Position numbers and translations under genes: made by a program. 64,000 nt of DNA from an uncultured Pseudomonadota bacterium (GTDB taxonomy: Bacteria; Pseudomonadota; Alphaproteobacteria; Rs-D84), in the NCBI GenBank assembly GCA_949283535.1, contig CASDTC010000001.1, positions 8,540 through 72,539 on the forward strand. The letters run 5' to 3'. The notes under the pieces are model-generated. The model did no database searches and was not told where the DNA came from. It was given only the letters and a program-made list of their open reading frames with translations. This document shows positions 1 through 64,000 of this stretch, one piece after another (within the stretch, counting starts at the first letter, position 1; each line of letters starts with the position of its first letter).

Positions 1-1023
1 GATGTTAATGTTGCAGCGGGAATTTGCCCGGTTATTACAGAATGTGAAGAAATGATTCCGGGAATACAATCGGCCGTAAATGACAAGTTGGGGTATTTGC
101 GCACGCAATTCTGTCAAAATGATATTGATGCATGTTTGCGCGACAGATGTGGTGAAAATTTTACTGCGCCAGAATGCCTTGGTAAAAGCGCCAATGAAAT
201 TGCGGGTTTGTGTCCGCAAGATATGTTCCCATCATGTAAAAATGAAACACAATTCGATATCATTGTTCAGGCTGTGTTATTACAGATGGACTATCAAATG
301 TTACAGGGGTGCTTGAATTATTTTGGTGAACAGTTGGGTGCGGTTTGTGGAACAGATATGTCTTGTTTGCCGACTGATACTGTGACGGCGTCTTTGGTTG
401 AAATACCAGAAGATCAAGCGGGACTGGCGGAATTGCGTGAAACTGTTCGTGCAAATACCGAAGCCGCAGTTGATGAATTCTTTAAACAGTTCGAACAAGA
501 TAAAACCGTTGCGGCATGTCAAGACAGCCAGAAACCAGCAGATGGTGAAAGTCTGGGGGACAGTGTATTTAACAGTGCGAAAATGATTGCGCAAATCGGT
601 GCAGAAAATCGTGCAATGCGTGAATTAGAATCGAAAATTGCCGAATTATCACGTCAGCAAGACTTAGAAGAAGCAGAACAAAATTGCTATAATACATATC
701 AGGTTGAAACGCCTGATGAATCCAGCAAGAATTACAGTTATATCCGCAGTGTATCGTGGGAACCGTCATTGCGTAATTGTCATGTTTGCCGTATGCAACA
801 GGTTTGCGAAACAGGCGGTCAGTCCAAGGGTGCGGCAGGTGTCCAGGGATTGGCGGGCGGTCTGTCGGCGGGTGCTGCGGCGGGAACAATGGTGACGCCA
901 GGTTGGGGAACCGCAATTGGTGCTGTTGTTGGCGGACTGGGTGGATTCTTTGCCGGGCGCAGCGCCGGTGGTGAACAAGAATTCTGTCAGGAAATAGAAT
1001 CTTGCGAAGATATTAATATGTAA
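1..1023 (+). CDS. Cysteine-rich exported protein, 5'-truncated by the window edge (paralog of 1087..3591)
   Basis: Frame 1 is open from base 1 (DVNVAAGICPVITECEE precedes the first Met at 52). There are 18 Cys in the visible 340 aa. The block FCQNDIDACLRDRCGENF..LCPQD..SCKNE..VCGTDMSC aligns with the next gene. It has a CHVC-x7-CET box, a Gly/Ala-rich hydrophobic stretch (814..972) and ends CEDINM-stop. Confidence 0.6.
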   Translation, partial: DVNVAAGICPVITECEEMIPGIQSAVNDKLGYLRTQFCQNDIDACLRDRCGENFTAPECLGKSANEIAGLCPQDMFPSCKNETQFDIIVQAVLLQMDYQMLQGCLNYFGEQLGAVCGTDMSCLPTDTVTASLVEIPEDQAGLAELRETVRANTEAAVDEFFKQFEQDKTVAACQDSQKPADGESLGDSVFNSAKMIAQIGAENRAMRELESKIAELSRQQDLEEAEQNCYNTYQVETPDESSKNYSYIRSVSWEPSLRNCHVCRMQQVCETGGQSKGAAGVQGLAGGLSAGAAAGTMVTPGWGTAIGAVVGGLGGFFAGRSAGGEQEFCQEIESCEDINM

Positions 1024-1086
1024 TTTTGGACGTTTGCCCAGAATTATATTTTGCATTAATTGTATGCAGGTTTAAAGAGGCATTAA

Positions 1087-3591
1087 ATGAAATTAAAGCA
1101 TATTTTTGCGTCTGTAATCGGATTATCTGCTTTGTTGATTGGTTTGGATTCATATGGACTAACCAGAACAACAAAGCAATCGGCAATTCAACAAGGTACG
1201 ACCGTTCGCACAAAGATAGAGGCGACTGGGTTATATGACCAGGCGTGTTATGATGCATATTTTGGATGCATGGATCAGTTTTGTATAACGGATAATGCCA
1301 GTGGTGGTGCGTGCACATGCAGTGATGATATTACAGAATATGATGCCGAACTGGCAGAAATTCAGGATATTTTGAACGAGGCAAATCGTCTGCGTACCGA
1401 AGAAATTGAACGTGTTCGGGCGGGCGCAGATGCCGATATTATATTTACGGGCGAACGCAAGTATGATGCAGATGGAAATATATTGGTAGAAAGCGAATTA
1501 ACAGCAGAAGAACAAAAGGAACAGCGTCGCGCAGATTTGTTAGCGTTATTTAATACCAGCATATATGATGAAGAAGATGATACGGAATTTGATGGTTCTG
1601 TTGCCAGTATGGCGGATATGTCGGGGGCTGAATTATATCGTGCGGCTGATGATTTATGCTATGCCCAGGTTCCAGATTCTTGTGCGGGTGATATCGAATT
1701 TTTACGACAATTATATTCACGGCAAATTACATCAGATTGTCTGGGATATAAAAATTCTTTGTCCCAACAGCGGGCAGATGCAGAAGCGGATTTAGCCGCC
1801 GCCCAGTCCGAGGTTCGTGTCGCATTACAGGAAAGCTTTGAAAGTGCCAATAAATACGACTTGGGGCAATGTATGGTTGAATTTAAAAAATGCATGCAAA
1901 CAGATGATGCCTGTGGCGAAGATTGGGAAAATTGTGTTGCAACAATCGCATCTGAAAATATGCAAAATAATGAAGCGACCAGTACGGCGGGTACAACGGT
2001 GGATACGATTGATACATATGATATAACCGCGTCAACCATGAAAATCCTTAGTGCAAAGCGTCCAATTTGTGAAAATGTTTTGGACCAGTGTGTTGCAGTG
2101 CGTGACCAGGTTTGGCCGAATTTCTTGCGTGAAGCCGCACCAACAATAAAGGTTGCAGAAAGTATTGTTGAATCAAAATTCCGTCAATCTTGTTTGGGGG
2201 ATATATCAGACTGTATCCAGACCGCATGTCGCGATGATATTGCGGGCAAGGGTGTTGCAACAATGGATGCATGTTTGGCACGACCAGATATGGCACGCAG
2301 TTTCTGCAAGGTTGAAATAGACCCGTGTGAACGCATGGAACCACAAATTTGGGATTATGTAAAAGATAAATTGGCGGCAATGCGTGTTGATGCATGTACC
2401 CAGGAAGTAAAAGATTGCTTTACCGCGGATACGCGTTGTGGTGAAAATTTCCAAAATTGTATCGGTATGGATTATGAATATATCCATAATATATGTCCAA
2501 TTGATACACTGGTTGTTTGCAAGCAAAATAATCCGAATTTTTCAATGGATGATTTGGATACAATGTTAATGGGATTGTATCTGAATATTGATAATGCAAT
2601 GATGGAACAATGCCAGAATTTGGTTGATCAAAAAATGGCGGAAATTTGTGGCAGTACAACGGATTGTAATCGTTTCGCATCTGATGATACCATTGGAACC
2701 GGGTCTTTGCGTTCACAAAAAGACGGAACAGTATATCGTGTGACTGGCATGATTTCATTTGGCAGTATAAAAATGGGGGATGCAAACGGTGAACAAACAA
2801 TTGACAGTGATGGAAAAACAATTACTTTGGCACCGGGTGAAATAGGTGTTGATGAATATCTTGCCAAGATTCGTGAAACCAATGCGAATGTTGCAAATGC
2901 AGATGGTATTATATCGGCAATCGAAGAAGAATTAAATAATATCGCCGGCACAATTAATCGTACAATCGATATGATTGAACAGGATCCAGAAATACAATAT
3001 TGTGTTAATGGACGCAATTTGGAACAAATCACAGGTGAAGAAGGGGCGTCAACCACGGGGCGTTTCCCAAAACTGTTAAACCAGGTAAAAATGCAAATTG
3101 CAGTTGCCGCATTACGCCAGGCACAGGATAATTATAATGCGAAATTAAATACTGAAATTGCAGAGGCGACCAAAAATGCATCAACGGATTTGGCACAATA
3201 TATGTGTCAAAAGATTGCAGAAAATGGTGGTGCAGGGGGCGGTGATATAAATGCGTCAACGCCGTTAACACCGCCGTATGCAATCAGTTATGATGTTGGA
3301 TCTGGACTGACAACCGAAGATTTAGTCAAGGGTGGTGCCGGTGTGTTACAGACAGATGGTGTTACATTTACTAATAAAGGATATCTGGGCGGCAGCAGCT
3401 TGAATGGTGGGGGTATGACACGCCAGGTTACTGCGATATTCAGTCGTGATACCAGAACATGTCATATTTGTACGACAACAATTACACAAGATTGTAAAAC
3501 CACGGGCAGCAGCAGCTGGTTCCATAACAGTCGAAATACAGAATGTACAACAAATGCGTCAGAACCGGTGTGTGAAGATATTGTTATGTAA
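1087..3591 (+). CDS. Large cysteine-rich exported protein (834 aa, 36 Cys), unknown family
   Basis: RBS AAGAGG lies 7 nt upstream. The N-terminal signal-like segment is MKLKHIFASVIGLSALLIGL. Motifs include CMDQFC..CTCS, RCGENFQNC, CHIC-x8-CKT and a terminal CEDIVM-stop. No terminator separates it from the upstream paralog. Confidence 0.75.
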   Translation: MKLKHIFASVIGLSALLIGLDSYGLTRTTKQSAIQQGTTVRTKIEATGLYDQACYDAYFGCMDQFCITDNASGGACTCSDDITEYDAELAEIQDILNEANRLRTEEIERVRAGADADIIFTGERKYDADGNILVESELTAEEQKEQRRADLLALFNTSIYDEEDDTEFDGSVASMADMSGAELYRAADDLCYAQVPDSCAGDIEFLRQLYSRQITSDCLGYKNSLSQQRADAEADLAAAQSEVRVALQESFESANKYDLGQCMVEFKKCMQTDDACGEDWENCVATIASENMQNNEATSTAGTTVDTIDTYDITASTMKILSAKRPICENVLDQCVAVRDQVWPNFLREAAPTIKVAESIVESKFRQSCLGDISDCIQTACRDDIAGKGVATMDACLARPDMARSFCKVEIDPCERMEPQIWDYVKDKLAAMRVDACTQEVKDCFTADTRCGENFQNCIGMDYEYIHNICPIDTLVVCKQNNPNFSMDDLDTMLMGLYLNIDNAMMEQCQNLVDQKMAEICGSTTDCNRFASDDTIGTGSLRSQKDGTVYRVTGMISFGSIKMGDANGEQTIDSDGKTITLAPGEIGVDEYLAKIRETNANVANADGIISAIEEELNNIAGTINRTIDMIEQDPEIQYCVNGRNLEQITGEEGASTTGRFPKLLNQVKMQIAVAALRQAQDNYNAKLNTEIAEATKNASTDLAQYMCQKIAENGGAGGGDINASTPLTPPYAISYDVGSGLTTEDLVKGGAGVLQTDGVTFTNKGYLGGSSLNGGGMTRQVTAIFSRDTRTCHICTTTITQDCKTTGSSSWFHNSRNTECTTNASEPVCEDIVM

Positions 3592-3595
3592 TTAT

Positions 3596-3620
3596 AAAAA
3601 CGGGATTTTTCCCGTTTTTA
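3596..3620 (+). terminator. Rho-independent terminator
   Basis: aaaaacggga-tttt-tcccgttttta immediately after the stop at 3591. Confidence 0.8.
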
Positions 3621-3701
3621 TATGGAATAATTTTCCTAGACTTTTTTATAAATAAATGTGATATTATATTATAGCACATAAACAACAAAGGGGGAATAAA
3701 T

Positions 3702-4079
3702 ATGAAAAAAGTGTCAATAATGGCGGCGGTATGCGCATTGGTTGCTGGGGCGGCACATGCGGATTTCCAGCCAAATACACCACAGGCAACATCACCAATG
3801 GGTGGTTTTGTTGGTGGTACAGAAAATATCGTAACGGTCAGCCAGGTAAAAGAAATGCGTGATGATACACCTGTTATTATCCAGGGGAATATTGTTCAAC
3901 GCATGGGCGATGAAAAATATTTATTCCAGGATTCAACAGGATCAATAACGGTTGAAATCGATCGCAAGGATTGGCGTGGTCAAACAGTTACACCGTCTGA
4001 TAAAGTAAAACTGTATGGCGAAGTTGATTCTGGTTTGTTTAAAACCGAAATTGACATTGATTATGTCGAAAAAATGTAA
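3702..4079 (+). CDS. YgiW/YdeI-type periplasmic OB-fold (BOF) stress protein
   Basis: RBS GGGGGA; signal peptide MKKVSIMAAVCALVAGAAHA. The core VTVSQVKEMRDDTPVIIQGNIVQRMGDEKYLFQDSTGSITVEID..VKLYGEVD is typical of the family. Confidence 0.8.
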   Translation: MKKVSIMAAVCALVAGAAHADFQPNTPQATSPMGGFVGGTENIVTVSQVKEMRDDTPVIIQGNIVQRMGDEKYLFQDSTGSITVEIDRKDWRGQTVTPSDKVKLYGEVDSGLFKTEIDIDYVEKM

Positions 4080-4080
4080 T

Positions 4081-4106
4081 AAAAAACGCCCCGCGGGGCG
4101 TTTTTT
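4081..4106. terminator. Bidirectional rho-independent terminator
   Basis: aaaaaacgccccgcggggcgtttttt lies between convergent genes. Confidence 0.8.
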
Positions 4107-4171
4107 ATTGTATTATCATTGTTGTTTTAATTGCCAATAATTTTATGGTGCATTTATATTTACATAATTAT

Positions 4172-4951
4172 TTAATATCTTCCATAATAATCACACCATT
4201 TCCCTGGGTCGCTGGGGTCAATTATAATACCAGAAGGAGCACCAGTTGCACCCGTAATTTCATATGTACCAGCGGTATCGGTTACAACACTGGTATTTGC
4301 CAGATAGCATTGTCCGATGCTGGTTGCGCCGCCACTGGCGACAAAGGGCAGCGGGTCGCCCCCACCAACACGGGCGCTGCTGCTGACGGTCCAGTTTCCT
4401 TCATCCCCCGATCCTGTTGTCGGATTTGGACATTTTGCACATGATAAACCTGACTGATAATATCCAGGATTGCAATAAAATCTTGATTCGCCTGTATTGC
4501 AATTTGCATTTGCTGGACATTTTTTACAACCGGATGTTTCACTGGTGGCGGTGCCATAATAACCTTTGCCACATTTATAGTTATCTTTGGCAACGGAATA
4601 ACAGGACCCCAATCGACCAATCAGGTGTCCCGTGCTAGTTTCTTCATATTCACCGCATGTTTCTGTGTATGTATATGTTTGATAAACATATACACCGTAT
4701 TCGTTTGGATCGCCAGTGGCGCTACTATCAGTTATTCCGTGGCTTTTTATTGCCCGGCACATTTCTTCACATGTATCATACTCTGTTCCATTCCAATATC
4801 CACCCGGCATTAAACTTTGGTCACATTTTGAACAAGTCGTTGGCAGTATAGTTGTCGCATAAACCGAGTTGCAAAATGTGCATGCACATAACATTAAACC
4901 ACCGATTATTTTCGGCATTTTTATTTTAGAAAAAATTCCAGAAATCTGCAT
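4172..4951 (-). CDS. Small cysteine-rich secreted protein with CxxCP / GYY repeats
   Basis: RBS GGGGGA 8 nt upstream; signal peptide ..IIGGLMLCACTFCNSVYA. Repeats are CGKGYYG..GCKKCPANANC and CNPGYYQSGLSCAKCP. The C-terminal module GGATSIGQCY..KWCDYYGRY is shared with 18560..18919. Confidence 0.7.
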   Translation of the reverse strand: MQISGIFSKIKMPKIIGGLMLCACTFCNSVYATTILPTTCSKCDQSLMPGGYWNGTEYDTCEEMCRAIKSHGITDSSATGDPNEYGVYVYQTYTYTETCGEYEETSTGHLIGRLGSCYSVAKDNYKCGKGYYGTATSETSGCKKCPANANCNTGESRFYCNPGYYQSGLSCAKCPNPTTGSGDEGNWTVSSSARVGGGDPLPFVASGGATSIGQCYLANTSVVTDTAGTYEITGATGAPSGIIIDPSDPGKWCDYYGRY

Positions 4952-5070
4952 ATTTTATTCCCCCGTTTGTACTGAAACTAATCAGTGGTTTATTTTCAGC
5001 ATTTATTTTTTTATTTTATGTCCTAATTTTTGCATATTTGATTAAAATATGTCAATGTAAAAATAACAAG

Positions 5071-6183
5071 TTATCTGTTTGTTAATTGTAATTCTATGCG
5101 TCTGTTTTGTTGCAAACTGGCGGCGTCGCGTCCCAATGAAACCGGGTGCAAATCGCCAAAACCACTGGGGATCAGGCGCCGCCGCGATACACCGGCACGC
5201 GCCAATTCATCAACAACCGCATTCGCACGCAATAATGATAATTCCATATTATTTGAATATCCGCGTGTGCCGGGAACAACTTGTTTTTTATCGGTATGAC
5301 CGTCAACACGAATTATCCAATCAATATTTGTTGGTATTTTATTTTCCAGATCCTTGATAACATTCGCGATTAATCGCAATTGATTTTTTCCTTCGGGCGA
5401 CAGGGTGTATGAACCACTGCCGAATAATATATCACTGGATACGATGAATCTGTCCCCTTCGGTTTTTATGAAATTATCATCCCCCAGGGCGTCTTTTATA
5501 GCCTTGTAAAATGCAGACTGATATTTTGCGACATCATTTAATTCAGCAACTTTATCCGCCAATGCCTTGTTCAAGCGATTCGACATTTCAACATATTGGA
5601 TATCTTTTTCGTGCGATTCCGCTTCAGCGGCGTCTAATGCTGCCTGTAATTTTTGCAACTGGGCGGCTAATTCAGCGCGTTGCTGGGTCATTTGATCCTG
5701 TAATTCACGGCGTTCCTGTTCCAGTTCTGTGGTGCGCTGTTTATCCAATGTTGCCTGGTTTAATTGCGTTGTTAATTCTGCAACCTGGTTTTGTAATTTT
5801 GTGCCCTGGGATTGCAGTTCGGCAACCCGTTCTTCGTATTGTGCAACCAATTCATCAAAACTGGTATTTACCGCGTCCAATTCGGTGGATAATTGTTCAT
5901 TATTTGCGGACAGGCTTTCCAATTCATTACGCGCCAAAATCAGCAGACGTTTTGCCTCTGCCTCATCGGCGGTCATTTGTTGAATTTTTTGCGCTTGTTC
6001 TGCATTTGCTTGTTTTAAATCGGCAACAGTTTTTGCGCCCGTATTTTTATTAAATACACTGGTTGTTGTCCATAAAAATACAAACACAATCAGCAGGAAT
6101 ATCAATATGATAACCAGATTTGAAAACAAATCGACAAATGCCGGCCATGTATTTACTTTTTCACGAAAACGAAAGTTTATCAT
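5071..6183 (-). CDS. MotB-like protein: N-terminal TM with conserved Asp, long coiled coil, C-terminal OmpA/MotB peptidoglycan-binding domain
   Basis: The TM segment WPAFVDLFSNLVIILIFLLIVFVF carries the Asp. About 170 aa are Q/E/L/A-rich heptad-like sequence. The C-terminal domain reads RVDGHTDKKQV..NNMELSLLRANAVVDEL..NRRIELQL. Confidence 0.75.
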   Translation of the reverse strand: MINFRFREKVNTWPAFVDLFSNLVIILIFLLIVFVFLWTTTSVFNKNTGAKTVADLKQANAEQAQKIQQMTADEAEAKRLLILARNELESLSANNEQLSTELDAVNTSFDELVAQYEERVAELQSQGTKLQNQVAELTTQLNQATLDKQRTTELEQERRELQDQMTQQRAELAAQLQKLQAALDAAEAESHEKDIQYVEMSNRLNKALADKVAELNDVAKYQSAFYKAIKDALGDDNFIKTEGDRFIVSSDILFGSGSYTLSPEGKNQLRLIANVIKDLENKIPTNIDWIIRVDGHTDKKQVVPGTRGYSNNMELSLLRANAVVDELARAGVSRRRLIPSGFGDLHPVSLGRDAASLQQNRRIELQLTNR

Positions 6184-6206
6184 TTGGCTCCCTCTGCATT
6201 AATATT

Positions 6207-6971
6207 TTATGCTAATTCAGAAAATGTTTGTTTTAATTCTTGGACGCTTTTATTTAATTCTTTGGTGGCATTGCATACAACAGATGCGTCATCTGTGGGG
6301 ACAACACTGGTATGCGCCGCCAGATAATCTTCGACATCGCGGAAAATGCCGTTTTGTGCCAGTTGTACTTGCAACCCCAGAAAACCGACCGTCAAACTGC
6401 CCGCCAGTCCCATCAGCGAACTGGTAAATGCGGTTGCCATGCCTGATAATGGGCGTGTTAAACCTGTTTGCATTGCGGTTAAAACATTTTCATCGGCAAA
6501 GTTTAAATTACTAATTAAATCGGCAAATCCACCAACTGTTATGATTAATCCCCAAAATGTTCCCAGTAATCCCAAGAATATTAATGTATTTGTTATATAT
6601 CGCACAGATTCGCGCGAATCGTCAAAGCGCATTTGTATCATATCCAGCATGCCGTTCAATGTTGATGCCGGTATGCGCAGGGGACGCGCGCGCAGCATTA
6701 ATGCAACCGACCGCAACAGACGCGGGGGCATGGGGGCATTCTTGCGCCCAGAAAAATATGCACGCGCCCATTTATATTCGGGCAATAATTTAAACATTTC
6801 GACAAAGCACAAACCAATGCCAAAAATTGTTGTGCCGATAATAATCCCATTTAAAACAATATTTGCCGATGCAACACGCAAAAACGGTTCGTAAAACAAA
6901 ATCAGTCCCGCCACCAGCAATGCGGTAAAAAATGCCATTCTGTTCAGTGCGCGATGAAATTGGTTGGTCAT
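6207..6971 (-). CDS. MotA/TolQ/ExbB proton-channel family protein
   Basis: Has the family's multi-TM layout. Signatures are LIFLGLLGTFWGLI and PLSGMATAFTSSLMGLAGSL. It lies 23 nt upstream of the MotB-like gene on the same strand. Confidence 0.8.
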   Translation of the reverse strand: MTNQFHRALNRMAFFTALLVAGLILFYEPFLRVASANIVLNGIIIGTTIFGIGLCFVEMFKLLPEYKWARAYFSGRKNAPMPPRLLRSVALMLRARPLRIPASTLNGMLDMIQMRFDDSRESVRYITNTLIFLGLLGTFWGLIITVGGFADLISNLNFADENVLTAMQTGLTRPLSGMATAFTSSLMGLAGSLTVGFLGLQVQLAQNGIFRDVEDYLAAHTSVVPTDDASVVCNATKELNKSVQELKQTFSELA

Positions 6972-7375
6972 GCAATCTCTCTTTACTATATTTATATTTT
7001 GATAATAGTAAATTTTATAAATCTAAGTCAATAAAGATTATTGGTACCGATACTGATTTTAAAATAATTGTGGTTGGGTATACTAATAGAGACGGAATTA
7101 TTCCAGGCAGTAATTTGTGTCGCAGGGATAATATTTGCACAAATAAGCAGTTGGGGTTGGCGCGTGCGAATTCTGTCGTTAATTATATTAATGAACATTG
7201 GGCAAATATGCCAGACACCGCCACAATAGATGCGCACAGTGCAGGGGACATATGTGCAACGGGAAGAGACGCGCAGGAAAAGGCATTGGATAGAAAAGTT
7301 CAGTTCTGGGTGTTCTTTGACGGTGAAGAAGCGGTTATAAATGATTTATGTGTTAAACCTGGTGACGAAAAATAA
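6932..7375 (+). pseudogene. OmpA-like C-terminal domain fragment without signal peptide (possible remnant)
   Basis: VVGYTNRDG..NKQLGLARANSVVNYI..DRKVQFWVF resembles an OmpA_C core. The only ATG overlaps the motA-like start on the other strand, and no signal or TM segment is present. Confidence 0.3.
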
Positions 7376-7468
7376 AAATACTTGATTTTATTAATAAAAT
7401 CGGCATAATATGCGGTGTTCCTGCTGGCGGCATGGGGTCGTCGGCTGCATAAGACCAAAGGAAATAAA

Positions 7469-7807
7469 ATGGCTTACTATGAAAGTGTTCTGGTTTTCCG
7501 CCAGGACTTGACTGAACCGCAGGTCAAAGAAAAGGCGGCAAAATATACAGATGTTATCAAAGAACTGGGCGGGGATGTTAAATCTACAGAATTCTGGGGA
7601 TTGAAAAATCTGGCATATATCATTCGTAAAAATCGCAAGGCACATTATGTTATGTTAAATATTGAATTGCCGGGTGATAAGATTGCGGAATATGAACGCC
7701 GTATGCGTATTGATGAAGATATTATTCGTTTCTTGAATGTACGCGTTCATGCGTTATCAAAAACACCGTCAATCATGATGAAAAAATCTAACGAAGAGGC
7801 AGAATAA
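7469..7807 (+). CDS. rpsF: 30S ribosomal protein S6
   Basis: [19 protein letters not shown].. follows RBS AAGGA. The longer ORF-track start at 7415 lacks an RBS. Confidence 0.9.
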
Positions 7808-8034
7808 TGGCAGTCCGTGCAGCAATTTATCGTAAAAAATCAAACCCATTAAAGGGCAAGGTTATTGACTATAAAGATATCAAGACTTTGTCGCATTATA
7901 TAACCGAACGCGGCAAAATCGTTCCATCGCGTATCAGTGGCGTTTCGCAGAAAGATCAACGCGAACTGGCAACCGCCATCAAGCGCGCGCGGCATTTGGG
8001 GTTAATGCCATTTGTTCGCAACAATCTGGGTTAA
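7807..8034 (+). CDS. rpsR: 30S ribosomal protein S18
   Basis: TAATG overlap with rpsF; [48 protein letters not shown]. Confidence 0.95.
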
Positions 8035-8051
8035 TTCTGTGGGGATTGGTC

Positions 8052-8104
8052 GTGTTCACAGTCCCTCGTGTATGTCTAATACACGTCGGGACTGGGGTGA
8101 ACAC
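8052..8104 (+). promoter_or_regulatory. Extended three-part hairpin in the rpsR-rplI spacer
   Basis: gtgttcac/gtgaacac (8 bp), agtccc/gggact (6 bp) and cgtgtat/atacacg (7 bp) are nested. Confidence 0.4.
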
Positions 8105-8204
8105 TTCCCACCCCCGCACATAATTCACCAATCTATATGCATGGGTATTGTGTATAAATTTTAATTTGGGATTTATCCCTAACTTTGAATAAAGGACAGA
8201 TAAA

Positions 8205-8801
8205 ATGAAAGTTATTTTAACAGAAAAGATTACAAAACTGGGCAATATTGGCGATACGGTCGAAGTAAAGACTGGGTTTGCGCGCAATTATTTATTGCCA
8301 AATGGCAAGGCAATGCGCTGGACCCGCGAAAATGTCGCATTGTTCGAAGCGAAAAAGGCTGAATTACAGGCACGCCAAGATGCCGCACGCAAGGCAGCAG
8401 AATCAAATGTTGATGCGGTAAAGAATGCAAAACTGCATATGATTCGTCAGGCGGGTGATACAGGTCAATTGTATGGTTCTGTTTCAACGCGCGATATTGC
8501 ACGCATGTTGAAAGATGTCGCCGGTGTTAATGTTGAATCTGCCCAGGTTCTGTTGGGTGCGCCGATTAAGTCGGTTGGGGCATTTGATACAAAAATCGCA
8601 TTGCATCCAGATGTTATTGTTCCGGTCAAAGTTTATGTTGCCCAGACCCAGGACGAAATCGATGCATTGGTCGCAGGCAAGGTTTTAACATTCGGCACCA
8701 AGAAAGTTGAAGAGGAATCAGACGCAGAAAAGTCCGAAGAAAAACCGGAAACAGAAAAAACAACAGAAAATGTAACAGAACAAAAATCTGATGCAGAATA
8801 A
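8205..8801 (+). CDS. rplI: 50S ribosomal protein L9 with acidic C-terminal extension
   Basis: RBS AAGGA; MKVILTEKITKLGNIGDTVEVKTGFARNYLLPNGKA; tail EEESDAEKSEEKPETEKTTENVTEQKSDAE. Confidence 0.9.
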   Translation: MKVILTEKITKLGNIGDTVEVKTGFARNYLLPNGKAMRWTRENVALFEAKKAELQARQDAARKAAESNVDAVKNAKLHMIRQAGDTGQLYGSVSTRDIARMLKDVAGVNVESAQVLLGAPIKSVGAFDTKIALHPDVIVPVKVYVAQTQDEIDALVAGKVLTFGTKKVEEESDAEKSEEKPETEKTTENVTEQKSDAE

Positions 8802-8827
8802 AAAATCGCCCACCCGGGCGATTTTTT
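8799..8827 (+). terminator. Rho-independent terminator
   Basis: aaaaaatcgccc-accc-gggcgattttttt. Confidence 0.85.
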
Positions 8828-8937
8828 TATGCGGTGTGTGGACCAGTTTGCGCTGTTTTACTTGCTATTAACTGGGGTATATCTCGTGGCATTTGCAATG
8901 ATACGGGGACTGTATTCGTAATTAGTACATTTATGTG

Positions 8938-9022
8938 TCGCGTTCTCTTTTTGTTATCGCGAGCCATCGCAGATGGCGTGGCGATCCAGTCATAATAAAG
9001 TCGCACGCAGTTGCGTGCGTGC
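8938..9022. repeat. Degenerate copy of the palindromic repeat family seen at 22.2 kb and 63.2-63.5 kb
   Basis: atcgcgag..cgtggcgatccagt matches the left arm of the 63294..63405 palindrome. It is followed by the hairpin cgcacgca-gt-tgcgtgcg. Confidence 0.45.
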
Positions 9023-9047
9023 ATAATTTTATGATATCGTTGTTGAT

Positions 9048-9671
9048 ATGAAAGAAAATCCAACATTTGATATAGAAAATAATTTAGGGTTTGATTTAAT
9101 CGCCGGTGTGGACGAGGTTGGGCGTGGTCCGCTGTGTGGGCCAGTCGTTGCGGCGGCGGTTATTTTCCCACGGCGTGATGTTGAAATTCCGGTTATTATT
9201 CGTGATTCAAAACAAATGACGCATAATATGCGCGGCGCGGCGTATGATTGGATTGTACATAATACGATTTGGGCGGCGGGGCAATGCAGTGCAGGGGAAA
9301 TTGATGAATTAAATATTTTAAATGCATCATTATTGGCAATGCGGCGGGCGGTTGAAAAATTGTCGTGTGTGCCGCAATTTTGCCTGGTTGACGGGAACAA
9401 ATTGCCGCCGGATTTGAATGGTATGGCGGTTGTAAAGGGTGATGCAAAATCGCTGTCTATTGCGGCGGCATCGATTGTTGCCAAGGAAACGCGTGATAAA
9501 ATCATGCATGATTTGGCGCGTCAATATCCGATGTATGCGTGGGATAAAAATGCGGGTTATCCAACCCCAGAACATTTGCGTGCCATCGAAAAATATGGTA
9601 TAAATCAGCATTATCGAAAAAGTTTTAAACCAATAAAAGAAAGGATTGAAGATGAAACTGCGCGGAATTGA
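9048..9671 (+). CDS. rnhB: Ribonuclease HII
   Basis: GVDEVGRGPLCGPVVAAAV, DSKQM and LVDGNKLP motifs. Confidence 0.9.
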   Translation: MKENPTFDIENNLGFDLIAGVDEVGRGPLCGPVVAAAVIFPRRDVEIPVIIRDSKQMTHNMRGAAYDWIVHNTIWAAGQCSAGEIDELNILNASLLAMRRAVEKLSCVPQFCLVDGNKLPPDLNGMAVVKGDAKSLSIAAASIVAKETRDKIMHDLARQYPMYAWDKNAGYPTPEHLRAIEKYGINQHYRKSFKPIKERIEDETARN

Positions 9672-10821
9672 AAACATTGATTTTCGTGGTAAATATGTTT
9701 TGTTGCGTGATGATTTTAATGTTCAAATTGTTGATGGAAAAATTACCGATGCATTCAGGATTCAGCAAAGTATGCCGACAATTAATGCATTGCGTAATGC
9801 GGGTGCGCGAATCGCAATTTGTGCGCACCTGGGGCGTCCAAAGGGCGCGCGTAATATGGCGTATTCATTGGCACCAGTCGCTGAATATATGAAAATCCCA
9901 TTAATCCCGGATTGCCTGGACAAAGATTTTATGAAAAATATGGCAGATGGTGATGTTGTCCTGTTGGAAAATGTTCGGTTCTATCCAGGGGAAGAAGCGA
10001 ATGATCCCGCGTTTGCAGCAAAGTTGGCAGATGGTTTTGATATTTTTGTAAATGATGCATTTGCAGTATCGCATCGTGCGCATGCCAGTACGGTTGGCGT
10101 TGCAGAAATACTGCCGTCATATGCGGGGAAATTATTGGCATCAGAAATTGAACATCTGTCGGCGGTAATGGAAAATCCGCGCCGTCCATTGTTGTCAATT
10201 GTCGCCGGCAGCAAGGTTTCAACAAAAATTGGCGTATTAAAAGCGTTGGCGAAATTGTCTGATAAATTAATTATTGGCGGCGCGCTGGGTACAACATTTA
10301 ACTATGCCATGGGGGGGCGCGTTGGAAATTCGCTGTATGAAGCAGACCAGAAAGATACAGCGCTGGAAATTTTGGAATATGCAAAACAGAATAATTGTGA
10401 AGTTTTGTTGCCGCTGGACAAGGGGGTTGCCAAAGAATTCAAACCAGATGCCGCCCGTACAAATAAAGATTTTACGGAAATCGAAGACGACGACATCATA
10501 ATTGATGCCGGCGAAAAAACAACACAGCGCGATGTTGCGGCGATTCGTTCGGCGGCAACAGTTATATGGAATGGAACTGTTGGTATGGCGGAATGGCAAC
10601 CAGTATGGTCATATGGTTCGTTTGCAATTGCACACGCAATCGCAGAACAAACCAAGGCAGGAAAACTGGAAAGTATTGTTGGTGGCGGTGATACGGTTGC
10701 AGCATTAGAGGCATGCGGTGTAAAATCGGATATCACATATGTTTCAACAGGCGGGGGGGCATTCTTGGAATTTATCGAAGGGCGTGTTTTGCCAGGAATT
10801 GCGATATTGGAAAGCAAATAA
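9652..10821 (+). CDS. pgk: Phosphoglycerate kinase
   Basis: The ATG at 9652 follows AAGGA; the track start at 9646 is TTG. Motifs are FRIQQSMPTINAL..HLGRPKG and GGGDTVAA..STGGGAFLEF. Confidence 0.95.
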   Translation: MKLRGIENIDFRGKYVLLRDDFNVQIVDGKITDAFRIQQSMPTINALRNAGARIAICAHLGRPKGARNMAYSLAPVAEYMKIPLIPDCLDKDFMKNMADGDVVLLENVRFYPGEEANDPAFAAKLADGFDIFVNDAFAVSHRAHASTVGVAEILPSYAGKLLASEIEHLSAVMENPRRPLLSIVAGSKVSTKIGVLKALAKLSDKLIIGGALGTTFNYAMGGRVGNSLYEADQKDTALEILEYAKQNNCEVLLPLDKGVAKEFKPDAARTNKDFTEIEDDDIIIDAGEKTTQRDVAAIRSAATVIWNGTVGMAEWQPVWSYGSFAIAHAIAEQTKAGKLESIVGGGDTVAALEACGVKSDITYVSTGGGAFLEFIEGRVLPGIAILESK

Positions 10822-10847
10822 AAATGGGGCAATCGCCCCATTTTTTT
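10820..10847 (+). terminator. Rho-independent terminator
   Basis: aaaaatggggc-aatc-gccccattttttt. Confidence 0.85.
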
Positions 10848-10884
10848 GTGGTCATCAAATTATAAAAATGTTTTGTCATAGAAT

Positions 10885-10916
10885 AAAAAAATCCCACCAG
10901 TTGGTGGGATTTTTTA
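10885..10916. terminator. Bidirectional terminator (serves the minus-strand dsbA-like gene)
   Basis: aaaaaaatcccaccagttggtgggattttttat. Confidence 0.8.
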
Positions 10917-10932
10917 TTGTTCAGACGAATTA

Positions 10933-11766
10933 TTATTCCGCTTCGTCCAATGCCGATTCGATTTGATCAGCCGGGATTGCGCCTGGGAACGCTTTTTCAC
11001 CGATAATCAAGAACGGTGTTCCGCTGATTTCAAAACGCTGTGCCAAATCGCGAACATTTCTTAATTCACGGGCAACAACTTCGCCATCCATATCTTTTTT
11101 CAACTGTTCTGTATCCAGACCAGCTTCTTTTGCGAATTTCATAACATTTTCTTCGACTTTATCAGCCAATGTTGATTGGTCTTTCAGGTCATCTTGTGTA
11201 TAGAATTCGCGTGTCATTAACATATTTGTTAATTCGGCTGCCTTTGCAGGATCTTGCATATTTGCAGCAATAACTGCGCGTGCCGGACCATCTGATAATG
11301 GACCATGGATAGAGAAGTTCTTTATAACAACGCGTGTGTCATCGCGATCTGCCAATACGCGTTCGATTTCACCATGTACGCGGCGGCAATATGGGCAAGA
11401 GAAGTCTGTCCAAACATAGATTGTCTTTTTCGCGTCACGATTTCCCAAAACTGGGGCATCACGCATCATTTTATCGCCGTCGGAACGAACATATTTACGA
11501 ATTTGTTTGTTCTTTTCAGCCTGTTGCTGTTCTTGCATGCCGTTGACCATTTCCTGAACGATTGCCGGGTTAACAGCAGTCAGGTAATATGGCATGTACA
11601 TGCGGCACATGCTGCCTGAAATCAGGATAATTGCAATTACTGCAATGCATTTGTTTGCAACAATTTTTCCAGCAGATGGATTTTTTGCATCGCCCTTTGG
11701 CAGCAGCATGCCACCAAACAGAAACAGCAGAACACCAACCACCAGAACCAATATTGTCCAAGTCAT
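10933..11766 (-). CDS. Membrane-anchored DsbA-family thiol:disulfide oxidoreductase
   Basis: Strong RBS AAGGAG; two N-terminal hydrophobic segments; thioredoxin-fold active site WTDFSCPYCRRVH. Confidence 0.8.
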   Translation of the reverse strand: MTWTILVLVVGVLLFLFGGMLLPKGDAKNPSAGKIVANKCIAVIAIILISGSMCRMYMPYYLTAVNPAIVQEMVNGMQEQQQAEKNKQIRKYVRSDGDKMMRDAPVLGNRDAKKTIYVWTDFSCPYCRRVHGEIERVLADRDDTRVVIKNFSIHGPLSDGPARAVIAANMQDPAKAAELTNMLMTREFYTQDDLKDQSTLADKVEENVMKFAKEAGLDTEQLKKDMDGEVVARELRNVRDLAQRFEISGTPFLIIGEKAFPGAIPADQIESALDEAE

Positions 11767-11842
11767 AGTTTTCTCCTTTGTCTGTTGAACAAGTGAAGAA
11801 TACTGAAAAAAAACAAATGGCGCAAGGAATAAATAAATATTT

Positions 11843-12505
11843 TTACAATGATTGAATCGATGTTAATAACCGCCGGGCAAGTGGAATTTCAGCGCCCTGG
11901 GATACGCATATATGTTCAATGAATTTGCGTGTTATATCTAAATCCAATGGCATTTTATATAATTTATTTGCATATGGCGCGCCACATGTGGCACATACTG
12001 CGCGTCCTGTACGTGGCGATATGTATTCCAGATTTTCGTGTGTGCCACACCCAGAACATGCAGATAAATTTAAACCGTATCCCATTTCGCGCAGTAATTC
12101 TGTTTCCCAATCCAGATACGCGTGTGTTGCATTTGTGGTGGATAGTTTGTCCATTAAAGCAATTGTGGCATTGTACATGTGTGGATATCGTTCGCGTTCA
12201 GGCAACATTGTTGATACAAGTGCAAATGCGCTGTTCATCATGCCCAGTGCATGCGGCGATGTCATTAATGCTGATGCCATGTTTCTTTCTGGTTCCCAAT
12301 GAAATGTCCCCAGTTGTGTGTCCAAGCGGGCATTCCATGCCATTGTGCCAAATTGCCCAACCAGTGGGCGATTTTTTTTTGCAATTTGGGCGGCGCGCAT
12401 TACACCACATATAACGCCAAAATCGGGGGTAAATATTCGGGCAACCGAATCGCGTTCGCCAATTGGGCGCATGTTTATTAAAATTCCAACAGATTCCAGT
12501 TTCAT
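11843..12505 (-). CDS. recO: DNA repair protein RecO
   Basis: N-terminal OB-like MKLESVGILINMRPIGERDSVARIFT and a Cys4 cluster CSGCG..CATCG. Confidence 0.85.
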   Translation of the reverse strand: MKLESVGILINMRPIGERDSVARIFTPDFGVICGVMRAAQIAKKNRPLVGQFGTMAWNARLDTQLGTFHWEPERNMASALMTSPHALGMMNSAFALVSTMLPERERYPHMYNATIALMDKLSTTNATHAYLDWETELLREMGYGLNLSACSGCGTHENLEYISPRTGRAVCATCGAPYANKLYKMPLDLDITRKFIEHICVSQGAEIPLARRLLTSIQSL

Positions 12506-12559
12506 GTTCCCATGAATTATATATTTATATGCATAAAAAGTTTATGAAAAAATGTAAAA

Positions 12560-14302
12560 CTAAATTGCCATGCGATTTGCAATTTGTTGTTGGACATATT
12601 CATCTTCGCTGTTATACAGTGGCCATTGTGATTCAGCCAGTTCACGCATTGTTGTTAATGGTTGGTCCAATCGAGCGCGGTACAACCACATATTTGACAT
12701 AACGCGTTTTATATAACTGCGGGTTTCATATGTTGGAAAGCTTTCAATATATAATAATGGGTCATATGTTTGGAACATTTTTTCAAATTCAACCATTGTT
12801 CCCATGCCGGCATTGTATGCCGCCAACATTTTTATTATGTTATTTTTTATGTTTGGGTGTGCCAGCAAATCAACAATGTATTGTTGACCCAAGAACATAT
12901 TGTGTTCTGGGTTTTGCATGTCGATTTCAGACATATCAACCTTATTCTCGCGGGCAACGCGTTTTGCGGTTCCTGGCATAATTTGCATTAATCCATTTGC
13001 GCCTGCGCCAGATTTTGCATTTGTGCGGAATCCACTTTCTTGTTTTGTTATTGCCAATAATAATGCACGGTCAATTGACCAGCCACCCATTGGTTCCCAA
13101 TCAGGCAATGGATATTGCGCAGAATAAATAATATCATCGTCAATTTCCAAAATACCGCGGTCTTGGATTAAACTGGATGCCTGGATTGATACACGGGGCA
13201 GACCGTATGCAGATGCAACCGAATTAATCGCGTGTAATGTGCGGTCGGATACTTTTGCCGTTATCATATATTTCAAATATAATTCAGCGCGATCTTTTTG
13301 ACCAACCTGTAACAGTCCCAGTGCAATTTTGCCGTATTTAGTTTCACGCAGTTCGTCAATGTCTTCATCTGTACAATCTTGTTCAAAAAATTCATATTTT
13401 GGGGTGTGGCCCAACATTACAGATGCCAATGCGCCATAAAATGCCATTGGATGAGTGGCGGCAATTTGCCAATATTTTTTTGCATCGCTGCGATTACCAT
13501 TCGCGTCGGCGGCACGACCCGCCCAGAATGCGGCTTCGGTCTTGCGGGCATTGTTTATTTGGTCTAAATCTAGTATTGCACTGAAATATTTTTCACTTTC
13601 TTTAAATTTTTCTTCTTTGTAATACAGCAATCCCATTGCCCACAGACCGTATTCTGATTTTGCGTCCGCGGCAACAAATCCCCATTTCTTTGCCAGTTCA
13701 AATTCACCATTTGTATAGTATATAAATGACAAGCGACCCGCCAGACGACCATAATCAGATTCGGTTAATTTGCGTTTAAATGATGAATCTTCCAGTATTA
13801 ATCGGGCGCGTTTTGTCGAACCACTGCGTATGGCGCGTTTGAATTGTGTTATCTTTTTTTCTGTATCGCCGGTATATTTTTTTGCAGTCCATGTTTCTGA
13901 TTGGGCGGTTTCAATTGATGCGCCACCACTGATTGTGCGTGGAATGTATGCCTTGCGAACAGTTGCTTGTTTGATTTTTGCCAATTTGACCATTCTGTCG
14001 GCACCCGGCATGTCATAATATTTTTCCATCCATGCGGTCAGTTCTTTGCCGCGTGTCCGATATGTGTCAGATATGTATCGTTGATATAATACTTCATTCA
14101 TTAACAGTGGGTCGTTTAATTGCTTTTCCAGTTTTTGCGCCGCACTGATTTCTTCTTCGCGTTGTAATAAAAATATTTGTTCGTACAGGCTGGCATCACC
14201 GTCAGCCAATACATCGATTGTTGGCGCGTCTGATGCGAATGCACCAAACGGCAACAATATTGCTATTAAAAATGTGAATATTTTTTTCATGATTATGTTC
14301 AA
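12560..14302 (-). CDS. Soluble lytic murein transglycosylase (Slt70-like)
   Basis: Signal peptide MKKIFTFLIAILLPFGAFA (alternative start at 14290), a superhelical repeat region, and the catalytic motif LLAITKQESGFRTNAKSGAGANGLMQIMPGTA. Confidence 0.85.
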   Translation of the reverse strand: MNIIMKKIFTFLIAILLPFGAFASDAPTIDVLADGDASLYEQIFLLQREEEISAAQKLEKQLNDPLLMNEVLYQRYISDTYRTRGKELTAWMEKYYDMPGADRMVKLAKIKQATVRKAYIPRTISGGASIETAQSETWTAKKYTGDTEKKITQFKRAIRSGSTKRARLILEDSSFKRKLTESDYGRLAGRLSFIYYTNGEFELAKKWGFVAADAKSEYGLWAMGLLYYKEEKFKESEKYFSAILDLDQINNARKTEAAFWAGRAADANGNRSDAKKYWQIAATHPMAFYGALASVMLGHTPKYEFFEQDCTDEDIDELRETKYGKIALGLLQVGQKDRAELYLKYMITAKVSDRTLHAINSVASAYGLPRVSIQASSLIQDRGILEIDDDIIYSAQYPLPDWEPMGGWSIDRALLLAITKQESGFRTNAKSGAGANGLMQIMPGTAKRVARENKVDMSEIDMQNPEHNMFLGQQYIVDLLAHPNIKNNIIKMLAAYNAGMGTMVEFEKMFQTYDPLLYIESFPTYETRSYIKRVMSNMWLYRARLDQPLTTMRELAESQWPLYNSEDEYVQQQIANRMAI

Positions 14303-14805
14303 AATAGTGATGTTTTTTGCAGCTGGGGGGCAGTTATGTTATCGTCTGTGGCTGCTTCTGGGATTTGGGCAATTATTTTTTTAAAATCAGAAATACGCGA
14401 AAATTTACGATATACTGATACAAATCGCACAAATGCAATTGGATCCAAGTTTAATAATGAATCAGACACCATTTGCCCAACCAATACACTGCTGACCGTG
14501 TCATCAGCGGTTTCTGTTTCCAGTCTGCGGTGGATAGATGTTACAAGTTTTTCAATTTGTTCGTCCCCGACATCGCGATTACGGCATGCCAGTTGTATGC
14601 TGCGCCGTAATTTTTCGCGATCAAATGGTTCCAGTTTCCCACTGTTTTTACGCACCATTAAATCACGCATTTGTACGCGTTCAACCGTTGTGAATTTTGC
14701 ACCACATTGGTTGCATACCCGGCGACGCCGAATAATCGCATCTTCGGTATCAGGGCGGGAATCTGTTACCCGGCTGTCAGTAGAATTACAATACGGACAT
14801 CTCAT
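14299..14805 (-). CDS. nrdR: Transcriptional repressor NrdR
   Basis: MRCPYCNSTDSRVTDSR..CNQCGAKFTTVERV zinc ribbon plus an ATP-cone. Confidence 0.95.
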   Translation of the reverse strand: MRCPYCNSTDSRVTDSRPDTEDAIIRRRRVCNQCGAKFTTVERVQMRDLMVRKNSGKLEPFDREKLRRSIQLACRNRDVGDEQIEKLVTSIHRRLETETADDTVSSVLVGQMVSDSLLNLDPIAFVRFVSVYRKFSRISDFKKIIAQIPEAATDDNITAPQLQKTSLF

Positions 14806-14980
14806 ACGCTATACGGTAGCAGTCAAAAATCCAACTGTAAAGCAGAATTTGCAAATGGGCTGTTGGGGGAAAAATTGCTTTTTTATAAAAATCAAGTGTT
14901 TTATTTGCGGTCGATCTTGCTGGCGCGGCTTTTTAATAGGGTGATTTTATGATAAAATATGTTCTGAGATTCAGAGAGAG

Positions 14981-16081
14981 ATGGAAAAATACTTAAACCA
15001 GATTTTGACCGGCGATTGTATAGAAATCATGCGTGGTATCCCAGATGCATCTGTTGATGCGGTATTTGCGGATTCACCATATAATTTACAATTGGGGGCG
15101 AAAACTTTATATAGACCCGAAGATCAAACCGCTGCGCGTGCGGTTCGTGATGCATGGGACGCATTTGACAGCCCGGCGGCATATGATGAATTTACGCGCC
15201 AGTGGTTGGCACAGTGCAAGCGGGTGTTGAAACCTGATGGGGCAATGTGGGTAATTGGCAGTTATCATAACATATTCCGTGTTGGGGCGATATTGCAAGA
15301 TTTGGGCTTTTGGATTTTGAATGATATTGTTTGGGTGAAAACAAATCCTATGCCTAATTTCCGGGGGACGCGTTTTACAAATGCACATGAAACATTGATT
15401 TGGGCGACCCCGCGTAAAACAGGTAAATATACATTTAATTATGAAACGATGAAGCGTTTGAATGGTGGTAAACAAATGCGTTCAGACTGGAATATAAATA
15501 TTTGCCTGGGGGAAGAACGGGTAAAAGATAAAAACGGTAAAAGTTTGCATAATACGCAAAAACCAATGGATTTATTGCGCCGGGTGATTCTGGCATCGAC
15601 CAAGCAGGGCGATGTTATTCTGGATCCGTTCTTGGGCAGCGGTACCACCGCAGCGGTTGCCAAAGAGTTAGGGCGCAATTTTATTGGTATTGAACGCGAA
15701 GAATCATATGTCGCGGCGGCACGGGCGCGTGTTGATGCAATTCAACCAATTGATTTGTCAGAAATAGAGGTTGCTACACCAAAACGGGCAGAAGTTCGTG
15801 TTGCGTTCAAGGAATTAATAGAGGCAGGGCTGTTATATGTTGGACAAACATTAGTTAGCCCGCGCGGCGAACGCGTCATGATTACCCGTGATGGGCAATT
15901 GGTTCATTCATTGCATGGCAAGGCGTCCATTCATGTTATGGCGGCGCGCCTGCAACATTGTGTCAGCTTTAACGGTTGGGATTACTGGTCGGCGGAAAAG
16001 CGCGATGGGTCATTGGTGCCAATTGATGAATTGCGCAGCTATGTGCGTAATGTTAAACGCAATATAAAGCAGGCAGCGTAA
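14981..16081 (+). CDS. ccrM: CcrM-type (beta-class) N6-adenine DNA methyltransferase, motif IV reads DSPY
   Basis: VFADSPYNL sits N-terminal to DPFLGSGTTAAVAKELGRNFIGIE. A roughly 90-aa C-terminal extension is typical of CcrM. Confidence 0.8.
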   Translation: MEKYLNQILTGDCIEIMRGIPDASVDAVFADSPYNLQLGAKTLYRPEDQTAARAVRDAWDAFDSPAAYDEFTRQWLAQCKRVLKPDGAMWVIGSYHNIFRVGAILQDLGFWILNDIVWVKTNPMPNFRGTRFTNAHETLIWATPRKTGKYTFNYETMKRLNGGKQMRSDWNINICLGEERVKDKNGKSLHNTQKPMDLLRRVILASTKQGDVILDPFLGSGTTAAVAKELGRNFIGIEREESYVAAARARVDAIQPIDLSEIEVATPKRAEVRVAFKELIEAGLLYVGQTLVSPRGERVMITRDGQLVHSLHGKASIHVMAARLQHCVSFNGWDYWSAEKRDGSLVPIDELRSYVRNVKRNIKQAA

Positions 16082-16110
16082 AAAATGTCCATATGGACAT
16101 TTTTTATTTT
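16080..16110. terminator. Bidirectional terminator
   Basis: aaaaaatgtccatatggacatttttta. Confidence 0.8.
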
Positions 16111-16484
16111 GTTTTCTGAAACAGTGCGGCAATTTGTGAACGGATTGCCGGGAAAAAATGGTTGCTTTGGCGGTTTTGGGTTGTGTATGCTGTATCTTCG
16201 GCGGTATCAACGATATAGCGTTCATAATCATAAGAAGGTGAATCTTCGTCTGGTGTTAAATCATATAAATATGCCGCGATTTCTGTTAATAATTGTTCGT
16301 TTCGTATACGATTTAATCGAATTTCAGATTCCAATGAAACAGATTCCCCATTGTATTTAGATAACAGTTTTAACAGATTTGTTTTATATTCTGTTTGTGC
16401 GTTTGATGCGCGATATGCCATCATGATAATTTTTATATTTGCAATTATTCGTTCGCGTTCAATAATACGAAATCCTGGTGTCAT
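16104..16484 (-). CDS. Hypothetical protein (126 aa)
   Basis: It is the only long ORF in this gap and ends at the bidirectional terminator. No recognisable motif. Confidence 0.45.
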   Translation of the reverse strand: MTPGFRIIERERIIANIKIIMMAYRASNAQTEYKTNLLKLLSKYNGESVSLESEIRLNRIRNEQLLTEIAAYLYDLTPDEDSPSYDYERYIVDTAEDTAYTTQNRQSNHFFPAIRSQIAALFQKTK

Positions 16485-16554
16485 TTATTGTCCCTATGTT
16501 TTTTAGCTGGCAGATGGTATCACACAAGTATTTTTTGTCAAATATCTTTTGCAT

Positions 16555-16582
16555 CTTGTTTTTTGCGAATGCGTACCTATAT
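16555..16582 (+). promoter_or_regulatory. Candidate sigma32 (RpoH)-type promoter upstream of clpP
   Basis: CTTG-N17-CCTATAT fits the alphaproteobacterial heat-shock consensus CTTG-N17-CYTATNT. Confidence 0.35.
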
Positions 16583-16652
16583 ACATGATAAATTCGCGAA
16601 TCGGGTTTTTGTATGATATAGTTTTATTTGTAAAAAAAGTGAGGATTTAATT

Positions 16653-17234
16653 ATGGCTTTAATACCAATGGTTATAGAAGAATCGCCGCGTGGGGAAAGA
16701 TCCTTTGATATTTATTCCAGATTATTACGCGACAGAATTGTTATGGTAAATGGGCAGATTGAACCAAATATGGCAAATTCTGTTGTCGCACAATTGTTAT
16801 TTTTAGAATCTGAAAATCCAAATGCTGATATTTCTATGTATATTAATTCGCCGGGTGGTGATGTGTCTGCGGGATGGGCGATTATGGATACGATGCAATA
16901 TATAAAATCGCCAGTATCAACGATTGGTATGGGATTGGTTGCATCAATGGGATCTGTATTATTGGCGGCGGGTGAAAAGGGAAAGCGGTTTGTTTTACCG
17001 AATACTCAAATTATGATTCACCAGCCAATGGCGGGTGCCGAAGGGCAAATTACAGATATGGAAATCCGCATGGCACAATATCAGAAAAATAAAAAGACAC
17101 TGATTAAGCAAATGGCGGAATTTACTGGGCGCAAAGAAAAAGAATTATTCGAAGCAATGGAACGCGATAATTGGATGTGTCCAGCAGAAGCCAAAGATTT
17201 CGGATTGATTGATGGCATTTTGACAAGAAAATAA
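16653..17234 (+). CDS. clpP: ATP-dependent Clp protease proteolytic subunit
   Basis: [36 protein letters not shown]. Confidence 0.95.
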
Positions 17235-17268
17235 ATTTTATCCAATGTGTTAATTCAGGGATGATATT

Positions 17269-18546
17269 ATGAGTGACGATAAAATAAATTCATCGGATGA
17301 AAAGCATGAAAATGCGGCAGCACCACAGTTTTGCAGTTTTTGTGGCAAGGCTGTATATGAAGTAAAAAAACTGGTCAGTGGGCGTAATGTTTGTATTTGT
17401 GATGAATGTATAAATCTGTGTAACGATATTATGGCAGATGATATGCGTCGTGATGCTGATGGTGCACGTGCGAAACTGCCAACACCGCATCAGATATATA
17501 ACTATTTAAACGATTATATCGTTGGGCAAGATTATGCAAAACGCACTTTGTCCGTTGCCGTATATAATCACTATAAGCGGCACAGTGTTGCAGATACTGC
17601 CAAGGTTGAAATCCAGAAATCAAATGTATTATTAATTGGTCCAACGGGAACGGGAAAAACATTGTTTGCCCAGACATTGGCGCGGATTCTGGATGTGCCG
17701 TTTGCAATTGCAGATGCCACCACATTGACCGAGGCTGGATATGTTGGTGATGATGTTGAAAGTGTTTTAACGCGGTTATTACAAAATGCGAATTTTGATG
17801 TCGAACGCGCAGGACGCGGAATCATATATATCGATGAAATTGATAAAATTGCGCGTAAATCTGAAAATCCGTCGTTGACACGCGATGTTTCTGGCGAAGG
17901 GGTGCAACAGGCATTATTAAAACTGGTCGAAGGCACGGTTGCGAATGTCCCAGCTGGTGGGGCAGGGCGCAAGCACCCGGGCGAGGCGACCGTTCAATTA
18001 GATACAACCAAGATTTTATTTATATGTGGCGGTGCATTTGACGGCTTGAACAAGATTATTGGTTCGCGTAAAAATGCGCGTGCGGGTATCGGTTTTGGTG
18101 CAAATGTTGAATCAAAGAAAGATCGCGAATCTAAAAATTACCTGGACGATGTTCAACCCGAAGATTTGGTTAAATTTGGCATTATTCCAGAACTGGTTGG
18201 GCGTTTACCAGTCATTACAACATTACAGGATTTAGATGAAGATGCGCTGGTCAAAATACTGACAGAACCCAAGAATGCGATTGTAAAGCAGTATGCAGCA
18301 ATGTTGGAATTGGATGGCGTAAAACTGACAATCACTGATGATGGTCTGCGTGAAATTGCAAAAATGGCGGTTGCGCGCAAGACGGGGGCGCGTGGATTGC
18401 GCAGCATATTGGAAAAAATATTACTGCAACCAATGTTTGATGCCCCAGATAATGATGAATTGGCAGAAATCGTTATTGATAAAAATGTGGTTTCTGGTAA
18501 AAAGCCACCTGTTGAAATATTGCGCGATGCAAAAAAGGTCGCGTAA
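17269..18546 (+). CDS. clpX: ATP-dependent Clp protease ATP-binding subunit ClpX
   Basis: Zinc finger CSFCGK..CICDEC, Walker A GPTGTGKT, and [10 protein letters not shown]. Confidence 0.95.
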
Positions 18547-18574
18547 AAAATCCGCCATAATGGCGGATTTTTTG
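18545..18574 (+). terminator. Rho-independent terminator of clpX
   Basis: aaaaaatccgcca-taa-tggcggatttttt. Confidence 0.85.
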
Positions 18575-18919
18575 TTAATTCATATTTATACCAGTGCAGG
18601 CACAGGATCTTGTACATTAACACCGCAGAGTCAATATAGGTGTAATCGTGGATATTATGGAAATGCACGGGTTAGTGGTTCGTATTATTCAGGATGTAAT
18701 CAATGTCCAACGGTGGAAAGTACAGGGTTAGAAATTGTTAGTAATCCTACAGATTATGGTGTTGTAAGTAGTATTGCTGGCGCGACCAGTATATCACAAT
18801 GCTATGCAAGCAATTGTGGTTATGATTGCTTGGTTGTATTTAATGATGGCACGGGGGATTTTAGTTGGACATGGGATGACGCAACCGAAGGCGAAGGAAA
18901 GTGTAATTATGGTAATTAA
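18560..18919 (+). pseudogene. Orphan C-terminal fragment of a CxxCP/GYY cysteine-rich protein (paralog of 4172..4951)
   Basis: CNRGYYGN..GCNQCP..AGATSISQCYA..KCNYGN aligns with the C-terminal half of the 4172..4951 product. The first usable ATG lies in the loop of the clpX terminator, and there is no signal peptide. Confidence 0.4.
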
Positions 18920-18949
18920 AAAATGTGGGATTAAATCCCACATTTTTTT
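18918..18949. terminator. Bidirectional terminator
   Basis: aaaaaatgtggga-ttaaa-tcccacattttttt. Confidence 0.8.
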
Positions 18950-19718
18950 ATCGTTGCATTTGCATTGTTTGAATTAAATATTTTTTCATAAATGCATTTT
19001 TACGATGCGTGTTATTTATATGCGCATTTGATGTATTTATTTTCTGGGCGCCATATTTAATATTTTGTATTGGTTTTAATGAATATGGCGTATTTAATGT
19101 GGCATGTAATGCCGATTTTTTTGTTCTTGGTTTTGCAATGTGCGCATTTTTTCGTGTTGTACGAATACGCTTTGCACGGGCGCGTAATTTTTTACGATTA
19201 CGCCGTTTGTGTTTACGGATTGGGCGCATAATTGTATTTATTGAAATCCCATTTGTATTTATATCAATTGTTTGTAATGCGGTTGGGTTTTGTAATAAAT
19301 GTTGCATTATTGATGCGTCAATTTGATTCTGCAACAGCAGCCATAACAATAAAACATTCGGTTCAATTGCGTGATTAGTATTTTTATTTTCATTTATAAA
19401 ATAGAACTGTTTATCAATTGGATTATATGATATTGATTCAACACCATTTGCGGTGCGTTCATCAATCATGCCGGTCGTTGTATTTACCAGATATAAACGC
19501 GCCACCAGACCGCGTGGGGTCATAATACTGCGGCGTACGGCAACCATTGGTGTGTTTTGAAATTGCGCGATAATTTCAAATGGTTGTGCCGAAAAGCCAA
19601 TTGATTTGACACGCCGCATACGACCATTGGTGTTGCGCATGTTTAAAGTGTAGCGCCCATGTGGTGTTTTTATACATTGCAATTTATTTTGTGAAAATGA
19701 AATATTTTGTTTGTTCAT
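18948..19718 (-). CDS. Hypothetical protein with extremely basic C-terminal tail
   Basis: ATGA start/stop overlap with the upstream ABC gene. The tail reads RPIRKHKRRNRKKLRARAKRIRTTRKNAHIAKPRTKK. Confidence 0.5.
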   Translation of the reverse strand: MNKQNISFSQNKLQCIKTPHGRYTLNMRNTNGRMRRVKSIGFSAQPFEIIAQFQNTPMVAVRRSIMTPRGLVARLYLVNTTTGMIDERTANGVESISYNPIDKQFYFINENKNTNHAIEPNVLLLWLLLQNQIDASIMQHLLQNPTALQTIDINTNGISINTIMRPIRKHKRRNRKKLRARAKRIRTTRKNAHIAKPRTKKSALHATLNTPYSLKPIQNIKYGAQKINTSNAHINNTHRKNAFMKKYLIQTMQMQR

Positions 19719-21532
19719 TTATTTTTTTGTTTTTTACCTTCGGGTTTGAACTGAATATCGCGCAGTTTTTTGTATTCGCCATTTAATGCAACCAATTCAG
19801 CATCCGTTCCGCGTTCAATAATATGACCATCTTTTATTACACATATTATATCAGCATCCAATATCGTTGACAAGCGGTGTGCAATAACAAATGTTGTACG
19901 CCCGCGCATTAAATCTTTTAATGCCGATTGGATTAGTTTTTCGCTTTGCGTATCCAGTGCAGATGTTGCCTCGTCCAGTAATAAAATCGGGGCGTCTTTT
20001 AATATTGCACGCGCAATGGCGATTCGTTGTTTTTGACCGCCTGATAATAATGCGCCGCCTTCACCGACCTTGGATTTATATTTTTTGGGGAATTTCATGA
20101 TAAAATCATGGGCGTTTGCTGCGCGCGCGGCGGCTTGGACCTGGTCAGTGGTGGCATCTGGGGCGCCATATTTAATATTTTCTTCGATTGTGCCATTAAA
20201 CAAGAATACATCTTGGGAAACCTCTGCAATATTTTGGCGTAATGAATGCAGGGTGATATTTTTTATATTTTTACGATTAATTTCTATTTGACCTTTCTGT
20301 GGGTCATAGAAACGTTCGATTAAATTAAACATAGTTGTTTTACCGCCACCAGATGGTCCAACCAATGCACACACTTTGCCAGCCGGTACATGCAGGTTTA
20401 TATCGCGCAATACTGGTTCGCCGGGGTTATATTCAAAATATACATGATTGAATCCAACGGACATCTTTCCTGGTTTTAATTCAATTGCGTCTGGGGCATC
20501 TTGGATATCTGGTTTGCTGTCCAAGAAGTCAAATAAAATCTCGGCCGCCAACAGACCATGTTGTACGGTGTTGCTGGTGCTGGTAATGCTGCGCGCGGGT
20601 TTATATGCCGCGGTTAATGCCAGCAAGAATGCCGTAAAATCACCAGTCGTGATTGTACCGCTGACAATGAAATGACCGCCAATAATTAATGCCAGGCATA
20701 ATCCAATTGATATCATTAATTCCAATAATGGGGATTGCAATGCGAATGCCTGGGTTCCTTTGTATGAATTACACATTGATGAATCCAGTACGCGGGCAAA
20801 TTTTTTTGTTTCAACATCTTCGGTGCCGAATGACTGGATTGTTTTTATTCCGTGTAATGTTTGGTTCAAGTGTTGTGAAACATCGTTGGCAATGCCGAAT
20901 GATTCCCGCGACAATTTTCTGCGCTTGCGCATAATTAAAACCATTGGCACCAATATTGCCGGGACCAAGAACAATAACACTGCGCACATTTGTGGTGCAT
21001 AATATACCATTAATCCCAATGTCATTGCTAATGTTGCAATTTGTTGTATCGTGCTGATCAATGTACCAGTGACCAGGTTTAAAACAGCACCTGCCTGGAC
21101 GCCGAAATAATTTAAGTGTTTTCCAATGCCATCGCCATAAAATTTAGAAATATTCATTTTAACCATGTGGTTGTAAATGCGTTGCTGTAAATCAGCACTG
21201 GCATTTAATCCAGCCTTGGCCATGATAAGTGATTTTGCATAACTGAATACACCCTTGGCACCAAATGCAGCAATTATTTGCAGACCAAACATATAAATAT
21301 GTGTCATGCTTTTTTCAATAAAAGCCTTGTCCACAACCTGTTGAACCAGGGTAATTGTATATGCCTCTGCCCCGGCGGAGCCAATTGTTGCGATTATGCC
21401 AAACAGCAACCATTTCCATTGTGGCTTTCCAATTTCACGCCATACGCGTCCGTACAGCGACCATTTTATGCGACCGTTAGATTCATCGCCCTTGATAAAT
21501 TTCTTAATTTTCTGTTTAATATTTTTTAACAT
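19715..21532 (-). CDS. ABC transporter permease/ATPase fusion (MsbA-like exporter)
   Basis: Six-TM N-terminal half, Walker A GPSGGGKTT, signature LSGGQKQRIAIARA, Walker B ILLLDEATSALD. Confidence 0.85.
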   Translation of the reverse strand: MLKNIKQKIKKFIKGDESNGRIKWSLYGRVWREIGKPQWKWLLFGIIATIGSAGAEAYTITLVQQVVDKAFIEKSMTHIYMFGLQIIAAFGAKGVFSYAKSLIMAKAGLNASADLQQRIYNHMVKMNISKFYGDGIGKHLNYFGVQAGAVLNLVTGTLISTIQQIATLAMTLGLMVYYAPQMCAVLLFLVPAILVPMVLIMRKRRKLSRESFGIANDVSQHLNQTLHGIKTIQSFGTEDVETKKFARVLDSSMCNSYKGTQAFALQSPLLELMISIGLCLALIIGGHFIVSGTITTGDFTAFLLALTAAYKPARSITSTSNTVQHGLLAAEILFDFLDSKPDIQDAPDAIELKPGKMSVGFNHVYFEYNPGEPVLRDINLHVPAGKVCALVGPSGGGKTTMFNLIERFYDPQKGQIEINRKNIKNITLHSLRQNIAEVSQDVFLFNGTIEENIKYGAPDATTDQVQAAARAANAHDFIMKFPKKYKSKVGEGGALLSGGQKQRIAIARAILKDAPILLLDEATSALDTQSEKLIQSALKDLMRGRTTFVIAHRLSTILDADIICVIKDGHIIERGTDAELVALNGEYKKLRDIQFKPEGKKQKNK

Positions 21533-21614
21533 AGCAATTTATTATAAGTTGTATAAAGAAAACTGTCCAGTGAAAGATTACATATATAAATAAAATCGTT
21601 TTTGCATTTTTGAT

Positions 21615-21643
21615 TTGACAATGCATATAAATAAGTATAAAAT
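21615..21643 (+). promoter_or_regulatory. Sigma70-type promoter for tRNA-Ala / rpsU
   Basis: TTGACA-17 nt-TAAAAT. Confidence 0.5.
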
Positions 21644-21667
21644 TTGTGGGCTTTAAGGCAAAGTTTT

Positions 21668-21730
21668 GGGGTCATAGCTCAGTTGGTAGAGGGCGGGTTG
21701 CTTTGCAACGCTGTGGGTCTGTCAAATGAG
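21668..21730 (+). pseudogene. Degenerate tRNA-Ala pseudogene (tandem partial duplicate)
   Basis: The first 24 nt, plus 10 nt of upstream flank, are identical to the real tRNA-Ala 89 nt downstream. The anticodon stem and T arm no longer pair, and there is no 3' acceptor. Confidence 0.6.
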
Positions 21731-21756
21731 ATGTGGCAATAACAGAGCAAAGTTTT

Positions 21757-21832
21757 GGGGTCATAGCTCAGTTGGTAGAGCACCTGCTTTGCAAGCAGGG
21801 GGTCGTCAGTTCGAGTCTGATTGGCTCCACCA
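21757..21832 (+). tRNA. tRNA-Ala(TGC)
   Basis: Manual cloverleaf: acceptor GGGGTCA/TGGCTCC with G3:U70, anticodon loop TTTGCAA, TTCGAGT T-loop, encoded CCA. Confidence 0.95.
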
Positions 21833-21877
21833 AAATAAATATATAGTTAGGTGTTTTGTAAAGGGGGTGAATATACG

Positions 21878-22084
21878 ATGGTAAAAGTTCTGGTTCGCGA
21901 TAATAATGTCGAACAGGCATTGCGTGTTGCAAAGCGCAAATCACAAAAGGAAGGTCTGTATCGCGAAATGAAAGAGCGCCAGCGTTATGAAAAACCAACC
22001 ACAAAACGCAAGCGTATGAAAGAAGAAGCCGTGCGCAATGAAAAAAAGCGCCAATCAAAACAAAGAATGGTTTTTGGTTTCTAA
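21878..22084 (+). CDS. rpsU: 30S ribosomal protein S21
   Basis: RBS AAGGGGG; [40 protein letters not shown]. Confidence 0.9.
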
Positions 22085-22086
22085 AT

Positions 22087-22117
22087 AAAAAATCGCCCGT
22101 CTGGGCGATTTTTGTTT
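22087..22117 (+). terminator. Rho-independent terminator
   Basis: aaaaaatcgccc-gtct-gggcgatttttgtttt. Confidence 0.85.
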
Positions 22118-22194
22118 TCCCATACATTTGTTTTTGTAAGCCACGACACAGTGAAATAGTTCAATAAATAATGTTCGCTGTACAGGACATTAGT

Positions 22195-22392
22195 CTTTGT
22201 CATTCCGGGGTCAAACGGCACCTCACAAAACAAATGTTCTTGTGCACCCACCCACCCACCTGTCATGCGCGGCGCAGCGCGACAATCTCTGCCTTATCGT
22301 TGTGTCGCTCGGGTACATAAGTACCCGAGCGACACATTATAGAACACAAACTCTCTTGTCATTGCAAGTGAAACGAAGCAATGACAAGGGTG
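22195..22392. repeat. Cluster of nested palindromic repeat units (TGTCAT..ATGACA family)
   Basis: Contains a perfect 16-bp stem tgtgtcgctcgggtac-ataa-gtacccgagcgacaca (22301..22336) and an 11-bp stem cttgtcattgc/gcaatgacaag. The stretch 22311..22392 is 81/82 identical to the reverse complement of 63154..63235. Confidence 0.85.
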
Positions 22393-22562
22393 ATTGGTAC
22401 ATAAAATCACGCAAAAAATAAGATAAAGTGCACATCACAAATTTTTATCCATATGCTGGGGCATTTTTTATTTAATCTGGTGGCAAATTGCCCATAAAAA
22501 TATTCATTTTTGTGTGGCATGATACTGGTTGGACTTTTTTCGTTTGATACAAGACCAAAAAT

Positions 22563-22583
22563 AAAACCACCAAACGGTGGTTT
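22563..22583 (-). terminator. Hairpin terminator downstream of tRNA-Leu(CAA)
   Basis: aaaccacc-aaac-ggtggttt flanked by A and T runs. Confidence 0.6.
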
Positions 22584-22590
22584 ATATTTT

Positions 22591-22675
22591 TGGTGGCCCT
22601 GGTCGGACTCGAACCGACACTCCTTGCAGAACTTGATTTTGAGTCAAGCGCGTCTACCAATTCCGCCACGGGGCC
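22591..22675 (-). tRNA. tRNA-Leu(CAA), type II
   Basis: Manual fold: anticodon stem CTTGA/TCAAG, loop CTCAAAA, long variable arm, T arm GTCGG-TTCGAGT-CCGAC, A73, CCA. There is one C:A mismatch in the acceptor stem. Confidence 0.9.
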
Positions 22676-22696
22676 AAAACGCAATACGGCTGGTTT

Positions 22697-23071
22697 TTAT
22701 TTTGCCGCTGCTTTCTTGGCGTCAACCTTTTTCACCAGGCGTGCACTGCGATTCGCCTTGTGTGCAGGCTTTTTCGCGGGCTTTTCTGGTTTGCCAATTT
22801 TTTTGTTGATTGCCTTTTTAATTGCCGCCATTTCCGGTGTTAAACGGGATGGTGCCTTGGCCATTACATATTGATCCAGACCGCCGTGTTTGGTTAATGT
22901 ACGCAAACCAGCCGTTGAAATACGCAATGAAAAATCACGATTTAAAATATCGCTGTGGAATTTTAATTTTTGCAAATTCGGCAAGAATGTACGCTTTGTA
23001 TGGCGCATAGAATGGGATACATTCATCCCAACTTGTGTTTTCTTACCAGTAACATTACATACGCGTGGCAT
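22697..23071 (-). CDS. rpmB: 50S ribosomal protein L28 with Lys-rich C-terminal extension
   Basis: MPRVCNVTGKKTQVGMNVSHSMRHTKRTFLPNLQ; tail KKIGKPEKPAKKPAHKANRSARLVKKVDAKKAAAK. Confidence 0.9.
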   Translation of the reverse strand: MPRVCNVTGKKTQVGMNVSHSMRHTKRTFLPNLQKLKFHSDILNRDFSLRISTAGLRTLTKHGGLDQYVMAKAPSRLTPEMAAIKKAINKKIGKPEKPAKKPAHKANRSARLVKKVDAKKAAAK

Positions 23072-23231
23072 ATTATAATCCTTTAATAACTGCGGCATAA
23101 TTTATACCAAAATTCGCCAAAAGTCAAGAATTGTTTTATCGTTTTCTGAAATTTGGTTTAACTGTATTATTATATCATAAAAATCTGCAATATCCAGTTA
23201 TATAAGAAAATCAATGTTTTGATTCCTGTAC

Positions 23232-23261
23232 CTTGAAAATGCATAAAATGCTACTATATAT
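23232..23261 (+). promoter_or_regulatory. Candidate heat-shock (sigma32-like) promoter upstream of clpB
   Basis: CTTGAAA-N15-CTATATAT. The -35 element equals the sigma32 -35 core. Confidence 0.3.
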
Positions 23262-23293
23262 AGTGAAAATTAATAAAAAGGAGATTTTTAAAC

Positions 23294-25351
23294 ATGAATC
23301 CAGAAGAAATGCAAGAAACGCCAGAACAGGCGATTGCAAAATATACAACTGATTTTACTAAATTAGCGGCAGATGGAAAATTAGACCCGGTTATCGGGCG
23401 TGATGAAGAAATTCGCCGCACAATCCAAGTTTTATCACGGCGTACAAAAAATAATCCTGTTTTAATCGGCAATCCGGGGGTTGGAAAAACCGCAATTGTC
23501 GAAGGATTGGCAGAAAGGATTGTATCAGGTGATGTGCCAGAAAATTTATTAAAAAAGAAATTGTTATCGCTGGATATGGGGGCACTGATGGCGGGGGCAA
23601 TGTTCCGTGGTCAATTCGAAGGGCGATTAAAGGCAATATTAAAGGCGGTCAAAGATTCTGATGGACAAATTATTTTGTTTATTGATGAATTGCATACTTT
23701 GGTTGGCGCCGGCAAGGGCGAGGGCAGTATGGATGCCGGTAATTTATTAAAGCCAATGTTGGCACGCGGTGAATTGCACTGTTTGGGGGCAACAACATTG
23801 GATGAATATCGTCAGTATATTGAAAAAGACCCAGCATTGGCGCGTCGTTTTCAACCGGTTTATGTTGATGAACCAACTGTTGATGATACGATATCTATAT
23901 TGCGTGGATTAAAAGAAAAATACGAAGGGCATCATGGGGTGCGTATTTCAGATGCGGCGTTGGTATCGGCGGTAAAGTTGTCAAACCGTTATATAACAGA
24001 CAGATTCTTGCCGGATAAAGCCATTGACCTGATTGATGAAGCCGCCGCCCGTGTTCGTATTGAAATTGCGTCAAAACCAGAAAAACTGGATGAAGTTGAC
24101 AGACATTTAATGCAATTAAAAATCGAACAACAGGCATTAAAGAAAGAAAAAGACGAAGATTCAAAAAAACGATTGAAAGAGCTGGATGCGATTATAAAGG
24201 AAACCCAGGCGGAATCAGAAAAATTAACCGCAGCATGGCGACAAGAACAATCAAAAATGCGTGCATTATCTGATGCAATGGCGGCATTGGATTCAGCCAA
24301 GGCAGAAGTTGCCACCGCAATGCGAAATGGTGATTATGAAAAGGCATCTGCATTACAGTATGGGAAAATACCAGAACTGGAAGAACAAATTCGCAAAATG
24401 AATGCGGAATCAAAAGAATACAAAACTGTGTTGCCAGAACACATCGCTGCTGTTGTCAGCAAATGGACAGGCGTCCCAGCAGATAAGTTAAGTATCGAAG
24501 AACAATCAAAATTGCTGAATATCGAAGAAGAACTGGGCAAGCGTGTTGTTGGTCAGGATCATGCACTGGCGGTGGTGGCCCGGGCGATTCGGCGCAGTCG
24601 GGCGGGGTTATCCGATCCGCACAGACCGTTGGGCAGCTTTATGTTCTTGGGACCAACAGGTGTTGGTAAAACCGAAGTTGCCAAGGCGTTGGCAGAATAT
24701 CTGTTTAATGATGATACGGCAATGACACGAATCGATATGAGTGAATATATGGAACCACATTCTGTATCGCGCTTAATCGGCAGTCCCCCAGGATATGTTG
24801 GATATGAACAGGGTGGGGTATTGACCGAAAGTGTACGGCGTCGCCCATACCAGGTTTTGCTGTTTGATGAAATTGAAAAAGCAAACCCAGATGTATTTAA
24901 TGTATTTTTACAAATATTGGACGATGGGCGTTTAACAGATGGTCAGGGTCATGTTGTTAACTTTACAAATACAATTATAATCATGACCAGCAATTTGCCG
25001 GATATTGATGCGGTAAAAAAACATTTCCGCCCAGAATTCATTAACCGTATTGATGAAATTGTATTCTTTAATCCATTGGGAAAAGATGTTATGGCGGGTA
25101 TTGTAAAAATCCAACTGCGTAATCTGGAAAAAAGATTATCAGAACGCCGCATCGGACTGGAAGTATCGGACAAAGCGATTAAATGGTTGGGTGATAATGG
25201 ATATGATCCAATATTTGGTGCGCGACCATTAAAGCGATTGATTACATCGGCAGTCGAAGACAAAATTGCAGATTTGATATTGTCTGGTCAGGTCGGCGAA
25301 GGCAGCACTGTTTATGTCGATGTTCATGGTAAAGATTTAACCGTGAAATAA
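23294..25351 (+). CDS. clpB: ClpB disaggregase lacking the N-terminal domain (685 aa)
   Basis: Strong RBS AAGGAG 10 nt upstream. The protein starts about 60 aa before Walker A-1 ([15 protein letters not shown]). A coiled-coil M-domain and the second AAA module (GPTGVGKTE) are present. Confidence 0.9.
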
Positions 25352-25435
25352 AACAATCCCCCCCTAATTTTTTTGGGGGAATTGTTATTAAAAAACAAAT
25401 AAAAATGGTAATCCATATCACAAGTTTAACAAGCA

Positions 25436-25465
25436 ATAAAAAAGATCCGCCAGAATGGCGGATTT
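25436..25465. terminator. Bidirectional terminator between clpB and polA
   Basis: aaaaaagatccgcc-agaat-ggcggattttt. Confidence 0.75.
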
Positions 25466-28243
25466 TTATTTTCCCCAGAATTTCCCAATCACATAATCTG
25501 CCGCCAGTGGTACAGATAATTGGGCAACATTTTCCATGGCAGATTCAATTCGTTTTGCAAAATCATCGGCGACATTTTCATCACATTCAAATATGATTTC
25601 ATCATGCACCTGCATAATCATTCTGATTTTATTAGCGTTCGGTTGTATTATATCGCGGTCAATATCAACCATGGCACGCCGCATCAGGTCCGCTTCGAAT
25701 CCCTGGATTGGTGCGTTTACAGCGGCACGCATGGCATACGCACGCATACGGGGATTTTTTACCTCTGGCAATTCAATACGGCGTCCCCATGGGGTATAAA
25801 CGCATGCATGTGTCATCGCAAAATTTTTAATATATTCAATATATTCTTTTATTTCAGGCAGTCCCGCCATATATGAATCAATTATTTGCTGGGCGGCGGC
25901 GCGTGAAATTCCCAATTGTCCCGCCAGACCAAATGATGATATGCCATATATAATTGAAAAGTTTACCGTCTTGGCGGCGCGTCTTAAATCCTTTGGAACC
26001 GGGGCATTGGCGTCAATGCCGAATATTCGGCGTGCGGTTTGTTCATGAATATCGGTGCCGGCGTTAAATGTTTCCTTGAATGTGTGAACATTTGCAACAT
26101 CCGCCAACAGGCGCAATTGAATTTGTGAATAATCCGCAGATATTAATACGCGTCCAGATGGGGCGATAAAGCATTTTCTGATTTCTGTCCCCAGTTCGGT
26201 TTTTATCGGAATGTTTTGCAGGTTTGGATCACGACTGGACAAGCGACCAGTGTTTGTACTGGTTTGCAGATATGTTGTATGAATGCGACCATCAGGTGCA
26301 ATTTGGTGCGGCAATGCGTCCGTGTATGTCCCCGCCAGCTTTGCAATTGAACGCCAATTTAATATCTTTTCAATTATTGGATGCGCGTCAATCATATCAT
26401 TTAATGTTTCGGCATCTGTTGAACGCTTTTTATTCGCCGGCAGATTTAATTCATCAAATAAAACAGCGCCCAATTGTTTGGGACTGGCGATATTAAATTC
26501 ATGACCCGCCATTTTCCATATTTCTGATTCCAGTTTCGTCAGTTGTTGATGAAATATCCCGGATAATTGCTTTAACCCATCGCGGTTAACCAGTACGCCT
26601 GCGCGTTCCATTTTTAATAATACCGGCATTAATGGCAAATCGCATTTTTCATACAGTTCGCGTAATTTTTCATTTTTATCCAGTTCTGGGCGCATCTTTT
26701 CATACAGTGCCATGCAAATACTGGCATCTTCGGCGGCATATGGGGTTGCCGTATTTATATCCAGTATATCAAAATGCATATCTGCATCACGGGTTTTTGG
26801 CGGAAACAGTGATGCGAAAGAAATATTCACATGCCCCAGGTATTTTTGTGCCAATTCATCCAGACCGTGCCCATGCAAAGTTCCATGTAATGCGTATGAC
26901 AACAGCATTGTATCATCAATTGGTGCAATTTGTTCAATGTCCCAATTTTCGTTTGCCAGCATATGTAAATCAAACTTTAAATTATGACCAACCTTGGTAA
27001 TATTTTTATTTGTAAATATTGGCCATAATTTTTTAAGAACTGTTTCAATGTCCAATTGGTTTGGGGCAATTGATTGTTCATTAAATAAATCGTTCCCGCC
27101 TATGTGATGCCGAATCGGTATGTATGCGCCATGGGTTGAATCTGTTGCCAATGAAATGCCAACAATTTTAGAATCCAGATAATTTAGCCCGGTCGTTTCG
27201 GTATCAAATGCGATTATATTTTTTACATTTGATAAAAATTTATCCAGTGCATCAATAGTTGTAATTGTTTCTGATGTTAATTTTAATGAACCGTGTGAAG
27301 ATTGCGTTGGTAAATCATTGTTCGGATTTTCACATTGTGATGCAGGAAATTCAAATTGTGATGGATGCGGACCTGTATTAAACTTTTCCAATGGAAATAA
27401 TTTTTCTATTTTTGCCGCCAAAGAATTACTTTCCAGTTTTTCGCGAACAAATGCCAGCGCAGCTGGTGTGTTAAATACAAATGGTTCGATTTTTAAACCA
27501 GATAAATCAACATCTGTTTTCAATGTTACCAGTTGTTTCGATATATATGCACTGTCGCGATTATCACGCAATATATTTCGTGTGCGTTCATTTTTTATCG
27601 TGTCCAGATTTTCGTATAGTGCATTTAATGAGCCAAATTGATTTATTAATTCGGCGGCTTTCTTGGGACCGATGCCGGGGACGCCGGGGACATTATCAGA
27701 CGAATCGCCCATCAGGCTTTGTACATCAATAACTTGGTCTGGGCGAACACCGAATTTTTCCAGAACCTGGGGCGCGCGTATTTCACGCTGTTTCATGCCA
27801 TCATATAAAAATACGCAATCTGATACCAATTGCATTAAATCTTTATCGCTGGTGATTATGCGGGTTGCATCATGCCCAGAACAATTTTCCCGCGCCAGTG
27901 TCGCAATTACATCATCTGCTTCGACCCCGGGAATGCATAATACAGGAATGCCCATTGCCGCGATGCCAGTGCGTACCAAGTACGATTGGGATATTAAATC
28001 TGCTGGTGTTTCTGTACGATTTGCCTTGTATGCGGGATAAATATCTTGTCGGAAAGATATTCGTGATGCGTCAAAAATGCATACGAATGAATCACCGCTT
28101 TTTGCTGACCCTAATATTGGCAATATCATATTAAAGAATCCGTATACGGCGCCTGTTGGTGTGCCGTCCGCGCGGGTCAGACGACTGTGTACACCATAAT
28201 ATGCGCGAAATAATAATGAATTGCCATCAATCAGTGTCAGCAT
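25466..28243 (-). CDS. polA: DNA polymerase I
   Basis: A 5'-nuclease domain (LIDGNSLLFRAYY), a 3'-5' exonuclease domain (FDTETTGL) and polymerase motifs (ISADYSQIQLRLLA, QVHDEIIFE). Confidence 0.95.
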   Translation of the reverse strand: MLTLIDGNSLLFRAYYGVHSRLTRADGTPTGAVYGFFNMILPILGSAKSGDSFVCIFDASRISFRQDIYPAYKANRTETPADLISQSYLVRTGIAAMGIPVLCIPGVEADDVIATLARENCSGHDATRIITSDKDLMQLVSDCVFLYDGMKQREIRAPQVLEKFGVRPDQVIDVQSLMGDSSDNVPGVPGIGPKKAAELINQFGSLNALYENLDTIKNERTRNILRDNRDSAYISKQLVTLKTDVDLSGLKIEPFVFNTPAALAFVREKLESNSLAAKIEKLFPLEKFNTGPHPSQFEFPASQCENPNNDLPTQSSHGSLKLTSETITTIDALDKFLSNVKNIIAFDTETTGLNYLDSKIVGISLATDSTHGAYIPIRHHIGGNDLFNEQSIAPNQLDIETVLKKLWPIFTNKNITKVGHNLKFDLHMLANENWDIEQIAPIDDTMLLSYALHGTLHGHGLDELAQKYLGHVNISFASLFPPKTRDADMHFDILDINTATPYAAEDASICMALYEKMRPELDKNEKLRELYEKCDLPLMPVLLKMERAGVLVNRDGLKQLSGIFHQQLTKLESEIWKMAGHEFNIASPKQLGAVLFDELNLPANKKRSTDAETLNDMIDAHPIIEKILNWRSIAKLAGTYTDALPHQIAPDGRIHTTYLQTSTNTGRLSSRDPNLQNIPIKTELGTEIRKCFIAPSGRVLISADYSQIQLRLLADVANVHTFKETFNAGTDIHEQTARRIFGIDANAPVPKDLRRAAKTVNFSIIYGISSFGLAGQLGISRAAAQQIIDSYMAGLPEIKEYIEYIKNFAMTHACVYTPWGRRIELPEVKNPRMRAYAMRAAVNAPIQGFEADLMRRAMVDIDRDIIQPNANKIRMIMQVHDEIIFECDENVADDFAKRIESAMENVAQLSVPLAADYVIGKFWGK

Positions 28244-28272
28244 TTGTGTCCTGTATTATATTTATTGTGGTT

Positions 28273-28809
28273 TTAGAATATATAGCGTAATTTTAAACGC
28301 AGTTCATATTGTAAAATATCTGGTTTTACATTTGAAACATCATAAATGTTTGGGGCATACAATGCGCGCCCTTCGGCATCAATTTTTAATGGTAATACAG
28401 GTATATCAAATGTTACGCCCAGCATCCCTTGGTATGCGGCAACGGTATCAATATCAATTGCATCAGAATCACCGCTGAAAACACTGCCAACGCCAACACC
28501 AATGTATGGATGAATTACGGTTGATGGCATTTTTGCATATGCGTTTATCATGCCCAGGTGCATTTTTGCGTTATCGCTGTTCATATAATTGTATTCCAAT
28601 TCAAATCTGAATACCGGGATATCCAGACCAATTACAGCACCATATGATTGTGCAGAATTTGTATGATCGTTGCCATCGGCAAATAATGTTGCGCCGCCCG
28701 CGCCAATTGTTGCGCCGGCATACAGATCAAATAAAGCACCAGCGGTCGCATTTGTACCATAAAATATCGCAGAAACAGCCGCCATCACAGCCATGGATTT
28801 TATTTTCAT
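28273..28809 (-). CDS. Small outer-membrane beta-barrel protein
   Basis: RBS AAGGAG; signal peptide MKIKSMAVMAAVSAIFYGTNATA; alternating amphipathic strands; C-terminal LRLKLRYIF. Confidence 0.75.
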   Translation of the reverse strand: MKIKSMAVMAAVSAIFYGTNATAGALFDLYAGATIGAGGATLFADGNDHTNSAQSYGAVIGLDIPVFRFELEYNYMNSDNAKMHLGMINAYAKMPSTVIHPYIGVGVGSVFSGDSDAIDIDTVAAYQGMLGVTFDIPVLPLKIDAEGRALYAPNIYDVSNVKPDILQYELRLKLRYIF

Positions 28810-28854
28810 ATTTTTCTCCTTTATGTGATATTATAATAGAAAAAAGAGATATAT

Positions 28855-29376
28855 ATGCAAGAAAATAAACCTGTATTGATTGTCGGATTGGGAAACCCGG
28901 GGTCGCAATATGTCCGTACGCGGCATAATGTTGGATTTATTGCGGTTCATTATTTTGTGCCTGAAAATGCGGTGTGGCGCCGTGAACATGATGCTTTGAC
29001 ATATTCTGAAAATATTGATGGGCGGCGTGTAATATTTGCGTTGCCCCAGACATATATGAATAACAGCGGTATCGCGGTTGGTGCGCTAATGCGGTTTTAT
29101 AAAATTCCATTGGAAAATTTAATAGTTATTCATGATGATATGGATTTAAAAGTTGGTACTGTACGTGAAAAAATTGGCGGTGGCAGTGCGGGTCATAATG
29201 GTATAAAATCAATTGATGCCGCGGTTGGTGCCGAATATCGCAGAATTCGAATCGGTATTGGGCATCCGCGTGATATGGGATTGCTAATAAATCCAGCGGA
29301 TTGGGTGTTAGGGCGCTTTGATAAAACAGAATTATCCGAAATTGTTGCCGCAATATCAAAAATAAAACTGTTTTAA
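28855..29376 (+). CDS. pth: Peptidyl-tRNA hydrolase
   Basis: LIVGLGNPGSQYVRTRHNVGF..GGGSAGHNGIKSI. Confidence 0.9.
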   Translation: MQENKPVLIVGLGNPGSQYVRTRHNVGFIAVHYFVPENAVWRREHDALTYSENIDGRRVIFALPQTYMNNSGIAVGALMRFYKIPLENLIVIHDDMDLKVGTVREKIGGGSAGHNGIKSIDAAVGAEYRRIRIGIGHPRDMGLLINPADWVLGRFDKTELSEIVAAISKIKLF

Positions 29377-29398
29377 ATCATTTATTATTTTAATTATT

Positions 29399-32300
29399 TT
29401 ATTCCCAACTGACAATCCATGATGTTGGCGATGTTATAGTGCAACTGTTTCCATTTCCGCCCCATGCATTTTGGTTATCATACTGCTGGATGCACTCATC
29501 ACCATTGGAATCACGATAAAAGTTCTTTGGGTATGGTGTTACGGGATCTTCAATGGTATTGTCTTCATAGCGTGGGGTTAAATATGTTCCTGATTTTGAT
29601 ACCTGTACATATTTGCCGCCGTTGCAATTTACGGTTCGCCCCGATGGAAAATCGTCTTGTGTTTCTGAACCTTCAACATTGCCACCAATGCATAATATAT
29701 ATGTAAGATCATTGCCAGAACCGTATGCAGCGACAAATGTTATGTTTGTGTTGGACGGTGGCAGGCATAAACCAGCTTCAGGCATGTTTGTGGTATTGGA
29801 ATTGAAATATGCAGAATTTGTATCCCAATTTAGCCCTTTTATTTCTGTGTCTGTTGTACCATTAATACAGCATTTTCCAGATGTATCTGTTGAACCAACG
29901 GTGCTTTGGTCTCTTTCTGTGGCGGCGCAACAATTGTCCATACCATTTTCATCAATTGCGTTGGTTCGCAGATATGGTGGAACGGGACAATACCATCCGT
30001 CATCAGAGAGTTCACTATTTGAAATGCATATAGTTATACCGTCAACCAGATCTGGTATATAACCCGGTCCGCATGATGTATCACGACAGCTGTCAACATC
30101 ATCTTGGGTATTTGTATTCTTGGCAAACCACGATAACAGGGTGTCGGTGGATTTATCGTCTGGCATTTTAATTCTGTTATGTGAATTTTCTGCGGATAAA
30201 TTTGCTGTTGGATGGGTTTCGCAATTGCCCCATATGCTTTCCGCAATGCGGCATACATGACATTCATTAGAGTTTGGATTTGTGGCGCAATATTCGCTGG
30301 CACAAATGTCATAAATACATTCTTCGTTGTCGGATGTTATGCAGATTGTTTTCAGTCCTTCGTCTGTGCCATCTGTTGTGATATATTGTTCTGATGGATT
30401 GATACCATACATTTGTTCATAGAATTTTCCGTCTATTATTGTTCCGTTGGCAACCAATTGCGCTGTTATTTGGTCAATTGCATCGGCGCCGGCACTGGCA
30501 ACACAATTATATACTTCGTCCCAACATGCCGTGCGGTTAATAATAGATTTTCTGTTAACGGATGTTTGAATATTTTCACACAGACCAAAATTACCAGATA
30601 TAGATTTACATGATTGTATTATACAATTGCGACCAACTTCGCGGCATGTTTGTAATATTGTTTCATATGTTTTGTCATTTGCAATTTCTGTCATGCCAGA
30701 TGACCAATCAGTTCCACCGTCAACTGTATCCAATAATGCGGTGCAGGATGCCTGGACTTCGGCACACATTTGTTTTACGGTTTTATCTGCGGCAACACCA
30801 AATATAGATAGTGCACGGGCATCGAAATCTTCCAGTGATTCTGCGGCGTCAGATAAGCATTGGGCGGTTAATGTGGTGCATGACTGGCGAACTTCTTCCA
30901 GTTTGGCATCTTGTGCCAATTTTATTTGCGCCAATGCATCATCAATAAATTGATCCCATACTGTGTCGGCAATATCTTCGCAATTTTCAGTTGCAGATTC
31001 CAAGAACATCTTTTTAGAATTTAAGTATGATACAAATTTTTCGTTGCCGGGTGCGCTGGTCCATGTTTGGTTGCCAGATGGGCGGGTAATCAAACTGCCC
31101 AGGTTGACCAAGTTTGATGTTAATATTGCTTCACCGGTTGATGGGTCAATATATTGACCACTGATATCCAAACATTTTTCCAGATTTTCACCACATACAG
31201 ATGTACTGCTTAACATATCCAGCATTTTGCGTTTGCATGTTAAAATATCATCAGAATTGCGGGTCTGGTAATCGTCCAGACGCGACATATCCAGTAATGC
31301 ACTGCTTTCCAGTATTTGTTCGCGTGCCTGGTTTTGTTGTGTTTGATATGTCTTGGCAACGGTATTGCAATCTTGTTCAATTAACATTTGATATCCGCTT
31401 TCTGCGATGGATAATTCATTGGTGGTGCAAACCTCCATCGCCATTTCGCGACATACTGGTAATGCCGCGTTATATAAATCTGTTCCAGATTTTGCAGTCG
31501 TTGATGTGCCGGATAAAGAATCCAAACTGTCAAATGCTGCATCTGTATTCAATGATAACGATATAGGGGCCAGGTTTGCATCAAAACTGCTGGTGTCGAA
31601 TGTAGTATTTAATTTGTCGGCAATTTCATCCAATAATTTTTTTGAATCGGATGTGTCGTCTTGGTTAAATGCGATTTCGCCTTCGGTTGCCTGGTATAAT
31701 GCTTCGGCGTCTTCTTTATCCATATTAACGGTCAACAAGCGTTGGCTGAAATCTAACAGTTTGTCTTCCACTTCTGCCAGTTGGGCTTTGACATCATCAA
31801 ATTCATTCGCACGGGCAGAACATGCACAGCGTTTTAATTGACTGTCTTTATTGGCACAGAATTCGTCCATGCAATTATAAAATACATTGCGGCATGTGGT
31901 GTAATCACGGTTTATTATTTCTTCGGCAGTTATTGCCGCACGCGATATACGCGCGCCAGATGTCGCACTGCGCGCGGTGGTGTTTTTTGCAGGGGTGGTT
32001 ATTGTGCGCGCAGATGTTGCCGCACGCGATATCGTTGATGTTGTACCATTGTCGCGTGCATTTGATGTGGTTGTTGTAATGGTTCGACTGCCAGGGCGCG
32101 TGGCATTTGTTGTTGCGGTGCGTGCGCTGGATACAGATGGTACAGATATCACACCAGATTTATTAACCGTTGCACGGGGCATAACATTTGATGTCGTGCG
32201 CGCAGATACGGCCTGTGATGTGTTTTCTGTTGTGGTGCGTGTGCCACTGTCGCGAACAACAACACTAGTGCGCGCAGTCGTTGTGCGTTCGCGTACATTT

Positions 32301-32530
32301 TGCGTCGTTTCTGTATTTTGTTGGCGCGTTGTTGCGCGCGATATTCCCGATATTGCATTTGCGCGTGATGATATGGACGCGGTACCAGATTCACCACGAT
32401 TTGACACGACTGTTGTCGCCGCGCTGCGTCGCGTGGCCGCGCGTGCCATATCGGCATCATCGTTCGCATATGCGCATTGAATTCCAATAAACGCAATGCA
32501 TGTCGCCAAAAATAATTTGATTCCTTTCAT
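29399..32530 (-). CDS. Giant cysteine-rich exported protein (1043 aa), third paralog of the 1..3591 family
   Basis: Signal peptide MKGIKLFLATCIAFIGIQCAYA, then about 190 aa of T/S/R/A-rich low complexity. Family motifs are YNCMDEFC..CACS, CGENLEKC and ECHVCRIAESIWGNCET. The C-terminal extension contains SCGPGYI. Confidence 0.75.
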   Translation of the reverse strand: MKGIKLFLATCIAFIGIQCAYANDDADMARAATRRSAATTVVSNRGESGTASISSRANAISGISRATTRQQNTETTQNVRERTTTARTSVVVRDSGTRTTTENTSQAVSARTTSNVMPRATVNKSGVISVPSVSSARTATTNATRPGSRTITTTTSNARDNGTTSTISRAATSARTITTPAKNTTARSATSGARISRAAITAEEIINRDYTTCRNVFYNCMDEFCANKDSQLKRCACSARANEFDDVKAQLAEVEDKLLDFSQRLLTVNMDKEDAEALYQATEGEIAFNQDDTSDSKKLLDEIADKLNTTFDTSSFDANLAPISLSLNTDAAFDSLDSLSGTSTTAKSGTDLYNAALPVCREMAMEVCTTNELSIAESGYQMLIEQDCNTVAKTYQTQQNQAREQILESSALLDMSRLDDYQTRNSDDILTCKRKMLDMLSSTSVCGENLEKCLDISGQYIDPSTGEAILTSNLVNLGSLITRPSGNQTWTSAPGNEKFVSYLNSKKMFLESATENCEDIADTVWDQFIDDALAQIKLAQDAKLEEVRQSCTTLTAQCLSDAAESLEDFDARALSIFGVAADKTVKQMCAEVQASCTALLDTVDGGTDWSSGMTEIANDKTYETILQTCREVGRNCIIQSCKSISGNFGLCENIQTSVNRKSIINRTACWDEVYNCVASAGADAIDQITAQLVANGTIIDGKFYEQMYGINPSEQYITTDGTDEGLKTICITSDNEECIYDICASEYCATNPNSNECHVCRIAESIWGNCETHPTANLSAENSHNRIKMPDDKSTDTLLSWFAKNTNTQDDVDSCRDTSCGPGYIPDLVDGITICISNSELSDDGWYCPVPPYLRTNAIDENGMDNCCAATERDQSTVGSTDTSGKCCINGTTDTEIKGLNWDTNSAYFNSNTTNMPEAGLCLPPSNTNITFVAAYGSGNDLTYILCIGGNVEGSETQDDFPSGRTVNCNGGKYVQVSKSGTYLTPRYEDNTIEDPVTPYPKNFYRDSNGDECIQQYDNQNAWGGNGNSCTITSPTSWIVSWE

Positions 32531-32601
32531 CCTGTATATGTGAATGGTAGCAAATTTTTAAAAAGCCGGGCAAGTATATTTTACTTATTCTTTATATATT
32601 T

Positions 32602-32685
32602 TGGTGCGGACGGGGGGACTTGAACCCCCAAGGTTTTACCCACAGCATCCTTAGTGCTGCGCGTTTACCGTTTCGCCACGCCCGC
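32602..32685 (-). tRNA. tRNA-Leu with anticodon AAG (type II)
   Basis: Manual fold: acceptor GCGGGCG/CGTCCGC, D arm with GG, anticodon stem CAGCA/TGCTG, loop C-T-A-A-G-G-A, 13-nt variable arm, T arm GGGGG-TTCAAGT-CCCCC, A73, CCA. Confidence 0.8.
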
Positions 32686-32784
32686 ATTCGCGGCACGGCG
32701 GCACTTCACTTCGCTGCGTAGTCGCCACGCCCGCATTCGCGGCACGGCGGCACTTCACTTCGCTGCGTAGTCGCCACGCCCGCA
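32673..32784. repeat. 49-bp tandem repeat (2 identical copies plus 14 nt) that begins inside the 5' end of tRNA-Leu(AAG)
   Basis: tcgccacgcccgcattcgcggcacggcggcacttcacttcgctgcgtag occurs at 32673..32721 and 32722..32770, with a partial copy at 32771..32784. Confidence 0.9.
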
Positions 32785-32872
32785 GTGTGTAAAATTTTAC
32801 AAGAAGCAGTTTTTTTTTCAACCAATTTATGATAGAATATTTGTTGATAATAAAAATGTAGGGGATAAAAAT

Positions 32873-34336
32873 ATGAGAAAAGCATCCTTGTTTATATTGG
32901 CGTTTTTACCATTTGCGGCACATGCGGCGGGAACATATTATACCGGCGCATATCAATCGCCACAGACGCGTTATTCAACACAAACATATGCCCAGCGTCA
33001 AACAGGCTATAACCGCAGTTATACAACGCCATCGTATGCCAGTACGCGGTATAATACCACGGCAACACAAAATGCTGCAAATAATACAACGCAACGCGTT
33101 GCAACCAATACTACGCAAGCACAGTCATCAAAAAAATCTGGATTTTGGTTGGATGCGGGAATTACGCATGAAATGGCGCAATGGCAATTTAGTATGAATC
33201 AATCGGGCAGTATTTTAAGTTATGATAATATTGCATGGAATGTTTTGGATGTTAGTGCTGGTTATGCATTCGATGTTGGCAGTACTACTTTACAAGTTGA
33301 TGCCGGATTTAAATACGGTATGCAATGGGGCGAAAACGCCATGTATGATGATGATATTACAAATGGTGGATATTTGGTTACATCATGGACAGGTGATGTT
33401 AATGATGATCAAGAAGCAGACAGTGGTACATTTGATCAGATTGGGCATGCGATGTCAATCGGTACCAGCCAGGGCGGAAATATGATGGAATTTAATGTGG
33501 GCTTTGGTTTGACAGATGTGTTTAAGATTGGAAATATGTCGATTACACCATCGGTTGGATATCGCTACTTAAAATATAAACTGGAAACAGAAAAGAACTA
33601 TGGTTTGGCGGTTGATACGCATGCGTGTTTCGAAATTGATGGTGAAATTCAATGTGATCCGGCATTGATATTTAATTTTGATAATGGAAACCAGGCGATT
33701 ATTTGGCGTGATGATATAACTGTGCCTGTAAAAATTCCAGATGGGTCAACCAGTGTTGATACGGCAGGAACATATTATTATCAACAGCCGGGGGTCAGCC
33801 ATTCTTATGAAACAACATGGGCGGGACCATATATTGCATTAGATATGGATTATATCATTAATCAAAATAATGCAGTAAATGGACATATAGAATTAGGATT
33901 CCCAGGATATACATCCGAAGGTGATCAGCCATATCGTTTTGACTGGGCGCATCCAAAAAGTGTCGAAGACGAAGCAGGTATGTTCAGTGCATTCCATTTT
34001 GGTTTGGGGGCGAATTGGACAACGGCAATAACAGATGCAGTTGCATTATCAATTGGATTGACATATGATTACTATACCGTCAGTGGCGCGGATGCAAAAA
34101 CATACTTGAATGAATCGTACTATACAGATATGTATAATGCGATATTAAATCAAGAAGGTGCGCCGTGGCAGGGAAATGAAACAGCAATGTTGGATCCAGA
34201 AACGGGCAGTCCAACCGCAATAAATATCAAGGCGTTGGAAGAACAATGCCCCGGATGGGTTTGTTCAACGGGCGGTGAAGTAGATTCTTTCTATAAGGCA
34301 CTGGGGATACGTGTTGGTATAAATGCAAAGTTTTAA
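32873..34336 (+). CDS. Outer-membrane beta-barrel protein with T/Q/Y/R-rich N-terminal region
   Basis: Signal peptide MRKASLFILAFLPFAAHA. After a low-complexity stretch come many amphipathic strands, and the terminal beta-signal is GIRVGINAKF. Confidence 0.7.
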   Translation: MRKASLFILAFLPFAAHAAGTYYTGAYQSPQTRYSTQTYAQRQTGYNRSYTTPSYASTRYNTTATQNAANNTTQRVATNTTQAQSSKKSGFWLDAGITHEMAQWQFSMNQSGSILSYDNIAWNVLDVSAGYAFDVGSTTLQVDAGFKYGMQWGENAMYDDDITNGGYLVTSWTGDVNDDQEADSGTFDQIGHAMSIGTSQGGNMMEFNVGFGLTDVFKIGNMSITPSVGYRYLKYKLETEKNYGLAVDTHACFEIDGEIQCDPALIFNFDNGNQAIIWRDDITVPVKIPDGSTSVDTAGTYYYQQPGVSHSYETTWAGPYIALDMDYIINQNNAVNGHIELGFPGYTSEGDQPYRFDWAHPKSVEDEAGMFSAFHFGLGANWTTAITDAVALSIGLTYDYYTVSGADAKTYLNESYYTDMYNAILNQEGAPWQGNETAMLDPETGSPTAINIKALEEQCPGWVCSTGGEVDSFYKALGIRVGINAKF

Positions 34337-34343
34337 TTAAAAG

Positions 34344-34955
34344 ATGAATTTGAAAAAGTTATTGTTTGTAATGATTTGTGCAATCGCGCCATTGGGCGCG
34401 ATTGCGGGCGATTTGTCGGGGGTGGCGTCTGTCAGTGTTACCAGTGAAACCGCCGCAATGGCAAAAGATATGGCGTTTGATGAGGCGCGCCGTCAAATTA
34501 TCAAAGATGTATTGGGACAATATGCAAATGTGGAACAATTAGTGGGGGTATTGCAAAACACAAAAAATTCAGAACTGACAAATTTAATCGCATCTTCGTC
34601 TATTGACAGTGAACAGCAATCTGATACAACATATTCTGCAAATATTTCAATGACGGTTAATCGTGATGCAGCGCGGGCGTGGCTGACGGAAAATAATGTT
34701 CAAAATTGGCTGACGGATGGTATTTCTGGTGATGTTTTTGTTGCCCAGATTGTAATGTCTGATAGATTGGCGGGGTGGATGGAATTAAATCAAATCGCCA
34801 GAAATGAGGATATTGTAATGACAACAAAATATATAAATGGAAATCAAATAACGGTTGAAATTCCTGTTGCTAGTCGTGCGGATTTTACAATTGCTGTACG
34901 CGAGGCAGGATGGCGATATTCTGACCAGAATGGGATATTGCGTATTGTGAAATAA
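34344..34955 (+). CDS. Exported hypothetical protein (203 aa)
   Basis: Signal peptide MNLKKLLFVMICAIAPLGAIAG. The gene is 7 nt downstream of the previous gene. Confidence 0.6.
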   Translation: MNLKKLLFVMICAIAPLGAIAGDLSGVASVSVTSETAAMAKDMAFDEARRQIIKDVLGQYANVEQLVGVLQNTKNSELTNLIASSSIDSEQQSDTTYSANISMTVNRDAARAWLTENNVQNWLTDGISGDVFVAQIVMSDRLAGWMELNQIARNEDIVMTTKYINGNQITVEIPVASRADFTIAVREAGWRYSDQNGILRIVK

Positions 34956-34964
34956 TGTATCAAA

Positions 34965-35861
34965 TTGGTTTATGACTTGAAAGCTTTTTCTGTATTTTTA
35001 TTGTTTCTGGGGTTGCCTGTTATGGCGATGGCTGATGATACGGTGGGTGTTAAATCTTTATTCGGCGTGTCGCATGATGACAGTAAATTGCAATTGTCTG
35101 TTCGCAGAATTGGGCTGGATTGGTCGAAAACCCAGGTGCGAAATGCCGCAGAATACCAGGATTCGCCTGTGTCTGCATTAAATGCAACCAGTCAAGATTA
35201 TATCAAAGGTGTTTTTGATACCATACTGGAATATACAAAAAATAAATTTAAGTGGGATAATAGTTTATTTATGGAATATGGCAAAACAACTTTAAAGCCA
35301 TATAATGCGCCCGCGACCACAGATGAAAATGCCGATAAAATTTTGTTTTCCAGTGATTTGTCGTATGCATGCTGGGATTTTTCAGGGCTAAAATTTGGTC
35401 CAACTGTTCGTGCGGCGTATGAAACACAATTTGCAGACAGTGCAGAATCGCCACGGCAAAATATTATTCGTTCCAGTGCTGGTATTTCTTTGTTTGATCA
35501 TAAAATTATAAAAAGCCTGTATTTAACAGGTATACACGAATATGATTTCACATATGCAGGGGCACAAAACAGTAAAATTGGTGCAGAATTTGGTTGGCGT
35601 TTAGAATATCCTGTTCGTGATGGGGTTAAATTTTCTGCTGATGGTTATTATCGTGAATATTTTTCTTATTCTCGTTATGTCGGTACGGATTTAGAAAGGG
35701 ATTTAAGTGCAGTTGTGCGTTTGGATACAAATTTATGGGGGGATTTTACAATGGGACCATATGTTCAATATCGTTTGGCACGCGCCCGCGGTGCAGAACA
35801 TTATGGCAGTAATTTAATATTTGGAATTTCTTTTAATTATATTACAAAATTTTTATTATAA
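34965..35861 (+). CDS. Exported protein, probable outer-membrane beta-barrel
   Basis: Non-ATG start (TTG at 34965 or 34977). Signal-like LKAFSVFLLFLGLPVMAMA; aromatic-rich alternating pattern throughout. Confidence 0.5.
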   Translation: MVYDLKAFSVFLLFLGLPVMAMADDTVGVKSLFGVSHDDSKLQLSVRRIGLDWSKTQVRNAAEYQDSPVSALNATSQDYIKGVFDTILEYTKNKFKWDNSLFMEYGKTTLKPYNAPATTDENADKILFSSDLSYACWDFSGLKFGPTVRAAYETQFADSAESPRQNIIRSSAGISLFDHKIIKSLYLTGIHEYDFTYAGAQNSKIGAEFGWRLEYPVRDGVKFSADGYYREYFSYSRYVGTDLERDLSAVVRLDTNLWGDFTMGPYVQYRLARARGAEHYGSNLIFGISFNYITKFLL

Positions 35862-35895
35862 TTAATTTTATATTGTTGGCAAAATGTTCCTGTAT

Positions 35896-38268
35896 TTATT
35901 TCACAACGCTGAATTTTATGCTGGTTCCTGTGCCCATTTCGTCAATTATTTTTATAATATGATCGCCCATTGGAACTGTATGACGAAATGTTTCGCCAGA
36001 TGTACCCGTGTGAATTAATTTATCATCCAAGAACCAAAACATTTTTGCGTCTGTTATGTCTGATATGGCGCGGAATGCTATATCTTCATAATCTTTATCA
36101 GATGTTATTACGGTTCGTGTGCCGTCAATTGGTGACATTATCACAGGTGGATTACGGTGTGCGGCGATATCGTCTAAATTACATCCAGGCATAAATGGTG
36201 GTGGGGTGTTGCGATGGATGCCGGCGCGTTGAAACATATCCAGATATTCGGCATCCCAAAATTCATATATGCGCATTTTGGTCGTTTTGGGATTCCTGGT
36301 GCATGCGCGCAGCCCTGTTTTTATATCAATTGGAACCGCACGATAAATTGTTGATGTTTCAATTGGCGATTTGCCAGGAATAAAATATGCCATTGTTGTT
36401 TTAGGACAATATTTCCCCGCCAATCCACCAACACCATCGCACATTTCTATTTCTGATATATTTAAATCATTGCGCCAGAAATTATTATTTTTTATTGGAT
36501 GACCGTGTGTTGCATAATATTTTTCAACTGTGCGCGCCAATGAAAAATATATTGGTGCCGCGGTTTTTGCACCACTGAATGCATTATTTGGGGTGCCGTC
36601 AAAATTACCAACCCAAACAATTAACACAAAATCACCAAATATTCCCGCGGTCCATGCATCGCGAAATGATGATGATGTGCCAGTTTTCCAATAATGACGC
36701 AGTGTATTTGTTTGCTGCTTTGCAAATGGAATATTTTTTGTTGGGGTTGATTGGCGTGCCAACATGTCCATTACTATAAAAAATGCTTCTGGACTTAATA
36801 TTTGTTTCCTGGTGTTTGATTGTGTGGCGGTTTCTGTGTGAATCCCGTGGCGTAGCCCCAGGTTTGCCATTGTTGCATATATATCCGCCAGTTCCAACAT
36901 TGATACTTCGGCGCCGCCCAATGCAACAGATATTCCGTAATAGTCGGGCGATTTCAGATTTGATACACCGGATTCAGATAATATTTTATAGAAATTTTTG
37001 GTTCCTATTTTCTTTAATAAATTGATTGCCGGAATATTTCGCGAATGTGTCAGGGCATCCCGCGCCAATACTGGACCATAAAATTCGCTGTCGGCGTTTT
37101 CCGGGGCATATACACCGAAATTTATTTTTGCATCTTTTAACAATGTCATCGAATGTATAAATCCCATGTCAACTGCTGTTGCGTATATTAATGGTTTCAG
37201 GGTTGAACCAGGACTGCGGCGTGCGCGAACACCATCGTTTTCGCCATATATTGATTTATCAAAATAATTAACAGAACCAATATATGATAATACATCCATC
37301 GTTTTATAATTTAATAAAATTGCCGCAGCATTTTGCACACCGATACTGTGGCGGCGTGCGATTTCATTTGATAATGTGCGTTCCATGGCAGATTGTAAAT
37401 CTGTGTCCAGTGTTGTTCGAACCGCCCAATTATGCGGACCCATATCGTTCCAATAATTATTATATTTTGCGGATACATAATTAACAAAATGTGGTGCGCG
37501 AAACGGTAATTTCTGTGTCGTGCGGGCATTTAACGGCATTTGTGCCAGTGTTGCCAGGGTGGCATCTTCTGGGTTTTGTTCAATCCAGCGCCGAACCAGG
37601 TCTGTACGCATGTTCATTATATTCTGGATACCTGTTTTGGTGTTCAGACCGCGTTTTATCGGATTTTGTGGGATTGTTGCCAGGGTAATGGATTCAATTT
37701 TTGATAATTCAGATGCGGGTTTATTAAAGTATATTAATGATGCGGCACCAATGCTTTCGATATTACCACCATATGGTGCCAGGTTTAAATATGCTTCTAA
37801 AATTTCGTCTTTGGAATAAAACATATCGATATAAATTGCCGCGGCAATTTGTTTCAGTTTTCCCCAGATTTGTCGTGTATCCATGTCGTATTTCATGCGG
37901 GCAACCTGCATCGTTATGGTTGATGCACCAATTTGTCGGGCGGCGTCAGCAGAAAAATAGTTCTTTGCTGCCCGAACCAATGCGATTGGGTTTATCCCGG
38001 GATGATATTTAAAATATTTGTCTTCATATAAAATTGTTGCCTGTTGTAATGTTTGGCTGATTTCGGATAATGGTGTATACAGACGATATTTTTCATCTGC
38101 GGTCAGTGTTATACGCATTAATTCCCCATTTCTGTCCAGGTATGCGCGACCAAAGTGCGTATCGGATAACAGTGGTGGGGTGAAAAAGAGTTTTATTATT
38201 ATGTATGCAATTACAAATATTGCAATTATTGTAAATAAAATCCAATGACGGCGAATGTATGCCGTCAT
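35896..38268 (-). CDS. pbpC: Penicillin-binding protein 1C (start uncertain: 38268, 38310 or 38313)
   Basis: N-terminal TM segment; glycosyltransferase motifs ILYEDKYFKYHPGINP and STITMQVAR; transpeptidase SxxK (GSTLKP); C-terminal PbpC-type domain. Confidence 0.85.
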   Translation of the reverse strand: MTAYIRRHWILFTIIAIFVIAYIIIKLFFTPPLLSDTHFGRAYLDRNGELMRITLTADEKYRLYTPLSEISQTLQQATILYEDKYFKYHPGINPIALVRAAKNYFSADAARQIGASTITMQVARMKYDMDTRQIWGKLKQIAAAIYIDMFYSKDEILEAYLNLAPYGGNIESIGAASLIYFNKPASELSKIESITLATIPQNPIKRGLNTKTGIQNIMNMRTDLVRRWIEQNPEDATLATLAQMPLNARTTQKLPFRAPHFVNYVSAKYNNYWNDMGPHNWAVRTTLDTDLQSAMERTLSNEIARRHSIGVQNAAAILLNYKTMDVLSYIGSVNYFDKSIYGENDGVRARRSPGSTLKPLIYATAVDMGFIHSMTLLKDAKINFGVYAPENADSEFYGPVLARDALTHSRNIPAINLLKKIGTKNFYKILSESGVSNLKSPDYYGISVALGGAEVSMLELADIYATMANLGLRHGIHTETATQSNTRKQILSPEAFFIVMDMLARQSTPTKNIPFAKQQTNTLRHYWKTGTSSSFRDAWTAGIFGDFVLIVWVGNFDGTPNNAFSGAKTAAPIYFSLARTVEKYYATHGHPIKNNNFWRNDLNISEIEMCDGVGGLAGKYCPKTTMAYFIPGKSPIETSTIYRAVPIDIKTGLRACTRNPKTTKMRIYEFWDAEYLDMFQRAGIHRNTPPPFMPGCNLDDIAAHRNPPVIMSPIDGTRTVITSDKDYEDIAFRAISDITDAKMFWFLDDKLIHTGTSGETFRHTVPMGDHIIKIIDEMGTGTSIKFSVVK

Positions 38269-38293
38269 GGATTTTAATATTTGTAAAAATTTG

Positions 38294-41200
38294 TTATTTT
38301 TCTGCACCATCATATACGGTAAATGTGCCAGATTTTCCCATCGCATTAATTTGTGGGTTATACATTGATTGGGCAGAAACTGGTGGAATACTGAATTTAC
38401 CGGCAACCCCCAATTGAGCAGTGTATGTAAATTCTGATTCTGTGCGGTTCAGGTCGGTGTATATCAATACCCGATCTTCACGCATTTCAGAAAATTCAGC
38501 GTTCCCGTTTACAGAATCTATGGTTGGTATGAAGCCGCCTGGCAACAGGTCTGTGATTACAACATTGTCGGCGACATCAGTATTGTTGCGTGTGCGTGCA
38601 AATATTTTTACGGTTATAATACCGCCGATATTCCCAGATGTTATTTTATTACCGTTCATATCATAATATTCACGAATAATTTCGATACCATTTGAATATT
38701 GTGCGGTGGTTGTTGGATAACCTTGCTGTATTATTGTGTAATACAGTGTATTATTGTCATTACAATCGTTGCATATTATATTTAATTCAGATGTATCAGA
38801 TGGAATATTCATCATTATGGCATTGTTTTCTGGGGTAATTATTTTTGCGCCTGAATCATTTAATGCAATCGATATTTCTGGCAATTCAGTCGCATTTGAT
38901 TTTTGACCAGACATTGCCATTATTACCGCTGCAGATGTGTATGCGCTGTAATCGCCAGAATTTATATATTTGCGTATGGCGTCTGATTCCGTTGCATCAT
39001 TGTGTGTATTAAAATATTTTGTCGCCATGTAATAATACATTGAATCATTCGCAACGCTGTTGTCAAACATTGCATTGTATGCGAATTTTGAATTTGATGA
39101 TAATTTATATTTTGTAATTAAATCGTATGCTAAATCATCTTGCTTTAATATTTTATACGATGTTGCAATGTATGTTCCCATCAGTTTCGATTGCCAATCT
39201 GGTATATTTTCATTGGCGTATTGGGTGAATGTATCAATATAACTGGTTGTTACATAATTGTTTTCAGAAATAACATATATTGCATATGCCATTGCTGCTG
39301 CGTATGTGTCGTCTGTTATTGTGGCACCCGCAAAACTGCGCAGGTAATCGATCGCACGCGATAACATTTGGTCTGGAACTGTGAATCCCGCATCATTTGC
39401 AATTGTTAAAAACTGTGCAACATATGCGGTTAAATATGCCGTATTGGCGTCATTTTCAGGTGTGATACCCGTTGACCATAATGCAAACGAACCATCATCA
39501 TTTTGACGATTTTTTAACAGATTTATTGTTTCTGTGATTTTTTTCGCCGATGTGTCAAATGTTGTCCCCAATATTTTATCATCTGGGAACAAGGCATATG
39601 GCATTGCACGTGATACCAATTGTTCTGTACACGGCAGGTCATATTTTGACAGATATTCATATAATGGTATTACCATTGCCGTTGCGCCACGGGTTATATA
39701 AATGCGATTTGTTGCAAATTCTGGGTACATTGATATCAGAAAATCTGTCGCGTTTGTTTTTGATGAATTTATTTCACCAAATTTAATATTTGTTGTAAAC
39801 GGTGTAATTGGACGCACTGATAGTGTGTTTATGGCATTGCGTGTTGCCAATGTCTGGTCATCAGGTGATGTCAGGCGGGCATTTGTTGTTATTTCGGCAT
39901 TGCCCAGTTTATCAGTGGCGCGTGCATCAAATGTAAATAATTTTTCTGATTCAAATGGCACAATTGCACTTGCGGTGGTATTTGTTATTTCAATGTCATC
40001 GGTTGAATTTATTGATACAGATGCATTGGCAGATGTACCACTGTCGCGTGTCATGTTCGTTATTACTGAATTTATTTTAAACGAATCGTTTGGCGCAATA
40101 AATGTTGGTGCAGATGTAGATATTATTAACGGTGATTGAACCAATGTTTTTGTGTCTGTGGCACCAACCGCGTTGTCACGTGCGGCAATTGCAAATACAG
40201 TAATTTCACCATTAAAGTATTCAGGAATATCAAATTCAACGGTGCCTGGTTTATTTGCCTGGGCGTTAATAATGCCAGAATAGAACGCAACTGGTGGTAA
40301 TGTACGGCGTGCAAATGGATTATTTGTGATTTGTTCCAATGCGCCTGCATCCCCACCGTAATCACCACCACCAGTTTTCGCATATTCACGTAATATGTTA
40401 TATTCAGGCAACAATAATGATAAAATTTGATATGTATTTACCTGTAATGCAGATTTTTGAAAGAAATGTGCCAATGGATTTGGAATTTGATATTTTGCAA
40501 CCTGTAATATGCCATGATTAATTGCAAAAATCATCATTCTGGCGGATTTATCAGATGTGTATTTTACGGTTAATTTATTATCCGTAATTATTTCTGGGGT
40601 TTGTAATTTTATATTTATATTATGTGCCGATGTGTCGGATGCAAATGGTGCAACCGCATATGCATATGGGATTGTGAATATATCGTGGCTGTTTATATCA
40701 CGGACAAATGATACATTGATGTACCCAGTACCTTCAAATCCAGATGGAACGGTTATATGTTGTACAGATGTTGTAGATTTTGTTTTAAACCATTTGTACG
40801 CATATACTTTGTCGCGTTCGATTGTTATTAATCCAGTGCCAATATATGGCGCGGTTATGTTAATTTCGATTTCTTCGCCCGGGGCATATTCGGTTTTATC
40901 CAATTTTATTTGTAATTCTGCGTTTGTGTCTGTTTCCAATGTTGTATTTTCGCCTGCAACAAAATATTCAATATTTGTCAATATTCGGTCTGATGAATCC
41001 AATATTTGCAGGAAATATGTTCCGCTGTTTTTTGTGTTTAATGTAATATCTGTTCCTGTTTGTGGAATGTCGATTTTGGATTCTGATACGATTTTATCTG
41101 ATGAAACAGTTTGGTATTTATAGTAATTATTATAGTCTTTGACCAATGTGGTTTTATTTTCACGGCGCATCAGGCGCATTGTTAAGCCTTTTGCCACAGT

Positions 41201-44062
41201 TTGCGTTGCCGTATGATCCAGTGCGATAAAATTAATTTTATGTGCGGAATTTTTGTTTATATATGATAAATCTGTTGATGCATGATATCCAATCAGATAT
41301 TTAGCATCAGATACGCGGGTTGATATATTTGTTTGTACACTGGTGCCAGAATTTGCATCAAAACCACGGATGTTCATTGTCATAACATATGTCCCAGATG
41401 GAACAGGTGTATCAAATTTTATATCGATTGTTGCCATGCCGTTTTCGTCTGTGGTTGTGTCTGGTAATTCAACAGACATTGTTTGTGCGCGGCGTGCGGT
41501 ATTTTCGGAAATTTCACCATTTAATGTAAAATTTGGGGTGAATATATATTTGCTGTATTGTGGGAAAGAATATTGTACAGGTGTTAATGTTGCATTTGCC
41601 GCAATCTTGCGTGATACAGCCGGCGTTCCAAATAAATTACGCAGTGAAACATTTGCCGATAAATTATCTGGTGCAATCCATCCGTTTTCAGTTGCGTCCG
41701 CAATATTTGCCGTAATTTTCATGGTGTCTGGCATGAATTCTTGGACATCAAAGTTTAATGCGCCCAATGTATCCTGGGGCAGGTCGCGCGTATTTAATGA
41801 ATAAACAAATGCGTTCCATGTACCCAATTGTGCATCAGATGGTATTTCATATTTTATATCAAACATGCCGTCTGAATTCAGGGAAAATGTTTTTTCTAAT
41901 GCCAATCGACCCCGTGCATCACGCAGTTCAAATTTTACAGGTATTCCTGCCAATGATTTAAATGATTTGTTTTTTACAATTCCACCAATAATCATTGATT
42001 CCCCAGGACGATAAATTCCACGATCAGAAAATATAAATGCATTTAACGGATTTGATGCAACAGAATATACACCATCAATATCAAATTTAGAATATTCAAC
42101 GCGTTGTGCGTACGCATTATATGGGATGAATGCGACATCATTGCCGTGCCGTGCAACAATTGCAACGGGTTCGCGGGCATTTCTGTATTCTGACCATGAT
42201 AATTGGGGAATGTCAACACGACCATTTTCATCTGTGCGACCAACCCATACCGCATTACCATTGCGACCCAAGACGGAAATTTCAACATCTGATGCCGGTT
42301 TGCCACTGGACAGATTTGATACAAATACAGATGATGATTCGTCCAGATTTGCTTTACGAATAATTCCCATGTCCGTCAGTAAAATTAAGCGTTTGTCATT
42401 ATAGTTTGCCGTATTTTCCGATGTGCCAGTTTGAATAACAAATATTCCAGTATTATCACCATATGTCCTGTCCAGGTAATCACCCAGGTCAACAGATGCA
42501 TAACTGGCGCGGGTCATTGATGGATTGGCAAAAGATATTTTTTTCTGGAATACAACAGACATATCATATACACCAAATGCCCATGATTTGAATTCCATTG
42601 CCGACGAGAAAACATCATATGTTTGTGATATTAAATGATTTATTTCATCTGATTTTATTTTATATAAATTTATGTATGCGGTATCAACACCACCACGGGC
42701 AACGATACCTAGTTTACGGTCCCCTGATAACGACAATAATGCGCCTGTGCCGGAAATTTCAACTGTTGCCGCCGGGTATGGTACGCGCATTACGTTGTTT
42801 ATACCGTTCTTCATTATAAAATCGTTTGCGGATTTTGTTCCTGGTTTTACAGATACATATATATATCGTGGACCATTGTCAGACACAACATAAGAAAAAG
42901 CATATTGATGAACGCCGTTTGGTGATGCAATGTCCATACTGGTCAATTCCAGTTTTTGTGATTTGTTTAAAACATCATCTGTAATTTCATCGTTTTTCCA
43001 TTCGTGGTTGCGGTTTGATTTTTCTTCATCGTTGTTATGATATTTTGGCAACAGATATGCAGATATATATTCAGACCAATTTGTTTTATCAGATGCAGAT
43101 GCCGTGGTATTTAGTAATATTGCCTGGTTCGAATTGCCGTCAATGTTGTTTGCAATAATTGTTTCTAGTGATGAAATTTTATATATGTTATCCGCAGATT
43201 CAACAGTCGCATGCGCGGTTAATTTTTCTGTGCGTGAATCACCCGCCATTGATGGAACACGATTTAATTTTAAACGTATTGTTTGGGCGACATCTGTTAT
43301 TTTTACGGGTTCGGATATAATAAATGCAGTACGATGGAATTTGTCGAATCGTACATTAAAATTCAACTTTTTATTATCCAGTTTTAAAGATACTTTATCT
43401 GCAAAATCGGTCGTATTAATTTCGTAATTGAAAGATATAACCGCAATACCAATGACAGATTTTTTATCATCATGGGCGGTATACAAATTAAAATTATCGA
43501 CAGTTGCCGTAATTTCCGGTGTTGTAAAAGATACGCGTGTGGTGTCTGGTTTTACATCGTCATTAAAAATATCAGAATTTATTTTTACGGTGAATTTTGT
43601 TCCAGCGGGCCATGCAGATTCTGGGGTAAATATAACCGTGTTATCGCCGCGTATTGACCAAGTACCGCGAACAAACGGTGATATTTTTATATTTTTTGCC
43701 AAATCTGCGTCTGTTAAATTCATTTGAAAAGCTGGGGCATAATTTCCAGATTCTGGGGTATATGAAATTACAGCGTTACCAGATGTGCTGATGGTTCGGC
43801 TGTTGTTTGGTTCAGGAATGCTGGATGGGGTCGCAAAAAACAAGGTGTTATTGTCAGTAAATGTTGCAATGTCCGGGATATACACATTTGCGGTAAATAT
43901 TGCTTTATTATTATTATTTGCCGCGATATGCCACCATGCTATTGCGCCAATTATGATGATTACAGCCGTTGAAATCGCGCCGATTATTAATTTTGTGCGG
44001 CGTGATATACGCGATGCAGTTTTTTTTCTTTTTGCTGAATTTGAATGCTGTGAATGACGCAT
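38294..44062 (-). CDS. Bacterial alpha-2-macroglobulin (YfhM/ECAM-like), thioester-containing, TM-anchored
   Basis: The ATG at 44062 follows AGGAAGGGG. N-terminal signal-anchor LIIGAISTAVIIIIGAIAWW. It has many Ig-like MG-type repeats and a thioester CTEQ, and sits immediately upstream of pbpC. Confidence 0.9.
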   Translation of the reverse strand: MRHSQHSNSAKRKKTASRISRRTKLIIGAISTAVIIIIGAIAWWHIAANNNNKAIFTANVYIPDIATFTDNNTLFFATPSSIPEPNNSRTISTSGNAVISYTPESGNYAPAFQMNLTDADLAKNIKISPFVRGTWSIRGDNTVIFTPESAWPAGTKFTVKINSDIFNDDVKPDTTRVSFTTPEITATVDNFNLYTAHDDKKSVIGIAVISFNYEINTTDFADKVSLKLDNKKLNFNVRFDKFHRTAFIISEPVKITDVAQTIRLKLNRVPSMAGDSRTEKLTAHATVESADNIYKISSLETIIANNIDGNSNQAILLNTTASASDKTNWSEYISAYLLPKYHNNDEEKSNRNHEWKNDEITDDVLNKSQKLELTSMDIASPNGVHQYAFSYVVSDNGPRYIYVSVKPGTKSANDFIMKNGINNVMRVPYPAATVEISGTGALLSLSGDRKLGIVARGGVDTAYINLYKIKSDEINHLISQTYDVFSSAMEFKSWAFGVYDMSVVFQKKISFANPSMTRASYASVDLGDYLDRTYGDNTGIFVIQTGTSENTANYNDKRLILLTDMGIIRKANLDESSSVFVSNLSSGKPASDVEISVLGRNGNAVWVGRTDENGRVDIPQLSWSEYRNAREPVAIVARHGNDVAFIPYNAYAQRVEYSKFDIDGVYSVASNPLNAFIFSDRGIYRPGESMIIGGIVKNKSFKSLAGIPVKFELRDARGRLALEKTFSLNSDGMFDIKYEIPSDAQLGTWNAFVYSLNTRDLPQDTLGALNFDVQEFMPDTMKITANIADATENGWIAPDNLSANVSLRNLFGTPAVSRKIAANATLTPVQYSFPQYSKYIFTPNFTLNGEISENTARRAQTMSVELPDTTTDENGMATIDIKFDTPVPSGTYVMTMNIRGFDANSGTSVQTNISTRVSDAKYLIGYHASTDLSYINKNSAHKINFIALDHTATQTVAKGLTMRLMRRENKTTLVKDYNNYYKYQTVSSDKIVSESKIDIPQTGTDITLNTKNSGTYFLQILDSSDRILTNIEYFVAGENTTLETDTNAELQIKLDKTEYAPGEEIEINITAPYIGTGLITIERDKVYAYKWFKTKSTTSVQHITVPSGFEGTGYINVSFVRDINSHDIFTIPYAYAVAPFASDTSAHNINIKLQTPEIITDNKLTVKYTSDKSARMMIFAINHGILQVAKYQIPNPLAHFFQKSALQVNTYQILSLLLPEYNILREYAKTGGGDYGGDAGALEQITNNPFARRTLPPVAFYSGIINAQANKPGTVEFDIPEYFNGEITVFAIAARDNAVGATDTKTLVQSPLIISTSAPTFIAPNDSFKINSVITNMTRDSGTSANASVSINSTDDIEITNTTASAIVPFESEKLFTFDARATDKLGNAEITTNARLTSPDDQTLATRNAINTLSVRPITPFTTNIKFGEINSSKTNATDFLISMYPEFATNRIYITRGATAMVIPLYEYLSKYDLPCTEQLVSRAMPYALFPDDKILGTTFDTSAKKITETINLLKNRQNDDGSFALWSTGITPENDANTAYLTAYVAQFLTIANDAGFTVPDQMLSRAIDYLRSFAGATITDDTYAAAMAYAIYVISENNYVTTSYIDTFTQYANENIPDWQSKLMGTYIATSYKILKQDDLAYDLITKYKLSSNSKFAYNAMFDNSVANDSMYYYMATKYFNTHNDATESDAIRKYINSGDYSAYTSAAVIMAMSGQKSNATELPEISIALNDSGAKIITPENNAIMMNIPSDTSELNIICNDCNDNNTLYYTIIQQGYPTTTAQYSNGIEIIREYYDMNGNKITSGNIGGIITVKIFARTRNNTDVADNVVITDLLPGGFIPTIDSVNGNAEFSEMREDRVLIYTDLNRTESEFTYTAQLGVAGKFSIPPVSAQSMYNPQINAMGKSGTFTVYDGAEK
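39620..39631 (-). other. Thioester motif C-T-E-Q of the alpha-2-macroglobulin
   Basis: The reverse complement tgt aca gaa caa encodes CTEQ within YDLPCTEQLVSRA. Confidence 0.8.
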
Positions 44063-44242
44063 GTGAAACCCCTTCCTGCTTAATGTATTTATATTAGATG
44101 CGAAAAGGTGAAAAAACAAGTCAAATTAATTAATTTTTTGCACATGTATATTTTTATGAGATTTTGTCTGTGTAAAAACTGGGGAGCGGCTTTTATGGGG
44201 CGAGAATGCGTGTGTTTGCCAACAGATAAAAAGGGGTAGAAT

Positions 44243-44878
44243 ATGATATATGGCTATATACGTGTGTCAACAGATCACCAAACCACCGAAAATCAAAGAT
44301 TTGAAATTAAAAAATTTTGTGAAAAACAAGATTTATCAATTGATTGCTGGATTGAAGAAACTATTTCTGCAACAAAAGATTTAAATAAACGAAAATTAGG
44401 TAGACTGATTAAAAGAATTCAAAAAGATGATATGATAATTGCGTCTGAATTATCACGATTGGGACGCAATTTGCTGCAAATAATGGGTATTTTACACCAT
44501 TGTATGGATATCGGGGCAAAAATTTGGACGATAAAAGATAACTATCGATTGGGGTCAGATATCACCAGCAAAGTTTTAGCGTTTGCGTTCGGTTTGTCGG
44601 CGGAAATTGAACGCAATTTGATATCGCAACGAACAAAAGAAGCCTTGGCGCGTATAAAAGCCGAAGGCAAACATGTTGGGCGTCCCCAGGGCAGCCGCAA
44701 TATATGCAAATTAGATGGTCGTGAAAAATACATATCACAAAAATTGGCGTGTGGCAGCAGCAAATATGAAATTGCCCGGCGATTGCGTGTGCATCGTGAT
44801 ACACTTAGTAAATTTATTAATGTACGTGGAATAACATCAGAAGAATTAATCTTGGATGACGATGATGCAAATCAATAG
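44243..44878 (+). CDS. Small serine recombinase (resolvase/invertase family)
   Basis: RBS AAGGGG; catalytic MIYGYIRVSTDHQ; SRLGRN; C-terminal HTH KYEIARRLRVHRDTLSKFI. Confidence 0.85.
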   Translation: MIYGYIRVSTDHQTTENQRFEIKKFCEKQDLSIDCWIEETISATKDLNKRKLGRLIKRIQKDDMIIASELSRLGRNLLQIMGILHHCMDIGAKIWTIKDNYRLGSDITSKVLAFAFGLSAEIERNLISQRTKEALARIKAEGKHVGRPQGSRNICKLDGREKYISQKLACGSSKYEIARRLRVHRDTLSKFINVRGITSEELILDDDDANQ

Positions 44879-44923
44879 TCATTCATGTGCATTTTTATTT
44901 GTTTGAAAAATGCTAATTTTTTC

Positions 44924-44952
44924 TTGATTTCTGGATACATGTGGGATATTAT
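44924..44952 (+). promoter_or_regulatory. Candidate sigma70 promoter of rpsB-tsf
   Basis: TTGATT-17 nt-TATTAT. Confidence 0.35.
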
Positions 44953-45067
44953 GTGGGTACGCATTTTGGTGCGAAGAACACAGCTGTACGGTTTATATTT
45001 CTGTCCAAATATTTATTTGGCGTTTTACCAACGGCGAGGATAACAACAGAAAACAAAGGATATTAGC

Positions 45068-45928
45068 ATGGCATTGCCAACATTTACAATGAAACAGTTA
45101 ATGGAAGCGGGCGTCCATTTCGGGCATCATACACGCCGCTGGAACCCGTTGATGACACCATATGTTTATGGGGTCAAAGATAAAATTCATATTGTTAATT
45201 TAAATAAGACTGCACCATTATTATATCGGGCAATGGTCGCATTAGAGGCTATCGCTGCTGCAGGGGGCAAGATTTTATTCGTTGCCACAAAACATCAGGC
45301 AAAAGATATTGTAAAAGATGCAGCAGAACGCTGTGGACAATTTTATGTGAACAATCGTTGGTTGGGCGGTATGTTGACAAACTGGACAACGGTTTCACAA
45401 TCGATACGCCGTTTGAAAAAGATGGAATCTGATATTGAAAATGCCGATAAATTGGGATTAACCAAAAAAGAAGTCGGCGTTATGACCAAAGAAGTTGAAA
45501 AATTGCGCGATATCTTTGGGGGTATATTGGATATGCATGGTACACCACAGGCGATGATTGTAATTGATGTACCACGTGAAATTAACGCAGTACGCGAAGC
45601 AAAAATATTAGATATTCCAACAATTGCAATTTGTGATACAAATGCAAATCCAGAATTGGTTGACTATCCAGTGCCGGGCAATGATGATGCGGCGCGCGCA
45701 ATTCAGTTGTACTGTGATTTGTTCGTTGATGCAATTTTATCTGGTATTGAAAAGCGTTTGGGTGGTGCCGCCGGTAAAAAGGTTGAATCTGATATGGCAG
45801 ATGCCGCCGCAGACGATTTCGAAGCAGATGTAAAAGATAAAGAAGCCCGTCAGAAGTCTAAAACATCAGAAGCACGCGCAGAACGCCGTGGTAAATTGAT
45901 GGAAAAGGCTGAAAAAGCGGATAAATAA
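45068..45928 (+). CDS. rpsB: 30S ribosomal protein S2 with charged C-terminal extension
   Basis: MKQLMEAGVHFGHHTRRWNPLM..; RBS AAGGA. Confidence 0.95.
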   Translation: MALPTFTMKQLMEAGVHFGHHTRRWNPLMTPYVYGVKDKIHIVNLNKTAPLLYRAMVALEAIAAAGGKILFVATKHQAKDIVKDAAERCGQFYVNNRWLGGMLTNWTTVSQSIRRLKKMESDIENADKLGLTKKEVGVMTKEVEKLRDIFGGILDMHGTPQAMIVIDVPREINAVREAKILDIPTIAICDTNANPELVDYPVPGNDDAARAIQLYCDLFVDAILSGIEKRLGGAAGKKVESDMADAAADDFEADVKDKEARQKSKTSEARAERRGKLMEKAEKADK

Positions 45929-46010
45929 TTAAGAAAGTGCGGATAAACGGTGCGGGTGCGGAAATAACCGTATCTGCACCTGGTTAAACAAATAATATAT
46001 GGGGGAAAAC

Positions 46011-46880
46011 ATGGCAGAAGTAACAGCGAAATTAATTCAGGAACTGCGCGAAAAGACATCTGCGGGTATGATGGATTGTAAAAAAGCGTTGGTTGAAAAT
46101 AATGGTGATATCGAAGCAGCAGCAGATTGGTTGCGTCAAAAAGGTATTGTAAAGGCGGCGTCAAAGGCGGGGCGTGTCGCGGCATCTGGATTGGTTACAG
46201 TTGTAAAATGTGATGATATGGGATGCGTGGTCGAAGTTAATGCAGAAACAGATTTTGTTGCAAAAAATGATAAATTCCAAAAATTGGTTTCAGATATTGC
46301 CGCAAAAGCCGCAGAATTAAAGGGCGATTTTGACGCCACAATGAATGCCGTCAAAGATGATATTGCTGCAACAATTTCAACAATCGGTGAAAATATGAAT
46401 TTGCGCCGTATTGCAAAGGTTTCTGGGGATCATATCTATACATATATTCATAATGCATTGGTTCCAGGAATGGGGCAAATCGGTGTTGTTGTTGCAATTA
46501 ATGGTGATTCTGAGAAAATTGATGAAATTGGCAACAAGATTGCAATGCATATCGCTGCAAACAAGCCAGAATATATGACCATTGACGATGTTGATCCAGT
46601 GGCGGTTGAACGCGAAAAGAAAGTGTTTATTGAATCTGGGGCAACAGCTGGAAAGCCGGAACAAGTCGTTGAAAAAATGGTTCAGGGTCGTATCCATAAA
46701 TATTATGCTGAAACTGTTTTAGAAGAACAGCCGTTTGTTATGGAACCGTCCAAGACCGTAAAGCAGGTTGTCGAAGAAGCCGGTGGTAAATTGGCAGGTT
46801 TTGCGTATTTTGTCCTGGGCGAAGGTATCCAGAAACGCGAAGATAACTTGGCCGATGAAGTCGCGAAAATGTTGTCGTAA
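46011..46880 (+). CDS. tsf: Elongation factor Ts
   Basis: The ATG at 46011 follows GGGGGA. MAEVTAKLIQELREKTSAGMMDCKKAL. Confidence 0.95.
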   Translation: MAEVTAKLIQELREKTSAGMMDCKKALVENNGDIEAAADWLRQKGIVKAASKAGRVAASGLVTVVKCDDMGCVVEVNAETDFVAKNDKFQKLVSDIAAKAAELKGDFDATMNAVKDDIAATISTIGENMNLRRIAKVSGDHIYTYIHNALVPGMGQIGVVVAINGDSEKIDEIGNKIAMHIAANKPEYMTIDDVDPVAVEREKKVFIESGATAGKPEQVVEKMVQGRIHKYYAETVLEEQPFVMEPSKTVKQVVEEAGGKLAGFAYFVLGEGIQKREDNLADEVAKMLS

Positions 46881-46898
46881 TTGGCAACTGTTTGGTTA

Positions 46899-46930
46899 TA
46901 AAAAAGTCCGGCTGGTTACCGGATTTTTTT
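46899..46930 (+). terminator. Rho-independent terminator
   Basis: aaaaaagtccgg-ctggtta-ccggattttttt. Confidence 0.8.
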
Positions 46931-46989
46931 ATTATTTTTCTGGAAAAACAGTGGGGTGCGTGGTATTTTATTAACATAAGGATTTGGTG

Positions 46990-47379
46990 ATGGACAGATA
47001 CAAAATTCATGACATAAAATATTATGATGTTGGTGCGAATTTATTCTTGGGACAAAATGGTCAACTCGTGCGGACTCAAATCGTGCCATTGGATTTTGTT
47101 TACGGATTGCACCCCGGGGATGTTGTTCGTGGACTGGGGCGACGTGATTTGATGTCATATCACACCGCATTTTCATGTCGGGGGCGGCTGTATTTGGTGC
47201 TGAAACCAATGGGCTATGGATACAGAGACTATGTGTCACGATTTTTTGATGCGGGTGACAGAATTTATTTTGGATATGCGTTGGCGCGGAATTTGATTTC
47301 GCGTGGAATTATGCCAACATTAGATACTGCAAAAAATCTGGGGTTGTTTTTAGATGGACGCACAGGTAAAATAAGATAA
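46990..47379 (+). CDS. Hypothetical protein (129 aa)
   Basis: The ATG at 46990 follows AAGGA (the track start is TTG at 46984). No recognisable motif. Confidence 0.45.
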   Translation: MDRYKIHDIKYYDVGANLFLGQNGQLVRTQIVPLDFVYGLHPGDVVRGLGRRDLMSYHTAFSCRGRLYLVLKPMGYGYRDYVSRFFDAGDRIYFGYALARNLISRGIMPTLDTAKNLGLFLDGRTGKIR

Positions 47380-47404
47380 AGGTCATTTTAAGCAGGGGTA
47401 CGTT

Positions 47405-48622
47405 ATGCAAAACGAATTATTACGGGAACTGGAATCGCGCGGATTTATTAACCAGTCATCAAATATGGATGGATTGAATGATGCATTGAATGCCGGGCAT
47501 ATTGCGGGATATTGGGGAACAGATCCGACCGGTGATTCATTGCATGTGGGGCATTTGGCATCATTGATGTTAATGCGATGGTTTCAGAAATATGGGCATA
47601 AACCGATTTTATTGGTTGGTGGCGCGACGGGGCGCATTGGCGACCCGTCGGGTCGTGACAAGGGGCGCCCAATGTTGACAGATGCACAAATTGAGCATAA
47701 TTGTGCAGGATTGCGTAAATCAATTTCAAAATTTATTCATTTTGGTGACGCGGAAAATGATGCCATAATGGTTGATAATAATGATTGGATGAAGAATTAC
47801 GGACATATGGAATTCTTGCGCGAATATGGTACTGATTTTACAGTGCCGCGTATGTTATCAATGGAAAGTGTGCGGCGCAGATTGGAAAATGGAATGACAT
47901 TTTTGGAATTTAATTATATGACATTCCAGGCGGTTGATTTCTTGACGCTGTATAAAAAATATAATTGTATATTGCAATTCTGCGGTGCAGACCAGTGGGG
48001 CAACAGTATAATGGGGGTTGAATTAATTCGCAAAAAACTGGGTAAAGAAGCCTTTGTTTTATCAACATCATTAATTACGGATTCGCGTGGTGAAAAAATT
48101 GGAAAGTCGGCGGGTAATGCCGTTTGGGTAAATGAAGAAAAAACATCACCATATGAATATTATCAATATTTTCGTAATACCCCAGATGATTTGGTGGAAA
48201 AATTCTTGAAGATATTTACAGAAATACCATTGGATGAAATTGCGCGCCTGTCCAAATTACAGGGTGCGGAATTAAATACCGCAAAAAAGATTTTGGCATT
48301 TGCCGCAACTGAAATTGCGCATGGACATGATGCGGCGGTGGCGGCGGAAAGCGCATCAAATGCATTATTCGCCGGGGGGGCGGGTATGGAAAATGCGCCA
48401 ACATTTGAATTGGAAATGAATGATGCAATGGGAATTGTTGATTTTTTGGTTGCGATAAAATTGTTCCCGTCTAAATCAGAGGCACGCCGTATGATAGAAC
48501 AGGGGGGAATTCAAATTGACGGCAATAAAATCACTGATTGGAAATCTGTTGTTTTGCCAGTCGATGAAATAATGGTACAAAAGGGTAAAAAAACATTCTT
48601 GCGTGTTGTTAGAAAGGCATAA
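47405..48622 (+). CDS. tyrS: Tyrosine--tRNA ligase
   Basis: HIGH-type motif SLHVGHL, KMSKS-type motif KIGKS, and a C-terminal S4 domain. Confidence 0.95.
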   Translation: MQNELLRELESRGFINQSSNMDGLNDALNAGHIAGYWGTDPTGDSLHVGHLASLMLMRWFQKYGHKPILLVGGATGRIGDPSGRDKGRPMLTDAQIEHNCAGLRKSISKFIHFGDAENDAIMVDNNDWMKNYGHMEFLREYGTDFTVPRMLSMESVRRRLENGMTFLEFNYMTFQAVDFLTLYKKYNCILQFCGADQWGNSIMGVELIRKKLGKEAFVLSTSLITDSRGEKIGKSAGNAVWVNEEKTSPYEYYQYFRNTPDDLVEKFLKIFTEIPLDEIARLSKLQGAELNTAKKILAFAATEIAHGHDAAVAAESASNALFAGGAGMENAPTFELEMNDAMGIVDFLVAIKLFPSKSEARRMIEQGGIQIDGNKITDWKSVVLPVDEIMVQKGKKTFLRVVRKA

Positions 48623-49704
48623 TGAAAAAAATTCTGATTATTTTTTCGTTAGGTTTAATCACGGCAGCAGTACAACCGTTGTACGCCGCCAGTGAATTGT
48701 CCCAGGTTCAGGCACAAATAAAAAAAACAGAACAGCAAAATAAAAAACTGGCGCAACAGGTTAAAAATTCTAATAAAGAAGTTGAATCAACAAAAAAGAA
48801 ACTGGTAAAGGTTGCAGACCAGGTCAGTGTACTGGAAGATCAGCGCAGTGCAGTTGCAAAAAAAATTCACGAATTAGATGCCCAACGCGATAAGTTGGAA
48901 AAATCATTGGCACAAAATCAAGAACGAATCGCTGATGCTGCCGCCAGTATATTATTTGTTGCATCACACCCCAGTTTTGATTCCGAAAATATGCGTGATT
49001 ATGTGTTAACATCGGCGATATTATCGGGGGCGGCGGATAATTTTGATGCAGAAATCCAAGATGCCACAGAAAAAATTCAAGAATTGGAAAAAATTCGTGA
49101 ACAACGCGCGGTTGAAAAAGAAAAATTAGATCGTACGGCAAAACGATATGCAGATGAAAAAAATGAACTGGATAAACTGTTGCGGACGCGTTCGGCACAA
49201 AATCAAAAATTGCGTACGCAGCAGTCGGCGTTACAAAAAAAGTTGCGTGAATTGTCGGCGCGCGCAAAAACATTGTCTGAATTATCTGCCGGCGTGGGGA
49301 GTTCGGAAATGTCAGGTGATTCCAGATTTTCAATTCGTAAATTAAACCAGCCTGTACGCGGGCGGGTTGTTGTTCACTTTGGTGAAAAAACAGCGTTGGG
49401 ATTGAAATCAGATGGGTGGCGTATTCGGGTGCGTGGTGATGCGTTGGTATTGGCACCCGCAGATGGCGAGGTTAAATTTGCCGACAGTTTCAAAGGTTTT
49501 GGGCGTGTTGTAATAATGTCGCATAAAAATGGATATAACACTGTTATGACAAACTTGGGTGATATAAATGTTATGCTGGGTCAGCAGGTTCTGGCGGGGG
49601 AACCGATTGGGCGTATGGATCCCGACAAACCAGAAATGTATTTAGAAGTACGCCGTGGCGATAAAGCGGTTGACCCAGCTAGGTTATTTAAAGAAGATGA
49701 TTAA
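48622..49704 (+). CDS. EnvC-like coiled-coil protein with degenerate LytM (M23) domain
   Basis: Signal peptide, a long Q/K/E coiled coil, and a C-terminal LytM fold lacking the HxxxD and HxH metal ligands (YLEVRR in place of HLHFE). Confidence 0.8.
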   Translation: MKKILIIFSLGLITAAVQPLYAASELSQVQAQIKKTEQQNKKLAQQVKNSNKEVESTKKKLVKVADQVSVLEDQRSAVAKKIHELDAQRDKLEKSLAQNQERIADAAASILFVASHPSFDSENMRDYVLTSAILSGAADNFDAEIQDATEKIQELEKIREQRAVEKEKLDRTAKRYADEKNELDKLLRTRSAQNQKLRTQQSALQKKLRELSARAKTLSELSAGVGSSEMSGDSRFSIRKLNQPVRGRVVVHFGEKTALGLKSDGWRIRVRGDALVLAPADGEVKFADSFKGFGRVVIMSHKNGYNTVMTNLGDINVMLGQQVLAGEPIGRMDPDKPEMYLEVRRGDKAVDPARLFKEDD

Positions 49705-49710
49705 TCATGG

Positions 49711-50637
49711 TTATTTAGAAAATTGAAGTTCCAAATCTATGATGTTTTTAATTTGTTGACGCATAAATGATATTTTCATTAAATTATTGTCCGCACTTTT
49801 TGAGTTTGCTGGATTTATGCGTAAATCATCTGCTGCCTTGATAAAACGGCGCAGGCATGCTGTCATAATACGATATTTCATGATTTCCCGTAAGTTATCG
49901 TTTTTGATGCCCAGCATCGGGTACAAATCTTTGTTGTGCAATTGGCAATATGTTTCATAAACGCGTTTGCATATATTCAATTCAATTTGCACTGGGGCAA
50001 ATATATCGCGATATATAAATTTATAGTCTGCTTCAGCAAAATCAATAAATGATATTTTACTGGTTTGTGAATCGTATAGTACATTGCCTGAATTTAAATC
50101 ACCGTGTGACCATGCCAGTCTGGTTTCGTATTCAAATATGCCAATACGGTCGCGAATTGCCGCCATTGTAAAAACTTCTGTGCTGGTGAACCATGTACTC
50201 ATTTTGTGTTCAATGAAATTATCCAGACGTGAAAATTTTATATCATTTGCAATTTTATATTTTTGTATGTCGCCAATCGGTTTTAATTCATTCATATCAA
50301 CTAAAAAACTGGCGATGCTGTTAACAATTTTAAATTGCTGTGGTTTTGATAAAGTTGAATATAAGTCCGCGGTTAGGGGCTCGCCTGGGGCGCGTTCTTC
50401 CAGAATTTGACATTCGCCATCATGGATAAAGTGCATCGCAGGAATGTTATATACAGGATTGCCAACAGCACGGATTTCATCAATTTTTTCTTTTGTTTTA
50501 TGTTGCTTTGCCAGCCATGCTGTGCGTTTATCTTCATTTAATGTTGGTAATGGACGCTTTAATACAAAGTTTTCGCCGTAATAAACAGCATATGTTTCAC
50601 GACCATGATTAAGATTTTTTATGTTATTTTCAGGCAT
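49711..50637 (-). CDS. Aminoglycoside-phosphotransferase/protein-kinase-like fold protein
   Basis: Catalytic loop WSHGDLNSGNVLYD (HGD..N) and metal-binding FIDFAEA. The gene is visibly more A+T-rich than its flanks. Confidence 0.7.
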   Translation of the reverse strand: MPENNIKNLNHGRETYAVYYGENFVLKRPLPTLNEDKRTAWLAKQHKTKEKIDEIRAVGNPVYNIPAMHFIHDGECQILEERAPGEPLTADLYSTLSKPQQFKIVNSIASFLVDMNELKPIGDIQKYKIANDIKFSRLDNFIEHKMSTWFTSTEVFTMAAIRDRIGIFEYETRLAWSHGDLNSGNVLYDSQTSKISFIDFAEADYKFIYRDIFAPVQIELNICKRVYETYCQLHNKDLYPMLGIKNDNLREIMKYRIMTACLRRFIKAADDLRINPANSKSADNNLMKISFMRQQIKNIIDLELQFSK

Positions 50638-50638
50638 T

Positions 50639-51361
50639 TTATAATATCCGTGATTTCTTTAGTAATTTGATTATTTCTTTTTGGGTACGCAATAAGCATG
50701 ATGACATGTATGATGCGTATGCCCTGTAATTATCATTTGCATATTGGGTTATCGCTTCTTTATATTTTTGTTTATCTGATGGCTGATTGAAAACAATAGG
50801 ACGATATCCCGCCTGGACCAGTGCCCAATTCATGACTAAACGCGCCGTGCGTTTGTTAAAATCATCAAATGGTTGCAAGGCGATTAACTCATAATGAATG
50901 TTAAACGCGCGCGTTAATGCATCAGGTGTATCATTTAATTTGAATGTGATTTCATTCAATAATGATGGAATTTGCATTGCATCAGGTGTATGCATGCGTT
51001 GACCATTAACATATATTTCTAAAACCTTTGATGTATTGCGGAAAACGCCGCCCTGGATATGTGTATTGGCACACAGCATGCTGTGGATGCGACATATTTC
51101 AGTGGCATCGATAATTCTGTCTGGATTGTTGATAATATAATCGTATGCTTCGCCAATGTTTTTCATGCTGTTATAGTCTAAATATGGAACTTGTTCCTTG
51201 TTTGGAACATAAAACAGCGTTCTGGGTTCAACATATGCGATTTCATGACGCAGCCAATTAACATTGTTCAGGCGTTTATGCGTGTTTGCCCCAGATAACA
51301 TTTTTGTTATTATCTGGCGGTTTTCTTCAATTTGTACCTTGGTTTTTGGTGTTTTTGTCAT
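50639..51361 (-). CDS. Fic-fold protein with Doc-like, His-less motif QPFDDFNKRTAR
   Basis: IHYELIALQPFDDFNKRTARLVMNWALVQAGY occupies the position of HPFxDGNGRxxR. The motif is encoded at 50840..50875. The stop lies 1 nt from the kinase-like gene's start. Confidence 0.7.
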   Translation of the reverse strand: MTKTPKTKVQIEENRQIITKMLSGANTHKRLNNVNWLRHEIAYVEPRTLFYVPNKEQVPYLDYNSMKNIGEAYDYIINNPDRIIDATEICRIHSMLCANTHIQGGVFRNTSKVLEIYVNGQRMHTPDAMQIPSLLNEITFKLNDTPDALTRAFNIHYELIALQPFDDFNKRTARLVMNWALVQAGYRPIVFNQPSDKQKYKEAITQYANDNYRAYASYMSSCLLRTQKEIIKLLKKSRIL

Positions 51362-51528
51362 GTTATATACCTTGCTATTACTTTGAGTATATTATAACCC
51401 TTAAATATATTTTGTCAATATTTTTGATGTTTTTTATTTAAAAAATGTATAAAACAGGCTTGCGGGACAACTGTTTTTGTTTTATGCTGTGCAGTACATA
51501 GTTTTATATTTTTGCGAAAGGAATACTG

Positions 51529-52971
51529 ATGTTAAAGAAGTTGCTGATTTTTGTGGTTTTATTAATGCCTGTTGTGGCATCGGGGGCGGATAAAGCAAAA
51601 AAAGACGAACCTGTTGAGCATTTAACAGATGAACAAATTTATGAGCAATTAAAAAAATTAGCGTTGGTGTTTGAAACTGCGCGGGATTCTTTTGTCGAAG
51701 AAGCAGATGAAAAAAAGATGCTGGAAGCGGCAATGAATGGTATGTTGCAGGCGTTGGATCCGCATTCATCGTATTTGTCGGCGGATGATTTCAAAGAATT
51801 TAATGATAAATCCCAGGGGGAATTTGGTGGACTGGGGATTCAAATAACCAGTGACAGGGGTGCCGTGCGTGTTATTTCGCCAATTGATGGAACACCAGCG
51901 GACAAGGCTGGTATCAAGGCGGGCGATTATATAACACATATTGATGGTGAACAGGTTTTTGATATGACTTTGAATCAGGCGACAAAAAAAATGAAAGGTC
52001 GCCCAGGAACCAAGGTTAAATTAACAATTATATCCGAAGGTGAAGAACCGCGTACAATTACATTAAAACGCGATATTATCAAGGTTGAATCCGTGAAATA
52101 TGAAGAAAAAACAATGGCGGGTATGGAAGATGATGAAGATGCCGATAAAATTGGCTATATTCGTATTTCAGATTTTGGTGCAACAACAGCGAAAGAATTG
52201 AACAAGGCATTGGAAAAGTTGGAAAAGAAAGATGTTATTGGATATGTTTTAGATGTTCGGAATAATCCGGGGGGATATTTGACTGCCGCAATTGATGTGT
52301 CTGATGCATTCTTGGATGGTGGTGAAATTGTTTCAACACGCGGTCGGCGCGAAACAGATATTGAACGCAATTTTGCAAAGCCGGGTGATTTGGCAAATGG
52401 CAAGCCAGTTGTTGTATTGATAAACCATGGTTCAGCATCTGCGTCTGAAATTGTTGCGGGTGCATTGCAAGATAATGGACGGGCGCTGGTTATGGGGTCG
52501 CAATCTTTTGGCAAGGGCAGTGTTCAACAGCAAAAGCCATTGGGTGATGGCACCGCAATACATATTACAATTGCGCGGTATTATACACCGTCTGGGCGAT
52601 CAATTCAGAACGAAGGAATTACCCCAGATGTAGAAGTCTTGCAGAGCAAGGTAGAGGTTCTGGAACGCAAAGAAAGTCTGTATTCAGAAGCGTCATTTAA
52701 AAACGCATTAAAGAATGAAGAATCGGAAAAGAAAAAGAAAGATAAATCTGATGATGATGACGATAAAGAATTAACAGATGCAGAAAAAGATGCGTTGGAT
52801 TATCAATTGCAACGCGCGATGGATATGGTGCGGGCAATGTCTAAATTACAGGCGCACGCCAGTATTGTCCCGGCAACGCCCGATGATCCAATTGCCATGG
52901 AAATAGATGCGGGTGATGCCGCCACATCGGATGATAAAAAGTCTGATGATAAGAAATCAGATAAAAAGTAA
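51529..52971 (+). CDS. ctpA: Carboxy-terminal processing (tail-specific, S41) protease
   Basis: PDZ domain (GGLGIQITSDRGAVRVISPIDGTPADKAGIKAGD) and catalytic GSASASEI / KG. The charged tail ends SDDKKSDDKKSDKK. Confidence 0.9.
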   Translation: MLKKLLIFVVLLMPVVASGADKAKKDEPVEHLTDEQIYEQLKKLALVFETARDSFVEEADEKKMLEAAMNGMLQALDPHSSYLSADDFKEFNDKSQGEFGGLGIQITSDRGAVRVISPIDGTPADKAGIKAGDYITHIDGEQVFDMTLNQATKKMKGRPGTKVKLTIISEGEEPRTITLKRDIIKVESVKYEEKTMAGMEDDEDADKIGYIRISDFGATTAKELNKALEKLEKKDVIGYVLDVRNNPGGYLTAAIDVSDAFLDGGEIVSTRGRRETDIERNFAKPGDLANGKPVVVLINHGSASASEIVAGALQDNGRALVMGSQSFGKGSVQQQKPLGDGTAIHITIARYYTPSGRSIQNEGITPDVEVLQSKVEVLERKESLYSEASFKNALKNEESEKKKKDKSDDDDDKELTDAEKDALDYQLQRAMDMVRAMSKLQAHASIVPATPDDPIAMEIDAGDAATSDDKKSDDKKSDKK

Positions 52972-52998
52972 AAAATGGGGTTTGTCCCCATTTTTTTG
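52970..52998 (+). terminator. Rho-independent terminator
   Basis: aaaaaatgggg-tttg-tccccattttttt. Confidence 0.85.
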
Positions 52999-53085
52999 TT
53001 TGTCAAGTGTTTTTTATAAATCTTGCCTTGTTGGGAAAATAGGGGTATTATATAGCCTGTATGAATTTTTTTAAGGGATTTAAAT

Positions 53086-56000
53086 ATGGCTAATTTAATT
53101 GTTGATGGCAACTGGGCAGCGGCAGATGTCGCGTACAGATGTGTTGATTTTGCGGCAATTTATCCAATTACACCAAGTAGTACGATGGGCGAACTGGCGG
53201 ATGAATGGTCGTTCCAGCATAAAAAAAATATTTGGGGTGCGATTCCACAAATAATTGAAATGCAATCCGAAGGCGGTGCCGCCGGCGCAATGCACGGTGC
53301 ATTGCAAATGGGATCGTTGGCGACAACATTTACCGCATCCCAGGGATTATTATTAATGATTCCGAATATGTACAAAATCGCCGGTGAACAAACGCCGTTT
53401 GTTATGCATGTTGCAGCGCGTGCGTTGGCAACACATGCATTGTCTATATTTGGTGATCACAGTGATGTTATGTCTGTGCGTTCAACGGGGTTTGCGTTAT
53501 TGTCCAGTCATAATGTGCAACAGGCGCATGATATGGCGGCAATTGCGCATGCGGCGACATTGCGGGCGCGTGTGCCGTTCTTGCATTTCTTTGACGGCTT
53601 TCGCACCAGTCATGAAGAATCGCGTTTGGACAGAATCAGTGATGATGTTTTGCATGAAATGATTCCAGATGATTTGGTTTTGGCAAATCGTGCGCGTGGT
53701 ATGACGCCAGACAAACCAACAATTCGTGGTACGGCACAAAATCCAGATGTGTTTTTCCAGGGACGCGAAGCGGCAAATCCGTTGTATGCAAAAACACCAG
53801 AAATTGTCCAGGAATGCATGGACAAATTTGCCAAACTGACTGGTCGCCAGTATCATTTGGTCGACTATGTTGGGGACCCGAATGCCGAAAATGTTATCGT
53901 TGCAATGGGCAGTGCATGTGAAACAATCGAAGAAACATTGCCATATTTGCCATCGGGGCTGGGGTTGGTAAAAGTACACTTGTTCCGACCATTCCCGCGC
54001 GATGCATTCCGGGCGGCATTGCCAAAAACGGTTAAGCGTATTGCTGTTCTGGACAGATGTAAAGAACCGGGCAGTTTGGGCGAACCATTGTATCAAGATG
54101 TAAAAACAGTTGTTGGCGATTCGGCGGCTGTATTTGGTGGACGATATGGATTGGGTTCAAAAGAATTTAAACCACGCGATGTCAAGGCGGTATATGAAAA
54201 TTTGATGCGGGATACATTGCATCATGATTTTACAGTTGGCATTGATGATGATTTAACGGGGCTGTCATTAAAGACTGACCCGGCGTTTGCCGTCCAGGCA
54301 CCAAATTTCAAGACGGCAATTTTATATGGAATTGGGTCCGATGGTACGGTTGGTGCGGTAAAAAATATTGTAAAAATCGTTGGTGAAAATTCTGATTTAT
54401 ATCCGCAATCATATGCGGTATATGATTCAAAAAAATCTGGGGGCTTAACAGCGTCGCATATCAGATTTTCTGACCGGCCAATTAAAAGTCAGTATTTAAT
54501 CGAAGTTGCAGATTTCATCAGTGTTTCGAACTTTATGATTGCCCAACGTTTTGATATATTCAAAGGATTGCGTGCGGGTGGCACTGTGATGATTAATACA
54601 TCAATGGCGCCGGATGTTGCATTTGCAAATTTGCCGCGGGATGCCCAAGAACACTTAATTCGTATGCGGGCGCGTGTGTTCTTTTTGAATGCAAATGCGG
54701 CGGCGGCAGAATTGGGATTGGGTAATCGGATTAATACATTTATTATGTTGAATTTCTTTAATCTGACACAGGTGATTGATCCGGCGGTTGCCGCAAAAAG
54801 TGCCAAGGTCGCAATCGAAAAAACATATAAAAAGAAGGGTATGGATGTTGTCCAGGCAAACTGGGCCGCGGTGGACAAGGCGGCAGAATACTTGCACGAG
54901 TACCAGTTGCCGTCATCGGTATCGAACTTTGCACCAGATTTTGTTCCATCGATGACCGCAGATGCACCGACAGAAATTGCCGGCACATTGGGTGAAATGG
55001 CGGCACAGCGTGGGGATGATTTGCCGGTGTCGCGTTTTTGTGTTGATGGTGAATTTGGGGCTGGACAATATCCAGTTGGAACCGCAAAATATGAAAAGCG
55101 TGCGATTTCCGAACGTGTTGCAACAGTTGATTTATCAAAGTGCATACAATGCGGAAAATGTTCAACATTATGCCCGCATGCAGCAATTCGTATCAAGGTT
55201 ATGACCCCGGAACAGGCAGATGCTGCCCGTGCAGATGGTGTTATTGTTGTTCCAGTTAAAACGCCTGAATTGGGTGCGGATATGTATTATACATTGAACA
55301 TTTCGCCGGCGGATTGTACAGGATGTACAATTTGTGTCAAGAATTGCCCGGTTCATGCATTGGCAATGATGTCGATACATGATGTTGATAATCAACAGGC
55401 GCGTTTTGATGCGGCACAAAAGATTCCAGATATTCCAAAAGAAAAATTAAATCTGAATATTCCAAAGCATGTCGAATTATTGCCGCATTATTTTGAATTC
55501 CCTGGTGCGTGTGCGGGATGTGGTGAAACGCCATATATTAAAATGATGTCGCATTTATTTGGTGATCGTATGGTTGTTGCAAATGCAACGGGATGTTCGT
55601 CAATTTATGGGGCGAATTTACCAACAACACCATGGACGGCGGACGCAAATGGTCGTGGACCGGCGTGGTCGAATTCTTTATTCGAAGATAATGCTGAATA
55701 TGGTCTGGGTATGCGTATCGCATTAAACCAAAAGCGCGATACTTTAAAAGGATTGTTGTTTGAATTAAATATTCCGAATGTCGAAGAAATGTTTGCCGAA
55801 CGCAATCCAGATAAACAACGCCAGATAGAAGAGAAACTGCGTGCGCAATTGGCAAATATCGATTCGCCACGGGCAGAAATGGCGCGCAGTTTGGTTGGCG
55901 AAATCGTCGATAAATCTGTTTGGATTATTGGCGGTGATGGTTGGGCGTATGATATTGGATATGGTGGATTGGACCATGTATTACACAGTGGTGAAAATGT

Positions 56001-56592
56001 GAATATATTGGTTCTGGATACCGAAGGGTATTCAAACACCGGTGGGCAACAGTCCAAGGCAACCCCATTTGGCGCCAGTATGAAATTTGCAATTGGTGGT
56101 AAAGAACATGCCAAAAAAGATTTAGGGATGATTGCGATGATGTCGGGGGCGTATGTTGCGCAAATTGCATTGGGCGCGAATCAAGCACAGGCAATTCGTG
56201 CATTCCGCGAGGCTGAGGCATTCCCCGGACCATCAATCATATTGGCATATGCGCCATGTATTGCGCATGGATTTGCATTACAAAATGCGGTTGAACATGA
56301 AACCCAGATGGTCAGCACGGGTGCATGGCCGTTGTATCGGTTTGACCCATCGCTGATTATTGATGGACACAGTCCATTAACCATGGATTCAAATGTGGAC
56401 AATCCAACGCCGCTGGAAGATTTCTTGAAAACAGAAAGTCGTTTTGGTGCGGCGCGTGCGGTAAATCCGCATTTTGACAGATTGGTTGAAATGGCAAAAG
56501 AAAACAATCATTATCGCAGCGAATTGAAAAAATATATTGCGCACTTTGCGATGATGAATTCGCCACAGGTTAAAGAAAATGGTGAAGGATAA
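53086..56592 (+). CDS. nifJ: Pyruvate:ferredoxin (flavodoxin) oxidoreductase, single-chain
   Basis: 1168 aa; two 4Fe-4S ferredoxin motifs CIQCGKCSTLCP and CTGCTICVKNCP; TPP site GGDGWAYDIGYGGLDH. Confidence 0.95.
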   Translation: MANLIVDGNWAAADVAYRCVDFAAIYPITPSSTMGELADEWSFQHKKNIWGAIPQIIEMQSEGGAAGAMHGALQMGSLATTFTASQGLLLMIPNMYKIAGEQTPFVMHVAARALATHALSIFGDHSDVMSVRSTGFALLSSHNVQQAHDMAAIAHAATLRARVPFLHFFDGFRTSHEESRLDRISDDVLHEMIPDDLVLANRARGMTPDKPTIRGTAQNPDVFFQGREAANPLYAKTPEIVQECMDKFAKLTGRQYHLVDYVGDPNAENVIVAMGSACETIEETLPYLPSGLGLVKVHLFRPFPRDAFRAALPKTVKRIAVLDRCKEPGSLGEPLYQDVKTVVGDSAAVFGGRYGLGSKEFKPRDVKAVYENLMRDTLHHDFTVGIDDDLTGLSLKTDPAFAVQAPNFKTAILYGIGSDGTVGAVKNIVKIVGENSDLYPQSYAVYDSKKSGGLTASHIRFSDRPIKSQYLIEVADFISVSNFMIAQRFDIFKGLRAGGTVMINTSMAPDVAFANLPRDAQEHLIRMRARVFFLNANAAAAELGLGNRINTFIMLNFFNLTQVIDPAVAAKSAKVAIEKTYKKKGMDVVQANWAAVDKAAEYLHEYQLPSSVSNFAPDFVPSMTADAPTEIAGTLGEMAAQRGDDLPVSRFCVDGEFGAGQYPVGTAKYEKRAISERVATVDLSKCIQCGKCSTLCPHAAIRIKVMTPEQADAARADGVIVVPVKTPELGADMYYTLNISPADCTGCTICVKNCPVHALAMMSIHDVDNQQARFDAAQKIPDIPKEKLNLNIPKHVELLPHYFEFPGACAGCGETPYIKMMSHLFGDRMVVANATGCSSIYGANLPTTPWTADANGRGPAWSNSLFEDNAEYGLGMRIALNQKRDTLKGLLFELNIPNVEEMFAERNPDKQRQIEEKLRAQLANIDSPRAEMARSLVGEIVDKSVWIIGGDGWAYDIGYGGLDHVLHSGENVNILVLDTEGYSNTGGQQSKATPFGASMKFAIGGKEHAKKDLGMIAMMSGAYVAQIALGANQAQAIRAFREAEAFPGPSIILAYAPCIAHGFALQNAVEHETQMVSTGAWPLYRFDPSLIIDGHSPLTMDSNVDNPTPLEDFLKTESRFGAARAVNPHFDRLVEMAKENNHYRSELKKYIAHFAMMNSPQVKENGEG

Positions 56593-56593
56593 T

Positions 56594-56621
56594 AAAACGG
56601 GGCAAATGCCCCGTGTTTTTT
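56594..56621 (+). terminator. Rho-independent terminator
   Basis: aaaacggggc-aaat-gccccgtgtttttt. Confidence 0.85.
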
Positions 56622-56660
56622 CTGTTGCATTGTGGGCGGGCTTTGTTGTAAATTTGGGGT

Positions 56661-57089
56661 ATGAAAAAATTTATGTTGATTTTGGCGGTTTTGTTGTCGG
56701 CATGTACATTCCAGGTAAAACATCGCGGGTATGTTTTTCCGCCTGATTTGGAAACGGTTGTCGCAGATATTAAAACAACCGCGCAATTGCAAAATGAAAT
56801 TGGTTCGCCCCAGGTTAAAACAATATATGGGGACGAAGTTTGGATTTATTATGGCGCAGATGAAAACTATCGCGGACCGTTGCCATTAAAATATGATAAC
56901 AAGACTGTTCTGTTAGCATGGGTTGATGGAACACGGGTCAAAGAAATCCAGGTTCTGCATGACGATGATTTGCCAGATGTCATGATTGCCGAAGGTGAAA
57001 CAGAAATCCCGGCGGCAATTGAATTAAATGCAATACAAGAATTGTTTAATAATATTGGACGATTCTCGCCGGCGGGGTTGGGGCAATAA
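56661..57089 (+). CDS. bamE: Outer-membrane assembly lipoprotein BamE (SmpA/OmlA)
   Basis: Lipobox LLSAC, then HRGYVFPPD..QLQNEIGSPQVKT. Confidence 0.75.
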   Translation: MKKFMLILAVLLSACTFQVKHRGYVFPPDLETVVADIKTTAQLQNEIGSPQVKTIYGDEVWIYYGADENYRGPLPLKYDNKTVLLAWVDGTRVKEIQVLHDDDLPDVMIAEGETEIPAAIELNAIQELFNNIGRFSPAGLGQ

Positions 57090-57097
57090 AATATTTT

Positions 57098-57126
57098 CAG
57101 CGGCATAAATGCCGCTGTGTTTTTTA
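57098..57126 (+). terminator. Rho-independent terminator
   Basis: cagcggcat-aaa-tgccgctgtgtttttt. Confidence 0.8.
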
Positions 57127-57200
57127 TTTAAAATTTTAAAAAAGGCGTTTGCATATAATTGGTAAAATGTGATAAAATATTTATAAAGAGAATTTTGGAC

Positions 57201-57755
57201 ATGAAAAAGTTTTTAATTTCATTGATTGCAATTAATATTGGATGCTTGGCTGGTGGTGTGGCAATTGCCAATGAATTTACATCGTGTGGACCGGGATATA
57301 TATTGGTTTCGCACAGTGATATTGATGGCATTGATGCCGCAGAATGTCAAAAATTGTGGTGCCGTGATTTGGAAAATGGTAAATCGATGGGCAGTGATAA
57401 TCGCGCAAACAGTGGCTATAAAGAAACATCGTATCCGATGGAATTGTGTGATGCGAATAATAACTGTGTTGAATGTTTTGGGGATCGGCGCTGGTGCAGT
57501 GGGGAAACACCGGGATATTGGAATCCAGAATATGGTGCATATACATATGATGGTGGCGATAATATAACATATTCGTCATATCAAAAGGGCAGTTGTTTTG
57601 CATGGCGACTGGAAAAGCCAGATTGTCCATCGGGGCAGACGGCAATATTACAGGATGGCGAATGGGTTTGCGCGGTTGAAAGTGTTAATACATCGGGCAG
57701 TCATCAGTCCAGTATCCGTCGAACCAGTGGAACATTACGGCGTACAATCAGATGA
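57201..57755 (+). CDS. Small cysteine-rich secreted protein carrying the SCGPGYI module
   Basis: The ATG at 57201 gives signal peptide MKKFLISLIAINIGCLAGGVAIA. The mature part has 13 Cys. SCGPGYI..DGI matches the C-terminal extension of the 29399..32530 product. The tail is Arg/Ser/Thr-rich. Confidence 0.65.
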   Translation: MKKFLISLIAINIGCLAGGVAIANEFTSCGPGYILVSHSDIDGIDAAECQKLWCRDLENGKSMGSDNRANSGYKETSYPMELCDANNNCVECFGDRRWCSGETPGYWNPEYGAYTYDGGDNITYSSYQKGSCFAWRLEKPDCPSGQTAILQDGEWVCAVESVNTSGSHQSSIRRTSGTLRRTIR

Positions 57756-57756
57756 T

Positions 57757-57790
57757 AAAAAATCGTCCAATTGGACGATTTTTTTATTTT
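57757..57790 (+). terminator. Rho-independent terminator
   Basis: aaaaaatcgtcc-aatt-ggacgattttttt. Confidence 0.85.
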
Positions 57791-57873
57791 CTGTCATTTA
57801 TTTGTTTTTCTGGTTTTTTGTGGTATAATATGCAAGACATTGAGAGAATGGCAACCGTAAAGGGTATCCAAAT

Positions 57874-58440
57874 ATGCCAAGTAAGAAACTAGATTTTAAA
57901 GCAGGACAATATGTTGTATATCCGACCCAGGGTGTCGGAAAGTTGGTGCGTGTCGAAGAACAAACAATTGGCGGGCAAAAAATAAAAATGTTGGTTATTG
58001 ATTTTGAACGAAATCATATGACACTGCGTGTGCCAGTGGAACGCGCGGAAATATCCGGTCTGCGTCCATTGACCACAATTAAAAAAATGGATGAAGCAAT
58101 TGCATCAGCCAAGGGTAAAGCCGGGGCAAAGCGCATGATTTGGGCGCGCCGTGCCGCACAGTATGAAGAAAATATCAATTCGGGTGATCCCATGAAATTG
58201 GCAGAGGTTGTACGCGATCTGCAACGGCGTAATGCCACAGATACGATGACTTTTTCTGCGCGACAATTATATTTGCGTGCGCTGGAACGGATGGCGCAAG
58301 AATTTGCCGTGTTGCACAAGATTGATTTAGATGCGGCATCTGAAAAAATTGAAGATATTTTGGGCGTGCCAAAAGAAATAGATTTGAACGCGGTTGATGT
58401 TGATGATGACGATGATGAACCAGATGATGATGACGAATAA
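57874..58440 (+). CDS. carD: CarD-family transcription regulator with poly-acidic tail
   Basis: FKAGQYVVYPTQGVGKLVRVEEQTIGGQKIKMLVIDF; tail VDVDDDDDEPDDDDE. Confidence 0.9.
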   Translation: MPSKKLDFKAGQYVVYPTQGVGKLVRVEEQTIGGQKIKMLVIDFERNHMTLRVPVERAEISGLRPLTTIKKMDEAIASAKGKAGAKRMIWARRAAQYEENINSGDPMKLAEVVRDLQRRNATDTMTFSARQLYLRALERMAQEFAVLHKIDLDAASEKIEDILGVPKEIDLNAVDVDDDDDEPDDDDE

Positions 58441-58442
58441 AT

Positions 58443-58470
58443 AAAAAATCCGCAAACGCGGATTTTTTAT
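58443..58470. terminator. Bidirectional terminator between carD and lptB
   Basis: aaaaaatccgc-aaa-cgcggatttttt. Confidence 0.85.
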
Positions 58471-59199
58471 TTACATAACGAAATCTTCGCCCAGATAGAC
58501 CTTTTTCACCATTTCGTCTTTGACTATTTCAGCGGTTGTGCCATGTTTTAATATTCTGCCATCATGCAATACATAACTGCGGTCTGTAATACCCAAAGTT
58601 TCGCGTACATTGTGATCGGTGATTATAACGCCCAGTCCGCGGTTCTTTAACTGTGATACCAGACTGCGGATTTCATTTACCGCAATTGGGTCAATCCCAG
58701 CGAATGGTTCGTCCAGCAATATAAATTTTGGGTCGTTTGCCAATGCGCGTGCAATTTCAACGCGTCTGCGTTCCCCGCCAGACAGGGCGGTCGCCGGACT
58801 GCGTCGCAGGGCAGATATTGAAAATTCGTCTAGTAATGCGTCCAGTTTTTTTTGACGCTTTTTCTTGCTGGGTTCAACCACTTCCAGAATTGCCATAATA
58901 TTTTGTTCAACGGTCAGACCACGAAAAACGCTGTTTTCTTGGGGCAGATATCCGATATGCAATCGGGCCCGTTGATAAAATGGCAGGTGTGTTATATCCT
59001 GGGAATTTAAAAATATTTGTCCGCCTGTTGCGCTTAACTGACCGGTTATACAATAAAATGCGGTTGTTTTGCCCGCGCCATTTGGTCCCAACAGACCAAC
59101 CGATTCGCCCTGGTGCGCTTCCATCGATATGTCTTTGATGACCATGCGCTTGCCATATGATTTTGATAAATGTTGTATGCGTAATACAGATTGTTTCAT
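58471..59199 (-). CDS. lptB: LPS export ABC transporter ATP-binding protein LptB
   Basis: Walker A GPNGAGKTT, signature LSGGERRRVEIARAL, Walker B ILLDEPFAGIDP. Confidence 0.95.
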   Translation of the reverse strand: MKQSVLRIQHLSKSYGKRMVIKDISMEAHQGESVGLLGPNGAGKTTAFYCITGQLSATGGQIFLNSQDITHLPFYQRARLHIGYLPQENSVFRGLTVEQNIMAILEVVEPSKKKRQKKLDALLDEFSISALRRSPATALSGGERRRVEIARALANDPKFILLDEPFAGIDPIAVNEIRSLVSQLKNRGLGVIITDHNVRETLGITDRSYVLHDGRILKHGTTAEIVKDEMVKKVYLGEDFVM

Positions 59200-59711
59200 A
59201 ATTTTATCACCAATTCTTGTGTTCTGACCTTGTCACCATTACTGGAATCAACGCGTACATTGCCGCTTAAAGTAATAGTCTTTGTTCGGCGGTTGTATTG
59301 ACCAGTATTTGCAACGATATTATCTGTTATCTGTTGCCCATTGGATTCACGGTTGATTGTGCCTGATACAGTGTCTAAAAATATTATATCTGGTTTATCG
59401 TATTCTTGGCGACCGCTGGCGGCATGAATTTTAAATGGTTTACCATTTGTATCTGTGCCGGCAAACGATGCATTTGACATCTTAAATTGATTACTGACAA
59501 TATCTGTCATATTTATTGCAGATATTGGGGTCCATAATAATTGGCGCGTAAATAATGATCCCGCAATTAGTGCGGCAACCATTACCAAGCCCCAACCAGT
59601 AAAGAAAAATTGCCACAGACGCTTTAAGCGTTTGTGTTTTGTAAATATTATAAAATTTCGTTTATCGCGTTGCACGGGTACTAGTGTAGCGCGCTGTGCA
59701 GCAAAATGCAA
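59196..59711 (-). CDS. lptC: LptC-like periplasmic LPS export protein (non-ATG start, exact start uncertain)
   Basis: A single N-terminal TM (WQFFFTGWGLVMVAALIAGSLF), then an OstA-like beta-jellyroll pattern. ATGA overlap with lptB. Confidence 0.6.
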   Translation of the reverse strand: MHFAAQRATLVPVQRDKRNFIIFTKHKRLKRLWQFFFTGWGLVMVAALIAGSLFTRQLLWTPISAINMTDIVSNQFKMSNASFAGTDTNGKPFKIHAASGRQEYDKPDIIFLDTVSGTINRESNGQQITDNIVANTGQYNRRTKTITLSGNVRVDSSNGDKVRTQELVIKL

Positions 59712-59762
59712 TTTTTATATTTATTCTGATGTTTTTTTATGTTATAATTCATTCTAAGAGAG

Positions 59763-60572
59763 ATGAAGAAGCTTTTACTATCTTTTTGTAGTGCGATTGT
59801 TTGTATGGTCAGTATGCCTGCCGTGGCGATTACTATTAACAAGGCTGCATCTGTTGCACCACAAGAAACATCCAGTTCCACGGCTGGTTCCAGTTTATTG
59901 CCCACGGTAATAAGTCTGGTTGCAGGGGTTCAACAGTTAAATGCCCAGCAAAAGGCATTAACGGCGGAATGTGTCCCCAGTGCCCAGGAAATCACATTTG
60001 TTGATAATACGATGAAAGAATGGGCAAAAACGGGTGCAATGACCGCGCAAGAGGTACAACAGCGTCTGGGGCGGCGCCCGTGTGCGGCGGCGGTCGGTGG
60101 TTATAATGCGGCGGTACAAATCGCGGTTGGCACAGAAAGTAAGGACGATGTTTGCTATGACTATTTCGCAGGTGATGGGAATAGTGGAATGGTTTGGGCG
60201 GGATTTCCAAAGGTTGGAACCGCAACATATTGCGAAGATGGGTCGTTGTCGTGTTCTGATAGAAAAACATCATCTGATATATATGAATTGTTTAACTTGA
60301 TTACATTTACAGAGGCGGATTATACCGCGTCTGAATTGGCAATGGCAACGCGGTTGATTCAAAAGATTGAAAAGTGTTCAGATGCCCGTTTAAGTGCGAA
60401 AAAACGTCAGATGTGGGGTGAATTTTTGACGGATACAATCAGTAATTTAGGACAGTCAACAAATACTGGTTCGATTATGGAACAAGTCAGCAGTATCACA
60501 AGCGGCGGCGGTGGTGCATTAGGAACATTGGGGTCGTTGGGTTCTTTTGCCGCCCAGGCATTGGGAATGTAA
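59763..60572 (+). CDS. Exported hypothetical protein with C-terminal glycine-zipper-like tail
   Basis: Signal peptide MKKLLLSFCSAIVCMVSMPAVA, 7 Cys, and a C-terminus SGGGGALGTLGSLGSFAAQALGM. Confidence 0.55.
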   Translation: MKKLLLSFCSAIVCMVSMPAVAITINKAASVAPQETSSSTAGSSLLPTVISLVAGVQQLNAQQKALTAECVPSAQEITFVDNTMKEWAKTGAMTAQEVQQRLGRRPCAAAVGGYNAAVQIAVGTESKDDVCYDYFAGDGNSGMVWAGFPKVGTATYCEDGSLSCSDRKTSSDIYELFNLITFTEADYTASELAMATRLIQKIEKCSDARLSAKKRQMWGEFLTDTISNLGQSTNTGSIMEQVSSITSGGGGALGTLGSLGSFAAQALGM

Positions 60573-60661
60573 GGCATCAGTCAATATGTGGGTGATGCTT
60601 TTTCGCTTTACTCATATATCGAAAAATCGTATAATACAGGTGATTATAAAAAGGAATTTTT

Positions 60662-62239
60662 ATGAAAAATAATTCTGGTGTATCGACATGGATAATTTCA
60701 CGCATGATTGCACTTGTGGCAGTTGCGGGATTGGCGGCATGCGCGGGCAGTGGTGATAACGAAATGTATGCCCCGGTTGCAACACCAACCGTTGATTATG
60801 TTGAATCGTTAGATGTTTATTCGGCACCACACCAGGATTCTTTTTTAAATCAACTGGCAATGAATTATCGTTCATATGCAATATATAATGCACGGACCAG
60901 TGGGTATCCAGAAATGGGTGAATTGTTCGCACAAAAGGCGGTCGCCGCATTTTCGGGTGAATTGCCATTCCCAGAAAGTCTGGATAATTGGCCGGTTGCC
61001 GATGAACAAGAATCATTCGAATTATATACGGCGTATAATGAATTAATGGACCAGTTGGTAAATGATGCCAGTATGACAAATCCACAATTGGCAGCAGAGG
61101 CGCAGGCAAAATTTGATTGCTGGTTGTCGGCGTCTGCCAGTGGTCAGGCGGGAACAGCAAATGAATGTCGGGATAGATTTTATAAAACAATGACGGCGTT
61201 GCGTGATTGTACGGGTGGAAAAATTGTAAATACCGCAAAGACGGAAACAACCACCAAAACCACCAAAACAACAATTAATGCCAATGGTGAGACATTTGTT
61301 GCGGTTGAAAGACAGTCAACCCCAGCCGCACAGGCATATTATCCAGATACGCGTAATATGTCGGCAATGAGTGGAACCAAGGCGCGTGAAGGTGTTATTA
61401 TCGTTAATAATGTTAATGTCCCAGAACACTTGATTAATCCAGTGCCCGTTCAGCCGATGGTATTTAATCAAAATATTTATGGTGGTGATAAAACCATGAC
61501 GGACAGTAATAATGACAGCAGTGTCAGCACGCAATGCACCCGTGAAGGTGATGTGAACTGCCAGATTGCACCAGAAACGGTGGCGGAAACATCGATGGAT
61601 GCCCAATCTGATACAACATCAGAAATACCAATGGTCAGTGATGAATTGGTAACTCGTGAAGAATTTATTAATATGATGATGGCAATGCGCGCAGAATTGG
61701 CGGCGATTAACGCGCGATTGGATGAAATTCAAGCGTCTAAAGATTCTGGTGACAAGACAATTATAAAGGTTCAACAAATTCCATTAGAACCAAAACAACA
61801 TGTTATGGAAGAAATCTTGGAAATCAGATTTGATTTTGACAAGGCAACGGTTAAGCCAGAATATGAAGAATTAATTCGTCAATTGGCAACAGCAACCCAG
61901 GAAAATAAAAATATAAAGGTTTCTGTGGTTGGGCACACTGATACAATGGGGTCAAAAGATTATAATTATTCGTTGGGTGGTCGCCGGGCAGAAGCTGTTC
62001 AAAAAATGTTGATAAAATATGGTATCCCAGCCAGTCAAATTGTTGCGGTTTCTGCGGGTGAAGAAGGGTTAGCGGTTCAGACGGGGGATGGTGTTGCAAA
62101 TGCAGCAAACCGCCGTGTCCGTGTTGTAAAAGAGGTTCATTATACAGAACCTGCAAAACAGGCACCAATTGCGGTTGTTGAAGAATATATTACCCCGGCA
62201 GATACAGGTGTGTGTGGAATGTATGGTTGCACACAATAA
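60662..62239 (+). CDS. OmpA-family lipoprotein
   Basis: Lipobox VAGLAAC. The C-terminal OmpA domain reads VSVVGHTDTMGSKDYNYSLGGRRAEAVQKML..NRRVRVV. Confidence 0.8.
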   Translation: MKNNSGVSTWIISRMIALVAVAGLAACAGSGDNEMYAPVATPTVDYVESLDVYSAPHQDSFLNQLAMNYRSYAIYNARTSGYPEMGELFAQKAVAAFSGELPFPESLDNWPVADEQESFELYTAYNELMDQLVNDASMTNPQLAAEAQAKFDCWLSASASGQAGTANECRDRFYKTMTALRDCTGGKIVNTAKTETTTKTTKTTINANGETFVAVERQSTPAAQAYYPDTRNMSAMSGTKAREGVIIVNNVNVPEHLINPVPVQPMVFNQNIYGGDKTMTDSNNDSSVSTQCTREGDVNCQIAPETVAETSMDAQSDTTSEIPMVSDELVTREEFINMMMAMRAELAAINARLDEIQASKDSGDKTIIKVQQIPLEPKQHVMEEILEIRFDFDKATVKPEYEELIRQLATATQENKNIKVSVVGHTDTMGSKDYNYSLGGRRAEAVQKMLIKYGIPASQIVAVSAGEEGLAVQTGDGVANAANRRVRVVKEVHYTEPAKQAPIAVVEEYITPADTGVCGMYGCTQ

Positions 62240-62242
62240 TAC

Positions 62243-62271
62243 TTGACAAAAAAGAATTATTAGTATATGTT
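62243..62271 (+). promoter_or_regulatory. Candidate sigma70 promoter of the small ORF
   Basis: TTGACA-17 nt-TATGTT. Confidence 0.35.
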
Positions 62272-62310
62272 CTGTTTGTCAGAGAGATGTTTTTGAAAGA
62301 GGCATTGAAT

Positions 62311-62466
62311 ATGACTGATAATATGAATAAGTTTAATAAGGCAACGGTGGTATTGCAGAATAAGGCGCACGGGGCGGGGTATAAAAAAGCTGCGGTTGCG
62401 GTGAATCTGGCGGCTGAATTTATGGCGCGTGGTGTTAATGTTCAGCATGGTCAGAATGAAAAATAA
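62311..62466 (+). CDS. Small hypothetical protein (51 aa)
   Basis: RBS AAGAGG 8 nt upstream, with its own promoter-like element and terminator. Confidence 0.4.
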   Translation: MTDNMNKFNKATVVLQNKAHGAGYKKAAVAVNLAAEFMARGVNVQHGQNEK

Positions 62467-62491
62467 TTAGTTAGATGTAAAATTTATATGA

Positions 62492-62527
62492 ATCACAGGG
62501 GATTGCTTTGTCACCTGTGATTTTTTA
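62492..62527 (+). terminator. Rho-independent terminator
   Basis: tcacagg ..14-nt loop.. cctgtga followed by tttttt. Confidence 0.6.
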
Positions 62528-62652
62528 TATTTTAATATATAAATTGTTGTTTTTGCGTTATATGTTTAAATATATGATTCCTTTCTGCTTTATTTATTTT
62601 TATTATTAATAATAAGTTTGAATTTTAATAATACATATGCAATAATAATTTC

Positions 62653-62799
62653 GCATTGGATGATTACCAGTGCGGGGTGTAAGAACCTCTCACACAAAAC
62701 CTCCACAATTGGTTGGAGGGCTGCGAATATATTGAATAAGCACACTATTCTTGGATAGTTCTTAACCTCCAACCGCCATTCATCACGGCGGTGTTTTTA
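62653..62799 (+). ncRNA. Candidate leader/attenuator or small RNA upstream of the XRE-type gene
   Basis: A promoter-like TTGAAT-17-AATAAT lies at 62618..62646. The sequence ggttggagg (62711..62719) can pair with cctcca (62700..62705) or with cctccaacc (62766..62774). The second pairing overlaps the terminator stem accgcc/ggcggt (62772..62792), which is followed by TTTTT. Confidence 0.3.
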
Positions 62800-62829
62800 T
62801 TAACAATAAAACAAATGGGGGAAAATATT

Positions 62830-63117
62830 ATGCCAGATAACAAACGACAAAAATTAAGACGCGCGATATTGCGTGATGAATTTGATGCATTTATTACCGC
62901 CGGGCAACTGTTAAAGAACGCCCGCAGGATATTAGGTGTTGGTACAGAATTTATATCTAAAAAAATGGGAATTAATTCGCGATTATGGGCGCGGCATGAA
63001 AACGATCGGATAAAAATACCAAATACACTGTTATTAAAAATATTTGTGTTTGGATTATCATTCTGGTGCAACATGCCAGATAATGCCATGCCCCAGCATA
63101 TGGATAAAGATTTATGA
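62830..63117 (+). CDS. XRE/Cro-type helix-turn-helix protein (95 aa)
   Basis: RBS GGGGGA. AGQLLKNARRILGVGTEFISKKMGINSRLWARHENDRIKIP fits the HTH_3 pattern. Confidence 0.6.
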   Translation: MPDNKRQKLRRAILRDEFDAFITAGQLLKNARRILGVGTEFISKKMGINSRLWARHENDRIKIPNTLLLKIFVFGLSFWCNMPDNAMPQHMDKDL

Positions 63118-63153
63118 TATGCGCTTTATCTTATTTTTTGCATATATAATAAT

Positions 63154-63560
63154 CACCCTTGTCATTGCTTCGTTTCACTCGCAATGACAAGAGAGTTTGT
63201 GTTCTATAATGTGTCGCTCGGGTACTTATGTACCCTGTGCGTATCCTCGTATTTGTTCAAACTGCGCTGCCGCTTGTTTTCACATACTCGGATTCATCGC
63301 GAGGGAGCATCACGACCGTGGCGATCCAGTGGGGTGCGATATGTGTCGCGTACGCGACGACATTATTTACTGGATCGCCACGGTCGTTACACTCCCTCGC
63401 GATGACAAGGGTGTATGCATTAACTGGATTGCTTCACTACGCTCGCAATGACAGGGCAGGGAATGGTGTGATAATACAAAAACATATTGCCGCGTTTCAT
63501 TCGCAATGACAAGGGGACATTAACTGGATTACCGCGTATGACAATGGGGATAAACGATAT
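63154..63560. repeat. Cluster of nested palindromic repeat units (CGCAATGACAAGG family)
   Basis: The stretch 63154..63235 is the inverted twin of 22311..22392. Five (T)CGC(A/G)ATGACA(A/G)GG-like units are present, with cattaactggatt direct repeats at 63418 and 63518. Confidence 0.85.
63294..63405. repeat. 112-bp compound palindrome
   Basis: A 14-bp outer stem tcatcgcgagggag/ctccctcgcgatga, a 19-bp stem acgaccgtggcgatccagt/actggatcgccacggtcgt, and an apical perfect palindrome gtcgcgtacgcgac. Confidence 0.9.
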
Positions 63561-63588
63561 CACATTAAATTCATAGAATTTGTTTTAT

Positions 63589-63612
63589 AAAAAATCGCCC
63601 AAATGGGCGATT
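63589..63612 (-). terminator. Rho-independent terminator of secA
   Basis: aaaaaatcgccc-aaat-gggcgatttt read on the minus strand. Confidence 0.8.
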
Positions 63613-64000
63613 TTATTTTAATTTACCATGACAGTGTTTGTATTTTAAACCAGAACCACATGGGCATGGGGCATTGCGGCGCGCTTCGCCAGCTTGGTTT
63701 AATTCAGCGTCATGTTGTGCGCGTTCGCGTTCTGTTTTTGCAACATCTTCGTGGGTTAATTCCATACGACAAATGTATGATACAGACATGATTTTAAAGT
63801 TATTGATTGTATTTTTAAATAAATCTAATGCTTCGCGTTTGTATTCATACAGCGGATTTTTCTGGGCATATCCACGCAGTCCAATCGCGGTTTGCAGGTA
63901 ATCCATTTGTTGCAAGTGCCGTTTCCAAACTGTATCCAATGCCCCCAGCATCATTTGCCGTGATGCCATTTGCATTAATTCTGGTCCATATTTTTCAGCC
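63613..64000 (-). CDS. secA: Preprotein translocase SecA, C-terminal part (continues past the window end)
   Basis: The frame is open to base 64000. LRGYAQKNPLYEYKREA and the terminal zinc motif CPCGSGLKYKHCHGKLK. Confidence 0.9.
   Translation of the reverse strand, partial: AEKYGPELMQMASRQMMLGALDTVWKRHLQQMDYLQTAIGLRGYAQKNPLYEYKREALDLFKNTINNFKIMSVSYICRMELTHEDVAKTERERAQHDAELNQAGEARRNAPCPCGSGLKYKHCHGKLK

Follow-up and report, generated by a model that had tools for sequence, protein, structure and literature searches.

A conserved tandem pair of probably exported, cysteine-rich paralogs in the Rs-D84 lineage, with a putative disulfide-latched C-terminal module

The stretch of DNA analysed here (64,000 nucleotides, called the window below) begins inside a gene, ORF1, whose frame is open from base 1 to a stop codon at 1021-1023 and comprises 340 codons, 18 of them for cysteine. 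ORF2, which is complete, follows on the same strand (Table 1). An earlier note had described the two as a probably co-transcribed tandem, and its account of the layout proved accurate: the 63-nt spacing, the RBS AAGAGG, the lack of a terminator in the spacer (where no significant fold was found either, z -0.85) and a single strong terminator after ORF2, whose hairpin was equalled by none of 200 shuffled sequences. Co-transcription is also favoured by conservation of the tandem, which is tightly spaced in orthologous pairs (median 25 nt, 67 loci/species).

Table 1. Coordinates in the window of the gene pair, its parts and three other genes.
Feature	Position	Strand	Description
ORF1, 3' part	1..1023	+	last 340 of ~716 codons; start upstream of the window
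ORF1 beta strands 1-2 of C-terminal module, with CHVC box	733..816	+	AF2 strands aa 245-254, 259-272
ORF1 glycine-zipper hydrophobic hairpin	814..972	+	aa 272-324; loop between box strand and tail strand
ORF1 last strand, EFCQEIESCEDINM	976..1020	+	C328, C335; AF2 strand aa 326-339, pLDDT ~88
Spacer ORF1-ORF2	1024..1086	+	63 nt; RBS AAGAGG at 1075-1080, 6 nt before ATG
ORF2	1087..3591	+	834 aa, 36 Cys, pI 4.3
ORF2 cysteine-rich all-helical core	1240..2649	+	aa 52-521; AF2 helices only, mostly pLDDT 84-95
ORF2 C-terminal beta module	3415..3588	+	aa 777-834; AF2 strands 777-786, 791-806, 817-824, 828-833
Intrinsic terminator hairpin after ORF2	3593..3622	+	dG -16.8 kcal/mol, z -4.6
DsbA-like periplasmic thiol-disulfide oxidoreductase	10933..11766	-	Pfam DSBA E 3.7e-20; 7 kb from the pair
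Third family paralog	29399..32530	-	1043 aa, 44 Cys; family HMM E 1.4e-40
S41/PDZ C-terminal processing protease, CtpA homologue	51529-52971		

The two products are paralogs, as had been proposed: BLASTP aligned them over 129 aa with 32% identity (E 1e-16), on exactly the stretch matched in the earlier note. A recent duplication or gene conversion was ruled out, because the two genes share no DNA repeat. Scanning genomes with a profile made from a 12-sequence alignment recovered ORF2 orthologs, 62-94% identical, in 80 related Enterousia/Alphaproteobacteria genomes, 76 of which retain the tandem pair. In these pairs all 36 cysteines of ORF2 and all 18 of the window part of ORF1 are invariant. 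The hexapeptide-type tails are kept in all 76 orthologous loci, as EIESCED[IV]NM, nearly invariant, in ORF1 and as CEDIxM in ORF2, and M is the terminal residue of 76/76 ORF1 orthologs and, with few exceptions, of those of ORF2. The pair is syntenic and both genes are under purifying selection, with dN/dS of 0.03-0.10 over both genes and 0.06-0.10 for ORF2. These values, together with synteny, ruled out a pseudogene or non-coding reading of the pair; ORF1, for which a pseudogene had been considered, is intact in other genomes and is therefore not one. We conclude that the pair, with its cysteines and both its tails, is not a chance feature.

ORF1 and ORF2 belong to a large undescribed family of proteins that are probably exported and disulfide-bonded, with up to 18 predicted disulfides each. 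ORF2 matched the family HMM with an E value of 3e-289, the window fragment of ORF1 with 1.5e-23, and a full-length ORF1 ortholog (L001:7787-9937; 716 aa, a signal peptide, 36 Cys) with 3.4e-92. The family comprises 726 clusters at 50% identity, and every source label seen was that of an uncultured Alphaproteobacteria/Proteobacteria MAG. Its members are recognised by a signal peptide, the signature C-x6-CMDxFC-x9-CxCS, about 27 invariant cysteines and a predicted helical core some 500 aa long. The conservation of cysteine columns, a check suggested beforehand, held among orthologs and among 75 relatives at about 30% identity, where 27 columns are invariant and 5 more are conserved at 90% or above. 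At least four paralogs of 700-1050 aa lie within about 75 kb, and the four large ones have a pI of 4.3-4.7; the third paralog of Table 1 has the same helical core and a different C-terminal region. No characterised family could be assigned, in agreement with the earlier note: Pfam, NCBIfam, PDB sequences and Foldseek gave no match for the pair. Searches of the PDB by sequence and by profile returned insignificant matches only (K7/K11 designs and AMA1, E>=0.05), and Foldseek, run with both models against the PDB and with the ORF2 model against the viral BFVD, nothing below E 0.04. As nothing in the PDB matched, the family looks like a new fold. The low-TM similarities that Foldseek showed between the C-terminal sheet and levivirus coat proteins are not significant.

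ORF2, for which the earlier note had correctly listed a signal peptide and 36 cysteines, starts with a Sec-type signal peptide of about 25 residues (aa 1-25). Its exact sequence has no record, and P0025, 94% identical, was taken in its place. Mean pLDDT of the AlphaFold2 (AF2) model of ORF2 was 81, while pTM of the AF2 models was low (0.49-0.57). The helical core opens with the family signature, C-x6-C-MD-x-F-C-x9-C-x-C-S, and contains two loops modelled as disordered (aa 154-172 and 297-309). Cysteines of the C-terminal beta module are C792 (3460-3462), C795 and C803, counted from the CHIC box, then C820, and C829 in the tail CEDIVM; the last strand, 828-833, has a pLDDT of 85-92. The highest 19-residue Kyte-Doolittle window in the last 130 residues is 0.38, so that there is no hydrophobic segment, and ORF2 is the unanchored, soluble paralog.

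ORF1 differs by a hydrophobic insertion in its module. Its orthologs begin with MKL..LPG.A.A, followed by a signal peptidase I type site and A.R.., with no Cys at +1; both proteins look exported, as had been suggested, judging from their Sec-type signal peptides and a DsbA homologue 7 kb away. In the AF2 model of ORF1, made for the 340-aa window fragment only, the box strand (259-272, with C260 at 778-780, C263 and C269) is paired with the tail strand (326-339) and the glycine zipper lies between them. Positions 733..816, which include the box, are the most conserved stretch of ORF1 (0.95 over 77 orthologs). Several details given earlier have to be amended here: the Gly-rich segment of ORF1 lies between the box and the tail rather than before the box; CHVC and CHIC boxes are both present, with CHIC starting at 3460, not 3459; and the spacing that follows, announced as x7-8 in both, is x7 in ORF2 and x5 in ORF1 (CHVC-RMQQV-CET). 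The hexapeptides do precede the stops, CEDINM at 1003-1020 and CEDIVM at 3571-3588, and stops included are identical at 18 of 21 nt, instead of about 17.

The glycine-zipper-like stretch reported at 814-972 is present, as a repeated GxxxG hydrophobic hairpin (GLAGGLSAGAAAG ... GWGTAIGAVVGGLGGFFAG) whose glycines are kept in orthologs with the pattern GG..AGA..GTM...GWGTAIG. It matched Pfam Gly-zipper_Omp weakly and below cut-off (E 0.005), has a pLDDT below 50 in the model, and reaches a maximum 19-residue Kyte-Doolittle window of 1.21, versus 1.7-2.9 in distant anchored paralogs. Such a GxxxG-rich two-helix hairpin resembles SlyB/Pcp and the Rickettsia 17-kDa antigen (PF13488, PF05433, PF13441; weak matches), with profile scores below curated cut-offs (17.2 versus 25 bits for PF13488, 11.1 versus 28.9 for PF13441). 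This suggests that it enters a membrane in a manner similar to glycine-zipper outer-membrane lipoproteins, although ORF1 has no lipobox and its hairpin interrupts a beta module that ends a 716-aa disulfide-rich protein, rather than forming the body of a small lipoprotein. ORF1 is probably held at a membrane by its hairpin, and an anchoring role is plausible for the hairpin, not for the hexapeptide. As three distant anchored members have either no soluble neighbour or too little flanking sequence, the pairing of an anchored with a soluble member appears to be specific to Enterousia.

What, then, is the role of the conserved tail? The earlier note took it for a free sorting, anchoring or processing tag. 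In the models, one small C-terminal beta-sheet most likely has the CH[VI]C box and the CEDI[NV]M tail as neighbouring strands, and the tail is most likely the last strand of this disulfide-stapled sheet (pLDDT 85-92 in ORF2), not a free sorting signal. The motif, with the family-wide consensus E-x-C-[EQ]-D-I-[QK]-[MF], lies at the exact C-terminus in 47 of 75 diverse relatives, and in 28 (37%) it is internal and followed by 1-105 residues. Moreover, presence of the tail cysteine goes with that of the second cysteine of the box: 33 of the 75 have C795 and C829 together, 37 have neither and 5 have only one of them (phi 0.87; 0.59 for C803/C820), and the states of the two are interspersed on a tree, with at least 15 changes each. 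This suggests a disulfide latch between the two, C795-C829 in ORF2. Alternatively, as only 34 residues separate the two sites, the covariation could stem from an exchange of entire C-terminal modules among paralogs.

A reading in which the hydrophobic-x-hydrophobic C-terminus (Phi-x-Phi-COOH, here I-x-M) is nonetheless a recognition signal for a sorting, anchoring or processing machine, with a PDZ-domain protease (the CtpA homologue) or a BAM-like receptor of the beta-signal as candidate readers, is a minority view to which we attach real but limited weight. It draws on the exact C-terminal position of the motif in the 47 relatives and in all 76 ortholog pairs, on the many family members ending -IQF, -YQY or -YKY, which recall the YxF ending of porins and PDZ ligands, and on the ORF1 tail, which ranks in the top 6% of windows for conservation. 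Conservation of the final ten residues of ORF1 exceeds what a simple edge strand would call for, leaving some room for a recognition role. The S41/PDZ protease encoded in the window says little, because S41 proteases occur in almost all bacteria. Against the reading stand the internal motifs, the prediction of the tail as an integral strand latched by a disulfide into a soluble sheet, the covariation of its cysteine, and the absence of any transmembrane beta-barrel in either AF2 model (ORF1 fragment and ORF2). Unlike a beta-signal, whose final residue is aromatic, the Enterousia copies end in M, and outer-membrane proteins encoded near the pair end in F (IF, KF, DF). Neither is the layout that of sortase, exosortase or rhombosortase substrates (LPXTG, PEP-CTERM, GlyGly-CTERM: a C-terminal short motif, one TM helix and a short basic tail); in ORF1 the hydrophobic stretch precedes a conserved acidic, Cys-containing strand of 16 residues, and the NCBIfam sorting-signal models gave no match.

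Database labels raise another possibility, that ORF1 and ORF2 serve a conjugation system as TraN-like adhesins for mating-pair stabilisation. UniRef100_A0A9D1JWE5, an ortholog sharing 84% identity with ORF2, bears the name "IncF plasmid conjugative transfer protein TraN", and TraN (PF06986 / TIGR02750) is likewise a large, Sec-exported, cysteine-rich envelope protein of Gram-negative bacteria (PMC9246713), whose 22 conserved cysteines, all thought to be disulfide-bonded, compare with 36 in ORF2. The identity was rejected: the TraN models (Pfam TraN / TIGR02750) matched neither ORF1 nor ORF2 at E<=1, nor any of 50 relatives at E<=0.1; hhalign of the family profile against F-plasmid TraN gave a probability of 0.4%; and tblastn against 72,556 plasmids gave no match. 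The N-terminal half of TraN is mostly beta, with a beta-sandwich "tip" (PMC9246713), whereas ORF2 is modelled by AF2 with helices only over aa 52-521 (a comparison with the published description, made with no superposition). Finally, unlike TraN, ORF1 and ORF2 are chromosomal core genes, and no tra genes were found among the neighbours scanned in the window and in the flanks of related loci. Membership in a conjugation system is thus extremely improbable. The family might instead be a fast-evolving repertoire of surface antigens, effectors or toxins, with the glycine-zipper members as pore formers, given that genomes hold several, at times clustered, paralogs, that in one related lineage a C-terminal module is duplicated in inverted orientation over 320 nt, and that 2 of 50 members weakly match the T6SS effector family BTH_I2691 (E 7e-5). 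Such weak matches concern these two members only, the neighbours scanned included neither secretion-system nor immunity genes, and ORF1 and ORF2, single-copy, syntenic and with their low dN/dS, are the opposite of an arms-race pattern. We regard this possibility as improbable.

Looser likenesses were found to other disulfide-rich proteins. Like the chlamydial OmcA/OmcB, these would be disulfide-bonded envelope proteins of an obligately partner-dependent bacterium with a reduced genome; homology was not detected, however, and a peptidoglycan-replacing role is not needed because this organism keeps its peptidoglycan machinery (PBP1, SLT and OmpA-like proteins). With DBL domains and AMA1, adhesins of eukaryotic parasites, they have in common disulfide-fixed alpha-helical or mixed scaffolds in multi-paralog exported families, but the best PDB profile match, AMA1, is not significant (E 0.065), Foldseek gave none, and variability is not seen in the genes here, which are conserved.

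The explanation that we favour, with about even confidence as a whole, is that ORF1 and ORF2 form an anciently duplicated, co-transcribed pair of an acidic, lineage-specific family of disulfide-rich helical envelope proteins with a latched C-terminal module. Both products would leave the cytoplasm through Sec and be oxidised by DsbA in the periplasm; the DsbA-like product of Table 1 likely oxidises proteins of this type. Each protein would then fold as an extended helical rod that up to 18 disulfides hold together, the tail strand being latched to the box by the disulfide predicted from covariation, with the two hydrophobic residues of I-x-M presumably packed on the sheet. In ORF1, the loop between box and tail strands would have grown into the glycine-zipper helical hairpin. 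If this hairpin dips into a membrane, the module would therefore be a membrane-proximal base from which the rod projects. ORF2, which has no anchor, probably has ORF1, or another component of the envelope, as its partner. Our best guess is that the pair serves the cell envelope in a structural or a contact capacity, with a likely role in envelope architecture or partner-cell contact in this presumed obligate symbiont or parasite. Bolder, and doubtful at present, is the proposal that the family is the building block of an undescribed envelope or cell-contact structure of obligately partner-dependent gut Alphaproteobacteria, made of rigid new-fold rods with about 18 disulfides each and with latched modules, some of them membrane-plugged by a glycine-zipper hairpin, in which an ORF1/ORF2 heterodimer, one partner anchored and the other soluble, would serve partner-cell attachment or exchange.

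The setting of the genes is that of a chromosome. Chromosomal housekeeping and envelope genes occupy the window and the flanks of related loci, among them infA, BOF/YgiW, OmpA-like genes, ribosomal proteins, DsbA and RecO. A homologue of the Pom-family porins of Protochlamydia is also encoded within the window, and a nearby autotransporter shows faint Chlam_PMP matches. Rs-D84 is described as an order of reduced-genome, partner-dependent bacteria; this widespread gut lineage (Candidatus Enterousia) has genomes below 1 Mb, lacks respiration as well as obvious nutrient transporters, and is presumed to live at the expense of other cells (PMC12306168). The wrong name "TraN" shows how mislabels can spread through databases. 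The gain for practice is a signature that defines the family, together with a structural model and the prediction of a disulfide latch that can be tested. With at least four large paralogs in about 75 kb, strong purifying selection, and a number of conserved disulfides that is exceptional for a bacterial protein, the members of this family are good candidates for components of the envelope or of the contact machinery in Rs-D84.

ORF1, the 3′ part of a gene that begins outside the window, and ORF2, the gene that follows it, encode paralogous products: BLASTP aligned them with an E value of 1e-16 and 32% identity over 129 aa, and the match falls on the stretch quoted in the earlier note in support of paralogy. 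The 63-nt gap between the genes is present in the sequence, as is the AAGAGG RBS proposed ahead of ORF2. Folding of this spacer gave no significant structure (z −0.85), whereas the hairpin 3′ of ORF2 stands out (z −4.6), which agrees with the claim that no terminator separates the two ORFs and that one follows the second. The ORF1 product ends ...FCQEIESCEDINM. Some details of the first description had to be corrected. CHIC, the ORF2 form of the CH[VI]C box, starts at 3460 and not 3459; the x7-8 spacing reported after the box holds for ORF2 (x7) but is x5 in ORF1; the Gly-rich segment exists, but in ORF1 it lies between box and tail; and the similarity of the CEDI[NV]M tails amounts to 18 identical nucleotides out of 21, stop codons included, rather than about 17. 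The observation itself is real and largely right.

Features of the ORF1-ORF2 region, the paralogs and the predicted models
Feature	Position	Strand	Remarks
ORF1, 3′ part	1..1023, stop 1021-1023	+	frame 1 open from base 1; 340 codons, 18 Cys
RBS-like AAGAGG	1075-1080	+	within ORF1-ORF2 spacer
ORF2	1087..3591	+	834 aa, 36 Cys, C-terminus ...VCEDIVM
Hairpin 3′ of ORF2	3593-3622	+	dG −16.8 kcal/mol; single terminator of pair
DsbA homologue	10933..11766		candidate oxidant for family
Third paralog	29399..32530	-	1043 aa, 44 Cys
Fourth paralog	L001:4765-7287	-	family member, just upstream of window
ORF2 model	aa 1-41		disordered; signal peptide and linker
ORF2 model	aa 52-521		helices only, some 35-58 residues long
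ORF2 model	aa 588-712		helical
ORF2 model	aa 713-776		Gly-rich loops, partly low-confidence, with short strands
ORF2 model	aa 777-833		antiparallel sheet: strands 777-786, 791-806 (CHIC box), 817-824, 828-833 (tail)
ORF1 model	aa 245-254, 259-272		strands, the latter holding the CHVC box
ORF1 model	aa 272-324		glycine zipper, pLDDT below 50
ORF1 model	aa 326-339		last strand, pLDDT about 88

Close homologues of the pair come from Candidatus Enterousia and from alphaproteobacterial gut MAGs. At locus L001, from a relative with a 94%-identical ORF2 ortholog, the complete upstream gene encodes a 716-aa product that has a signal peptide and contains 36 Cys. The tandem is kept in 76 of the 80 genomes having an ORF2 ortholog (62-94% identity), most exceptions being interrupted by a contig end, and the median spacer length is 25 nt (67 species in which both gene ends could be placed). 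All cysteines are invariant in 77 sequences (36/36 in ORF2, 18/18 in the ORF1 fragment), and orthologs also retain the tails to which the earlier note had drawn attention, as a nearly unchanged EIESCED[IV]NM for ORF1 and CEDIxM for ORF2. Against six relatives, dN/dS of both genes was 0.03-0.10. ORF1 and ORF2 are therefore both functional, strongly constrained by purifying selection, and very probably form one operon, with co-transcription suggested by the short spacer and single terminator. Two contigs with Enterousia-type pairs belong to assemblies labelled ‘Bacteroides fragilis’ and ‘Muribaculaceae’, probably through mis-binning.

An HMMER search of 1.84 billion cluster representatives recovered 726 clusters at E≤0.001, of which 229 reached E≤1e-30; the source names seen were all uncultured Alphaproteobacteria, Proteobacteria or Rickettsiales MAGs. 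An alignment of 75 members sharing about 30% identity shows no variation in 27 Cys columns and ≥90% conservation in another 5, the pattern opening with C-x6-C-MD-x-F-C-x9-C-x-C-S. The third paralog carries a low-complexity stretch of about 200 aa, rich in Ser, Thr, Arg and Asn, after its signal peptide; its CHVC-like box (ECHVCRIAESIWGNCE) is internal, and its C-terminal region differs, being cysteine-rich and devoid of the CEDIxM tail. The four large paralogs are acidic (pI 4.3-4.7). At least four paralogs are clustered in one distant alphaproteobacterial lineage, whose contig (L088) also holds a 320-nt inverted repeat (8356-8675 and 9116-9435; arms 95% complementary, 440 nt apart) made of the 3′ end of one paralog, namely the C-terminal module plus 50 nt. 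The second copy terminates a 220-aa minus-strand ORF with a hydrophobic, Ala/Gly-rich N-terminus, and the repeat may represent a cassette for gene conversion or inversion.

Several neighbouring genes were recorded. An exported 259-aa protein (4172-4951, minus strand) has 18 Cys and repeated C..GYY and CxxC motifs; Pfam gave weak, sub-threshold furin-like and EGF matches, and the protein belongs to no family. Similar repeats close the fourth paralog. Between this gene and a convergent BOF/YgiW gene, a perfect palindromic hairpin (4073-4114) with a GC core and flanking A and T runs looks like a bidirectional terminator. Adjoining the third paralog, 32873-34336 (plus strand) encodes an outer-membrane protein with a match to the Protochlamydia Pom family (E 2.5e-13); outside the window, an autotransporter close by (L001:1604-3973) gave faint Chlam_PMP matches. 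A PBP1C-type penicillin-binding protein (35896-38406, minus strand; transglycosylase, transpeptidase and BiPBP_C domains) lies beside a 1941-aa bacterial alpha-2-macroglobulin (38294-44119, minus strand), the known A2M-PbpC pairing, retained despite a sub-1-Mb genome.

As the earlier note had held, the pair could be assigned to no characterised family. ORF2 matched nothing in Pfam or NCBIfam, ORF1 gave a sub-threshold glycine-zipper match alone, and 50 diverse members scanned singly against both libraries showed no recurrent family. PDB sequence and profile searches returned nothing significant; Foldseek with the predicted models found nothing below E=1 in the PDB or below 0.04 among viral models; and the libraries searched, including papers on Enterousia and Rs-D84, contained no description of the family. 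One ORF2 ortholog is named “IncF plasmid conjugative transfer protein TraN” in UniRef. This label is not supported: hhalign of the family profile with F-plasmid TraN gave a probability of 0.4%, plasmids had no match, no tra genes were found among those scanned in the window and the flanks of related loci, and helices are predicted where TraN is described as beta-rich. A TraN-like adhesin is thus hardly conceivable.

The ORF2 model, built from the 75-sequence alignment (mean pLDDT 81, pTM 0.49), has pLDDT 85-92 at its C-terminal end; the ORF1 fragment follows the same plan (mean pLDDT 73). Compared with the PDB and viral models, this is an orphan family, probably with a new fold. Box and tail appear to form one module. 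In the 75-member alignment 33 members have both C795, the second box cysteine, and C829, the tail cysteine, 37 have neither and 5 have just one of them (phi 0.87; 0.86 in a 50-member set). On the helical-core tree the states of the two sites are interspersed, with at least 15 changes each. As the two sites are near each other in sequence, the same pattern could also have arisen from paralogs swapping entire modules. C803-C820 co-occur with phi 0.59, and C707 and C792 are invariant. Judging from covariation, three disulfides would be expected to leave such a pattern, and one of them would latch the final strand onto that of the box.

These results bear on the proposal that the tail is a recognition tag at the C-terminus. 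Its Phi-x-Phi-COOH pattern speaks for it, as do the many members with porin-like ends (-IQF and -YQY) and an ORF1 tail that is very highly conserved; the window also encodes a CtpA-like, PDZ-containing C-terminal processing protease of the S41 family (51529-52971, plus strand), whose relevance is limited to being a conceivable reader of C-terminal motifs. The motif is family-wide (consensus E-x-C-[EQ]-D-I-[QK]-[MF]) but is the exact C-terminus in 47 of 75 members, the other 28 having 1-105 residues after it, which argues against a free-carboxyl signal, at least where the whole family is concerned. With the tail predicted as a strand whose cysteine covaries with the box, the tag, taken in its simple form, is probably mistaken, and we regard it as rather unlikely. 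Variable antigens or toxins, to which weak T6SS effector family matches in 2 of 50 members might point, are improbable because of the dN/dS and synteny of ORF1-ORF2.

In ORF1, the loop between box and tail strands (about 53 residues) is GxxxG-rich with a central TPGW turn; its glycines are conserved and its hydrophobicity is modest (19-residue Kyte-Doolittle maximum 1.21). A comparable insertion occurs in distant paralogs, where the turn is a conserved P-V-x-G-W and the helices are genuinely membrane-like (1.7-2.9). A hairpin brings the chain back to the same membrane side, which fits the predicted pairing of box and tail strands. Glycine-zipper lipoproteins reside in the outer membrane; for strongly hydrophobic hairpins an inner membrane stop is more likely. 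We propose, giving it roughly an even chance, a new family in which one operon would supply an anchored member, ORF1, inserted by this loop, and an unanchored one, ORF2, possibly associating with each other. Both would be exported by Sec, oxidised by DsbA and folded as helical rods, sharing a C-terminal beta module latched by a disulfide, and may serve envelope architecture or contact with a partner. The lineage is the order Rs-D84, whose members have 0.75-1.0 Mb genomes, lack respiration and are presumed to be partner-dependent (PMC12306168). The family places an unusual disulfide load in a lineage that is ecologically common and uncultured.

Follow-up and report, generated by a model that had tools for sequence, protein, structure and literature searches.

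The stretch of DNA analyzed here (the window, 64 kb) carries at positions 29399..32530 (-) a complete open reading frame whose product, as the initial annotation stated, is 1043 amino acids (aa) long. This protein, which we call the C-type protein, contains 44 cysteines (4.2% of its residues), 42 of which reside in the mature polypeptide. A Sec-type signal peptide (aa 1-22; 32465..32530 (-)) is followed by a basic, predicted disordered tether dominated by T, A, S and R (aa 23-202; 31925..32464 (-)), which has a pI of 12 and a net charge of +16 and is devoid of cysteine. The conserved Cys-rich core (aa 203-700; 30431..31924 (-)) is acidic and predicted to be helical, with 22 cysteines, a pI of 4.2 and a net charge of -42. 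Finally, a variable C-terminal part (29402..30430 (-)) consists of a linker (aa 701-810) and a head (aa 811-1043) that is predicted to be beta-rich and Cys-knotted. A CxxC box, ECHVCRIAESIWGNCET, lies at aa 755-772 (30215..30268 (-)) and is invariant in C-type orthologs at C757, C760, R761, W767, G768, C770 and E771. Also present, as previously noted, is the motif SCGPGYI (30056..30076 (-)), which amounts to one C-x-x-G-x-Y unit of the kind seen in ephrin-receptor-like or furin-like Cys repeats. Every one of the 42 mature cysteines is invariant across 78 orthologs.

The signal peptide (MKGIK, LFLATCIAFIGIQ and CAYA, followed by ND) is evident when the sequence is read alongside its aligned orthologs, and cleavage is predicted to occur after CAYA. 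We rejected a lipoprotein assignment because the cysteines of the signal peptide are not conserved in orthologs, and hence there is no lipobox. A Tat signal was also rejected, given that the residues 'TRR' stand after a complete Sec signal and have no h-region behind them. Export past the inner membrane would be supported by the signal peptide, by the invariant mature cysteines and by the presence of a DsbA gene in the window (10933..11766).

A tRNA-Leu(aag) gene (32602..32685 (-)) lies 71 nt upstream of the C-type gene on the same strand, and no terminator-like site separates the two in the window. The same tRNA immediately precedes the gene at about 52 of the 57 orthologous loci (counted by species). 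The two genes are probably co-transcribed, and this gene order suggests strong constitutive expression and an abundant product. Divergently transcribed from the C-type gene is an outer-membrane gene trio (32873..35861 (+)) encoding a Pom-family porin, a 203-aa protein and a DUF3078 protein, whose synteny with the C-type gene is retained in 66-69 of 80 species. An OMP_b-brl gene is also found among the outer-membrane neighbors. Conserved synteny is in general weak evidence in reduced genomes, where rearrangements are rare. No secretion system genes were found in the 64-kb window.

The C-type protein belongs to an unannotated family for which we use the working name 'CMD[EQ]FC' core family of Rs-D84 Alphaproteobacteria. 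It carries the family signature, namely a signal peptide, then Y-x2-3-C-x6-CMD[EQ]FC-x9-C-x-CS, and then collinear cysteines. Two other members are encoded in the window, in which no others were found: paralog A (1087..3591 (+); 834 aa, 36 Cys, C-terminus VCEDIVM) and paralog H, of which the C-terminal 340 aa are present (1..1023 (+)). Paralog H, which is 716 aa long when complete in related contigs, ends in a CEDINM tail and includes a glycine-zipper segment like those of outer-membrane lipoproteins (a sub-threshold match). The count of three large paralogs in 64 kb thus holds, but one of them is cut by the left edge of the window. Syntenic contigs encode a fourth member, 840 aa long, immediately beyond the window.

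Homology between the C-type protein and paralog A, proposed earlier from ordered motifs, is borne out by BLASTP (E=3e-19), by the collinearity of C-type residues 184-562 with residues 28-380 of paralog A, by 22 shared Cys columns, and by a profile of C-type orthologs that matches paralog A at E=4e-11. The match to the 840-aa paralog is stronger (BLASTP E=1e-50). All four paralog types have in common a domain corresponding to aa ~205-676 of the C-type protein, including 18 Cys columns. The four motifs described in the initial annotation all occur in the order given, but the spacing assigned to the CHVC box was wrong: this loosely shared box has x9 in the C-type protein (C757..C770), x8 in paralog A and x6 in paralog H, rather than x10. 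The CEDI[VN]M tail carried by paralogs A and H is indeed absent from the C-type protein.

Full-length homologs of the C-type protein number more than 900, at 49-80% identity, and the family as a whole forms 733 clusters at 50% identity and occupies 291 loci in the species genomes of GTDB. Without exception, its members belong to gut Alphaproteobacteria that are uncultured and have genomes <1 Mb (Ca. Enterousia, order Rs-D84). The family had been thought to be expanding, yet the orthologs of each paralog type are 1:1 and keep their synteny throughout the genus. Moreover, the separation of the A, H and 840-aa types is already seen in a relative whose identity is only ~50%, indicating that the duplications are old and that the set is ancient and stable. 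In distant relatives the infA-linked cluster of paralogs is conserved, and the gene neighborhoods of these relatives gave no clue to function.

The modular character suggested for the family is confirmed by the same distant relatives, which match only profile positions ~70-640 (the N-terminal tether and core) and differ in their C-terminal parts. Two of them (P0443 and P0452) carry true arrays of PF07699 ephrin-receptor-like Cys repeats in place of a C-type head. Such repeats are typical of extracellular proteins. A 368-aa protein that resembles a stand-alone C-terminal module (P0509) lacks a signal peptide and appears to be a truncated gene call, and it was left out as evidence.

The tether matches its earlier description as a low-complexity T/S/R/A region with elevated G+C behind the signal peptide. 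Its composition is T 23%, A 16%, S 14% and R 13%, and its G+C content is 54%, compared with 41% for the window. Because the excess resides at codon position 2 (0.72 versus 0.44), it stems from amino acid composition, and a foreign origin for this segment was rejected on this ground and because arginine codons are used there as they are elsewhere in the gene. The long antisense ORF reported over the spacer also exists (31977..32480 (+); 167 aa, over aa 17-185 of the C-type protein) and is an artefact that the tether's codon composition produces. Two other attributes of this region do not survive scrutiny. The 'reiterated SARTT / ISRAAT-like units' are compositional rather than repeats, with no array found in the region by Tandem Repeats Finder. 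Nor does the spacer set the C-type protein apart, since the 840-aa paralog also has a spacer of ~160 aa rich in R/S/T/N.

Among orthologs the tether retains a net charge of +10 to +22 and an R:K ratio of 8.7 despite an identity of 37% and lengths that range from 42 to 205 aa. Its Arg positions are 76% conserved, compared with 29-40% for S/T/A. Judged from these alignments, arginines are the only tether residues held constant. The Arg-rich tether would most likely bind a polyanionic component of the envelope, such as LPS or peptidoglycan, or the acidic cores of neighboring family members.

An AlphaFold model of the full-length C-type protein depicts aa 16-202 as disordered (tether pLDDT ~30) and aa 203-700 as a set of long helices modeled with only moderate confidence (pLDDT 45-85). 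The C-terminal part is modeled as beta-rich (pLDDT 84-94), and when aa 735-1043 are modeled alone the pLDDT is 70, lower than for the same region of the full-length model. Segment-versus-segment hhalign comparisons of the core gave no internal repeats (all probabilities <=5%). Paired C-x6/7-C motifs fall on adjacent predicted helices, for instance C551/C558 with C589/C596 and C629/C636 with C669/C676, for which the predicted staples are C551-C596/C558-C589 and C629-C676/C636-C669. The location of these i, i+7 pairs on consecutive helices, with a spacing compatible with an antiparallel arrangement, suggests disulfide-stapled helical hairpins. The acidic helical scaffold common to the four ancient paralogs would be pinned by these paired motifs. 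A similar placement of Cys pairs is seen in the twin CX9C / CX3C (CHCH) hairpins of the mitochondrial intermembrane space. However, the C-type protein has CX6C spacing, a 500-aa bacterial exported context, predicted rather than established pairing, and no homology to those proteins.

So many cysteines, including the invariant C757/C760 C-x-x-C that opens a predicted helix, could instead belong to a protein that handles redox chemistry or metals in the periplasm, whether as a thiol buffer, as a metal sponge or in the manner of a CxxC oxidoreductase, in an anaerobe without respiratory quinones. Respiratory chains are absent from the lineage (PMC12306168), so its disulfide chemistry may be unusual. 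Nevertheless, this explanation is extremely improbable: no thioredoxin-like or metal-binding family was matched in Pfam or NCBIfam, the clusters of His and Cys typical of metal sites are absent, and the large size, hypervariable head and basic tether would be unexpected in a redox buffer.

Database searches reveal no known relative of the family. A Pfam-A hmmscan of the 1043-aa protein gave no family at E<=1, and neither an NCBIfam search nor a PDB sequence-profile search yielded a match. Foldseek searches of PDB (with full-length and C-terminal models) and BFVD returned nothing at E<=1e-3, the best values being 0.05-0.5, and matches to Vip3, adenovirus-knob and plexin/Sema structures were dismissed as chance-level. 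No strong match to a characterized adhesin or S-layer family emerged from Pfam, NCBIfam, PDB or Foldseek. No S-layer or anchoring domain (SLH etc.) was found in Pfam or NCBIfam, and a Cys content of 4.2% stands against the usual near-absence of cysteine from S-layer proteins. Similarly, a type V autotransporter is not indicated, as there is no match to PF03797 or related families in Pfam, and the predicted strands of the head (3-7 residues) are too short for a membrane barrel. Inspection of the C-type protein for an autotransporter barrel, a lipobox, an RTX region or a sortase-type signal revealed none. With no Pfam, NCBIfam or PDB relative, these proteins would constitute a domain family of their own, probably with a new fold.

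The Vip3 insecticidal protoxins, although not significant (E=0.2, TM 0.07), are the top Foldseek matches. Together with the large size of the secreted protein, its predicted helical N-terminal and beta-rich, variable C-terminal parts, and the variability of the head, they would be in keeping with an effector or toxin that is released into the medium or introduced into the cells of a partner or host. The core would then be the scaffold for delivery or pore formation, and the head the receptor-binding domain. We consider this very doubtful, given that the structural similarity does not exceed chance and that each genome has one conserved copy in a fixed housekeeping synteny, beside which no immunity, secretion or mobile-element genes were found. 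Furthermore, four paralogs with extremely conserved cores look structural (paralog A is 81-95% identical across the homologs listed).

Conservation differs sharply between the core and the head. The core has a mean pairwise identity of 74% and a dN/dS of 0.03-0.09, whereas the head has an identity of 30% with all cysteines invariant and a dN/dS of up to 0.43, a value that is below 1 throughout and is subject to alignment error, which inflates both dN and dS in variable regions. Two loci (L035 and L045) differ by 1-5% over 11 kb, but by 13-21% in the 3' third of the C-type gene. Another pair (L006 and L012) is mosaic, with 0 differences over 600 nt adjoining a region with ~50% third-position differences. 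By these sequence comparisons the head is a local hypervariable island of divergence, and it appears to be exchanged by recombination.

The SCGPGY motif in the head matches the C-x-x-G-x-[YF] signature of the ephrin-receptor-like and furin-like repeats of protist and bacterial surface proteins (PF07699, PF15913). Nonetheless, the head has no Pfam match even at E<=1 (searched as the whole protein and as aa 801-1043), and it contains no more than one unit of this type, set within a larger beta-rich domain. Similar units occur in small secreted proteins of the same genome, among them protein G (57201..57755 (+)), a Cys-rich protein of 184 aa that lies outside the CMD[EQ]FC family. A module of ~300 aa had been proposed to recur in protein G, but only a motif of 7-8 residues matches (BLASTP E=0.02). 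With hhalign aligning 7 columns at a probability of 12%, a head shared by the two proteins was rejected, leaving the SCGPGY motif as their only common element.

The cell envelopes of Chlamydia offer a parallel. Chlamydial OmcB and OmcA are Sec-exported, contain ~4% cysteine and have a basic segment preceding a Cys-rich body, and the outer-membrane complex that they form part of includes a small Cys-rich partner and a Pom/MOMP-type porin in an organism dependent on a host or partner. The C-type protein is likewise predicted to be Sec-exported, is comparably rich in cysteine and has a basic N-terminus, a small Cys-rich counterpart in protein G and a Pom porin as neighbor. By analogy, the four acidic Cys-rich paralogs and small basic-tailed Cys-rich proteins such as protein G might build a periplasmic or inner-leaflet lattice, a disulfide-cross-linked layer that stiffens the envelope, in which the Arg tether and the G tail dock on acidic cores or peptidoglycan and the variable C-terminus is structurally tolerant rather than ligand-binding. 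Several observations are in line with such a layer: the 4.2% Cys content of several large paralogs and the small Cys-rich secreted proteins, the complementary charges of tether (+16) and core (-42), the conserved G tail (SS[IV]RRTGT.RR.IR), a Pom (Protochlamydia-type) porin that adjoins the C-type gene in 69 of 80 species, the DsbA gene in the window, the high expression made probable by the tRNA-Leu arrangement, and the lack of an evident outer-membrane export signal in the C-type protein. We nevertheless judge the lattice unlikely. The even and fully invariant number of mature cysteines suggests intramolecular bonds, with no obvious free cysteine for cross-links. In addition, a purely structural layer leaves unexplained both the sharply bounded, recombining head and its replacement by extracellular-type Cys repeats. 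There is also no sequence similarity to OmcA/OmcB (nothing in Pfam at E<=1, Chlam_OMP6 included), and the C-type protein differs further in its predicted helical core and hypervariable head.

The explanation that we prefer, tentatively and at slightly less than an even chance, is that the C-type protein is an abundant, Sec-exported, disulfide-stabilized protein of the cell envelope or cell surface with a variable, ligand-contacting head, made by a partner-dependent gut alphaproteobacterium. A strictly conserved, predicted helical core that carries a fast-changing tip probably denotes a protein of the surface or envelope that makes contact with a partner cell. The fast-diverging head would be where the protein most likely touches its target, be it a partner cell, a host ligand or something else in the environment, and searches of Pfam, NCBIfam, PDB and Foldseek gave no structural or sequence relative to point to a ligand. 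The homology, the domain layout, the pattern of conservation, the synteny and the lack of known relatives are established by the sequence comparisons, whereas export past the inner membrane, disulfide pairing, anchoring in the envelope, exposure at the surface and ligand binding are inferred. The label 'surface protein' in the initial annotation is plausible, but no outer-membrane export route was found for the C-type protein, which could be retained in the periplasm.

A comparable division of labor characterizes the Hop-family adhesins of Helicobacter (BabA/SabA), a multi-paralog family whose members have a helical stalk, disulfide-clasped loops and a variable ligand-binding head. The likeness to the CMD[EQ]FC family, with its conserved, predicted helical scaffold, its variable and apparently recombining head and its multiple paralogs, is one of analogy only. 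The C-type protein lacks the C-terminal outer-membrane beta-barrel and any sequence or fold match to these adhesins, and has far more predicted disulfides as well as a basic, disordered N-terminal tether.

Bacteria of the Rs-D84 / Enterousia group occur widely in the guts of humans and animals, have genomes <1 Mb and are predicted to live off other cells (PMC12306168). Specifically, the lineage is predicted to be an obligate symbiont or parasite without standard transporters, and hypothetical membrane proteins have been put forward as candidates for its cell-cell interactions (PMC12306168). By arithmetic from ORF lengths and genome sizes, the four paralog types together amount to ~3,400 aa, or more than 1% of such a genome. 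The strong purifying selection in the core and the rapid diversification of one head domain single out the CMD[EQ]FC family as a leading candidate for the machinery of cell contact or of the envelope through which these bacteria may attach and interact.

A bolder proposal, which we regard as quite unlikely in its entirety, is that Rs-D84 / Ca. Enterousia independently evolved a disulfide-stabilized protein coat. This envelope coat would be composed of four ancient paralogs with a fold unseen in PDB, Arg-studded disordered tethers would fasten it to the cell, and the exchangeable, recombining, Cys-knotted head of the C-type protein would decide to which partner cell or host surface the bacterium attaches. 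If true, the coat would play a role analogous to that of the chlamydial outer-membrane complex and, at the same time, to that of a phase- or allele-variable adhesin.

The open reading frame at 29399..32530 (-) exists as the initial annotation described, and encodes a 1043-amino-acid protein (hereafter C) with 44 cysteines, two of which lie in the signal peptide. The proposed paralogy with the 834-residue product of 1087..3591 (+), called A, is borne out by a collinear BLASTP match (E=3e-19; C residues 184-562 with A residues 28-380), and A is also matched at E=4e-11 by a profile made from C orthologs alone. The motifs reported for C are all found in the order claimed, which is Y..C...[FY]..CMD[EQ]FC..C.CS, then [DE]LY.AA..C..C..DC, then CGE[DN].E.C and then a CH[VI]C box. 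The box itself is real, but its proposed ten-residue spacing is not, being nine residues in C, eight in A and six in H. This third in-window member (1..1023, +) runs past the left edge, such that the window holds the C-terminal 340 residues of a 716-residue protein seen at full length in related contigs. A fourth member, just upstream of the window, was found in syntenic contigs; it measures 840 residues after start correction and matches C more closely (E=1e-50) than A does. When the four paralogs are aligned, 18 cysteine columns are common to all and 22 are common to C and A.

A VCEDI[VNP]M C-terminal tail is kept in the A and H types and is absent from the C and 840-residue types. The tail (VCEDI[VN]M) is retained in A and H even at about 50% identity, in locus L085, and in H it is immediately preceded by a glycine-zipper segment of about 45 residues (Gly-zipper_Omp, E=0.0045, sub-threshold). 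These tail and zipper elements may be a membrane anchor or sorting signal.

C has more than 900 homologs in a database clustered at 90% identity, with whole-protein coverage in most of the best 120, and matches 733 clusters at 50% identity (E<=1e-3). GTDB species genomes contain 291 loci of the family. Every named match is a 'hypothetical protein' of uncultured Alphaproteobacteria, 'Rickettsiales bacterium' or Candidatus Enterousia, and the sources are animal, human and termite guts. Enterousia (order Rs-D84) are fermentative, with genomes of <1 Mb and without standard transporters, and are predicted to be obligate symbionts or parasites (PMC12306168). Clear C orthologs with the same synteny also occur in CAVGNU010000008.1 (L046), titled 'Bacteroides fragilis', and in the 716,531-bp chromosome OZ246409.1 (L082), titled 'uncultured Muribaculaceae bacterium'. 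These are probably mislabelled records rather than genuine occurrences beyond Alphaproteobacteria.

The suggestion that the family is expanding fails, since the A-, H- and 840-type genes are already separate, clustered around infA, in a relative at only ~50% identity; for every paralog type, separate orthologs are present in other genomes. More distant relatives (600-1759 residues) match only at profile positions ~70-640, corresponding to the tether and core defined below, and their C-terminal parts differ. In two of them, P0443 and P0452, these parts are C-x-x-G-[SYW]-[YW] repeat arrays that match Pfam Ephrin_rec_like, which shows the family to be modular at the C-terminal end.

Searches of C against Pfam and NCBIfam return nothing at E<=1 except noise, and a 78-sequence C profile finds nothing at E<=1 among PDB sequences. 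Likewise, Foldseek searches of PDB and BFVD, run with the full model and with a C-terminal model built separately, yield no match at E<=1e-3. Three groups are nearest to C by concept: Cys-rich envelope proteins of chlamydiae, surface proteins with ephrin-receptor-like Cys repeats, and adhesins with a helical stalk and a variable head, such as Helicobacter Hop proteins. In the tests applied to it, C falls in none of these groups. C and its relatives are a genuine orphan family, conserved within an understudied lineage and probably with a new fold, and offer a lead for Enterousia biology.

The low-complexity tether (residues 23-202) comprises 23% T, 16% A, 14% S and 13% R with no cysteine, has a pI of 12 and a net charge of +16, and is disordered in the AlphaFold model (pLDDT ~30). 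Its G+C content is 54% versus 41% for the window, and this surplus is located at codon position 2 (0.72 versus 0.44), making it a product of amino-acid composition. An antisense ORF (31977..32480, 167 residues) is a shadow of the tether. The R/S/T-rich, G+C-rich and antisense-shadow descriptions of this region therefore stand. No DNA tandem repeat was found in the tether, however, and so the supposedly reiterated SARTT/ISRAAT units are compositional. Nor is the spacer unique to C, as the 840-residue paralog carries a similar R/S/T/N stretch of ~160 residues, and an [IV].ARTTSN-like motif is common to both. Among 78 orthologs the tether is 37% identical and 42-205 residues long, and its composition is maintained despite this divergence (net charge +10 to +22; R:K ratio 8.7). 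Arginine positions are 76% conserved (at least 90% in 11 of 23), whereas conservation at T, S and A positions is 29-40%.

The core (residues 203-700) is acidic (pI 4.2, net charge -42), has a mean identity of 74% with all cysteines invariant, and is predicted by AlphaFold to form long helices. Cysteine pairs at i, i+7 fall on consecutive predicted helices (551/558 with 589/596; 629/636 with 669/676), and these may be disulfide-stapled helical hairpins. An invariant C757-x-x-C760-R...W-G-N-C770-E box comes after the core. The last ~230 residues, the head, are beta-rich, modelled with confidence in the full-length prediction (pLDDT 84-94) and only 30% identical, yet their cysteines are all invariant.

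Relative to its ortholog in Ca. E. intestinigallinarum, C is 58% identical and A is 84% identical. NG86 dN/dS values from seven close ortholog pairs of C are 0.03-0.09 for the core, 0.14-0.39 for the tether and 0.07-0.43 for the head, where the ratio remains <1 and divergence in the variable regions is inflated by alignment error. Head dS is 3.6 and 5.2 times core dS in the two closest pairs. Sliding windows reveal mosaicism between loci L006 and L012, with a 600-nt stretch of core free of any difference and ~50% third-position differences in the adjoining head. L035 and L045 differ by 1-5% over the whole 11-kb locus other than in the 3' third of the C-type gene, where the figure is 13-21%. 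Together, these data mark the head as hypervariable, with sharp boundaries, and probably subject to recombination.

On the best-supported reading, C is exported, stapled by disulfides and located in the envelope or at the cell surface. In such a protein, a conserved scaffold common to C and its paralogs would carry a flexible, Arg-studded tether for attachment to an anionic partner, and a variable head for contacts outside the cell; this function is one we infer. The main gap in this reading is that C shows no evident means of crossing the outer membrane, and therefore a periplasmic lattice, by analogy with the chlamydial complex, stays a serious rival. No secretion system is present within the 64-kb window. 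Roles as a toxin, or as a redox or metal-handling protein, are weaker candidates than an envelope or surface protein.

The C-terminal module of C does not recur, as had been proposed, in G, a small secreted Cys-rich protein (57201..57755, +). Only the SCGPGYI motif is common to both (an 8-residue BLASTP match, E=0.02; 7 hhalign columns, probability 12%), and in C it is a single unit of the Ephrin_rec_like-matching repeat type of P0443 and P0452. Members of the G family (336 homologs, ~180 residues, 12 cysteines) terminate in a basic, conserved sequence, S-R-x-S-S-[IV]-R-R-T-G-T-x-R-R-x-I-R, similar in composition to the Arg/Ser/Thr tether of C; the two may be a common docking motif. C-x-x-G-[YW]-Y units also occur in other small secreted Cys-rich proteins, encoded at 4172..4951 (-) in the window (weak Furin-like_2 match, E=0.019), at L001 4012..4713 and at L003 15045..16235.

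The C gene is monocistronic, and its 3' end is convergent with pth, which is followed by genes for a small OMP and polA. Divergent and upstream are genes for a Pom-family porin, a 203-residue protein and a DUF3078 protein. This order is kept at 60-69 of 80 loci. Some relatives (L003) carry three tandem 150-residue lipoprotein genes and a 396-residue Cys-rich gene between the C-type gene and pth, an insert absent from the window, which indicates a variable insertion site. On the same strand, tRNA-Leu(aag) lies 71 nt upstream of the C gene with no terminator-like site found between them, and the tRNA-then-gene order is kept in about 52 of 57 species. It is reasonable to infer that the gene is co-transcribed from the tRNA promoter, and hence highly expressed.

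Immediately upstream of this tRNA (32602..32685), two perfect tandem 49-nt copies (32673..32770, -) each start with its own first 13 nt (GCGGGCGTGGCGA) and continue with non-tRNA sequence rich in G+C. In L004 (3700..3845) the orthologous tRNA-Leu is likewise preceded by two similar partial copies of the tRNA 5' end, and thus the feature is conserved. Rfam finds only a tRNA match in this region, and its fold z-score is only -2.0. The porin (32873..34336, +; Protochlamydia outer membrane protein, PF17251, E=2.5e-13) has a T/Q/Y/R/S-rich low-complexity N-terminal extension behind its signal peptide, ranking second in S/T/R richness among real protein segments of the window.

The other window genes are ordinary chromosome (DsbA, RecO, SLT, NrdR, ClpPX, ClpB, PBP1C, alpha-2-macroglobulin, S2/Ts, TyrRS, PFOR and others). 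The known pairing of alpha-2-macroglobulin (1941 residues) and PBP1C (836 residues) is kept in this genome of <1 Mb, as overlapping ORFs at 35896..44119 (-). Scattered between housekeeping genes are a serine resolvase (44243..44878, +), a Fic/DOC protein (50639..51361, -) and a RAMA-domain N6/N4 DNA methyltransferase (14981..16081, +).
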